This document shows positions 1-24,000 of a stretch of DNA of 24,000 nucleotides, in pieces. This stretch comes from Nitrospira sp. (lineage in GTDB: Bacteria > Nitrospirota > Nitrospiria > Nitrospirales > Nitrospiraceae), in contig CP126122.1 of assembly GCA_030123565.1 (NCBI GenBank), positions 2,470,800 to 2,494,799 on the forward strand, written 5' to 3'. The position numbers were made by a program, and so were the translations under genes. The notes below the pieces were generated by a model. That model worked only from the letters and a program-made list of their open reading frames with translations, was not told the DNA's origin and searched no databases. How positions within the stretch are numbered: the first letter of the stretch is position 1; each line of letters opens with the position of its first letter.

Positions 1-9
1 ATCGGGGCC

Positions 10-1719
10 ATGAACGACATCACCGACCGGCGACAGTTGGAAACCTTTCAAGCCGCACAACTGGCCGTCAGCCTGGCGCTCGATGACTCCCCTGCGCTCG
101 GTGATGCGCTGCCGAAAATTCTCCGCGCCTTATGCGAAGTCAACCGGTGGACGTTGGGGACGTTCTGGATGGTCAATCCCCAGGGAAAGGTACTCCAGTG
201 CGATACCCTCTGGCATCGACCGGATTTCCAGGCGGGAGAATTCATCCGGCAGTATCGTTCGCTTCAATTGAGCCCGGACATGGGACTGGCGGGACAGGCT
301 TGGAAAACGGGAGAGCCGGTTCTCCGTCCGGATATCCAACAGGATCCCGGCGTTCCCATGGCCCATGCCCTGAGCCGCCTCGGATTGCGAAGCGGCATCG
401 CCTTTCCGATCAGGAAAGGCAAAGTCATCATGGGCATCATGGAATTCCTCTCCTTGGACATCCTGCGGCCCAGCGCCGCCCAAGTCCACATGGTCGCCGA
501 ACTCGGTACGAGAGTCAGCCAATTCATTCAAGACAAGGATTTTGAACGGCAACTGCGTCAAGGGCAGAAGATGGAAGCCTTGGGACGAATGGCCGGAGGT
601 ATCGCACACGATTTCAACAACCTGCTGACCGTCATCAACAGCTGGAGCGAGATACTCCTGACGGAGTCCACGTTGGACCCTCGCACCAACCAGGGCCTGA
701 ATCAGATCAGGGAAGCGGGAAACAAGGCGGCGAGCCTCACCCGTCAACTCCTGGCCTTCAGCCGCCACCAACTGGTCAGACAACAGATTCTCAACCTGAA
801 CGACCGGGTCACGGACATCGTCGATCTGATGCGGCGGGTGATCGGAGAAGACATCAATCTCATCGTGACATTGGATCCCACCGTGGGACCGATTCACGCG
901 GACCCCGGTCAGATCGAGCAGGTGGTGATGAACCTGGTGGTGAATGCCCGCGATGCCATGCCGCAGGGCGGTCGTCTCGAGCTCGAGACCAGAGAACAGC
1001 AGATCACGCAATCCGACTCCTCGTGGCCCGATTCGATCAAGCCCGGCCCCTATGTGACCTTGGCCGTGCGCGATACAGGATGCGGCATGGATGCGGAGAC
1101 GCTGGCCCACGTCTTCGAGCCGTTTTTCACCACCAAGGATCGCGGCAAGGGTACCGGGCTGGGGCTTTCGACCGTCTATGGCATCGTCAAACAATCCGGA
1201 GGAACGATCGGGGTCGAAAGCGTACCGGGGCAAGGCACGACCTTTACGATCTATTTCCCGCGCACCGATGGACGGCAAGCCGCCCCCCTTCCATCCCCTC
1301 CCCAGCCGGATCGCCCGCAAGGGACGGAGACGATCTTGTTGGTCGAAGATGACGAGATGGTGCACAGCCTCGCTCACACCGTCTTAGCGGCCCAACAGTA
1401 CGCAGTCATGTCGGCGCGGAATGCTCAAGAGGCCCTGTCCATTGCGCGGACCCATGCCGGGCATATTGCACTCCTCGTGACCGATATGGTGATGCCGGGC
1501 ATGACCGGTTCCCAATTGGCCGTGCAGATGAAACAGTTACGGCCGGATATCAAGATCATCATGACGTCCGGTTATGCGGACCGGGGGAAGGAGTTTCTCG
1601 AATCCTTCGGACCGACCGCCGCCTTTTTGCAGAAACCCTATACTCCCGACTCACTCACGGGAAAGGTTCGGGAGATTCTCGACGCCCCTTCGCAACCATC
1701 TACGCCCGACCAGCCCTGA
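10..1719 (+). CDS. hybrid sensor histidine kinase (GAF - HisKA - HATPase_c - receiver)
   Basis: 569-aa ORF with H-box GGIAHDFNNLLTVI, N-box VVNARDAM, G1 DTGCGMD and G2 GTGLGLS. The C-terminal receiver reads LLVEDDE...LLVTDMVMPGMTG...FLQKPY. The N-terminal ~170 aa look like a GAF domain. Confidence 0.9.
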   Translation: MNDITDRRQLETFQAAQLAVSLALDDSPALGDALPKILRALCEVNRWTLGTFWMVNPQGKVLQCDTLWHRPDFQAGEFIRQYRSLQLSPDMGLAGQAWKTGEPVLRPDIQQDPGVPMAHALSRLGLRSGIAFPIRKGKVIMGIMEFLSLDILRPSAAQVHMVAELGTRVSQFIQDKDFERQLRQGQKMEALGRMAGGIAHDFNNLLTVINSWSEILLTESTLDPRTNQGLNQIREAGNKAASLTRQLLAFSRHQLVRQQILNLNDRVTDIVDLMRRVIGEDINLIVTLDPTVGPIHADPGQIEQVVMNLVVNARDAMPQGGRLELETREQQITQSDSSWPDSIKPGPYVTLAVRDTGCGMDAETLAHVFEPFFTTKDRGKGTGLGLSTVYGIVKQSGGTIGVESVPGQGTTFTIYFPRTDGRQAAPLPSPPQPDRPQGTETILLVEDDEMVHSLAHTVLAAQQYAVMSARNAQEALSIARTHAGHIALLVTDMVMPGMTGSQLAVQMKQLRPDIKIIMTSGYADRGKEFLESFGPTAAFLQKPYTPDSLTGKVREILDAPSQPSTPDQP

Positions 1720-1778
1720 AGACGAGCGCCTTCCCCCGGTCGGACGATGCGATAGGGAGTGGAAAGAAACGGAACGGA

Positions 1779-1801
1779 CTGTGTGGATCCACACCACACA
1801 G
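1779..1801. terminator. palindromic hairpin between the convergent kinase gene and the orphan peptidase 3' end (possible bidirectional terminator)
   Basis: CTGTGTGG-atccaca-CCACACAG, including the perfect 14-nt palindrome GTGTGGATCCACAC (1781-1794). There is no flanking U-run, so confidence is low. Confidence 0.3.
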
Positions 1802-1808
1802 GGTGAGG

Positions 1809-1967
1809 TCAGCGTGTATCGCTCCCGACGGCGGTCGGAGCGGCATCTTCTTTGGTCGGAAGCGCCGGAACTGCGAGGACCGGTGTGGCTGAGGCGGGAT
1901 TCTGGGGAAAGGGGAGTTCCAGCAGCGCATAGGGATTCACCCGGGCGCCGTTCGCCTTCATTCCCCA
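1809..1967 (-). pseudogene. orphan 3' fragment (last ~52 codons) of the M23 peptidase gene found intact at 8607-9620
   Basis: Translation WGMKANGARVNPYALLELPFPQNPASATPVLAVPALPTKEDAAPTAVGSDTR matches the C-terminus of the 8607-9620 protein except for the penultimate residue. No upstream catalytic domain is present; the reading frame runs into the CRISPR flank. Confidence 0.85.
1817..1967. repeat. left copy of the 151-bp direct repeat bracketing the CRISPR-Cas island
   Basis: Manual alignment shows 150/151 identity to 8615-8765. The single mismatch is 1875 g versus 8673 a, which is synonymous in the peptidase frame. Confidence 0.9.
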
Positions 1968-2005
1968 AATGACGCAACCCGGCTCCCGTCCCCCATCATC
2001 GGAAC

Positions 2006-2706
2006 CTTTCACTCTAGCCTTTCCTCTGGGCGGGACTTACAATTGACTGCTCCACTTGTAGGCACGAGTGGATAAATGCTTTCACTCTAGCCTTTCCTCT
2101 GGGCGGGACTTACAATCGATATGCGGCGCGGCATTGTTGAGCAGGTACATGCTTTCACTCTAGCCTTTCCTCTGGGCGGGACTTACAATGCGGTTACGAT
2201 AGGCATAGTCAGACCCTCCTCTTATTCTTTCACTCTAGCCTTTCCTCTGGGCGGGACTTACAATCGAAGAGTCCGTACTGAGAAGAATGCAACTCTACAC
2301 TTTCACTCTAGCCTTTCCTCTGGGCGGGACTTACAATTGTTCCTGCTGGTTTCTCTCATGCCGATCATGGCACCTTTCACTCTAGCCTTTCCTCTGGGCG
2401 GGACTTACAATTCCAGACCCGCACCATGACGGTCGTCAATGCGACGCTCTTTCACTCTAGCCTTTCCTCTGGGCGGGACTTACAATCCGAAGGCCGTTGC
2501 CAATGGTGTAGACAAATTGATGGCTTTCACTCTAGCCTTTCCTCTGGGCGGGACTTACAATCGAGATTTAAAATTGCGGCGGGAGGCGCGCAACACTTTC
2601 ACTCTAGCCTTTCCTCTGGGCGGGACTTACAATGAAGGCCAGAAACAGAACGTGCTGGCACAACGGCACTTTCACTCTAGCCTTTCCTCTGGGCGGGACT
2701 TACAAT
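2006..2706 (+). CRISPR. CRISPR array: 10 identical 38-bp repeats CTTTCACTCTAGCCTTTCCTCTGGGCGGGACTTACAAT and 9 unique spacers of 34-37 bp
   Basis: Repeat starts are 2006, 2079, 2152, 2227, 2300, 2374, 2449, 2524, 2596 and 2669. Spacer lengths are 35, 35, 37, 35, 36, 37, 37, 34 and 35. The + orientation is inferred from the anti-repeat at 8224-8236 and from the TACAAT at each repeat's 3' end. Confidence 0.97.
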
Positions 2707-2869
2707 CCCGCCCAGAAGGCCATGGAAGAATTAAGGTTTGACAGCCCCAAGCAGGGTGTTTCTTCGAAAAGTTTCTACCTGCATGCCAAGTGCCTTGGTA
2801 TGAGAAGTTTTCGAGTTCGACCACCTCAAAACCGTACTGCTCACCAATCGTTTCCAGCTCGCCTTGATT

Positions 2870-3484
2870 TTAGAATACGTCTCCGCAGAAGTTTCGGTAT
2901 TCGCACTGGGTGCACCGTGCTCGGACCGGAGTTGGATTAGGAAATCGCTGCATCATCACGAGGATGCGCACTTGTTTCATACAGGAATGAACTTGCTCTT
3001 TGAGCAATTCATTCAGTTCAACCTCGACAAGCTCCTCATTGTCACTAAGCATCACGAATCCAACCGAGCAGGGCCGCAGAAAATGCTGCTCTGCAAGCAG
3101 ACCATAGGCACAAAGTTGTAACTTCCAGTTCTCGGCCAACTTGCTGCCGCTGGCCTTGAATTCAACGACACCTATCCTGTCTGGAGATTCAAGAATCAGA
3201 TCAACCTTACCGATCATCCCTAACGACTCAGCGAAGATTTCCAAGCCGAAATGTCGAATCGCCTCCTGGAAACCATATCGGCTCAGCATCCGTCTCGGCT
3301 CCAAACGCTCGAATCGCTCCTCCTGCTGGTGACCGCGCTGCATAAGAAAGGTCGCCGGCGGACGCACTGGCATAACCCAGTGGTAATAGACGATGCGCGG
3401 GCAGTACAGAAACTGCTTCAGATCATTCACGCTCAACACTGGTTCAGATACCTGGACTACCGATTGGTCTGCAGCCAACGTCAT
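2870..3484 (-). CDS. cas4: Cas4 (RecB-like exonuclease with a 4-Cys Fe-S cluster)
   Basis: 204 aa with an N-terminal Cys (FLYCPRIVYY) and the nuclease motif GKVDLILE...VVEFKAS. The C-terminal CTQCEYRNFC supplies the remaining three Cys. It lies 3 nt downstream of cas2. Confidence 0.9.
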   Translation of the reverse strand: MTLAADQSVVQVSEPVLSVNDLKQFLYCPRIVYYHWVMPVRPPATFLMQRGHQQEERFERLEPRRMLSRYGFQEAIRHFGLEIFAESLGMIGKVDLILESPDRIGVVEFKASGSKLAENWKLQLCAYGLLAEQHFLRPCSVGFVMLSDNEELVEVELNELLKEQVHSCMKQVRILVMMQRFPNPTPVRARCTQCEYRNFCGDVF

Positions 3485-3487
3485 GAT

Positions 3488-3829
3488 CTAGAACCTTTGA
3501 ATCGTCGGTTTGTCTGCCCCCGGCTCCGGCCAAGTCCTGCGCGTGTCTTGGTCGCCCTCTTCCTCAGACTGTTGTTGGAACACCAGCCGCTTGTCCAAGT
3601 CATCACTGCTGATCGGCTGAATTAATATTCTTCCCGTGGTTGAGCCGAGCAATTCTTTTAAACGCAAAAAGAGTTCTCGCCTTCGTGTCGCATCAAGACG
3701 TCCTGAGAATGCGCTAAATTGAAAACGCTCCAGGCCAAAGTCCAGGCACGCATCGCTGATACGCTGCCGAACTCGATCGTTCACAATATCGTAGACCACA
3801 AGACACAATGTGCTGACTTCACTGCTCAT
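3488..3829 (-). CDS. cas2: Cas2
   Basis: 113 aa starting LVVYDIVNDRVRQRISDACLDFGLERFQFSAFSG, a typical Cas2 ferredoxin-like N-terminus with the catalytic Asp. It lies 6 nt downstream of cas1. Confidence 0.9.
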   Translation of the reverse strand: MSSEVSTLCLVVYDIVNDRVRQRISDACLDFGLERFQFSAFSGRLDATRRRELFLRLKELLGSTTGRILIQPISSDDLDKRLVFQQQSEEEGDQDTRRTWPEPGADKPTIQRF

Positions 3830-3835
3830 AGCTTC

Positions 3836-5071
3836 TTACCACTTGAATCGGAACGGCACATATCGGGTCTGTCGGTCGGTAAGAAACGACGCCACCTGAC
3901 GCGCCTGCATCTGAATGATCGAGCGAACTTGATAATCCGCACCCTTCCACCGTTCACGACTTTCGAGCCGCCGCAGCAGCCGGTCAACCAGTATTGATCG
4001 AGTATCGGCATCAAGGCCTTTGTTCGATCCATTCGCCGGCAGTTGAAGTTGTCCCAGGCGCAAAGCGGCAATAATCGTCCTATCGACCACCGGCGCTCGG
4101 AATTCCTCTGTAAGATCAAGCACAAGACTCGGCTTGCCGGGCCGGTCGGTATGGAGATATCCGGCAAATGGTTCAAGACCTGCGTTCTGAATGGCACCCC
4201 ACACTTGGCTATAGAGGACTCCATATCCATAGTTAAGCAGCGAGTTTACGAAATCACCGGCGCCGCGGTGGGCGCGGTGGGTAAACTCAGCCTGCTTTTC
4301 AATCAGCTGTGAAATGCCTGTCCAATAGACCTTGGCCGCCTGACCTTCCAACCCCATGATCATGGAACGGGCTTTCTCCAAATCCGACCACGGCCCGCGC
4401 AGAATATCCCGTCGCGCACGGAGAATCAGCGAGACCTTCTCACGGATTACCCTAAACAGTTCCGGCTGAGTCAATCGAAGATTCTTGACGCAATATTTGA
4501 GGAGCCGAGCCTGATTGAGCAACTTACCCGAGGCAATCGCACAGGCCAACATCAGCCCTCGTCCATTTCCCAGTGCTTCAAGTTGCGCCCGCCGAATTTG
4601 TATGCTCGCAGTCAACATCGGCGACGCTATTTGAGCGACAGGCCGTCCGTCATAACCAACGATCGACACGCGAACACCACGATCTGCCAAAGCTGCGACC
4701 GCATCGACAGAGACAGAAAGCCCTGAGGATGCAAGTTGCAGCTCATGGATATGATCGAACGGAACCTGCCAGATGACTTTGCCGTCTTTTTTCTTCAAGA
4801 CCAGCCGTTCGCTCTTCTTCCCCACATACCCGCCGAATCCCGACAGACTGACCGTGAGCCCCTCGGGACTCTGCACAACCGCGAGGCCCTCTTCAAGCAC
4901 ATGCTCCTGAACACCGGGCGGGAAAAAATCGAGCATGAAGTTGGGTAACTCTTCCTCACCGGTGTAGAGATTAATTTGACGAGGAACGGGAGGAAGGAGT
5001 TCAAGAACAGGGGCAGGAGAAACAGGTGATTTGACTGGGCCTTGCGGATCAGGAAGCGGTTCCGGGGTCAT
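3836..5071 (-). CDS. cas1: Cas1 integrase with a ~65-70-aa Pro-rich N-terminal extension
   Basis: 411 aa with GLEGQAAKVYW, HRGAGDFVNSLLNYGYGVLY and LHTDRPGKPSLVLDLTEEFRAPVVD (the Cas1 E/H/D core). The ATG at 5071 is preceded by GGGGAG 8 nt upstream. It overlaps the cas9 3' end by 23 nt. Confidence 0.92.
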   Translation of the reverse strand: MTPEPLPDPQGPVKSPVSPAPVLELLPPVPRQINLYTGEEELPNFMLDFFPPGVQEHVLEEGLAVVQSPEGLTVSLSGFGGYVGKKSERLVLKKKDGKVIWQVPFDHIHELQLASSGLSVSVDAVAALADRGVRVSIVGYDGRPVAQIASPMLTASIQIRRAQLEALGNGRGLMLACAIASGKLLNQARLLKYCVKNLRLTQPELFRVIREKVSLILRARRDILRGPWSDLEKARSMIMGLEGQAAKVYWTGISQLIEKQAEFTHRAHRGAGDFVNSLLNYGYGVLYSQVWGAIQNAGLEPFAGYLHTDRPGKPSLVLDLTEEFRAPVVDRTIIAALRLGQLQLPANGSNKGLDADTRSILVDRLLRRLESRERWKGADYQVRSIIQMQARQVASFLTDRQTRYVPFRFKW

Positions 5072-8060
5072 ACTGTTTCTCCCCGTTGATTGTTTCGAAG
5101 TACTTTACTAGGGCGGCCTTACGTAGCTTGATCTCACGGCCTGCTTTAACAGATTCTTCCGTCTCAACTTGCCTTTTCAAGTTCAGACGCCGTGCTAGCG
5201 CATCGGGGATGGCCTGTTCTGGCAATAACCTAACCTCTGCCTCGTCAAACTCCTTGACTCTGTAATAGCCGGACTTGTGGCCAGCCCTTTCATCCAGCCA
5301 GACAAAGTGGTGCCGGGGCCACGTTCCGACGACTCTTGCACCATCGGGCATTGGTGGTTCAAATCGCGGGACACCAAAGGACTGGAATAGTGCCGGGTAC
5401 CGAATCGACCACTTGAGATCCTTGATTGACTCATTTTGTTTCGTCCAGAACACTATAGCCTCTGAAGCAGGCTTCAATTCGACTTTTCGTGGAGGGCCGC
5501 CTTTAGGCTCAACACGGGCAAATGTCCCACCTTTGTTCTTGCTAACCTTGACGTGCCTTATGCCTGGAAACTCAGTTGTCAAAACTTCAGACGGAAGCGA
5601 TTGTCCTTTCTTTATAGCGAGAGATTTGGCAACAGCCCTAAATCTTCTGTCCAATTCCTCTGAAGCCATACGACTCTCAGAGGGGTGGCGTCGCTCATCT
5701 GGTCCTTTGCCACTGTAAACGAAAGCGGCCAGCGGCTCGTAAAGTGTCTTCCGCTTCTCATCAAGCGCAGCAGGGTCTTGAGAAAATGTCAGATCGGCAA
5801 ATTTCCTTTTCCAACTAATGGGATATCGACCCAACACCTTCACCAGCGGCCAAGTACGCCGCTCCATATACTCAACCCAATCCGGAGCAATTTCTGGCAC
5901 GGCAAGTCCGTCCTGTTCAACGGGCTTTCCATCCCATCGAGGGCGGATCGCACGATACCGGAAGATTGTTTCGCGCCAAGTATGGGGAGGGCATGCAGCA
6001 ATGAGAGCCGCATCCTGGGCATGGTTGAACAGGTCGTTGTTGTTCTTGAGAGGAAAATTGTTTGTGCCGTCCGCCTTCTTAAGCCATGATTTCCGTAGCT
6101 GGGTCGTTGTGCGTCCATCTATTCGCTGGACAAAGGAAGATCCAGATTCGTAAGTCACCTTTGGCACAGCAACACCGCGTTTTTTGAACAGTTCCCCCAG
6201 AGCCACCACGAACTGTCGCGGCCGGGCCCCAACATGCGCCAGCGGAGTTGGATTCTCGGGATAATCAGCACCCTGAGAAAGAAGCAGCATGCGTTTCCGA
6301 TCAGAGATGCGAACAGTTTTCTTCTTCCCATCCTCGCCTTCTACTTGAACCCCTTGAGTGGTCAATACGTCGATTCGTTGAGCGAGCCTCATCCATCTAC
6401 CAGTATCAGATCCCAACCATTCGTATGGAGTTTGGTCGCCTTTCTCCGCGTTACACAATCTACATACGGGAACCAGGTTGTCCCACACATCCGGTCCACC
6501 ACGGGATTGTGGGAAAATATGATCCTTGTCTTCAGCCGGCCGTGGACTCGTCAAGTCGCAATAGAGACACGTGCCATCGGTTTCATGCTTGAGTCTCTCC
6601 ATGAACGGTTCAGGCTTTCGGAGTTTCTGTTCTCCCTTGCGGGCCTGTTCCGTTTGAGGCTTCGGCACTTCCAGAGTAATCAACTGGATAGGTCCATATC
6701 GCCAAGCTTCGTCTTCCCGTTTCTCTGGTTTGAACAGGATTTGTTCCAACCGGTGCAACACACGCTTATCGTGTTGTTCACGGCAGGGATTCGGAGCCTT
6801 CCGCACCTTCACTCGATGCCACTCACCGACCACATCCTTCATCGTCCTGCCCTGTGCTGCCTCTACGAGATGTTGACGACACAAGCTGGCTCTCCCATCA
6901 GGGGTCTCATTCCAGAGCAGATCAGAAATCTGGCGCGCCATCGATTCCTGAGCGCCTAGCTTTTTGAGGTAAGATTGAATGGCTTTGAGCTTCGGAACTG
7001 TCAGTGAAACACCCTTACGAGACCGTTTCTGTTGCAAATTACTATGTTGAGATTCACTGCTCTGTCCTCGGAGGTCCCACCACTTTCTGAACACGGAGAA
7101 CTCTTCTAGTTTCAAAGGCCTAACCACGCGGCCTTCTCGAACTCGGAGATTCCGAACTGCTGCTTCATAGGCAATCTCTCGCACCTTACTTTTCCGAGGA
7201 GTTGGTTTCCCGCACCATGCACAACCGCTCTTGAGTCGATTTTCGAAACGGGCGGGGCGCAAGATTTTGTTCAAGAGACGGCAGAGTTCTCGTTGCCAGC
7301 GCTGAATAGTGTCTTTCGAGAGATTGATTGAATTACCGAACCCATCGATAACTGAACACAAGTCAGCCGCTTTTACATCTCTGTGTTCAGCCTTGCGTGG
7401 TTCAGACTCCCGATGAAGCGCCTTCTCAAGCTCGCCAAGAAGGTCGTCCGGGGAAATCCTTTTCTTCCCGCGCACGGAATTGTCCGGGTCCTGTTGGCGG
7501 CGCTGAATCTCAGACCGAATTTGCGAAGCCAGACTATCTGGGACTCTGGATGAAAGTAGAAAATCTTTCAGCTTCACATCCGTCATATTTGCCAACTCAA
7601 TAGCGTCCCACTTATATCCTCGTTTCCGGAAGATAAGCGTGAGGGCTCGCACAAACCCTTTCGAATCCACCTTTCCTTGCTTCGCCAGATCAATCCAGGA
7701 AGGGGCATCGGCTGGGTTCTTGCCTGAAATTTGAAAGATGCCCGGTTGAACTTGAAAACGTGGATCTTTCAGCACCACGTAAGGATCTGGAAGTCTACTG
7801 TCGTTTGGCAGCTTTTGCCGCAACACCCATGAGCGTAGCCGGGCAAGACGCATCTTTTTCGCGTTACGAGTCCTTCGGCCACGACGAAGCTGCCGACGTT
7901 GCTCTAGATCTGAACCATGAAAGTCAACGTAGGTTTCCGCGTGGAGTATCTGATTGCCTTGCACAACCGAAATACCACCGGCTGATTCGCCGAAATCAAT
8001 TCCTACACGAACGGTGGGCAGGAAGGAGTTGATTCGCTCTAGAAGCCTGGGCGTCAGCAA
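5049..8060 (-). CDS. cas9: Cas9 (compact, ~1,003 aa if translated from TTG 8060; the longest ORF extends to GTG 8168)
   Basis: RuvC-I VRVGIDFGESAGG, Arg-rich bridge helix RRQLRRGRRTRNAKKMRLARLRSW, RuvC-II LITLEVPK. HNH is DKDHIFPQSRGGPDVWDNLVPVCRLCNAEKG and RuvC-III is NHAQDAALIAA. The start is uncertain: the upstream 36 codons overlap an intrinsic terminator. Confidence 0.9.
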   Translation of the reverse strand: MLTPRLLERINSFLPTVRVGIDFGESAGGISVVQGNQILHAETYVDFHGSDLEQRRQLRRGRRTRNAKKMRLARLRSWVLRQKLPNDSRLPDPYVVLKDPRFQVQPGIFQISGKNPADAPSWIDLAKQGKVDSKGFVRALTLIFRKRGYKWDAIELANMTDVKLKDFLLSSRVPDSLASQIRSEIQRRQQDPDNSVRGKKRISPDDLLGELEKALHRESEPRKAEHRDVKAADLCSVIDGFGNSINLSKDTIQRWQRELCRLLNKILRPARFENRLKSGCAWCGKPTPRKSKVREIAYEAAVRNLRVREGRVVRPLKLEEFSVFRKWWDLRGQSSESQHSNLQQKRSRKGVSLTVPKLKAIQSYLKKLGAQESMARQISDLLWNETPDGRASLCRQHLVEAAQGRTMKDVVGEWHRVKVRKAPNPCREQHDKRVLHRLEQILFKPEKREDEAWRYGPIQLITLEVPKPQTEQARKGEQKLRKPEPFMERLKHETDGTCLYCDLTSPRPAEDKDHIFPQSRGGPDVWDNLVPVCRLCNAEKGDQTPYEWLGSDTGRWMRLAQRIDVLTTQGVQVEGEDGKKKTVRISDRKRMLLLSQGADYPENPTPLAHVGARPRQFVVALGELFKKRGVAVPKVTYESGSSFVQRIDGRTTTQLRKSWLKKADGTNNFPLKNNNDLFNHAQDAALIAACPPHTWRETIFRYRAIRPRWDGKPVEQDGLAVPEIAPDWVEYMERRTWPLVKVLGRYPISWKRKFADLTFSQDPAALDEKRKTLYEPLAAFVYSGKGPDERRHPSESRMASEELDRRFRAVAKSLAIKKGQSLPSEVLTTEFPGIRHVKVSKNKGGTFARVEPKGGPPRKVELKPASEAIVFWTKQNESIKDLKWSIRYPALFQSFGVPRFEPPMPDGARVVGTWPRHHFVWLDERAGHKSGYYRVKEFDEAEVRLLPEQAIPDALARRLNLKRQVETEESVKAGREIKLRKAALVKYFETINGEKQYDPGTAS

Positions 8061-8082
8061 AATGGCACCAGGGGGTGAGGAT

Positions 8083-8120
8083 AAAAAAGGTGGCGCTCCT
8101 CGCTCGTCGAGTGCGCCACC
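8083..8120 (-). terminator. intrinsic terminator (predicted tracrRNA 3' end)
   Basis: Minus strand reads GGTGGCGC-a-CTCG-acgag-CGAG-ga-GCGCCACC followed by TTTTTT (8088-8083). Confidence 0.65.
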
Positions 8121-8236
8121 AACCCTTGCCCTTCCGGGGTCCGAGTACCGGTCTTCGGGGCCACCCACACCCTGGTTCCGATGCTGGGTTACATCGGCGA
8201 GGACTGGAGTAGCGCCTGGGCTTCTTTCACTCTAGC
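8083..8236 (-). ncRNA. tracrRNA: predicted tracrRNA (~154 nt)
   Basis: The 5' end GCUAGAGUGAAAG (8236-8224) is the exact reverse complement of repeat nt 1-13. It is followed by AAG..., a CCGAUG/CAUCGG hairpin (8197-8178) and the terminator at 8120-8083. A promoter sits at the right distance upstream. Confidence 0.55.
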
Positions 8237-8243
8237 AATGATG

Positions 8244-8272
8244 GTTATACCTCGCACGATTTCCCTATTCAA
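8244..8272 (-). promoter_or_regulatory. sigma70-like promoter for the predicted tracrRNA
   Basis: Minus strand TTGAAT (8272-8267), 17 nt, then TATAAC (8249-8244). The anti-repeat begins 7 nt downstream of the -10 element. Confidence 0.5.
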
Positions 8273-8606
8273 GCCTTATCACCTAGGGAAGACCTAATAA
8301 TAGCTCCATCTGCCGAAATCCCTTGAGCAGGTCTTTGACTGAAGTGATGTTACGTTCCAGAATTTGTAATAGGTTCGATCTGAGCGGGCGACCCCCGGCT
8401 TCACTGAAGGCATAGGGGCTCTCGTAACTTTACGAGGAAAACAAGAGGGACCTACCTGAATCTGCGAGGAAATTCCAAATGAATTCCGCCCAGCAAGACC
8501 CGAAATGGTCGCACCGAACCGTGAAAGGCGGATGACTGCTCAGGTGCTGATTTCGTTCTGAACTTTTTTGGACACAACAGTTCGAGAGGGCTTGACGATG
8601 GTCTGA

Positions 8607-9620
8607 TTACCGGCTATCGCTCCCGACGGCGGTCGGAGCGGCATCTTCTTTGGTCGGAAGCGCCGGAACTGCAAGGACCGGTGTGGCTGAGGCGGGATTC
8701 TGGGGAAAGGGGAGTTCCAGCAGCGCATAGGGATTCACCCGGGCGCCGTTCGCCTTCATTCCCCAGTGGAGATGGGGGCCGGTGGCGCGGCCTGTGGCAC
8801 CGACCTTGCCGATGACCTGGCCGGCCTTGATCAAGTCGCCCTCCTTGACCAGCACGTCTGAGAGGTGGAAATACATCGAGTAGAGGCCGAGGCCATGGTC
8901 CAGATAGACGCCCCTGCCGGAAAAGATATGGTCCACGGTGAGGCGGACGACCCCGTCGTTGCTGGCCATGACGGCCGTGCCGAGCGGCGCGCCGATATCT
9001 TCGCCGTTGTGGGGATTCCTGGCCTGGCCGTTCATGATGCGGACGCTGCCGAAGATGCCGGTGCGTTTTCCATGGACCGGTTCGATGAACCCCGCCTGCC
9101 ACAACCGCATGGCGGATTCTTCGGCCAAGGCCTTACGGACCTGCTCCTGCTCGGCCTTCCAGCGCGCCGCTGCCTTCTCATCGAGATCGACCTTGTCTTT
9201 CGGCAAGGTGAGATGTTCGACGGCGAATTTCTCCTTCGCCACGAAGACCTGATAGGTGAAGTGCCGCATCTGCTCGCCCAGTTGCGCATCGATCGTCAAT
9301 TCATGCGTGCCCGGCTCATCCTGCAGGTCGATCCCCAGCAACCCGATATACCCGGCTTCGCCGGCGGAAGGGTTCGGAAACAACGTGACGGTACGACCAA
9401 GGAATCGGCCCTTCACGGTGGTGGCGTCCCTGAGGTTCGGCACCGTGATGACGAGGACCTGCCCCTGTTTCCCGCTGAACCGTCCGTCGGCGCCTCGCTG
9501 CGTGGGTGCCGAGTTGGGGAACAGCTCGACCGGAAACACGCTGGCCAGCAGGACGATGGAAATGATAAAGAGGCGATCCAGCGACGACATGGTCTTGTCC
9601 AGCCCCGCAGCCCGTTTCAT
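8607..9620 (-). CDS. secreted M23/LytM-family peptidoglycan endopeptidase (catalytic motifs intact)
   Basis: 337 aa with a hydrophobic N-terminal signal-like segment, HNGEDIG (HxxxD) and GPHLHWG (HxH). Its ATG overlaps the pafA stop as ATGA (9617-9620). An alternative start lies at 9590. Confidence 0.88.
   Translation of the reverse strand: MKRAAGLDKTMSSLDRLFIISIVLLASVFPVELFPNSAPTQRGADGRFSGKQGQVLVITVPNLRDATTVKGRFLGRTVTLFPNPSAGEAGYIGLLGIDLQDEPGTHELTIDAQLGEQMRHFTYQVFVAKEKFAVEHLTLPKDKVDLDEKAAARWKAEQEQVRKALAEESAMRLWQAGFIEPVHGKRTGIFGSVRIMNGQARNPHNGEDIGAPLGTAVMASNDGVVRLTVDHIFSGRGVYLDHGLGLYSMYFHLSDVLVKEGDLIKAGQVIGKVGATGRATGPHLHWGMKANGARVNPYALLELPFPQNPASATPVLAVPALPTKEDAAPTAVGSDSR
8615..8765. repeat. 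right copy of the 151-bp direct repeat (it forms the 3' end of the intact M23 peptidase gene)
   Basis: 150/151 identity to 1817-1967. Confidence 0.9.
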
Positions 9621-10993
9621 CGATAAAATCGGACGCCGGAAACCTGTGCCAACAATTCTTCGACCCGCCGGTTCACTGCGCTGAACGGATCCATACAGAG
9701 GATCGTCTCTTCCCAGTACCCGTTCAACTTCAGATAGGTCCAGTCTACCGTATAGGAGCGGTTCTTGGCACGCGCAAATCGAATGAAGTCGCCGCGGACC
9801 TTTGCGCGGGTGGTCTGGGGCGGCACCGACATGGCCCGTTGCACGGCTTCTTCCTCCACCACCCGAACGGCCATCCCCCGATTCTCCATCAAATAATACA
9901 GTCCGCGGGTGCGTTTCACGTCATGAAATTGCAAATCCAACAGGAAGACCCTGGGATCATCCCAGCCGCAGTCTTTCTTGTCGATGTACGATTGGATGAG
10001 GTGCTTCTTCATCACCCAATCGACCTCGTGCACCAATTGCATCGGGTCCTCTTCGAGACGATCCAGTACCCAGACCCACTTGGTCAGGACGTCGTCCAGG
10101 ATCGGATCATGGTCCTGCGCCGCCAGAAATTCTTTCGCGCGCTTGACGTAGACCCGCTGGATTTCGATGGCGGTCATCTGCCGACCGTCGTCCAACTTTA
10201 CTTTTTTATTGAGTGTGGGGTCGCGGGAAATCTCGCGGATGGCCTTGACGGGATCTTCGAGTTCCATACCGGTGACGGAAAAACCTGCTTCGGCCATCGA
10301 GAGCACCAGGGTCGCGGTCCCGACCTTCAGATAGGTGGCATACTCCGACATGTTCGAGTCGCCCACGATGATGTGGAGCCGCCGGTATTTCTCCGCGTCC
10401 GCATGGGGTTCATCGCGGGTATTGATGATGCTCCGTGACGACGTAGTGGAGGACGAGGTCTTTTCATGGATATGTTGGGCGCGCTGCGAGATGAAGTATT
10501 GCGGCTTGCCCGAGACCTTCAACACCTTGCCGGCGCCGGAGTAGATTTGTCGCGTCACGAAAAACGGAATGAGCTGCTCGGTGACTTTCCAGAAATCGAC
10601 GTCCCGGCGCATGAGGTAGTTCTCATGGCAACCGTAGGTATTGCCGAGCGAGTCGGTGTTGTTCTTGAAAATATAGATTTCACCGGACAGGCCTTCTTCC
10701 CGCAGGCGCTCTTCGGCCGCCGGCAAACAGGCCTCCAGCAATCGCTCACCGGCCTTGTCGTGCACGACCAGATCGAGGATGTTGTCGCATTCCGGCGTGG
10801 AATACTCGGGGTGGCAGCCGGTGTCCTGGTAGAATCGCGCCCCGTTGACCAGGAATGCGTTGGACGGCCAACTGTTGGGAATCAGCCCCTCGAAGATATA
10901 GCCCAACACCTTCTCCATCGGGAGATAGATCTTCCCGTTCGGGGAGAAGATCAGGCCATATTCGTTTTCCAGGCCGAAAATTCGCTGTTGCAT
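9617..10993 (-). CDS. pafA: Pup/UBact-protein ligase PafA homolog
   Basis: MQQRIFGLENEYG start, HPEYSTPE, NTYGCHENYL and RDEPHADAEKYRRLHIIVGDSNM. It lacks the Dop-specific loop and lies downstream of prcA as in canonical clusters. The start at 10993 has GGAG 9 nt upstream; the ORF extends to 11053. Confidence 0.82.
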   Translation of the reverse strand: MQQRIFGLENEYGLIFSPNGKIYLPMEKVLGYIFEGLIPNSWPSNAFLVNGARFYQDTGCHPEYSTPECDNILDLVVHDKAGERLLEACLPAAEERLREEGLSGEIYIFKNNTDSLGNTYGCHENYLMRRDVDFWKVTEQLIPFFVTRQIYSGAGKVLKVSGKPQYFISQRAQHIHEKTSSSTTSSRSIINTRDEPHADAEKYRRLHIIVGDSNMSEYATYLKVGTATLVLSMAEAGFSVTGMELEDPVKAIREISRDPTLNKKVKLDDGRQMTAIEIQRVYVKRAKEFLAAQDHDPILDDVLTKWVWVLDRLEEDPMQLVHEVDWVMKKHLIQSYIDKKDCGWDDPRVFLLDLQFHDVKRTRGLYYLMENRGMAVRVVEEEAVQRAMSVPPQTTRAKVRGDFIRFARAKNRSYTVDWTYLKLNGYWEETILCMDPFSAVNRRVEELLAQVSGVRFYR

Positions 10994-11024
10994 GGGTCTG
11001 CGCTCCATCACGACCGTCTGTATC

Positions 11025-11053
11025 AGAATACACCGTGACAGGCGAGGCTTCAA
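11025..11053 (-). promoter_or_regulatory. possible internal promoter for pafA and the M23 peptidase gene
   Basis: Minus strand TTGAAG (11053-11048), 17 nt, then TATTCT (11030-11025), in the 170-nt prcA-pafA gap. Confidence 0.35.
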
Positions 11054-11163
11054 CCGACGGCGTGATTGCGTCCGGAACAGAGAGGGAAAGGGGAGGCGCC
11101 GCTACAACCATATTCCGGTTGCAGCGAATCCCATCGGTGACGTAGCTCGTTCGAGAAGAGGGA

Positions 11164-11847
11164 CTAGGCGAAGAGTTGTGCGATATCGGTGCCGCTCAAC
11201 CGTCTGAACTTCCGCCCGAGGCGGCTCCTGTCCAACACGGCCGCTTCGAGATTTTCGGAGGGAATTTTTTGATTCGCGACCTGCTCCAGGGCGGCAAGGC
11301 ACCGTCTGAGACCGTCCTTGAGTGTCGGAGGCTGCGCCGTGGCATGTTCCCGCAGGTATTGCTGCACGGCTTCCGATCGCCCGCCGATGACCGCAAAACT
11401 CTTCTCATCGACGATGCTCCCGTCGAACGAGATGCGATAGATCTCATTCGCCTGGCCCTGGGCCCCGACCTGCACCACGAGGATTTCCACTTCCAGCGGT
11501 TTGACATCCTGGCTGAACGCCGTCCCCAAACTCTGCGAATAGGCGTTGGACAGGGTACGGGCGCTCACGTCTTCACGGCTGTACATGTAGCCGGTCAGGT
11601 CGGCATGGCGGATGCCCGCCTTCCTGAGGTGCTCGAACTCGCTGTACTTGCCGGCCCCGGCAAAGGCGATGCGGTCGTACACTTCGGAGACTTTGTGCAA
11701 CGACGAGCTGGGGTTGTCGGCCGCCAGCAGAATACCGTCGACATACTCCAGGGCAATAATCGAGCGTCCCTTGGCGATGCCCTTCTTGGCATACTCCGCC
11801 TTGTCCTGCATCATTTGCTCGGGCGAGACGTAGTAGGGCAACGGCAT
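11164..11847 (-). CDS. prcA: 20S proteasome alpha subunit
   Basis: 227 aa starting MPLPYYVSPEQMMQDKAEYAKKGIAKGRS, with the Ntn-hydrolase proteasome fold pattern. It lies 3 nt downstream of prcB. Confidence 0.9.
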   Translation of the reverse strand: MPLPYYVSPEQMMQDKAEYAKKGIAKGRSIIALEYVDGILLAADNPSSSLHKVSEVYDRIAFAGAGKYSEFEHLRKAGIRHADLTGYMYSREDVSARTLSNAYSQSLGTAFSQDVKPLEVEILVVQVGAQGQANEIYRISFDGSIVDEKSFAVIGGRSEAVQQYLREHATAQPPTLKDGLRRCLAALEQVANQKIPSENLEAAVLDRSRLGRKFRRLSGTDIAQLFA

Positions 11848-11850
11848 CGA

Positions 11851-12675
11851 CTAGGATCTCCTTCGCTCCGCGATCATGGTTTCGTACAGGGCCCGGACCC
11901 GCTCTTCCGGCACATCGACAAGGCCGATGTTGCTGACGATCTTCGCCGTCGGATAGATGCCGCGAACCAGATCGGGTCCCCCGGTTCCCACATCCTCATC
12001 GGCCGCGTTGTACAACGCCAACAGCCCGACCCGGAGCGCCTCCTCTTCCGAAAGCCCCGGCCGGTAATGTTCGCGCATGGTGTTGCGGGCGTCCTTGCCG
12101 CCGGACCCGATGGAGTGGTGATCCGATTCTTCGTAGCGGCCGCCCGTGATGTCGTACTTGAAAATACGGCCTTCCTTCCGCTTCAGATCGTACCCGACAT
12201 AGAGCGGCATGACGACCAGTCCCTGGAACACCATGGGCAGATTGGCCTTCACCATCTGCCCCAGCTTGTTGGCCTTGCCTTCGCAGGAGAGTTGCACTCC
12301 CTCCAGCTTCTCATAATGTTCGAGCTCGGTCTGAAACAGCTTGGCCATCTCGATGCAGGGTCCGGCAGCCCCGGCGATCGCCATGGCGGAATACTCGTCG
12401 ATGCGAAACACCTTCTCGATACGACGGTCGGCGATTTGAAAACCTTCCGTGGCCCGGCGGTCTCCCGCAATGATCGCTCCATCGCGATACTTCAGCGCCA
12501 ACACCGTCGTCCCCTGCGGCACCGGGATGGTTCCGATGCGGCTCACATCCTGGGACAAGGACAGGGGCCGAGCGGCGATCTCGTTCGAGCAGGGCGTCAA
12601 CTCCGGATAGTGGCGTGTGAGGAAGTCGAAGAAACTGGACCCCTCGTGATGTGGAAGGAATGGACCCTGTTTCAT
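11851..12675 (-). CDS. prcB: 20S proteasome beta subunit (with ~56-aa propeptide)
   Basis: 274 aa. The propeptide ends ...PVPQG and is followed by TTVLALKYRDGAIIAGDRRAT (catalytic Thr1). Confidence 0.9.
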   Translation of the reverse strand: MKQGPFLPHHEGSSFFDFLTRHYPELTPCSNEIAARPLSLSQDVSRIGTIPVPQGTTVLALKYRDGAIIAGDRRATEGFQIADRRIEKVFRIDEYSAMAIAGAAGPCIEMAKLFQTELEHYEKLEGVQLSCEGKANKLGQMVKANLPMVFQGLVVMPLYVGYDLKRKEGRIFKYDITGGRYEESDHHSIGSGGKDARNTMREHYRPGLSEEEALRVGLLALYNAADEDVGTGGPDLVRGIYPTAKIVSNIGLVDVPEERVRALYETMIAERRRS

Positions 12676-12688
12676 GTGAACGTCGTGG

Positions 12689-14188
12689 TTAGGTCGAAAG
12701 TTTTGCGAGCAGCGCGGCGGCGGTCTCCGCTTGAGCCAGGAGTTCCCCTGTCAGAGATTCGGTCCCGCGCAGGGGTTCCATCAAGGGAATCCGCTTGATC
12801 TTGTTCTGCCCGATATCGAACAACACGGACGTCCAACTTGCCCCGTAGACGGCGCTCGGGTACTTCTTGACACACTGGCCCCGGAAATAGGCCCGCGTTC
12901 CGACCGGCGGAGTGAACTCCGCCCTCGCGATCTCATGGTCCAGCACCACGCGCTCGATCATATGGCTGCGTTCCAGCGTATAGTACAGCCCTCGGTCGGG
13001 GCGGACGTCGTGATATTGGAGGTCCATCAAACGGACGCGCGAATCGTCCCAGCCGCAGGATTTACGCTCCATATAGGATTCGATCAAATACCGTTTGGCC
13101 ACCCAGTCCAATTCCCGCACCAACGACCGCGGGTCCCGTTCCAACCGGTCGAGCACATCCTCCCAGCGCACCAACACGTCTTTCGTGACCTGGCTGAGTT
13201 CATGGCAGGCATAAAAATCCTGGGCGGCCTTGAGGTAGGCACGCTGCACCGCGATCGCGGTCGTGGCGGTTCCATCGGCCAACTTGAGGGATTCCTTGAG
13301 CTGCACATCCCGGGATACCTGCTTGATTGCGCCGACCGGATCCGCCAGGCTGATCCGGGGCAGGTCCGCTCCGGCTTCAAGCAAGTCCAACACCATCGAC
13401 AAGGCGCCCACCTTGAGGTAGGTCGAGAGTTCCGCCATGTTGGCATCGCCGACGATCACATGGAGCCGACGATATTTCCCCGAGTCGGAATGCGGCTCAT
13501 CGCGCGTGTTGATGATCGGCCGCCTGACCATGGTGTTGAGATCGACGAGGGTTTCGAAGAAGTCGGCCCGCTGCGAAATCTGGTACTCGACGGGGTTGGT
13601 CTGATTCTCCGCCCCCACCTTGCCCGATCCGGCATAAATGAGCCGCGTGACGAGGAAGGGAGTGAGCACCTGCGTGATCCGCTCGAACGACACCGCGCGC
13701 GACACCAGGTAGTTCTCGTGGTATCCGTAGCTGTTCCCCTTGCCGTCTGAATTGTTTTTGTACAGGACGAACTGCTCGCGGCCACGCGCCTTGGTGATGC
13801 CTTCCAACGCCTGCGCAATGATGCGCTCGCCGACCCGTTCAAACGCCACCACTTCCCTGGCATTGGTACATTCCGGAGTCGAATACTCGGGGTGGGCACC
13901 ATCGACATAGAGCCGGCCACCGTTGGCCAGTACCTTGTTGAGCTGCCGATTGTAATCGGGTCCCGGCCGTTCCCGTTCTCCGTCCACCTCGAACCCGCGC
14001 GCGTCCAGCAAGGGATTTTCGTTTTCGTAATCCCATACCGCGTGGGGCGCCGGCAGGTTCGGATAGTACCCGATCAGATGGATTGAATTGGCGACCGGAT
14101 CCGCTGCGTTGGGATCGCGACTGGCGATACCGAATTCCGTCTCCGTGCCGAGGACACGGGACAGGTTGTGCGAATGAGATTCTTTCAT
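12689..14188 (-). CDS. dop: depupylase/deamidase Dop homolog
   Basis: 499 aa with LGTETEFG, AHPEYSTPE, NSYGYHENYL and RDEPHSDSGKYRRLHVIVGDANM. It carries an extra loop (DARGFEVDGERERPGPDYNRQLNK) that is absent from the pafA paralog. It lies directly downstream of mpa. Confidence 0.82.
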   Translation of the reverse strand: MKESHSHNLSRVLGTETEFGIASRDPNAADPVANSIHLIGYYPNLPAPHAVWDYENENPLLDARGFEVDGERERPGPDYNRQLNKVLANGGRLYVDGAHPEYSTPECTNAREVVAFERVGERIIAQALEGITKARGREQFVLYKNNSDGKGNSYGYHENYLVSRAVSFERITQVLTPFLVTRLIYAGSGKVGAENQTNPVEYQISQRADFFETLVDLNTMVRRPIINTRDEPHSDSGKYRRLHVIVGDANMAELSTYLKVGALSMVLDLLEAGADLPRISLADPVGAIKQVSRDVQLKESLKLADGTATTAIAVQRAYLKAAQDFYACHELSQVTKDVLVRWEDVLDRLERDPRSLVRELDWVAKRYLIESYMERKSCGWDDSRVRLMDLQYHDVRPDRGLYYTLERSHMIERVVLDHEIARAEFTPPVGTRAYFRGQCVKKYPSAVYGASWTSVLFDIGQNKIKRIPLMEPLRGTESLTGELLAQAETAAALLAKLST

Positions 14189-14203
14189 GGAAGGTCGAGC
14201 GTG

Positions 14204-15973
14204 TTACAGGTAGTGCCCGGTGTTGACCGTTTCGATTTGACGGGACTCCGCCGGCCCGCCGCTGATCGTCCGAAGATGGACGATCTTCTCACCCTTCTTG
14301 CCGGCGACCTTCGCCCAATCGTCCGGATTGGTGGTGTTGGGCAAGTCTTCGTGCTCCTTGAATTCTTCACGGATCGCCCGCACCAGATCCTCGGCCCGCA
14401 GACCGGCTCCCTCTTGAGCGATCGCCCGCTTCACCGCATATTTCTTGGCGCGCGACACGATGCCCTCGATCAAGGCGCCGCTGGCAAAATCCTTGAAGTA
14501 GAGCACTTCCTTCTCGCCGTTCGCGTAGGTCACCTCGATGAACTTGTTCTCGTCCGACATGGCATACATGGCCTCGACGGTCGTGTTCATGAGCGAATCG
14601 ACGAGCGCGCGGGCATCCCCGCCGTGCCGCTTCAGGTCGTCGTCGGCGAACGGCAGGTCGGGCGTCACGTATTTGGAGAAGATATCCCGCGCCGCGACGG
14701 CATCGGGGCGGCCGACCTTGACCTTCACATCCAGCCGACCGGCGCGCAGCACGGCCGGATCGATCAAATCCTGCCGGTTGCTGGCGCCGATGACAATCAC
14801 GTTGTTCAGCCGCTCCACTCCGTCGATCTCCGACAGAAACTGCGGCACGATGGTGGACTCGATGTCGGACGAAATGCCGGTACCGCGCGTGCGGAAGAGC
14901 GCATCCATTTCATCGAAAAAGACGATCACCGGATGGCCGTCGTCGGCCCGTTCCTTCGCCTTCTTGAAGACTTCGCGCACCTGCCGTTCCGACTCCCCCA
15001 CATACTTGCTCAGCAGTTCAGGCCCCTTCACATGGAGGAAATAGCTGCGCAGCTGCTTGTCCTTGAGATGGCCGAGCTTCTTCGCGATCGAACTGGCGAC
15101 GGCCTTGGCGATCAAGGTCTTCCCGCAGCCGGGCGGGCCATAGAGCAAGACGCCCTTCGGTGCGCTCAGCTTGTAATCGGAGAAGACGTGCGGATAGAGG
15201 AACGGCAACTCGACCGCATCGCGGACCTGCTCGATTTCTTTCTGAAGCCCCCCGATGTGTTCGTAATCCACATCCGGCACTTCCTCCAGGACCAGTTCCT
15301 CTGCTTCCGACTTCGGCAGTTTTTCGATCACGCAGCCCGAACGAGGATCGTACAGCAAATGGTCCCCGACGCTCAGTCGCTCGCTCAACAGGGGTTCGCC
15401 GAGTTCCGCGACCTTTTCCTCATCGAAATGCAACGTCACCAGCGCCCTGTTGCCCTCCAACACGTCTTTCAACCGGACGACTTCTCCCTGCACGTCGAAC
15501 CCGCGCGCCTCGATGACGTTCAACGCTTCGTTGAGAATGACTTCCTGGCCCTTGCGGAGTTCCTTCGCCTTGATGGAAGGATGGAGACTGACCTTCATCT
15601 TGCGGCCGGATACGTAGACATTCCCGGTCCCATCGCTATCCAGGCTGGAGAAGATTCCGTAGGTGGAGGGTGGAGCGGTCAGCTTTTCGACTTCGGCCCG
15701 CAGCGCCTCGATCTGAGATTTGGCTTCTTGGAGGGTCGCGACGAGTTTTTCGTTTTGCTTCGTCGCCTGCTCGAGCTGGTATCGCGACTGATAGAGTCGC
15801 CGGATCTCCTCCTCCATCGACTGGATTTGGATGCGAAGTTTTTCGACTTCGCGCGTATGTTCGTCGTTCTTGTGAGTCACGACCCCATCTCCGTCAGAAA
15901 GTGACTTGGTGATGCGTTTGACGGAATCACGTAAGGACCGGAGTCGGCCTGAACTCCCCTTTGATTCGGCCAT
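14204..15973 (-). CDS. mpa: proteasome-associated AAA+ ATPase (Mpa/ARC)
   Basis: 589 aa with an N-terminal coiled coil, OB domains, Walker A GPPGCGKT and Walker B VIVFFDEMD. The C-terminal GHYL tail resembles the proteasome-docking GQYL motif. Confidence 0.92.
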   Translation of the reverse strand: MAESKGSSGRLRSLRDSVKRITKSLSDGDGVVTHKNDEHTREVEKLRIQIQSMEEEIRRLYQSRYQLEQATKQNEKLVATLQEAKSQIEALRAEVEKLTAPPSTYGIFSSLDSDGTGNVYVSGRKMKVSLHPSIKAKELRKGQEVILNEALNVIEARGFDVQGEVVRLKDVLEGNRALVTLHFDEEKVAELGEPLLSERLSVGDHLLYDPRSGCVIEKLPKSEAEELVLEEVPDVDYEHIGGLQKEIEQVRDAVELPFLYPHVFSDYKLSAPKGVLLYGPPGCGKTLIAKAVASSIAKKLGHLKDKQLRSYFLHVKGPELLSKYVGESERQVREVFKKAKERADDGHPVIVFFDEMDALFRTRGTGISSDIESTIVPQFLSEIDGVERLNNVIVIGASNRQDLIDPAVLRAGRLDVKVKVGRPDAVAARDIFSKYVTPDLPFADDDLKRHGGDARALVDSLMNTTVEAMYAMSDENKFIEVTYANGEKEVLYFKDFASGALIEGIVSRAKKYAVKRAIAQEGAGLRAEDLVRAIREEFKEHEDLPNTTNPDDWAKVAGKKGEKIVHLRTISGGPAESRQIETVNTGHYL

Positions 15974-16033
15974 GGCCCCACTCGCTGAATCGTTCGAAAG
16001 CCTTGTCAGGAACGGTCGTCCACGTTGTTTCGG

Positions 16034-16062
16034 ATTCTATCATCCACATAGGGGGTGGTCAA
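16034..16062 (-). promoter_or_regulatory. probable promoter of the mpa-dop-prcBA operon
   Basis: Minus strand TTGACC (16062-16057), 17 nt, then TAGAAT (16039-16034), about 60 nt upstream of the mpa ATG. Confidence 0.4.
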
Positions 16063-16130
16063 CTGGACAGGGCGACTGCGTCGCATGGGAATTTTGTCCA
16101 TGCTCATCGTCTGCACAGCGAGACGCATCA

Positions 16131-16754
16131 TCACGAGACCTCGATCGCAGAAACGAGTGCTTCGGTCGCCTGCTCCACGTTCGACGCACTCAAAATCGAC
16201 GACATCACCGCGATGCCGAACCCGCCCGCTTGCCGCACCTCGCGCGCACGTGCGGCGGTGATTCCACCGATTGCAAAGATCGGCACCCGAATCTGTCGCG
16301 CCGCCTCTTCCAGTACCCGCAGCCCGAGCGGCGGTCCGTATTCTCGCTTCGACGGCGTGTCGTAGATCGGACCCAGCACTACAAAATCAGCCCCCTGCCG
16401 TTCCGCGACCACCGCGCCATCGATGGAGTGAACGGACCGTCCGAGCAATTGCCGTGGCCGCAGCATGCTTCGCACCACCGATGTCGGCAAGCTGCTCTCG
16501 CGCAAATGCACTCCCTCGGACGGCAGCGCCAACGCCAGATCGACACGGTCGTTGATGAACAATTCGACCTTCGGTATCTCCTGTCGAAAGTCCATCGCCA
16601 GAGCGAGCAATTGGCGGGCCGTCAGATCACGTTCACGCAGCTGCACGGCACGCACACCGGCGCGGACGGCGCGACCGACCACCGACAAGAGCGGACGCCC
16701 GGCGGTCTGATGACGATCAGTGACCAAGTACAGACGGAAATCGACGGAAGGCAT
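16131..16754 (-). CDS. thiE: thiamine-phosphate synthase
   Basis: 207 aa with LYLVTD, VQLRERD and PIFAIGGI motifs. It lies downstream of thiG. Confidence 0.9.
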   Translation of the reverse strand: MPSVDFRLYLVTDRHQTAGRPLLSVVGRAVRAGVRAVQLRERDLTARQLLALAMDFRQEIPKVELFINDRVDLALALPSEGVHLRESSLPTSVVRSMLRPRQLLGRSVHSIDGAVVAERQGADFVVLGPIYDTPSKREYGPPLGLRVLEEAARQIRVPIFAIGGITAARAREVRQAGGFGIAVMSSILSASNVEQATEALVSAIEVS

Positions 16755-16777
16755 CAGGGGAAAGAACTCAAAACTTC

Positions 16778-17557
16778 TTAGAGCATTCCCTCGATGGGGC
16801 TGCTGGCCGTGGCGTAGAGTTTACGAGGTATACGACCGGCTTTGTAGGCCAGGCGGCCGGCCCAGATGGCGTATTTCATGGCCTCAGCCATTGCAAGAGG
16901 GTCCTGCGCACCGGCGATGGCGGTGTTCATGAGCACCGCATCCGCACCGTATTCCATCGCCAGTGCGGCATCGGAAGCAGTCCCGACGCCGGCGTCCACG
17001 ATGATCGGCACCTTGACGGTTTCCATGATGATCTTGAGGTTGTAGGGGTTCCGGATCCCAAGACCGGACCCGATGGGAGCGGCCAAGGGCATGACGGCGG
17101 GACAACCGATATCCACCAGTTTCTTGGCGACGATCGGGTCGTCGTTCGTATAGGGCAGGACGATGAATCCTTCTTTGATGAGGATCTTCGCCGCTTCGAT
17201 CAATCCGGCCGTGTCGGGGAACAGGGTCTTTTCGTCGCCCAGCACTTCCAGCTTCACCAAATCGGACACACCGGCCGCCCGCGCCAACCGGGCATAACGC
17301 ACGGCGTCTTCCACCGTGTAACAGCCGGCTGTATTCGGCAGGATGATGTATTTTTTCGGATCGAGATAGTCCAGGAGGTTTTCCTTGGAGCGATCCGTGA
17401 TATTCACGCGACGCACCGCGACCGTCACGACATCCGCACCGGACGCATCGATCGCCTTTTTGGTCTCCACGAAGTTCTTATATTTGCCCGTGCCGACCCA
17501 CAGACGCGACTTGAATTCCCGGCCGGCAATCACCAAACGATCGTTGATCGTATCCAT
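16778..17557 (-). CDS. thiG: thiazole synthase
   Basis: 259 aa with [19 protein letters not shown] and [13 protein letters not shown] motifs. Confidence 0.95.
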
Positions 17558-17560
17558 AGG

Positions 17561-17767
17561 TTACTCCGCTCCACCGCCGATGAAGCTCAATATTTCCACC
17601 CGGTCCCCCTCACGGAGGCTGCGGGTCTCGAAATCGTTCCGATCCACTATTTCCAGATTGAGTTCGACTGCGACCCGATCGGCTCGAATGTCCAGGTCGC
17701 GCAGCAAGGTTGCCACCGTCTGCCCCTCGCCGACCCCGCGTGATTCGCCATTGACCTGGATCGTCAC
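17561..17767 (-). CDS. thiS: sulfur-carrier protein ThiS (GTG start), ending GGGAE
   Basis: 68 aa: MTIQVNGE...TVATLL...VAVELNLEIV...LREGDRVEILSFIGGG plus two extra residues, AE. Confidence 0.88.
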   Translation of the reverse strand: MTIQVNGESRGVGEGQTVATLLRDLDIRADRVAVELNLEIVDRNDFETRSLREGDRVEILSFIGGGAE

Positions 17768-17791
17768 CCCACACCTCTGTTTCGTCCGGTC

Positions 17792-17821
17792 ATCCTATGA
17801 AACGGGAAAACCGGTTGTCAA
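17792..17821 (-). promoter_or_regulatory. possible thiSGE promoter
   Basis: Minus strand TTGACA (17821-17816), 18 nt, then TAGGAT (17797-17792). GAGG lies 7 nt before the GTG start. Confidence 0.35.
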
Positions 17822-17887
17822 CCAAGCCCTCCTGGGCTTGCCGTCGGCCCATTGCCCGCACAATAATGCGGCCCTACCACCGATACT

Positions 17888-18382
17888 GTGACCATGAACG
17901 AGCGTACCCGGACCTTGGCTCAGATCTTTCGTGCAATGGCGGACCTGCTGGCTGCCCGGCGCGCCAATCCCTATCGGGTACGTGCGTACCGGAAGGCGGC
18001 CGATTCAATCATGGCCGTACCGGAAGACCTGGCCAACCTCGCAGCGCGGCATCAACTTCAGGAGATTCCTGGAATCGGACGCGACCTGGCTGAAAAGATC
18101 GAGGAGTTTCTCGCAACGGGAACGATTCGCGCCTACGACGAACTCAAAACCCCGTTGCCTGAGGAAGCCGCCGGCTGGGCTTCCTTGCCGGGACTGTCCG
18201 ATGCGCTGGTGAGTTATCTCTACTTCCGGCTGAACATTCGCACGCTGGCCGACCTGGAAACCCTGGTTGCGTCCCATCTCTTGAGGACACAACCAGGATT
18301 TACGGGATCGGAAGAAGCGTTGCTCGCAGCCATCCGCAGACTGCACGGGACCGATTCCGTCAAGACGGACGAAGCTCCTTGA
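17888..18382 (+). CDS. stand-alone helix-hairpin-helix protein resembling the N-terminal 8-kDa and fingers domains of family X DNA polymerases
   Basis: 164 aa with LAQIFRAMADLLAARRANPYRVRAYRKAADSI and LQEIPGIGRDLAEKIEEFLATGTIRAYDEL. No palm, thumb or PHP domain follows. Confidence 0.7.
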   Translation: MTMNERTRTLAQIFRAMADLLAARRANPYRVRAYRKAADSIMAVPEDLANLAARHQLQEIPGIGRDLAEKIEEFLATGTIRAYDELKTPLPEEAAGWASLPGLSDALVSYLYFRLNIRTLADLETLVASHLLRTQPGFTGSEEALLAAIRRLHGTDSVKTDEAP

Positions 18383-19706
18383 AGATCTTCCAGGTCTTCA
18401 GCAACTCGACCGCCTTTTGAAGTTGGACATCGTCGTCGAGCGAGATGTCCCCGCCGACCTCGGCTGCCGGTGCGGCGCCGTTCTTGTGGCCGGGATCTTC
18501 ACCCGACTTTGGAGGAGCCGGCGAGTCTTTTCCCGCAGCGGGGGTTTTCGCCGTCTTCTGGTCCGTCTCTTTGCCGTCTTTCTCCCCCGCCTTCGCCACC
18601 GCCTGCTGCTGCAGTTTCACCACGATGTCCGGGGTGATCCCGGTCGACTGGATCGAACGGCCCTTCGGCGTATAGTACTTGGCGGTCGTGAGCCGGAGTC
18701 CTGAACCGTCGCCCAACGGCAGGATCGTCTGCACGGACCCCTTGCCGAACGAGGTGGTCCCGACAATGACGGCCCGTCCCCAATCCTGTAATGCTCCGGC
18801 CACGATCTCCGACGCACTGGCAGACCCTTCGTTCACCAGGATGATCATCGGGGAATCTTCCAGGGTCTCCTTGGTCTTGGAGAACCATTCATCCTTTTTC
18901 CCCTCGCGGCCCTTGGTGTAGACGATGAGCTTTCCGTTGCCTACGAACTGTTCCGACACATCGACCGCCGCCGTCAGCAATCCACCGGGGTTGTTCCGCA
19001 GGTCGAGGATCGTGCCCTGGACCTTCTGCTCCTTGAATTGCTTCAACGCCCGGCTCAAGTCCCTCCCCGTCGCCTCCTGGAACTGCGTCAATCTGACATA
19101 CCCGATCGTATTGTCGATGACCTTGAACTTGACGCTTTCGATCTTGATGGTATCCCGCACGAGTGAGAACGCCAGGGGGTCCGTCGTCCCATCCCGTTGA
19201 ATGGTGAGATTGACCTTGGTGCCCTTCGGACCGCGCATTTTCTGCACCGCATCCATCAACGTCAGGTCTTTGGTGGGTTCGTCGTTCACCTTGGTAATGT
19301 AATCACCGGCCTTGATCCCTGCTCGATGGGCCGGTGTCCCTTCGATGGGGGCGATGACGGCCAACCGGTTCTCCTTCACACCGATCTGAATCCCCACCCC
19401 GCCGAACTCGCCTTTGGTCTCGACCTGCATTTCTTTGTACATATCCGGTGTCATGTAGGCCGAGTGAGGGTCCAGGGTCGACAGCATTCCGCGGATCGCA
19501 CCCTGAACCAAATCCTTCACCTTCGTCTCGTCGACGTAGTGTTTCTGCACCTGCGTCAAGACCTCGGAGAAGGTCCGGAGCTCTTCATAGGTCTCGGAGG
19601 CGTGACCGGTCCGCTCCAGGCCCTTTTCCACCACAAGGCCGATCCCCAGGGCCATCGTCACCATCAGCAAGAGATATAACCACCGTCGGCTCCGCCGCTG
19701 TTCCAT
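18360..19706 (-). CDS. S41-family carboxy-terminal processing protease (PDZ-containing)
   Basis: PDZ segment GGVGIQIG...GTPAHRAGIKAGDYI, catalytic region LVNEGSASASEI and TFGKGSVQ. The ATG at 19706 is preceded by GGAAGGAA. The ORF extends to 19751. Confidence 0.9.
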   Translation of the reverse strand: MEQRRSRRWLYLLLMVTMALGIGLVVEKGLERTGHASETYEELRTFSEVLTQVQKHYVDETKVKDLVQGAIRGMLSTLDPHSAYMTPDMYKEMQVETKGEFGGVGIQIGVKENRLAVIAPIEGTPAHRAGIKAGDYITKVNDEPTKDLTLMDAVQKMRGPKGTKVNLTIQRDGTTDPLAFSLVRDTIKIESVKFKVIDNTIGYVRLTQFQEATGRDLSRALKQFKEQKVQGTILDLRNNPGGLLTAAVDVSEQFVGNGKLIVYTKGREGKKDEWFSKTKETLEDSPMIILVNEGSASASEIVAGALQDWGRAVIVGTTSFGKGSVQTILPLGDGSGLRLTTAKYYTPKGRSIQSTGITPDIVVKLQQQAVAKAGEKDGKETDQKTAKTPAAGKDSPAPPKSGEDPGHKNGAAPAAEVGGDISLDDDVQLQKAVELLKTWKIFKELRPS

Positions 19707-19732
19707 AACGTGGGTTCCTTCCTTCCCTAGGC

Positions 19733-20926
19733 CTACCGTTTCGAAAGCCACGCCAGGGGATCCACCGGCTCGGCTCCCTCGCGCAACTCAAAATAGAGCG
19801 TATTCTCACCCGTCATGCCTGTGTCTCCCGTTTCGCCGATCGCCTCTCCTGCCTCGATCCGAGCCCCGACCGACGTCAGAATCTTCGATGCGTGGGCGTA
19901 GAGCGAAAAGACTCCATTGGCATGATCTATAATTATAACGAGTCCGTAGCCTTTCAACCAGTCCGCATAGACAACCTGGCCCGCCAAGACCGACCGTATA
20001 TTACTCCCTTCTGCCGCACGAATCTCAATCCCCTTTCGCTGAATATAGGTATTGAAGGTCGGGTGCTTCTGTCGGCCGAAGTACGACACGACTTGCCCAT
20101 CGGTCGGCCATAGGAGGGTCCCCCGCAATGCCCGGAGCCCTCCGGCCGCGGAAGGAGGACGAGCCGCCATCGCCCGCCTGCGAGCCTCCAGTTCCTTCAG
20201 CAAACTGTCCACCCGGGCGGCGGAACGTTCCAGTTCCTCCACGGCCCGATCGTGCGATTCCTTTTCCTGCGTAATCTTCGTCAGATAGACCCGCTTTTCC
20301 TTTTTGAGCCCCTGAATCTGCGCCAGTTTTTGTTCCGTGCTGGCCTTAAAGGCCAACATGCCCTGCCTGGCCTCCTCACGGCTCCGCTCAACCTCGGCGA
20401 TTCGTTCGGCATCTTTCCGGTAGGTCTCCATGATGTCGTATTCACGCTGGGACACCGCGGACAGGTACCGAAGTCGTCGCTGGAAATCCCCGGAGGAGCC
20501 GGCCGCGAGCAGCGTCTTCAGATGCCAGAACCGTCCTTCGATGTACTGGACACGCAACCGGGCGGCGATGGCATCCTGTCGCTCATCGATGTGCTCCGAG
20601 AGCCGGCTCAGCTGCACGTTCATCTGCTCGATTTCCTGGTCCTTTTTCTTAAGCTTCTTCCGGATCTCCTGATGTTCTTGCCGATAGCGAACCAGCCGCT
20701 CGTCCAGCGACTGCAGGCCCTGCAGGATCGACTCGCGTTTTTTCTCCGCTTCGTCCGACTTCTTGCGTTTTTCGACGATCGTGCCGCGCAGCTTTTCCAG
20801 CGTCTTTTTTTCCTGTTCGATCTTATCCGCATACGAATCCTTGCGTTCCGCAAAGCCCGATGCCGGAACGGCCCACAAGGCCGCATGGATGCCCAGCAGG
20901 ACGAATCCCCAGACCATCCACGTCAT
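19733..20926 (-). CDS. envC: EnvC-like murein hydrolase activator (coiled coil plus degenerate LytM domain)
   Basis: Long coiled-coil region followed by a LytM domain that lacks the catalytic residues: KGIEIRA replaces HxxxD and YAHAS replaces HxH. Its ATG forms an ATGA overlap with the ftsX stop. The ORF extends to 21010. Confidence 0.8.
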   Translation of the reverse strand: MTWMVWGFVLLGIHAALWAVPASGFAERKDSYADKIEQEKKTLEKLRGTIVEKRKKSDEAEKKRESILQGLQSLDERLVRYRQEHQEIRKKLKKKDQEIEQMNVQLSRLSEHIDERQDAIAARLRVQYIEGRFWHLKTLLAAGSSGDFQRRLRYLSAVSQREYDIMETYRKDAERIAEVERSREEARQGMLAFKASTEQKLAQIQGLKKEKRVYLTKITQEKESHDRAVEELERSAARVDSLLKELEARRRAMAARPPSAAGGLRALRGTLLWPTDGQVVSYFGRQKHPTFNTYIQRKGIEIRAAEGSNIRSVLAGQVVYADWLKGYGLVIIIDHANGVFSLYAHASKILTSVGARIEAGEAIGETGDTGMTGENTLYFELREGAEPVDPLAWLSKR

Positions 20927-21822
20927 GCGCGGCTCTCTCCGAAGCGCAACAGCGAGAGGAAGCTGCCGGCACAGCCCAGAAACAACCCCACGAATACCAA
21001 AACGACGCACATCTCCAACGGGAAAAAGGTGAGCAACGTCTCCACTCCCAGGAATCGGCTGGCGGAGCGGATTTCATGGCGAAACAGCTCGAAGCCGGCT
21101 TTCAAGATCACCAGCGAGAGGGCGCTGCCGAGCAAGCCCAAGGCCGCCCCTTCAAGCAGATAGGGAACACGGATAAAGGTCCGACTCGCGCCGATCAGGT
21201 TCAAAATATCGATTTCTTCCCGGCGCGAGTAGAGCGCCAGACGGATGGTGTTCGCAATGATCGTGACCGAGGCTGCCGACAAAATAACCCCGACGATAAT
21301 GGCGGCTGCTTCAATGTATCGCACCATGCCGGCCAGGACCTCGACCCATTCTTGGTTATATTGAACCTGTCCGACACCGGGGATCAACTGCGCGCGGTCG
21401 GCCCAACGCCGCATCGCATCGGACGAGCGGGATTCCGCGGTCAGGGTCACCACGAACGAAGCCGGCAAGGGGTTCCGGCCGAGGCCCTGCAGGAGATGCG
21501 ACTCGGCCGGGAACTGCGCCTGGAAATCCGCCAGCGCCTGTTCTTTGGAGACGAAGACCAGCGACGCAATCGCTCGATCAGCCTTCAGCTGCTGTTCGAT
21601 CTCGGCCGTCGCCTGACCGGTCACGTCGTCATGCAGGTACACCATGACCTGGATGTCCTGTTCGAGGGACAGGGCCATGGCCCGCAGGTTCACATAGAGC
21701 AGTAAGAAGACCCCGACGCAGGCGAACGTGAAGGCGGTCGTCGCCACTGCGACCATCGTAGTCGTCCGATTCGTCAACACATTGGCCAACGCCTCCTGGA
21801 ACAGGTACCGGAGGCGTCTCAT
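20923..21822 (-). CDS. ftsX: cell-division ABC transporter permease-like protein FtsX
   Basis: 299 aa with four predicted TM segments and a large periplasmic loop. It overlaps the ftsE stop. Confidence 0.9.
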   Translation of the reverse strand: MRRLRYLFQEALANVLTNRTTTMVAVATTAFTFACVGVFLLLYVNLRAMALSLEQDIQVMVYLHDDVTGQATAEIEQQLKADRAIASLVFVSKEQALADFQAQFPAESHLLQGLGRNPLPASFVVTLTAESRSSDAMRRWADRAQLIPGVGQVQYNQEWVEVLAGMVRYIEAAAIIVGVILSAASVTIIANTIRLALYSRREEIDILNLIGASRTFIRVPYLLEGAALGLLGSALSLVILKAGFELFRHEIRSASRFLGVETLLTFFPLEMCVVLVFVGLFLGCAGSFLSLLRFGESRA

Positions 21823-22487
21823 GAACCCACCCGTTCGTACGACACTACCTTGCCCTGCTCCAAGGTGATCACCCGGCGATTGACCTGGGCCAGCACATTG
21901 GGATCGTGCGTCGCCACCATGACGGTGGTGCCCCGGGCGTTGATCGACTTGAACAGTTCGATGATTTCGCTCGTCAACTCGGGGTCTAAATTTCCCGTCG
22001 GCTCATCGGCCAACAGTACGATCGGTCCATTGACGATCGCGCGGGCGATGCAAACCCTCTGTTGCTCGCCGGTAGAGAGGCCGGTGGGAAACAGATCTTT
22101 TTTGTGGTCCAATCCGACCGCCCGCAGCGTTTCCGTCACCTTGCGCTTGATTTCGCCGGTCGAGACGCCTTGGACCAGGAGGGGCAACGATACGTTGTCG
22201 AAGACGGTTTTTTTGGGCAAGAGGCGGAAGTCCTGCAACACGACACCGACCTTCCGGCGCAGGGCCGGAATTTCAGACGGTCGCAACTTCGACAGGCTGC
22301 GGCCCTGCACGAAAATCTGCCCTTCATCGGGCCGTTCCGCCCCGATCAACAACTTGAGCAACGTCGACTTGCCGGCCCCGCTCGGCCCCATCAAGAGAAT
22401 GAACTCCCCCTTCTCGATTTCAAGGGTGATGTCGGAAAGCGCCGGCCGGCGGTCGTAATATTTTGAGACGTGAAAGAGTTGAATCAT
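21819..22487 (-). CDS. ftsE: cell-division ATP-binding protein FtsE
   Basis: MIQLFHVSKYY start, Walker A GPSGAGKST, signature LSTGEQQRV and Walker B VLLADEPTG. The ORF extends to GTG 22550. Confidence 0.92.
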   Translation of the reverse strand: MIQLFHVSKYYDRRPALSDITLEIEKGEFILLMGPSGAGKSTLLKLLIGAERPDEGQIFVQGRSLSKLRPSEIPALRRKVGVVLQDFRLLPKKTVFDNVSLPLLVQGVSTGEIKRKVTETLRAVGLDHKKDLFPTGLSTGEQQRVCIARAIVNGPIVLLADEPTGNLDPELTSEIIELFKSINARGTTVMVATHDPNVLAQVNRRVITLEQGKVVSYERVGS

Positions 22488-22591
22488 GGATGGCGGCGAC
22501 GACCACGACCGGGCCGGGGATTGCGGTTCAAAGTCTCCTTCGCTCGGCACCGCCCGAATCGAGTGGGCGGGTCAGGAGGCCGTTTCTCATC

Positions 22592-23002
22592 CTACCATCG
22601 CAGATCATCCCCTGCGACGTCGAATGCATTCGCAATATGCTGCACAACCTCGCCCACCCCCCCGCCGTCTTGAATCAGCACAACGTCGAAGCGACAGGCA
22701 CGATCCCTGATCCGATGTTGCGCGAGGTATTGAGCCGCCAGTTGAATCAACTTGGCACGTTTGCGCGCATCAACCGCCTCGATGGCGCCGCCGAAGGTCT
22801 CGGTCCGCCGCCGCTTCACTTCGACGAACACCAACACCCCCTGATCATCGGCGACCAGATCCAGTTCACCCAGCGCCGAGCGTACATTCCTGCCAAGAAT
22901 TCGAAATCCCTGCCGACGAAGGTAGGCCTCGGCTCGGCCCTCCCCCTCGTCTCCTACCGTACGGCGTTGGTCGCGCATCGGTTGCCGCAGGCCGTCAGAC
23001 AT
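22592..23002 (-). CDS. yraN: YraN-family (UPF0102) endonuclease-like protein
   Basis: GEGRAEAYLRRQGFRILGRNVRSALGELDLVADD...LVFVEVKRRR. The ATG at 23002 overlaps the rnhB stop (ATGTCTGA). The ORF extends to 23146. Confidence 0.8.
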   Translation of the reverse strand: MSDGLRQPMRDQRRTVGDEGEGRAEAYLRRQGFRILGRNVRSALGELDLVADDQGVLVFVEVKRRRTETFGGAIEAVDARKRAKLIQLAAQYLAQHRIRDRACRFDVVLIQDGGGVGEVVQHIANAFDVAGDDLRW

Positions 23003-23669
23003 GGCCGGCGGACAAGCGGAACGCCGCCGGGCTGCTCGGTACGAGTTGGAGGACGGGAGCGAAACTGCAGCGGTGAATCGCACAGGGCCCGTGCTGTCGG
23101 AGCAGGCGAAGATGGTCCGGAGTCCCGTACCCCTTGTGTTCGGCAAAATTGTATTGGGGATACCAGCGGTGATACTCGACCATCAGTCGGTCACGCACCA
23201 CCTTGGCGACGATCGATGCCGCCGCAATGGAACAGGACAACCCATCGCCCTTGATAATCGGTCGTTGAGGAATGGAGAGCCCCGGAAGGGTCACGGCATC
23301 CAACAAGAGGAAATCCGGCTGCAGCTGAAGTGCCTGGAGCGCCCGCCGCATCGCCAGCCGGGTCGCATGGAGGATATTCAGGCGGTCGATCTCTCCCTCC
23401 GTCGCAGCGCCGATGCCGACGGCCGTCGCCCGCCGCACGATTTCGCCGAACAACCGGACGCGCTCCGATTCACCGACCTGTTTGGAATCATTCAACCCGA
23501 GCAAGCGACAGCGCCGCGGCAACAGCACGGCCGCCGCGACGACGGGACCGGCCAGGGGCCCACGTCCGGACTCATCGAGACCGGCGATACGGCGGTATCC
23601 ACAGTATCGGGCCTCCACCTCAAACTCTTCGGTGGGACCTCCTGTCGTCGGGTTCGGAGTACCAACCAA
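22995..23669 (-). CDS. rnhB: ribonuclease HII
   Basis: 224 aa with IAGLDESGRGPLAGPVVAAAV, DSKQ and SIAAASIVAKVVRD motifs. Confidence 0.92.
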   Translation of the reverse strand: MVGTPNPTTGGPTEEFEVEARYCGYRRIAGLDESGRGPLAGPVVAAAVLLPRRCRLLGLNDSKQVGESERVRLFGEIVRRATAVGIGAATEGEIDRLNILHATRLAMRRALQALQLQPDFLLLDAVTLPGLSIPQRPIIKGDGLSCSIAAASIVAKVVRDRLMVEYHRWYPQYNFAEHKGYGTPDHLRLLRQHGPCAIHRCSFAPVLQLVPSSPAAFRLSAGHV

Positions 23670-23718
23670 ACGTGGGCCTCTGTCTTGGCATCAATCGGAA
23701 TACAAACCAAAGAGTCGA

Positions 23719-24000
23719 CTAGGCCTTTGTGGCAGCGACGGCTTCCGCCGCCTCAGCCTTGGCGGTAGCCTGAGCTTTGTTTTCGGCCGTAAACTCACGG
23801 TCTTCCACCTTGGCAAACTTACCCTTCTTGGTGCGCAGGTAGTATAGCTTGGCGCGACGGACGCGGCCCTGACGAACCACGTCGACCTTGGCCACATTGG
23901 GCGAATGGATCGGAAACGTCCGCTCCACCCCGACGCCGTAGGACAGTTTGCGCACCGTAAAGGTTTCGCTGTTGAGCGTCCCTTTTCTGGCGATGACCGC
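23719..24000 (-). CDS. rplS: 50S ribosomal protein L19 (5' end lies beyond the window)
   Basis: [43 protein letters not shown] followed by an Ala/Glu-rich tail. The reading frame is open to the window edge. Confidence 0.9.

Follow-up and report, generated by a model that had tools for sequence, protein, structure and literature searches.

A type II-D CRISPR-Cas locus between duplicated peptidase gene ends in Nitrospira, apparently placed by a one-off recombination event

The stretch of Nitrospira sp. DNA analysed here (24,000 nucleotides; the window) carries a chromosomal type II-D (Cas9d) CRISPR-Cas locus, which occupies a slot, variable among Nitrospira and filled in this way in some of them, between a Pup-proteasome/M23-peptidase gene cluster and a convergent kinase gene. 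The arrangement of this island looks like the result of a one-off recombination accident effected by the host's own machinery and not like a self-mobile element. If the accident was of the Campbell type (insertion-duplication), to which we give somewhat less than an even chance, then an island-bearing fragment from the same species circularised and was taken into a chromosome lacking the island through a single homologous crossover. Both the type of event and the CRISPR subtype are already known. The features of the region are as follows.

10-1719, plus strand: hybrid histidine kinase/response-regulator gene, 3' part (Pfam hits to GAF, HisKA, HATPase_c and Response_reg; gene calls in L001)
1779-1801, no strand: hairpin with an 8-bp inverted repeat, in the native peptidase-kinase intergenic region and part of the empty-site allele
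1809-1967, minus strand: orphan fragment from the 3' end of the M23 peptidase gene (52 codons and TGA, product ending in GSDTR); 1817-1967 is the left repeat copy
1968-2005, minus strand: novel joint J; in cas orientation the last repeat, 35 spacer-like nt, ATT, then TGGGG of a peptidase W codon
2006-2706, minus strand: CRISPR array with 9 spacers between 10 identical repeats of 38 nt (ATTGTAAGTCCCGCCCAGAGGAAAGGCTAGAGTGAAAG in cas orientation)
2870-3484, minus strand: cas4 (Pfam Cas_Cas4, 5.8e-16; PADLOC Cas4_II, 1.5e-46)
3488-3829, minus strand: cas2 (Pfam CRISPR_Cas2, 1e-13)
3836-5071, minus strand: cas1 (411 aa; Pfam Cas_Cas1, 1.3e-63, at residues 77-343; PADLOC Cas1_II, 1.4e-71)
5049-8060, minus strand: cas9d, the type II-D effector (1003 aa in the JGI call; gene call in L001; HNH and RRXRR domains)
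8070-8300, minus strand: candidate tracrRNA region (anti-repeat at about 8223-8297; RNAduplex -36.1 kcal/mol)
8301-8614, minus strand: non-coding outer island end, common only to the window and L082, terminating with AGCCGGTAA
8607-9620, minus strand: intact M23 peptidase gene (337 aa, ending in GSDSR; Pfam Peptidase_M23, 6.4e-29), the last gene of the Pup-proteasome cluster
8615-8765, minus strand: right repeat copy, inside the intact peptidase gene, with a private SNP at 8673

The two 151-nt direct repeats, as determined by repeat search and pairwise alignment, differ at a single position (1875 g, 8673 a); upon translation this difference is synonymous and an in-frame stop is found at the same position in both copies. 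A weaker similarity extends 15 nt beyond the repeats (1802-1816 versus 8600-8614), and both the SR and the TR endings occur naturally among Nitrospira peptidases. The repeat is present twice in the window versus once in each of about 70 matching related Nitrospira loci, always at the peptidase 3' end, and thus within the window and these loci it does not behave as a dispersed repeat. The GC content of the island interior is 52.4%, versus 60.0% and 59.9% in its flanks, and GC3 is 0.51-0.60 in the cas genes versus 0.72-0.80 in the host genes. Repeat search of the window yielded no inverted repeat of 20 nt or longer, no integrase or transposase domain was seen in any island ORF, and no integrase is encoded by the island or by the DNA up to about 10 kb from it. 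Thus, the earlier sequence-only reading, which had described an AT-rich cassette between repeats with one synonymous mismatch and different last residues (TR versus SR), and lacking integrase, transposase and terminal inverted repeats, is borne out in these respects.

That reading had also viewed the island as a discrete insertion, for which an empty site should exist, and such sites are indeed seen in Nitrospira contigs of the same species (L092-L103 and L119), where a peptidase gene with the TR ending and a single 151-bp copy is followed by the hairpin and the kinase gene. These contigs are 97.5-99.8% identical to the window at the nucleotide level (97.5% for L092 and L100; 98.9% and 99.8% for L119), and their homology to it breaks exactly at 8615 and 1967, with the single 151-bp segment aligning to both copies. 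In comparison to them, the window has a clean insertion of 6,647 bp (1968-8614) plus the duplication. The left copy agrees with the single copy of L119 at 151 of 151 positions, and both window copies have four SNPs in common against L092; as both carry the lineage's own SNPs, the homology appears to derive from the same species and not from the att site of a foreign element. Sites with this layout prevail throughout the genus: the kinase (813 aa in the source contig), which flanks the site on the left, directly adjoins the peptidase in about 18 Nitrospira genomes besides the same-species contigs, and one empty-site peptidase sequence (P0122) was found in 31 contigs. No island-bearing genome of the same species lacking the duplication was found, and at 90% identity or above, the Cas9d of the window is seen in the source contig only. 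The hairpin at 1779-1801 is present in L119 and L100, partly deleted in L092 and absent in L082; its folding energy (-12.7 kcal/mol) is matched by shuffled sequence (z = -0.08) and a T-tract is missing, which leaves the proposed role as a terminator unsupported.

The contig L082, from a sister species (about 90% nucleotide identity), has a homologue of the island at this site, where the peptidase-side boundary coincides with that in the window and the CRISPR repeat is identical. In this case the orphan fragment, the hairpin and the direct repeat are all lacking and the array joins the kinase flank directly. The tail of the window island, AGCCGGTAA followed by TCAGACCATCGTCAAG, is homologous to AGCCGATAA followed by GCAGCCATCGTCAG in L082, and it is AGCCGGTAA which supplies the final two codons (SR) and the stop of the peptidase gene. 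The ORFs overlapping 8301-8614 are all short (27-62 aa) and gave no match to a recombinase-type protein. Related Cas9d islands in other genomic contexts are homologous to that of the window only from about 8236/8260 inwards, the outer 350 bp not being common to them, and they have no flanking repeats. Other cassettes occupying the peptidase-kinase slot, which is a variable hotspot with different cargo in other Nitrospira, begin after the stop codon and are free of repeats. Nothing similar to the island was found on plasmids, phages or viral contigs.

At the array-side joint, the ATT preceding the peptidase sequence corresponds to the first 3 nt of the CRISPR repeat, which begins ATTGTAAG, and the spacer-like sequence of 35 nt before it (34-37 nt in the array spacers) has no exact match in viral contigs. 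Based upon alignment to the peptidase gene, the two sides of the joint (1967|1968) overlap by 0-1 nt, i.e. there is no microhomology. This joint looks like a CRISPR array that was cut 3 nt into a repeat rather than like an evolved element end, and its occurrence at arbitrary positions in both gene and array, with 0-1 nt of microhomology, matches what is expected for ligated fragment ends.

According to the Campbell-type reading, the event would have started with a linear double-stranded piece of DNA from a conspecific strain with the island, which extended from 158 nt before the peptidase stop through the donor's SR ending and TAA, the tracrRNA region and cas9d-cas1-cas2-cas4 into the array, where it broke off after the third nucleotide of a CRISPR repeat. 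Ligation of the fragment ends would give a circle and the blunt joint 1967|1968, and a single RecA-type crossover within the 151 bp, the only stretch homologous to the recipient, would integrate it, leaving a peptidase gene completed by the donor's SR ending, then the island, then the recipient's displaced 151 bp with the TR ending and hairpin, and then the kinase. The circular intermediate, the same-species donor and the order of these steps are what we infer from the final arrangement. The exact empty site and homology within the same species favour this reading, as does the second natural gene end (SR, homologous to L082), and it is supported by the absence of a recombinase, of inverted ends and of flanking repeats in L082 and the other Cas9d islands. 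When E. coli received linear DNA homologous at one end, 56 of 60 Lac- recombinants arose by resection, recircularisation and a single crossover, and the 14 which were sequenced had duplicated 109-950 bp of the homologous segment, a range that includes the 151 bp seen here (Amarir-Bouhram et al. 2011, PMC3240628). In those recombinants likewise, heterologous DNA is bracketed by the duplicated sole homologous segment, the element needs no recombinase of its own, one novel joint lies at arbitrary positions and the target gene stays intact; the window differs in that it represents a natural event in an uncultured nitrifier, with a whole CRISPR-Cas locus as cargo and a circular intermediate that is deduced. 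Speaking against the Campbell-type reading are the lack of a same-species island-bearing genome without the duplication, the shortness of 151 bp for an efficient single crossover, and the asymmetric divergence of L119, the closest empty-site relative, which shows 7 mismatches in 3,361 bp (0.2%) on the left, kinase side and 57 in 5,539 bp (1.0%) on the right, peptidase side, where the other closest relatives are likewise about 1.1% divergent. Such an asymmetry is not predicted by the simple insertion of a circle but is by the import of linear DNA that is homologous at one end.

A near-equal rival, to which we give a somewhat lower chance, is homology-facilitated illegitimate recombination (HFIR) between an allele with the island and one without it. 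An ancestor with the simple layout that exists in L082 (peptidase with the SR ending, island, array, kinase) would have taken up island-free DNA of its own species, recombining homologously on the kinase side, while the other fragment end, which lay 158 nt inside the peptidase gene, underwent illegitimate joining to the array with deletion of the terminal repeats of the latter; the event would then be a failed deletion of the island. A mirror version, with island and peptidase flank imported into an island-free cell, yields the same product, and indeed the final structure alone is the same under the Campbell-type and illegitimate variants. The seemingly truncated array at the joint (35-nt spacer plus ATT) is in accordance with HFIR, as is the far greater abundance of island-free alleles as a DNA source (e.g. 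P0122), and the switch in L119 divergence at the island fits flanks with different recent histories, although it could also reflect later gene flow halting at the heterology. However, HFIR joints typically show 3-8 nt of microhomology, which this joint lacks. Further, true HFIR accounted for only 4 of the 60 E. coli recombinants, and it is expected to delete and not to duplicate (PMC3240628). The orphan 3' ends known from Rhs, CDI and T6SS effector loci, those of Rhs and T6SS being explained by HFIR, resemble the window in having a new 3' end and cargo beside a conserved gene body, with the old end displaced downstream as an orphan whose homologous overlap can recombine later (PMC5361080 and references therein); in the window, however, the joint is without microhomology, no function is apparent for the displaced piece, and there is a single event instead of an orphan array.

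The sequence-only reading had left open att-like integration or a single crossover of Campbell type across the 151 bp; the second of these stands as one of the two best explanations, but the first, with its mobilisable cassette, is not supported. Site-specific integration of a mobilisable island by an integrase acting in trans, with the 3' end of the peptidase gene as the att site, is improbable, even though the window shows the classic footprint of integrase-borne islands and prophages at gene or tRNA 3' ends (direct repeats, a gene end restored by the element-borne SR codons, a displaced native end, foreign composition) in a slot that is a hotspot. Unlike those elements, it has no integrase, related Cas9d islands in other contexts have different ends and no repeats, L082 has no left repeat, and the array-side end of the window island resembles a broken array; the lineage-specific SNPs in both repeats, the repeat-free cassettes starting past the stop codon and the want of plasmid, phage or viral relatives are similarly at odds with it. 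Slightly more improbable still is an ancient duplication predating the split from L082 and kept uniform by gene conversion, with L082 having lost the orphan and the same-species empty sites representing pop-outs between the repeats. Although the same site and peptidase-side boundary are seen in two species about 10% apart, and a pop-out would presumably regenerate the observed empty allele exactly (TR ending and hairpin), this requires that 99.3% repeat identity was upheld across that divergence; the orphan and its flank match the functional L119 locus at 99.8-100% identity, empty sites of this layout are found genus-wide, and L082 retains no trace of an orphan. Least probable of all is an assembly artefact in which co-existing island-bearing and island-free haplotypes were chained into one path. 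The source is a metagenome-derived 4.6-Mb contig and this arrangement occurs in that assembly only; however, no k-mer is common to the two sides of the joint, which makes a graph mis-join unlikely, and an SNP separates the two copies, whose flanks are internally consistent. Whichever event produced them, the repeats now plausibly permit RecA-dependent loss of the island.

The earlier statement that a complete CRISPR-Cas9 system is the only cargo holds, and its subtype can be specified as II-D: the effector scores 598 bits with the NCBIfam model NF049971 (CRISPR_Cas9d; cut-off 375), and its open frame continues to 8168. The candidate anti-repeat is perfectly complementary over 13 nt to the CTTTCACTCTAGC end of the repeat, and the DNA of the candidate tracrRNA region is 80-87% conserved among Cas9d islands in unrelated contexts. 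Like described type II-D systems (PMC9755519, PMC12339737, PMC11903963), this one has a compact effector of about 1,000 aa adjoining a CRISPR array and a predicted tracrRNA, and the system itself is ordinary. It differs from most Cas9d loci, just a few of which have adaptation genes (PMC9755519), in possessing a full adaptation set (cas1, cas2 and cas4), the cas1 product of which bears an N-terminal extension of about 75 aa.

In pairwise alignment the two copies of the direct repeat, 1817-1967 and 8615-8765 (reported by the repeat search of the window as 1802-1967 / 8600-8765), are identical over 151 positions except for a g at 1875 that corresponds to an a at 8673, and the residues which they encode are the same apart from the last two codons, the right copy ending in ...GSDSR* and the left copy in ...GSDTR*. 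The alignment and the translation thus agree with the sequence-only reading in regard to the single mismatch and the TR and SR ends. The features concerned are:

8607-9620, minus strand: intact M23 peptidase gene of 337 aa with a Peptidase_M23 domain; the right repeat copy is its end
1817-1967, the left repeat copy: orphan peptidase fragment of 52 codons, by translation in the same frame and with its own stop
2006-2706: CRISPR array of 10 identical repeats of 38 nt, with 9 spacers that are 34-37 nt long

The peptidase appears to have remained intact, with its penultimate residue changed from T to S. The 6,647 bp (1968-8614) which separate the repeat copies have a GC content of 52.4%, compared to 60% in either flank, and the GC3 values are 0.51-0.60 for the cas genes versus 0.72-0.80 for the host genes, which bears out the foreign composition suspected for this island. 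Among the related loci compared, a dispersed repeat family is rejected, as the repeat occurs in one copy per locus, at the peptidase 3' end. There is no tRNA gene in the window, and no tRNA or tmRNA target or known RNA family was found at the island ends.

The window lies on a Nitrospira contig of 4.6 Mb (JGI 3300045419; NCBI protein WHZ15642.1). In a peptidase-based scan of 80 Nitrospira loci, using one genome per species, about 18 loci have the same convergent kinase 70-240 bp (mostly 70-100 bp) past the peptidase and lack the cas genes, and in none of the scanned loci is the peptidase 3' end duplicated. The peptidases that are 98% identical to that of the window all end in ...TR*, and the contigs encoding them, which stem from other samples, represent the empty site. 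For one of these same-species contigs, L092, megablast aligned window 16763-8615 with 2851-11006 and window 1967-1 with 10856-12813; these alignments overlap at 10856-11006, so that a single L092 segment matches both repeat copies, and the homology stops exactly at 8615 and 1967. In the closest relative, L119 (Logan SRR26671187), a single segment (5389-5539) likewise aligns to both window copies. The island is thus a discrete insertion, as had been claimed, into a site known empty with a single copy. The L119 copy is the same as the left copy of the window at 151/151 positions, and the one difference between the window copies, at 8673, is seen in the right copy alone; four SNPs relative to L092 are common to both window copies, and hence both copies represent this lineage's own allele.

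L119 is 98.9% identical to the window along the peptidase flank and 99.8% along the kinase flank, and the divergence counted is 1.0% (57 mismatches in 5,539 bp) and 0.2% (7 in 3,361 bp), respectively. This asymmetry suggests recent gene flow, with a tract ending at the heterology. Between the two flanks 1-1967 and 8615-14150 the L119 divergence is fivefold lower on the kinase side, with the switch located at the island. Across 8615-12700 neither mismatches nor sites resembling L082, a contig of a sister species, are enriched in a way that would mark a donor tract beside the island, and searches with ThiG and PrcA for a genome-wide baseline against the L119 strain recovered nothing beyond the source contig and short contigs ending before the peptidase. 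The small peptidase-kinase intergenic region is highly polymorphic within the species. The window, L119 and L082 share the same 22-nt patch beside the kinase (window 1743-1764, TCCCTATCGCATCGTCCGACCG), in place of which the empty-site contigs L092 and L100 have a variant that differs by five mismatches and a gap of 2 nt; in L092, moreover, 7 nt of the hairpin are missing. The interpretation of this L082-like patch as a recombination scar is rejected, because the L119 empty site carries the same patch, which is thus ordinary allelic variation. The proposed role of the hairpin (1779-1801) as a terminator is unproven.

The nearest relative of the Cas9 protein (P0004, 75% identity) is encoded on L082, a 168-kb Nitrospira contig that carries, in this order, the peptidase gene, cas9d, cas1, cas2, cas4, an array of four identical repeats and the kinase gene, with flanks that are about 88-91% identical to those of the window on both sides. 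Its peptidase ends in ...NDSR*, followed by TAAGCAGCCATCGTCAG, and this is homologous to the tail SR*, TAATCAGACCATCGTCAAG of the right copy in the window. After the last repeat there are only 11 nt before the kinase flank begins at the equivalent of window 1764; both the orphan fragment and the hairpin are absent from L082, which therefore shows the simple layout. In comparison, the window has 241 extra bases (1765-2005), consisting of 38 nt adjoining the array and 203 nt of pure empty-site allele. The island proteins (identity for Cas9 75%, Cas1 85%, Cas2 76% and Cas4 75%) are far more diverged between the two loci than the host proteins (PafA 99.6%, peptidase 93.6%).

The identity breaks off at two points: 8614|8615, from which the ...SR* and ...TR* endings differ, and 1967|1968, the novel joint that links the array to the peptidase sequence. 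When read in the cas orientation, this joint consists of the last perfect repeat, GTTCCGATGATGGGGGACGGGAGCCGGGTTGCGTC (35 nt, in the spacer range), ATT and the peptidase sequence TGGGGAATGAAGG. The ATT corresponds to the first three bases of the repeat, and on the simplest reading of these bases the array would have been broken 3 nt into another repeat, with the terminal 35-mer as a putative spacer. No exact protospacer for this 35-mer was found in viral contigs. At the joint the parent sequences, GCGTCATT|GTAAG and CTCCAC|TGGGG, have 0-1 nt in common and thus no microhomology.

The footprint belongs to a type of recombination product that is already known. Every model for its origin requires that the island-bearing (...SR*) and the island-free (...TR*, with the hairpin) alleles of one species have met, and every model likewise requires one illegitimate joint. 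Two routes, (a) and (b), yield exactly the observed product. If a fragment bounded by the peptidase W codon at one end and by the broken repeat at the other was circularised, then the circle (we infer a circular donor) would enter the empty allele by a single crossover within the 151 bp. This route (a), circularisation followed by Campbell-type insertion-duplication, is the interpretation which we tentatively favour. A duplicated homologous segment is the textbook product of a circle and a single crossover, and the heterologous DNA is here bounded by a duplicated segment that is single-copy in the uninterrupted allele (L092 10856-11006, L119 5389-5539). In E. coli supplied with DNA homologous at one end, 56/60 Lac- recombinants arose by circularisation and a single crossover and the 14 recombinants that were sequenced had duplications of 109-950 bp, whereas true illegitimate recombination accounted for 4/60 events and is expected to delete rather than duplicate (PMC3240628). 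The Campbell-type crossover, one of two origins that the sequence-only reading had offered, gains support from this precedent and from the single copy in the empty allele. The blunt joint is also counted for route (a), since ligated ends would give one. If, instead, an island-bearing cell took up an island-free fragment (route (b), homology-facilitated illegitimate recombination, HFIR), then the kinase side would recombine homologously and the short peptidase end would be joined illegitimately into the array. This route is somewhat less likely than route (a). HFIR joints characteristically have a short microhomology of 3-8 nt, against which the overlap of 0-1 nt must be set. In its favour are the jump in L119 divergence from 0.2% to 1.0% across the island, with the other closest right-flank relatives about 1.1% divergent from the window, the existence of the simple layout in L082, and the similar explanation given for the orphan 3' ends of Rhs and T6SS loci (PMC5361080). 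The asymmetry of the flanks is suggestive only, as it could equally reflect later gene flow which stops at the heterology.

The direct repeats at both ends, 151 nt long with 1 mismatch, could also be those of an att-flanked island inserted by site-specific integration. This explanation is improbable, as there is no recombinase, the ends and repeats do not recur, and L082 lacks the left repeat; the suggestion of an att-like mobile cassette is accordingly not upheld, the other Cas9d islands also being without repeats. It is still less probable that an ancient repeat has been kept uniform through gene conversion, as the functional L119 locus matches the orphan fragment and the adjoining flank at 99.8-100% identity, and an assembly artefact is the least credible of these explanations, since the joined sequences share no k-mer.

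The searches of ORF domains and repeats confirm that the island carries no integrase, transposase or terminal inverted repeats. No recombinase was found, the island ORFs other than the cas genes being without Pfam matches; the neighbours within about 10 kb are housekeeping genes, with no site-specific recombinase encoded beside the island; and the window contains no inverted repeats of at least 20 nt. A transposon, a casposon and a CRISPR-associated transposon are rejected in the absence of inverted repeats, a transposase or PolB. The duplication is 151 bp in length, in contrast to a short target-site duplication, and Cas1 is within a normal cas1-cas2-cas4 module. Other Cas9d islands (69-76% Cas9 identity) occur in unrelated neighbourhoods (including those of the homologues P0035, P0003, P0010, P0012 and P0016), and none of them has flanking direct repeats. 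Their DNA homology to the window starts at about 8236/8260, at the anti-repeat, and the outer 350 bp of the island (8237-8614), in which the substitute gene end lies, have a counterpart in L082 only. The same element ends with att repeats were not found in independent copies, either in L082 or in other Cas9d islands. The island DNA had no match among plasmids, phages or IMG/VR, and with the Cas9d protein the plasmid matches were to the HNH motif only and nothing was found in IMG/VR. In a Cas9 metagenome scan 0/15 loci were beside a peptidase, in a collection that is incomplete, as it missed the source contig and L082.

Loss of the island by RecA-dependent recombination between the 151-bp repeats would restore exactly the common empty allele, and the repeats predict an unstable Cas9d locus in this strain. 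We regard as rather doubtful the further idea that the repeat-flanked cassette is a recombinase-free "pop-out / pop-in" defence module using host homologous recombination only. If this is true, then a RecA crossover between the repeats would free a 6.8-kb circle containing the island and one copy of the peptidase end, this circle could integrate anew, by crossover within the same 151 bp, in any cell of the species that lacks the island, and the Cas9d locus could be spread and lost in a Nitrospira population. In a more remote variant, the position of the joint, no more than 3 nt from a spacer-repeat boundary, would be due to breakage or joining by the Cas1-Cas2-Cas4 integrase itself.

These results leave the current understanding of CRISPR biology and recombination unaltered, and their value is that of a well-resolved natural example: a whole CRISPR-Cas locus is cleanly present or absent within one species without mobile-element machinery, and the filled and empty alleles are both known, at 99-99.8% identity. 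For the annotation of defence islands, it follows that repeat-flanked need not mean integrase-borne. The example also contributes a complete Cas9d system, cas1, cas2 and cas4 included, from canonical Nitrospira.

The peptidase-kinase slot is variable. In four loci of other Nitrospira (L012, L015, L018 and L027) it carries a different cassette of 3-4 co-oriented ORFs, which begins past the peptidase stop codon, has no repeats, and gave no Pfam, NCBIfam or PADLOC match. The slot looks like a hotspot for variable cargo, possibly related to defence. The ORFs of this cassette, downstream of the peptidase (L018 11332-14875, L027 12232-15296), encode about 153, 165, 342 and 500 aa. Downstream of the cassette in L027, a group II intron reverse transcriptase/maturase (RVT_1 + GIIM, split between two ORFs) is present at 16491-17961, and the kinase gene was not found within 10 kb downstream of the peptidase.

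The cargo proved to be the CRISPR-Cas9 system that had been described, comprising cas9d, cas1, cas2, cas4 and the array, with no other Pfam-bearing ORF; by Pfam and repeat searches the order on the minus strand is Cas9, cas1, cas2, cas4 and then the array. The Cas9 protein matches the model NF049971 CRISPR_Cas9d over residues 54-998 (E = 4.7e-179) with a score of 598 bits, the curated cut-off being 375, and in this one protein the HNH and RuvC-type nuclease signatures are represented by Pfam matches to HNH, HNH_4 and HNH_5 at 534-582 and to RRXRR at 50-111. As judged from these families, the locus is a type II-D CRISPR-Cas system, a known subtype. The segment 8223-8297, upstream of cas9d, a candidate anti-repeat with a 13-nt perfect complement to the repeat and extended pairing (duplex -36.1 kcal/mol), is 80-87% conserved in DNA among Cas9d islands from unrelated contexts, and it is a good candidate for the tracrRNA, although it matched no Rfam family. 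In the best pairing this anti-repeat is matched to the CTTTCACTCTAGC end of the repeat, which implies that the plus strand would supply the crRNAs, their reading running in the direction of cas4, so as to converge with the cas genes, and starting from the side now holding the orphan peptidase fragment.

The JGI gene call and the model alignment place the start of Cas9d at 8060, not at the first ORF start codon (8168). The open frame runs 108 nt upstream of this likely start (8061-8168), with conservation at the nucleotide level across islands, and these 108 nt are likelier to belong to the tracrRNA than to be coding. Cas9d shares about 87% identity with the L082 protein in the first 700 residues, whereas the last 300 residues (5049-5785) are only 30-60% identical, with indels, and the DNA is scarcely alignable. 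This C-terminal region looks replaced or fast-evolving and may include the PAM-reading part; its divergence from the sister-species protein is of possible interest for mining PAM diversity. Cas1 (3836-5071, 411 aa) has an N-terminal extension of about 75 residues which matches no family, the Cas1 domain beginning at residue 77, and the extension is also present in related islands (410-411 aa). At the array edge nearest to cas4 (2696-2724), TCTGGGCGGGA-TTGTAAG-TCCCGCCCAGA forms an 11-bp perfect hairpin, a possible leader-repeat signal or terminator, which is built from flank sequence and the repeat start and is kept in L082 (15222-15250).

What the first reader, a model, noticed from the sequence alone, without database searches (positions are those of the whole stretch)
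2006..8272. Mosaic type II CRISPR-Cas: compact ~1,000-aa Cas9 coupled to a cas1-cas2-cas4 adaptation module
The large ORF carries every Cas9 hallmark in order. These are RuvC-I VGIDFGESAGG, an Arg-rich bridge helix, RuvC-II ITLEVPK, HNH DKDHIFPQ...CRLCNAEKG and RuvC-III NHAQDAALIAA. It is followed by cas1, cas2 and cas4 in a tight operon. cas4 is the signature of subtype II-B, whose Cas9 proteins are usually much larger (Francisella-type, roughly 1,400-1,600 aa). A size near 1,000 aa is typical of II-C, which lacks cas4. Such II-B/II-C hybrids have only been noted for a few loci, for example the ARMAN-1 archaeal system. The 38-bp repeat and the variable 34-37-bp spacers also differ from the fixed 30-bp spacers of II-A and II-C. 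All catalytic residues look intact, so this is a candidate compact nuclease from an unusual lineage.
Basis: partly seen in the sequence, partly recalled or inferred. Interest (0 to 1): 0.75.

Follow-up and report, generated by a model that had tools for sequence, protein, structure and literature searches.

The report
Type II-D CRISPR-Cas9 island in Nitrospira
This is a complete, apparently intact CRISPR-Cas9 immune locus of the already described subtype II-D (formerly "II-C2"), a close relative of a published and biochemically tested enzyme, so it is a new member of a known family, not a rare hybrid.

Summary
On the minus strand lie tracrRNA, cas9, cas1, cas2 and cas4, followed by ten identical 38-nt repeats with nine 34-37-nt spacers. 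All RuvC and HNH catalytic residues are intact.

The interpretation as a rare II-B/II-C mosaic does not hold.
- Cas9 passes NCBI's Cas9d model (598 bits, cutoff 375).
- It belongs to a family of at least 112 sequence clusters, mostly 950-1,100 aa.
- At least 14 of 25 testable relatives carry the same cas1-cas2-cas4 module, with 37-38-nt repeats and 33-38-nt spacers.
- The 2025 CRISPR classification places exactly this kind of locus, including the ARMAN archaeal Cas9s, in subtype II-D.

The closest characterised relative is Cas9c2-MG33-34, also from Nitrospira. It is about 75% identical over its first 395 aa. Its published active sgRNA scaffold is 92% identical to the tracrRNA found here, and its PAM is nGG.

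Corrections:
- The real cas9 is 1,003 aa with a TTG start at 8060. The 1,039-aa ORF runs through the tracrRNA terminator.
- crRNAs are read from the plus strand, towards the cas genes.

Extras:
- The locus is a 6.6-kb low-GC island bracketed by 151-bp direct repeats.
- A covarying leader-repeat hairpin sits at the cas4 end of the array.
- The Cas9 C-terminal domain appears swapped relative to a sister strain.

The parts
1817..1967 (.). Direct-repeat copy A. This is an orphaned duplicate of the last ~150 bp of the M23-peptidase gene and marks the outer edge of the island beyond the array.
   Evidence: 150/151 identical to 8615-8765. It is contiguous with the kinase-side flank of the empty site in L072.
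2006..2706 (+). CRISPR array of ten identical 38-nt repeats (CTTTCACTCTAGCCTTTCCTCTGGGCGGGACTTACAAT) and nine spacers of 34-37 nt. The crRNA sense is the plus strand.
   Evidence: Repeat structure. Sense is fixed by the anti-repeat and by the published MG33-34 sgRNA, N20-CUUUCACUCUAGC.
2688..2716 (+). Leader-repeat junction hairpin. The 3' half of the cas-proximal repeat (TCTGGGCGGG) pairs with the first 10 nt of the leader (CCCGCCCAGA). The loop ACTTACAAT contains the -10-like hexamer.
   Evidence: Present in 14/14 related loci at -14 to -27 kcal/mol, with different stem sequences in different lineages.
2707..2869 (+). Leader, the conserved array-flanking region between the array and cas4. 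It is the inferred site of spacer integration.
   Evidence: The cas-proximal flank is conserved across most of the 13 other downstream-array loci examined, while the distal flank is not. Degenerate terminal repeats lie at the distal end in L029 and L032.
2870..3484 (-). cas4, 204 aa. The four Fe-S cysteines and the D...ExK motif are present.
   Evidence: TIGR00372 at 92 bits (cutoff 65) and PADLOC Cas4_II at 157 bits. The motifs were read from the translation.
3488..3829 (-). cas2, 113 aa.
   Evidence: PF09827 and TIGR01573, both above cutoff.
3836..5071 (-). cas1, 411 aa. The Cas1 domain covers aa 76-411, and the gene overlaps the cas9 3' end by 23 nt.
   Evidence: TIGR00287 at 214 bits. The type II-A/C Cas1 model TIGR03639 reaches only 63 bits (cutoff 120). 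PADLOC Cas1_II scores 239 bits.
5049..8060 (-). cas9 (Cas9d, MG33-like), 1,003 aa with a TTG start.
   Evidence: NF049971 CRISPR_Cas9d at 598 bits (cutoff 375), covering profile positions 2-969 of 986. P0001 is 100% identical and 1,003 aa. AlphaFold model has pLDDT 80, and its best PDB matches are II-D Cas9 structures.
8083..8237 (-). tracrRNA, about 155 nt. The 5' end is inferred to within about 3 nt from the promoter; the 3' end is the T-run of the terminator.
   Evidence: 92% identical (110/119) to the scaffold of the published active MG33-34 sgRNA. The structure is conserved across 27 loci: 86% of cells are paired, against 37-45% when the pairing is slid out of register. 18 of 29 pairs show compensatory changes.
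8224..8236 (-). Anti-repeat GCUAGAGUGAAAG, pairing with the first 13 nt of the plus-strand repeat.
   Evidence: The same motif lies 164-200 nt upstream of cas9 in most relatives. It covaries with each locus's own repeat in L002, L008 and L017.
8083..8120 (-). Intrinsic terminator of the tracrRNA (GGTGGCGC...GCGCCACC followed by T6), ending 22 nt before the cas9 start codon.
   Evidence: Read from the sequence. The terminal hairpin covaries across the family (helix 6).
8244..8272 (-). tracrRNA promoter: -35 TTGAAT (8272-8267), 17-nt spacer, -10 TATAAC (8249-8244).
   Evidence: A -35 CTTGAC and a -10 TAnnnT sit at fixed distance from the anti-repeat in 26 of 33 related loci.
8615..8765 (.). Direct-repeat copy B, the 3' part of the intact M23-peptidase gene (8607-9620, minus strand). 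It marks the tracrRNA-side edge of the island.

Best explanation
The locus is a complete and probably functional subtype II-D CRISPR-Cas9 system of the roughly 1,000-aa 'MG33-like' branch (formerly II-C2). It sits on a 6.6-kb island in a Nitrospira chromosome.

Shown here:
- A sigma-70 promoter drives a tracrRNA of about 155 nt. It begins almost exactly at a 13-nt anti-repeat and ends at a terminator 22 nt before cas9.
- cas9 (1,003 aa, with RuvC and HNH residues intact), cas1, cas2 and cas4 follow as one tightly packed minus-strand gene string.
- The array lies downstream of cas4. Its guide-coding sense is the opposite (plus) strand, so crRNA is spacer followed by CUUUCACUCUAGC...

Inferred:
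- The crRNA:tracrRNA duplex loads Cas9. Cas9 then makes double-strand cuts next to a 3' nGG PAM, as its relatives MG33-34, MG33-31 and MG33-3 do.
- The conserved leader is on the cas4 side, so Cas1-Cas2-Cas4 adds new spacers at the repeat that is last in transcription.
- Each repeat ends in a -10-like TACAAT that may start its own crRNA, as in type II-C.
- With only 13 bp of duplex and a tracrRNA that starts at the anti-repeat, little or no RNase III trimming would be needed.
- cas9 expression probably depends on read-through of the tracrRNA terminator, because no room for a promoter remains.
For: - Typing: NF049971 Cas9d scores 598 bits (cutoff 375). The generic Cas9 model TIGR01865 and the IscB model are both below cutoff. 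The best solved relatives by sequence profile are II-D Cas9 structures 9lgi, 8w2s, 8zq9/9auf and 9k32. 9k32 and 9lgi are also among the three best matches by fold.
- Family: 112 clusters, mostly 950-1,100 aa. There are 47 representatives at E<=1e-30 among 1.84 billion proteins.
- Gene content: cas1-cas2-cas4 is present in at least 14 of 25 testable loci.
- tracrRNA: anti-repeat, conserved promoter, covarying structure and 92% identity to the active MG33-34 sgRNA scaffold.
- Nearest characterised relative: MG33-34 protein is 74.7% identical over 395 aa and comes from a Nitrospira genome.
- Array polarity: array orientation across 25 loci, and a conserved leader plus degenerate distal repeats.
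- Repeat-embedded promoter: repeats end in TAYAAT, TATAAT or TAAAAT in 15/15 loci of the main clade. The II-C precedent is in PMC12080349 and PMC13187072.
- Classification: PMC12669027.
Against: - No protospacer was found, so neither the PAM nor in vivo activity is confirmed. Eight IMG/VR scans gave only 20-22-nt partial matches, none next to GG.
- The Cas9 C-terminal (putative PAM-interacting) region is only 51-52% identical to close relatives of MG33-34. The nGG PAM is therefore an extrapolation.
- No transcript data exist. Repeat-embedded promoters, the tracrRNA 5' end and terminator read-through are all inferences.
- The repeat has a -10 hexamer but only a weak -35 and no TG extension.
- No formal Cas9 or Cas1 phylogeny was run.
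Confidence: 0.9

Rival explanations
1. One reading: a recent mosaic in which a II-C-type compact Cas9 was joined to a II-B-type cas1-cas2-cas4 adaptation module, forming a rare hybrid.
For: - cas4 otherwise marks II-B, and a size near 1,000 aa resembles II-C.
- The Cas1 is not the II-A/C 'NMENI' type. It resembles the Cas4-associated Cas1s of types I and V.
- The array polarity and repeat ends look II-C-like.
Against: - The Cas9 is not a II-C Cas9. It passes the Cas9d model and fails the general Cas9 model. Its best solved relatives are II-D structures.
- The same gene combination recurs throughout the clade, from Nitrospira to Micrarchaeota, with Cas1 identity tracking Cas9 identity. That indicates long co-inheritance.
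- The 2025 classification reports that II-D Cas1 proteins are monophyletic.
Confidence: 0.05
2. The locus is a decaying or non-immune remnant. For example, it could be a Cas9 kept for regulation, with no ongoing adaptation or interference.
For: - No spacer matched a virus convincingly.
- Eight of 25 related loci have lost the adaptation genes and three retain only cas4 remnants.
- In this window the leader-repeat hairpin is not followed by the T-tract seen in most relatives.
Against: - All four cas ORFs are full length with catalytic motifs intact.
- The ten repeats are identical.
- The tracrRNA keeps its promoter, anti-repeat, conserved helices and terminator.
- A lack of spacer matches is usual for environmental lineages.
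Confidence: 0.05
3. It is a transposon-associated IscB/OMEGA-type nuclease with its guide RNA, and not a CRISPR effector.
For: - There are weak hits to the IscB model and to the RRXRR domain.
- The guide-scaffold RNA lies directly upstream of the nuclease gene on the same strand, as omega RNA does for IscB.
Against: - The IscB model scores 51 bits against a cutoff of 175.
- A 10-repeat array, cas1-cas2-cas4 and a separate anti-repeat are all present.
- No TnpA or IS ends are present in the island.
Confidence: 0.01

Closest known systems
Cas9c2-MG33 family, especially MG33-34 (Aliaga Goltsman et al. 2022, Nat Commun, PMC9755519)
   Same: - The size class is the same (MG33-34 is 1,010 aa and the family spans 900-1,050 aa).
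- The N-terminal 395 aa are 74.7% identical.
- The sgRNA scaffold is 92% identical, with the same 13-nt repeat:anti-repeat pairing.
- MG33-34 was binned to Nitrospira, the same genus as this window.
- L031 in my set carries the MG33-31 scaffold exactly.
   Different: - This is a different ortholog, about 69-75% identical.
- The C-terminal roughly 245 aa are only about 51% identical to MG33-34-like proteins. The PAM (nGG for MG33-34) may therefore differ.
- The paper says adaptation genes were seen only in a few cases. Here the full cas1-cas2-cas4 module is present.
Subtype II-D as defined in the 2025 CRISPR-Cas classification (PMC12669027), including the ARMAN/DPANN archaeal Cas9 loci (former II-C2)
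   Same: - It has a Cas9d-type effector, a cas1-cas2-cas4 adaptation module, a tracrRNA and an adjacent array.
- ARMAN-4 Cas9 is 31% identical over aa 8-876.
- A Micrarchaeota locus (L022) has the same four genes.
   Different: - The host is bacterial (Nitrospira).
- In the archaeal locus L022 the adaptation genes are on the opposite strand to cas9.
Compact Cas9d enzymes with solved structures (MG34-1 in 8zq9/9auf, a type II-D Cas9 in 9lgi, NbaCas9 in 9k32)
   Same: - These are the best sequence-profile matches, and 9k32 and 9lgi are among the three best fold matches in the PDB.
- They share the RuvC-HNH core, an Arg-rich helix and CxxC zinc motifs.
- They likewise depend on a large structured guide scaffold.
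   Different: - Those proteins are about 735-760 aa and only distantly related (E 1e-32 to 1e-27, about 16-17% identity in the structural alignment).
- This protein is about 250 aa longer.
- No structure of the roughly 1,000-aa branch turned up in either PDB search.
Type II-C arrays (Neisseria meningitidis, Campylobacter jejuni)
   Same: - The array lies downstream of the cas genes and is transcribed towards them.
- Repeats end in a -10-like TAnAAT.
- The acquisition end is the transcriptionally last repeat (PMC12080349, PMC13187072).
   Different: - II-C has no cas4 and uses the NMENI-type Cas1. Here that Cas1 model is below cutoff.
- The effector clade differs.
- Promoter activity of these repeats has not been tested.
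Type II-B (Francisella/Legionella type)
   Same: It has cas4 in the adaptation module and longer spacers than II-A and II-C.

Membership tests
Subtype II-D CRISPR-Cas (2025 classification) | The effector belongs to the Cas9d clade. | tested here: met
   NCBIfam NF049971 CRISPR_Cas9d scores 598 bits against a cutoff of 375, nearly full length. The best PDB relatives are II-D Cas9s. A formal tree was not built.
Subtype II-D CRISPR-Cas (2025 classification) | The adaptation module consists of cas1, cas2 and cas4. | tested here: met
   All three lie directly downstream of cas9, and each is above its curated cutoff.
Subtype II-D CRISPR-Cas (2025 classification) | Cas1 falls in the monophyletic II-D Cas1 branch. 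| not tested
   Only indirect evidence is available. This Cas1 is 44-80% identical to the Cas1s next to related Cas9s and 33% identical to the Micrarchaeota one. It is not the II-A/C NMENI type.
Subtype II-D CRISPR-Cas (2025 classification) | A tracrRNA is encoded in the locus. | tested here: met
   Anti-repeat, promoter, covarying structure and terminator are all present. The scaffold is 92% identical to a published active sgRNA scaffold.
Cas9c2-MG33 family (PMC9755519) | Length 900-1,050 aa and sequence similarity to MG33 members. | tested here: met
   The protein is 1,003 aa and 74.7% identical to MG33-34 over the 395 aa available.
Cas9c2-MG33 family (PMC9755519) | The family-specific guide RNA scaffold. 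| tested here: met
   110 of 119 positions are identical to the MG33-34 scaffold and 93 of 115 to MG33-31.
Cas9c2-MG33 family (PMC9755519) | RNA-guided dsDNA cleavage with a 3' nGG PAM. | not testable with these tools
   Catalytic residues are intact. No protospacer was found from which to read a PAM.
Type II-C | cas9-cas1-cas2 only, with no cas4. | tested here: not met
   cas4 is present and intact.
Type II-C | Type II (NMENI) Cas1. | tested here: not met
   TIGR03639 scores 63 bits against a cutoff of 120.
Type II-C | Each repeat carries a promoter, and spacers are acquired at the transcriptionally last repeat. | tested here: inconclusive
   The repeat ends in TACAAT. The leader is on the downstream side and degenerate repeats are at the upstream end in relatives. 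There are no transcript data.
Type II-B | A large Francisella/Legionella-type Cas9. | tested here: not met
   The protein is 1,003 aa. It passes the Cas9d model, and the generic Cas9 model is below cutoff.
IscB / OMEGA | An IscB-type protein without a CRISPR array or adaptation genes. | tested here: not met
   NF040563 scores 51 bits against a cutoff of 175. An array and cas1-cas2-cas4 are present.

The most novel reading that the evidence does not exclude
The bacterial roughly 1,000-aa branch of subtype II-D may run its array 'backwards', as type II-C does. In that reading each repeat ends in its own -10 box, and new spacers enter at the transcriptionally last repeat.

It would add a feature not described for II-C or II-D in the papers I read. 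The first 10-14 nt of the leader are the reverse complement of the inner part of the repeat. Only the newest repeat can then fold into a strong hairpin with the leader, and the hairpin re-forms after every acquisition. In most relatives a T-tract follows, so the hairpin would act as a terminator shielding cas4 from convergent transcription, or alternatively as the landmark for the integrase.

The papers I read describe II-C as the one exception in array polarity, so this would extend that exception to a second subtype.
Probability: 0.35. Interest if true: 0.45.

Novelty: new member of a known kind. Interest (0 to 1): 0.25.

Why it matters
As a nuclease it adds one more ortholog to a family that has already been mined and tested for genome editing. 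Its practical value is limited to a possibly different PAM, given the divergent C-terminal domain.

Biologically it gives a clean natural example of a complete II-D locus in a closed 4.6-Mb Nitrospira chromosome (nitrite oxidisers important in nitrification). Occupied, empty and variant versions of the same chromosomal site are all available. That set could be used to study three things:
- how whole class 2 loci move between strains;
- how PAM-interacting domains are exchanged;
- how array polarity and the leader are organised in subtype II-D, which the papers I consulted do not describe.

Tried and rejected
- Rfam scan of the whole window at gathering thresholds found no family. The tracrRNA matches no Rfam family.
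- A generic inverted-repeat search did not find the anti-repeat, because only 13 nt pair. An RNA duplex scan found it.
- Eight IMG/VR scans used the 3' 20-22 nt of spacers 1-7 and 9 (spacer 8 was not searched). Six found nothing.
  - Spacer 5 hit L068 and spacer 6 hit L069 and L070.
  - These matches cover only the 20-22 nt searched, the rest of each spacer does not match, and the 3' flanks are AGC or GCC, not nGG.
  - I treat them as chance or non-informative.
- The 15-nt similarity between the array-distal flank (1992-2006) and a tracrRNA hairpin (8188-8174) suggested a self-targeting or autoregulatory guide. It is absent from nine other loci, including the sister Nitrospira locus, so I dropped it.
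- Looking up exact Cas4 copies to compare arrays between near-identical strains, and so read the acquisition polarity directly, gave only one extra contig. That contig breaks at the array.
- The promoter and terminator scanner missed both the tracrRNA promoter (its -10 is TATAAC) and the terminator (16-nt loop). Both were read by eye and supported by family conservation.
Full report
**What is in the sequence**

The ORF list and repeat finders show the following on the minus strand:
- a large ORF at 5049-8168;
- ORFs at 3836-5071, 3488-3829 and 2870-3484;
- ten identical 38-nt repeats (plus-strand reading CTTTCACTCTAGCCTTTCCTCTGGGCGGGACTTACAAT) at 2006-2706, with nine spacers of 34-37 nt.

Pfam, NCBIfam and PADLOC identify the three smaller ORFs as cas1, cas2 and cas4, all above curated cutoffs.

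**Typing of the effector**

The large protein passes NCBI's curated model NF049971, 'type II CRISPR RNA-guided endonuclease Cas9d'. It scores 598 bits against a cutoff of 375, aligned almost end to end (profile positions 2-969 of 986). The general Cas9 model TIGR01865 (78 bits, cutoff 100) and the IscB model (51 bits, cutoff 175) both fail.

Against solved structures, by single sequence and by family profile, the best hits are the compact II-D Cas9s 9lgi, 8w2s, 8zq9/9auf, 8w2z and 9k32 (E 1e-32 to 1e-27). Type II-C Cas9s come next.

An AlphaFold model built on 31 relatives has mean pLDDT 80 and pTM 0.61. It matches Cas9 structures throughout. The II-D structure 9k32 is the best match and 9lgi is third.

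In the alignment of 31 relatives, E464, H514, N537, H680 and D683 are invariant. The RuvC-I Asp is present in 27 of the 28 relatives that have a residue at that position.

**The family is populated and shares this gene content**

- A word-indexed search found 112 clusters (90% identity level) at 30-100% identity, nearly all 944-1,104 aa. They come from Nitrospirota, Terriglobia/Acidobacteriota, Binatia, Deltaproteobacteria, Lindowbacteria and others.
- An exhaustive HMMER pass over 1.84 billion representatives found 47 representatives at E<=1e-30. Below that there is a sharp drop to bare HNH-domain hits.
- Scans of genome and metagenome contigs returned 66 related loci. These include ARMAN-4, ARMAN-5, a Nanoarchaeota and a Micrarchaeota locus at about 31% identity.
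- Of 25 loci with a complete cas9 and enough flank, 14 carry cas1-cas2-cas4, three keep a cas4 remnant and eight have none. Several further loci on shorter contigs also have the full module.
- Repeats are 36-38 nt and spacers 33-38 nt across the family.

**Literature**

The 2025 update of the CRISPR-Cas classification created subtype II-D. It merged the former II-C2 variant (small archaeal Cas9s) with the smallest Cas9d proteins. The paper states that these loci share a cas1-cas2-cas4 module with monophyletic Cas1 (PMC12669027).

Aliaga Goltsman et al. 2022 described the 'Cas9c2-MG33' family (900-1,050 aa) and showed RNA-guided dsDNA cleavage (PMC9755519). Their Supplementary Data 3 lists active sgRNAs.

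- The MG33-34 scaffold is 110/119 (92%) identical to the RNA encoded upstream of cas9 here. One of my related loci (L031) contains the MG33-31 scaffold exactly.
- MG33-34 is 1,010 aa and was binned to Nitrospira (Ca. N. inopinata).
- It is 74.7% identical to this Cas9 over the 395 residues held in the supplement.
- All three tested MG33 enzymes use nGG.

**tracrRNA and the corrected cas9 start**

An RNA-duplex scan found a 13-nt anti-repeat (GCTAGAGTGAAAG, 8236-8224, minus strand). It is complementary to the first 13 nt of the plus-strand repeat.

Reading the minus strand shows a strong intrinsic terminator, GGTGGCGC...GCGCCACC followed by T6, at 8120-8083. It lies inside the N-terminal extension of the 1,039-aa ORF. 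The real start is therefore the TTG at 8060, giving 1,003 aa. This agrees with the JGI gene call that is 100% identical (P0001) and with the ATG starts of relatives.

The anti-repeat motif sits 164-200 nt upstream of cas9 in most related loci. It changes together with the locus's own repeat in L002, L008 and L017.

A -35 CTTGAC and a -10 TAnnnT lie at fixed distance upstream in 26 of 33 loci. In this window they are TTGAAT, a 17-nt spacer and TATAAC. This places the transcription start within a few nucleotides of the anti-repeat.

The scaffold structure has a closing GCCC/GGGC helix, three internal helices and the terminal hairpin. Across 27 loci, 86% of cells are paired, against 37-45% for slid controls. 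Eighteen of 29 pairs show changes on both sides, and 0 of 500 shuffles reach the observed values. This structure was partly derived from the window sequence, which favours it somewhat.

**Array polarity and leader**

The anti-repeat and the published sgRNA fix the crRNA sense as the plus strand. The array is thus transcribed towards cas4, convergent with the cas genes.

- In every related locus with a downstream array the sense is opposite to cas9. In the four loci with arrays upstream of cas9 it is the same as cas9. In both arrangements the array is read towards the cas genes.
- The cas4-side flank of the array is conserved across most of the 13 other downstream-array loci examined, while the far flank is not. 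In L029 and L032 the far terminal repeat is degenerate.
- By the usual logic, the leader and acquisition end are therefore on the cas4 side.
- Repeats of the main clade end in TACAAT, TATAAT or TAAAAT in 15 of 15 loci.

This is the arrangement described for type II-C, where each repeat has its own promoter and spacers enter at the last repeat (PMC12080349 and PMC13187072). Promoter activity here is an inference.

**Leader-repeat hairpin**

At the leader junction, the first 10-14 nt of the leader are the reverse complement of the inner part of the repeat. In the window this is TCTGGGCGGG-ACTTACAAT-CCCGCCCAGA at 2688-2716.

The hairpin is predicted in 14 of 14 loci (-14 to -27 kcal/mol), with different stem sequences in different lineages. 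In about ten loci it is followed by a T-rich tract, though not in the two Nitrospira loci.

It could terminate crRNA-sense transcription before cas4, or mark the integration site. I could not distinguish between these.

**Genomic setting**

- The Dop/PafA2 homologue in the window is 93% identical to proteins of Nitrospira sp. MAGs and 78% identical to that of N. japonica.
- The source is a 4.62-Mb JGI contig.
- A second Nitrospira contig from the same sample has the same neighbourhood with an empty site, M23 peptidase followed by 85 nt and then the sensor kinase (L072). A third has a divergent version of the locus at the same place (L071).
- In the window the island (1968-8614; 6,647 bp; GC 52.4% against 59.9% for the rest) is bracketed by a 151-bp direct repeat, 150/151 identical. 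The repeat is derived from the 3' end of the M23 gene. No integrase or transposase is present.
- Between the two occupied sites, Cas9 residues 1-758 are 86.8% identical. Residues 759-1003 are only 35.5% identical and include a 47-aa indel. This suggests exchange of the C-terminal, presumably PAM-interacting, domain.

**Verdict**

The 'rare mosaic' reading is superseded. The locus is a new ortholog within subtype II-D, closest to the experimentally characterised MG33-34.

The parts that may be new are secondary. They are the II-C-like array polarity in II-D, the covarying leader-repeat hairpin, the island structure and the domain swap.

Noticed in passing
window 1817-1967 and 8615-8765; island 1968-8614; L072 and L071 for comparison: The whole CRISPR-Cas locus is a 6,647-bp low-GC island (52.4% against 59.9%). 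It is bracketed by a 151-bp direct repeat (150/151 identical) made from the 3' end of the M23-peptidase gene. A sister Nitrospira contig from the same sample has the site empty, and another has a divergent locus there without the duplication. No integrase is present.
   Followed up: partly
window 5049-5786 (Cas9 aa 759-1003) versus L071 12276-12862: Against the syntenic Cas9 of a closely related Nitrospira, residues 1-758 are 86.8% identical. The C-terminal 245 residues are only 35.5% identical, with a 47-aa indel. This looks like a swapped PAM-interacting domain. The same region is also the most divergent against MG33-34-like proteins (about 51%).
   Followed up: partly
window 2688-2716 and the equivalent junctions in L002, L003, L010, L017, L029, L032, L033, L039, L047, L053, L056, L063, L071: The start of the leader is the reverse complement of the inner part of the repeat. 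Only the leader-adjacent repeat can therefore form a strong hairpin. The stem sequence covaries between lineages, and a T-tract follows in most loci but not in the Nitrospira ones.
   Followed up: partly
window 8061-8168: The mechanical 1,039-aa ORF (GTG at 8168) over-extends cas9 by 36 codons through the tracrRNA terminator. Only 22 nt separate the terminator T-run from the TTG start. cas9 expression probably relies on terminator read-through, which echoes the arrangement of omega RNA immediately upstream of iscB.
   Followed up: partly
window 1992-2006 (+) versus 8188-8174 (-): The 15 nt just before the first repeat, which would form the guide of an 'extraneous' crRNA, match a tracrRNA hairpin segment at 14/15. 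This exceeds all 200 shuffles. It is absent from nine other loci, including the sister Nitrospira locus, so it is probably chance.
   Followed up: yes
window spacers 5 (2338-2373) and 6 (2412-2448); L068, L069, L070: The 3'-terminal 20-22 nt of two spacers match IMG/VR viral contigs exactly, while the 5' parts do not match at all. The flanks lack GG. These are probably chance matches, but it is odd that the 22-nt match covers exactly the part expected to serve as the guide.
   Followed up: partly
window 9617-15973 and beyond: The neighbourhood is a Pup-proteasome cluster (proteasome ATPase, Dop, two proteasome subunits, PafA). It also holds thiS-thiG-thiE genes, M23 and S41 peptidase genes, and PAS/GAF sensor kinases. 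This is consistent with a Nitrospira chromosome.
   Followed up: partly
L003, L004, L045 (cas4 remnants); L007, L009, L010, L012, L016, L031, L032, L034 (no adaptation genes): About a third of related loci keep cas9, tracrRNA and an array but have lost cas1-cas2-cas4. Three retain only the 3' end of cas4, which points to repeated decay of the adaptation module.
   Followed up: no
L007, L018, L050, L008: A sub-clade has the array upstream of cas9. Its repeats contain an internal palindrome (for example CAGCCGTGCGCACGGCTG) and lack the TAYAAT end. This suggests a different mode of crRNA production.
   Followed up: no

What the first reader, a model, noticed from the sequence alone, without database searches (positions are those of the whole stretch)
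8083..8272. Predicted tracrRNA with a minimal 13-nt anti-repeat placed exactly at a promoter +1, co-directional with and abutting cas9
The minus strand reads TTGAAT, then 17 nt, then TATAAC, then 7 nt, then GCTAGAGTGAAAG (8236-8224). That last element is the exact reverse complement of repeat nt 1-13 (CTTTCACTCTAGC). It is the only long repeat-derived match I found outside the array. A 13-mer match within a 6.6-kb island is not expected by chance. The topology fits type II: the repeat's first nucleotide pairs with the last anti-repeat nucleotide. An AAG-initiated segment then follows, reminiscent of the AAGG nexus start in known tracrRNAs. Next comes a 6-bp hairpin (CCGAUG/CAUCGG). A 12-bp GC-rich hairpin plus U6 ends the RNA at about 154 nt. 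Complementarity stops abruptly at the predicted transcription start, so the guide duplex would be only about 13 bp. That is much shorter than usual natural anti-repeats and probably too short for RNase III processing.
Basis: seen in the sequence. Interest (0 to 1): 0.8.

Follow-up and report, generated by a model that had tools for sequence, protein, structure and literature searches.

The report
tracrRNA with 13-nt anti-repeat
This is the real, conserved helper RNA (tracrRNA) of a CRISPR-Cas9 system from the little-studied "Cas9c2 / type II-C2" group, but a 92%-identical RNA from a sister locus was shown in 2022 to guide DNA cutting with this same 13-base pairing, so it is a new member of a known kind.

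Summary
CTTTCACTCTAGC (repeat nt 1-13) occurs once outside the array, at 8224-8236. It sits 7 nt downstream of TTGAAT-17-TATAAC, and a hairpin plus T6 ends at 8083, 23 nt before the cas9 TTG start (8060).

The tracrRNA reading is supported by three results:
- **One homolog per locus.** Every related sequence that contains the region upstream of cas9 (45 of 52) carries one homolog, always on the cas9 strand.
- **Repeat and anti-repeat co-vary.** In 21 loci that also have an array, the 13 nt before AAGCCCAG co-vary with that locus's own repeat. There are 10 different 13-mers; contiguous pairing is 13 nt in 18 loci, 14 in 2, and 10 plus a bulge in 1.
- **Conserved promoter and fold.** TTGAC and TAnnnT boxes place the transcription start within about 1 nt of the anti-repeat. 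The scaffold fold has 24 compensatory pairs.

It is not new. The effector matches NCBIfam "Cas9d" and belongs with the Cas9c2-MG33 family (Aliaga Goltsman 2022). The published active sgRNA of MG33-34 is N20 + CUUUCACUCUAGC + GAAA + a tracr part 92% identical to this one.

How the crRNA matures on a 13-bp duplex remains open. Repeat 3' ends resemble -10 boxes (TACAAT), as in Neisseria type II-C, and a hairpin built from the last repeat closes the array.

The parts
8267..8272 (-). -35 box of the tracrRNA promoter (TTGAAT)
   Evidence: Read. TTGAC is conserved at -36..-32 relative to anti-repeat nt 1 in 34 distinct homologous upstream regions that are otherwise unconserved.
8244..8249 (-). -10 box of the tracrRNA promoter (TATAAC), 17 nt after the -35 box and 7 nt before the anti-repeat
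   Evidence: TAnnnT is conserved at -13..-8 in homologs (T 23/34, A 22/34, T 22/34). The window's version lacks the final T, so the scan missed it.
8224..8236 (-). Anti-repeat GCUAGAGUGAAAG, complementary to repeat nt 1-13; the predicted 5' end of the tracrRNA
   Evidence: co-variation with each locus's own repeat in 21 loci; co-fold. Identical to the anti-repeat of the published MG33-34 active sgRNA.
8121..8223 (-). tracrRNA scaffold. Long-range helix GCCC (8221-8218) with GGGC (8131-8128). Helix 8216-8209 with 8164-8157. Hairpin CCGAUG/CAUCGG, 8197-8192 with 8183-8178. Hairpin CCGG/CCGG, 8151-8148 with 8137-8134. Conserved GAAGGGCAAGGG.
   Evidence: Alignment A2 of 27 loci, RNAalifold and pair counts: 87% of cells paired against 34-44% when partners are slid, and 24 pairs with compensatory changes. 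92.4% identical to the MG33-34 sgRNA scaffold.
8083..8120 (-). Terminal GC-rich hairpin (8120-8113 with 8096-8089, inner CUCG/CGAG) plus T6 (8088-8083): the likely intrinsic terminator. Its loop (8107-8103) may form a pseudoknot with CUCGG (8145-8141).
   Evidence: Helix 9 shows compensatory changes at 6 of 8 pairs, and the pseudoknot pairs are 88-91% paired. The published active sgRNAs end before this hairpin, so it is dispensable in vitro.
5049..8060 (-). cas9 (1003 aa, TTG start): Cas9c2 / 'Cas9d'-type effector
   Evidence: NCBIfam NF049971 CRISPR_Cas9d, 598 bits against a cut-off of 375. Pfam HNH plus RRXRR. 100% identical to P0001; 69% to P0014, whose tracr differs by 1 nt from MG33-34.
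3836..5071 (-). cas1
   Evidence: Pfam Cas_Cas1, E = 1e-63; TIGR00287.
3488..3829 (-). cas2
   Evidence: Pfam CRISPR_Cas2.
2870..3484 (-). cas4
   Evidence: Pfam Cas_Cas4; PADLOC Cas4_II, E = 1e-46.
2006..2706 (+). CRISPR array: 10 identical 38-nt repeats with 35-37-nt spacers. The crRNA sense is the + strand, convergent with the cas genes. Each repeat ends in TACAAT.
   Evidence: Orientation follows from anti-repeat polarity and from the published sgRNA.
2707..2716 (+). Inverted copy (CCCGCCCAGA) of repeat nt 20-29, directly after the last repeat. It forms a 10-bp hairpin with 2688-2697, with loop ACUUACAAU.
   Evidence: Present in 17 of about 23 distinct arrays, where it co-varies with the locus's repeat. 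Most loci have a T-rich run after it; the window does not.

Best explanation
The minus strand from about 8236 to about 8083 encodes the tracrRNA of a type II CRISPR-Cas locus: tracrRNA, cas9, cas1, cas2, cas4, then the array. The effector belongs to the Cas9c2 / type II-C2 'MG33' family, which NCBIfam names Cas9d.

**Proposed mechanism.** A sigma-70-type promoter (TTGAAT-17-TATAAC) starts transcription at or within about 1 nt of G8236. The RNA therefore begins with the 13-nt anti-repeat GCUAGAGUGAAAG. This pairs with nt 1-13 (CUUUCACUCUAGC) of the repeat that follows each spacer in crRNAs read from the + strand of the array. The rest of the RNA folds into a conserved scaffold that Cas9 binds: a long-range GCCC/GGGC helix, three further helices, and the GAAGGGCAAGGG motif. 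A terminal hairpin plus U6 ends it 23 nt before the cas9 start codon.

**Status of each step.**
- *Shown here:* the sequence elements, their conservation, repeat/anti-repeat co-variation, and scaffold covariation.
- *Shown in the literature for a 92%-identical RNA:* an sgRNA with exactly this 13-bp duplex directs dsDNA cleavage (PAM nGG).
- *Inferred:* the transcript ends in this organism. Also inferred is that crRNA maturation does not need RNase III cleavage of a long duplex. Instead it may use the -10-like TACAAT at each repeat's 3' end, as in Neisseria meningitidis type II-C.
For: - The 13-mer is unique outside the array and far above chance.
- A homologous RNA gene is found once per locus, always on the cas9 strand just upstream of cas9. 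It is present in 45 of 52 sequences held; the rest lack the upstream region.
- In 21 loci with both array and tracr, the anti-repeat matches the locus's own repeat through 10 different 13-mers. Contiguous Watson-Crick pairing is 13 nt in 18 loci, 14 in 2, and 10 plus a bulge plus 6 in 1.
- -35 (TTGAC) and -10 (TAnnnT) boxes with a 17-nt spacer are conserved at fixed distance from the anti-repeat in 34 distinct sequences.
- The consensus fold has 37 pairs, 87% paired against 34-44% for slid controls, 24 pairs with compensatory changes, and 0 of 500 shuffles reaching the observed score.
- The co-fold gives exactly the 13-bp duplex.
- The effector passes the NCBIfam Cas9d cut-off.
- PMC9755519, Supplementary Data File 3, lists the 'Active sgRNA' of MG33-34 (1010 aa, PAM nGG) with the 13-bp repeat:anti-repeat, and its tracr part is 92.4% identical to this RNA. 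The main text reports dsDNA cleavage by 16 Cas9d/Cas9c2 nucleases and says tracrRNA and array orientation were confirmed by cleavage.
- In NsCas9d, truncating the repeat:anti-repeat stem by 10 bp did not reduce cleavage (PMC12339737).
Against: - There are no expression data for this locus, so both RNA ends are inferred.
- The window's -10 box is TATAAC, without the usually critical final T, and the generic scan did not flag it.
- There is no Rfam match, although Rfam has no model for this family.
- Only 24 kb of a 4.6-Mb contig could be searched for a second, longer anti-repeat.
- The published validation used an engineered single guide, not the natural two-RNA pair, and came from an ortholog whose protein is about 69% identical.
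- Equating P0014/L050 with MG33-34 is an inference. It rests on equal protein length (1010 aa) and a tracr that differs by 1 nt.
- Many orthologous loci lack a U-tract after the terminal hairpin, so the 3' end may differ or read through into cas9.
Confidence: 0.92

Rival explanations
1. The RNA is longer at its 5' end. Transcription starts further upstream, and the natural anti-repeat continues, imperfectly, beyond 13 nt.
For: The published MG33-31 sgRNA design included 4 extra upstream nucleotides (GCCC) paired to repeat nt 23-26 across a large internal loop, and it was active. In L002/L033 three G-U pairs and one A-U pair could extend the duplex to 17.
Against: In 18 of 21 loci nothing pairs beyond position 13, and the upstream sequence is unconserved apart from the promoter boxes. 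The -10 box ends 7 nt before the anti-repeat, so upstream bases would not be transcribed from that promoter. MG33-34 is active with 13 bp only.
Confidence: 0.06
2. It is not a separate small RNA. It is the 5' leader of the cas9 mRNA, and the anti-repeat-bearing RNA is either released from that leader or acts while attached to it.
For: The terminator ends only 23 nt before the cas9 TTG start, with no recognisable promoter or Shine-Dalgarno sequence in between. Many orthologs have the terminal hairpin without a U-tract, which suggests read-through. IscB omega-RNAs are also encoded directly 5' of their nuclease gene (general knowledge).
Against: The window has a strong hairpin plus T6. This reading does not conflict with tracrRNA function; it changes only the biogenesis. 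Published active guides end well before cas9.
Confidence: 0.15
3. The 13-mer is a decayed orphan repeat fragment or a chance match with no RNA function.
For: It is short, and it lies in the same orientation as the repeats on the + strand.
Against: About 0.02 matches are expected by chance. The position is conserved in 45 sequences, the 13-mer co-varies with the repeats, it has a conserved promoter and a structured downstream RNA, and an ortholog has published activity.
Confidence: 0.01

Closest known systems
tracrRNA/sgRNA of Cas9c2-MG33-34 and MG33-31 (type II-C2; Aliaga Goltsman et al. 2022, Nat Commun 13:7602, PMC9755519)
   Same: The anti-repeat GCUAGAGUGAAAG and repeat start CUUUCACUCUAGC are the same. 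The scaffold is 92.4% (MG33-34) and 81% (MG33-31) identical. The effector has the same size class (about 1000 aa, HNH plus RRXRR) and the locus has cas1-cas2-cas4. L019 carries the MG33-31 tracr sequence itself. The L050 tracr differs from MG33-34 by 1 nt.
   Different: This is a different genome. The Cas9 is about 69% and 58% identical to the proteins of those loci. The natural terminal hairpin plus U6 is present here but absent from the engineered guides. The natural transcription start, the promoter and crRNA biogenesis were not addressed in the parts of the paper I read.
Compact Cas9d (type II-D) guide RNAs: MG34-1 (PDB 8zq9/9auf) and NsCas9d (PDB 9lgi; PMC12339737)
   Same: Both are long structured scaffolds with a pseudoknot-type architecture resembling the 5' part of the IscB omega-RNA. 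In both, the repeat:anti-repeat stem can be very short without loss of activity: NsCas9d tolerates removal of 10 of 19 bp. NCBIfam files this window's effector under 'Cas9d'.
   Different: No scaffold sequence similarity was seen when comparing by eye with the guides. The proteins are 740-760 aa and match only around the HNH domain (E about 1e-26). The natural NsCas9d duplex is 19 bp, against 13 bp here.
Neisseria meningitidis / Campylobacter jejuni type II-C dual RNA (Zhang et al. 2013; Dugar et al. 2013, PMC3656092; review PMC5965381)
   Same: The crRNAs are read from the strand opposite to the cas genes. The repeat ends in TACAAT, a -10-like hexamer. RNase III-independent crRNA production from repeat-embedded promoters is documented for N. 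meningitidis.
   Different: The Neisseria anti-repeat is much longer than 13 nt (my own knowledge, not checked here). No extended -10 (TG) motif precedes TACAAT here. The locus has cas4. The effector family and scaffold are unrelated. Promoter activity of these repeats is untested.
IscB omega-RNA
   Same: It is encoded immediately 5' of, and co-directional with, the nuclease gene. It is long and structured. The effector has a weak IscB and RRXRR signal.
   Different: In the omega-RNA the guide is fused to the RNA in cis. Here the guide comes in trans from a CRISPR array through a 13-bp duplex. There is no Rfam hit.

Membership tests
tracrRNA (type II CRISPR-Cas) | A segment complementary to the CRISPR repeat, with the polarity that pairs the repeat's spacer-proximal end to the anti-repeat's 3' end | tested here: met
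   13/13 Watson-Crick pairs with the correct polarity.
tracrRNA (type II CRISPR-Cas) | Encoded in the cas9 locus | tested here: met
   23 nt upstream of cas9 and 5.5 kb from the array.
tracrRNA (type II CRISPR-Cas) | The anti-repeat co-evolves with the repeat across orthologous loci | tested here: met
   10 different 13-mers, each matching its own locus's repeat, in 21 loci.
tracrRNA (type II CRISPR-Cas) | A structured 3' scaffold ending in a terminator | tested here: met
   Covariation-supported helices; hairpin plus T6.
tracrRNA (type II CRISPR-Cas) | Expressed as a small RNA and required, with crRNA, for Cas9 cleavage | not testable with these tools
   Shown only for a 92%-identical ortholog, and as an sgRNA (PMC9755519).
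tracrRNA (type II CRISPR-Cas) | Directs RNase III co-processing of pre-crRNA (canonical II-A pathway) | not testable with these tools
   The 13-bp duplex is short for RNase III. Type II-C precedents dispense with RNase III.
Cas9c2 / type II-C2, MG33 family (PMC9755519) | Effector of 900-1050 aa with RuvC and HNH domains, a Pfam RRXRR hit, and an adjacent array and tracrRNA | tested here: met
   1003 aa; HNH, HNH_4, HNH_5 and RRXRR. Family description.
Cas9c2 / type II-C2, MG33 family (PMC9755519) | Guide scaffold homologous to the active MG33 sgRNAs | tested here: met
   92.4% identity to MG33-34 and 81% to MG33-31.
Cas9c2 / type II-C2, MG33 family (PMC9755519) | Phylogenetic placement with the archaeal (ARMAN) Cas9 clade | not tested
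   No tree was built. Placement rests on identity to the proteins of loci that carry the MG33-31 and MG33-34 guide sequences.
Cas9d (NCBIfam NF049971) | Whole-protein score above the curated cut-off | tested here: met
   598.3 bits against a cut-off of 375, covering profile positions 2-969 of 986.
Canonical Cas9 (TIGR01865 cas_Csn1) | Whole-protein score above the curated cut-off | tested here: not met
   78 bits against a cut-off of 100, matching the HNH region only.
Rfam tracrRNA or any other Rfam family | A covariance-model hit at the gathering score | tested here: not met
   No hits in the window.
IscB omega-RNA | Guide segment fused in cis at the 5' end, with no CRISPR array | tested here: not met
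   An array of 10 repeats is present, and the RNA starts with an anti-repeat. IscB NCBIfam scores 48 bits against a cut-off of 175.

The most novel reading that the evidence does not exclude
In the II-C2 (Cas9c2) clade, the guide pair may be made entirely by transcription signals rather than by RNase III.

- A conserved promoter fixes the tracrRNA 5' end at the anti-repeat, which holds the duplex at 13 bp.
- Each repeat ends in a -10-like TAnAAT box that could launch crRNAs inside the next spacer.
- The array is closed by a hairpin made from the last repeat plus an inverted copy of the repeat's own middle, followed by a U-rich run in most loci.

This would explain how the clade can work in archaea that lack RNase III. 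It would also represent an intermediate between the cis-guided IscB omega-RNA and canonical dual-RNA Cas9.
Probability: 0.35. Interest if true: 0.5.

Novelty: new member of a known kind. Interest (0 to 1): 0.3.

Why it matters
For annotation, this locus is a complete type II system (tracrRNA, cas9, cas1, cas2, cas4, array). JGI labels its effector 'McrA', and homologs are labelled 'HNH endonuclease'. The conserved motif [13-nt anti-repeat]+AAGCCCAGRCGCC about 170 nt upstream of the gene is a simple marker for finding the guide RNA of this family.

For biology, the comparative data add three things to the published sgRNA designs. The 13-bp duplex is the natural, conserved state. It is set by a conserved promoter. 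The repeat is conserved only at its two ends: the pairing segment and a -10-like box. Together these make the question of RNase III-independent guide biogenesis in II-C2 systems directly testable.

For engineering, the finding gives another ortholog whose guide design is predictable from MG33-34. By analogy with MG33-34, it probably uses an nGG PAM, although this was not tested.

Tried and rejected
- **Rfam.** A scan of the whole window at gathering thresholds found nothing.
- **Generic promoter/terminator scan.** It missed both the promoter (TATAAC lacks the final T) and the terminal hairpin (internal loop), so it was uninformative.
- **RNAduplex scan.** Scanning the full repeat against the window gave only GC-driven, implausible long-range pairings. 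One hit fell inside the tracr scaffold. I rejected it because the tracr GCCC segment that appeared to pair with the repeat instead co-varies with GGGC inside the tracrRNA, and repeats of loci with GCCU variants carry no compensating change (checked by eye).
- **Extra pairing upstream of the anti-repeat.** None in 18 of 21 loci.
- **Spacer sharing between sister arrays.** I compared L019/L032, L021/L044 and L017/L041 to find which array end acquires spacers. They share no spacers, so polarity is undetermined.
- **-35 box inside the repeat.** Only 2-3 of 6 matches (TAGCCT), and no extended -10 TG, so the repeat-promoter idea rests on the -10-like hexamer alone.
- **PDB sequence search.** Only compact Cas9d and type II-C Cas9 structures matched, and only around the HNH domain. 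No close structure was found for this family.
- **Not done.** I built no covariance model, because nhmmer already found one strong hit per locus. I ran no structure prediction, because it would not bear on the RNA question.

Full report
**1. The observation**

The window carries, on the minus strand, a compact type II operon:
- a cas9-like gene at 8060-5049 (TTG start, 1003 aa; Pfam HNH families plus RRXRR)
- cas1 at 5071-3836
- cas2 at 3829-3488
- cas4 at 3484-2870

A CRISPR array of ten identical 38-nt repeats follows at 2006-2706, with 35-37-nt spacers. The repeat reads CTTTCACTCTAGCCTTTCCTCTGGGCGGGACTTACAAT on the + strand.

The 13-mer CTTTCACTCTAGC occurs once outside the array, at 8224-8236. 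About 0.02 matches at up to 1 mismatch are expected by chance in the whole window. No other repeat-derived word of 10 nt or more exists elsewhere on either strand.

- TTGAAT at 8272-8267
- a 17-nt spacer
- TATAAC at 8249-8244
- 7 nt, then G8236
- the CCGAUG/CAUCGG hairpin
- the GC-rich terminal hairpin
- T6 at 8088-8083

The RNA folds somewhat more stably than shuffled controls (z = -2.2). Co-folding with the repeat gives exactly the 13-bp duplex, about -19.9 kcal/mol, and leaves the scaffold intact.

**2. Comparative test**

The Cas9 has 110 homologs in the protein collection, variously labelled 'HNH endonuclease', 'RRXRR domain-containing' or 'McrA'. I fetched 49 loci from genome and metagenome collections and two more by exact look-up.

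*One homolog per locus.* A profile of the RNA finds one homolog per sequence, always on the cas9 strand and directly upstream of cas9. It is present in 45 of the 52 sequences held; the others start inside cas9 or are spurious. The conserved signature is [13 nt]+AAGCCCAGRCGCC, usually about 170 nt before the start codon.

*Repeat and anti-repeat co-vary.* In the 21 loci that hold both an array and this RNA, the 13 nt match the locus's own repeat. Ten different 13-mers occur, for example ACCACAGUGAAAG, UCAAUACUGAAAG, AUCACAAUGAAAG, GCAAGACUGAAAC and UGUUGAAUGAAAG. Contiguous Watson-Crick pairing is 13 nt in 18 loci, 14 in two, and 10 plus a one-base bulge plus 6 in one. Both the pairing and its length are therefore under selection.

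*Conserved promoter.* In 34 distinct upstream regions the only conserved columns are TTGAC at -36..-32 and TAnnnT at -13..-8 relative to anti-repeat nt 1, with a 17-nt spacer. That is a sigma-70-type promoter whose start site falls within about one base of the anti-repeat. It explains why complementarity stops there.

*Conserved fold.* The scaffold fold is supported by covariation:
- 37 pairs, 87% of cells paired, against 34-44% when partners are slid
- 24 pairs with changes on both sides
- none of 500 shuffles reaches the observed score

The helices are:
- a long-range GCCC/GGGC helix that closes the scaffold, switching to GCCU/AGGC and GCUC/GAGC in some loci
- a helix of G(G/A)C-GCNNN with its partner before GCCYCG
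- a CCGG/CCGG hairpin
- the terminal hairpin

A pseudoknot between the CUCGG loop and CCGAG in the terminal hairpin loop is 88-91% paired, with a few compensatory changes. I treat it as a candidate only.

**3. What it is in terms of known families**

NCBIfam places the protein in NF049971, 'type II CRISPR RNA-guided endonuclease Cas9d', at 598 bits against a cut-off of 375. It fails the canonical Cas9 model at 78 bits against 100. The PDB profile search finds only compact Cas9d and type II-C structures, and only around the HNH domain.

The decisive match is in the literature. Aliaga Goltsman et al. 2022 (PMC9755519) describe the 'Cas9c2-MG33' family (900-1050 aa, type II-C2, clustering with the two archaeal ARMAN Cas9s). 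They report dsDNA cleavage by 16 Cas9d/Cas9c2 nucleases and say tracrRNA and array orientation were confirmed by cleavage.

Their Supplementary Data File 3 lists the 'Active sgRNA' of MG33-34 (1010 aa, PAM nGG) as N20-CUUUCACUCUAGC-GAAA-GCUAGAGUGAAAGAAGCCCAGGCGCUGCUCCAG.... The tracr part is 92.4% identical (110 of 119 aligned positions) to the window's RNA, and MG33-31 is 81% identical.
- L019 carries the MG33-31 guide sequence itself.
- The L050 tracr differs from MG33-34 by one base. Its protein, P0014, has the same length of 1010 aa and is 69% identical to the window's Cas9.

For the related compact NsCas9d, removing 10 of 19 bp of the repeat:anti-repeat stem did not reduce cleavage (PMC12339737).

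**4. Mechanism, and what remains inferred**

*Shown here:*
- the sequence elements and their conservation
- repeat/anti-repeat co-variation
- the scaffold structure

*Shown elsewhere, for an ortholog and as an sgRNA:*
- guide function

*Inferred:*
- transcription from TTGAAT-17-TATAAC starting at about 8236. The window's -10 lacks the final T, and the generic scan did not report it.
- termination at the hairpin plus U6

The published guides stop before the terminal hairpin. That hairpin, and the candidate pseudoknot, are therefore not needed for cleavage in vitro. They probably serve termination or stability.

The terminator ends 23 nt before the cas9 start, with no promoter or Shine-Dalgarno sequence visible between them. 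Many orthologs also lack a U-tract. cas9 may therefore be expressed partly by read-through from the tracrRNA promoter.

**5. The RNase III question**

A 13-bp duplex whose tracr strand begins at the transcription start is a poor RNase III substrate. I could not test this.

Two observations suggest a transcription-based route.

*Repeat ends.* Across 21 distinct repeats, only the two ends are conserved. The 5' end is YUUUCA plus the pairing segment. The 3' hexamer is T[A/G]nAA[T/G], which reads TAnAAT (TACAAT, TATAAT, TAAAAT or TAGAAT) in 14 of 21. That is the pattern of a -10 box. N. meningitidis type II-C repeats also end in TACAAT (my own knowledge), and there repeat-embedded promoters make crRNAs independently of RNase III (review PMC5965381). 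Against this, there is no extended -10 TG and no convincing -35 box.

*Array end.* Directly after the last repeat in the crRNA sense (the cas4-proximal end), 17 of about 23 distinct arrays carry an inverted copy of their own repeat's middle. In the window this is 2707-2716, pairing with 2688-2697. The copy co-varies with that otherwise variable segment, and in most loci a T-rich run follows. This looks like a strand-specific terminator for crRNA-sense transcription and independently supports the array orientation. The window itself lacks the T-run, and a role in spacer integration is an alternative. No spacers are shared between sister arrays, so the acquisition polarity could not be settled.

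**6. Verdict**

It is a new member of a described and biochemically validated kind: the Cas9c2 / II-C2 MG33 guide RNA, with the effector named Cas9d by NCBIfam.

What the comparative analysis adds:
- the 13-bp duplex is natural and conserved
- it is set by a conserved promoter
- there is a testable proposal for RNase III-independent guide biogenesis

Interest is modest, at 0.3.

Noticed in passing
window 2688-2716 (+); also L002, L009, L019, L021, L027, L035, L039, L041, L044, L046 and others at the cas4-proximal array end: Directly after the last repeat there is an inverted copy of the repeat's own middle (window: CCCGCCCAGA). It forms a 9-16-bp hairpin with the last repeat and co-varies with the repeat in 17 of about 23 distinct arrays. 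In most loci (not the window) a T-rich run follows. It is a candidate strand-specific terminator for crRNA-sense transcription, or possibly an integration signal.
   Followed up: partly
window: the last 6 nt of each repeat (e.g. 2038-2043, 2701-2706): Repeats end in TACAAT. Across 21 distinct repeats of the family the 3' hexamer is T[A/G]nAA[T/G], and it reads TAnAAT in 14. This is -10-like, as in N. meningitidis type II-C repeat promoters, but there is no extended -10 and no clear -35 box.
   Followed up: partly
window 8060-8088 (-): Only 23 nt separate the tracrRNA U-tract from the cas9 TTG start, with no visible promoter or Shine-Dalgarno sequence. Many orthologs have the hairpin without a U-tract. 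cas9 may be expressed by read-through from the tracrRNA promoter, an arrangement reminiscent of IscB and its omega-RNA.
   Followed up: no
window 8141-8145 with 8103-8107 (-): Candidate pseudoknot between the conserved CUCGG loop and CCGAG in the loop of the terminal hairpin. It is 88-91% paired across 27 loci, with a few compensatory changes. It is dispensable in vitro, because the published guides lack the 3' partner.
   Followed up: partly
window 5049-8060 (-), P0001: Naming conflict. NCBIfam calls this protein Cas9d (type II-D). The paper that characterised its closest relatives calls the family Cas9c2 (type II-C2). JGI annotates it as McrA, and homologs are labelled HNH or RRXRR proteins.
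   Followed up: partly
L050 5855-5891: The locus whose tracr is 1 nt from MG33-34 shows only a single degenerate repeat (ATTGTAAGTCCCGCCCATCAGAAAGGCTAGCGTGAAC) after cas4, and no array within the 240 nt that remain on the contig.
   Followed up: no
L006 9430-9764, L038 8768-9695, L007 7181-7583, L013 7712-7966: In the more divergent loci the array lies upstream of cas9 and is inverted relative to it. In L006 and L038 the repeats carry an internal hairpin (CAGCCGNG...CNCGGCUG) in their 3' half instead of the terminal inverted half-repeat.
   Followed up: no
L041 106-350, L042 557-: Cas9 homologs at 35% identity have a tracr-like RNA in which only the first ~56 nt align. About 90 nt of extra sequence is inserted before the GAGGGCAAGAG motif.
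   Followed up: no
window 3836-5071 (-): The cas1 ORF is 411 aa. The Cas1 domain starts at residue 77, and the ORF overlaps the cas9 3' end by 23 nt. Either there is an N-terminal extension without a Pfam match or the true start is later.
   Followed up: no
window 8607-11053 (-) and 10-1719 (+): The CRISPR locus is flanked by an M23 peptidase gene, a Pup ligase (PafA-type) gene and a GAF-histidine kinase-receiver hybrid. The host therefore has a pupylation system. Relatives of the Cas9 come from Acidobacteriota, Binatia and Nitrospirota MAGs.
   Followed up: no
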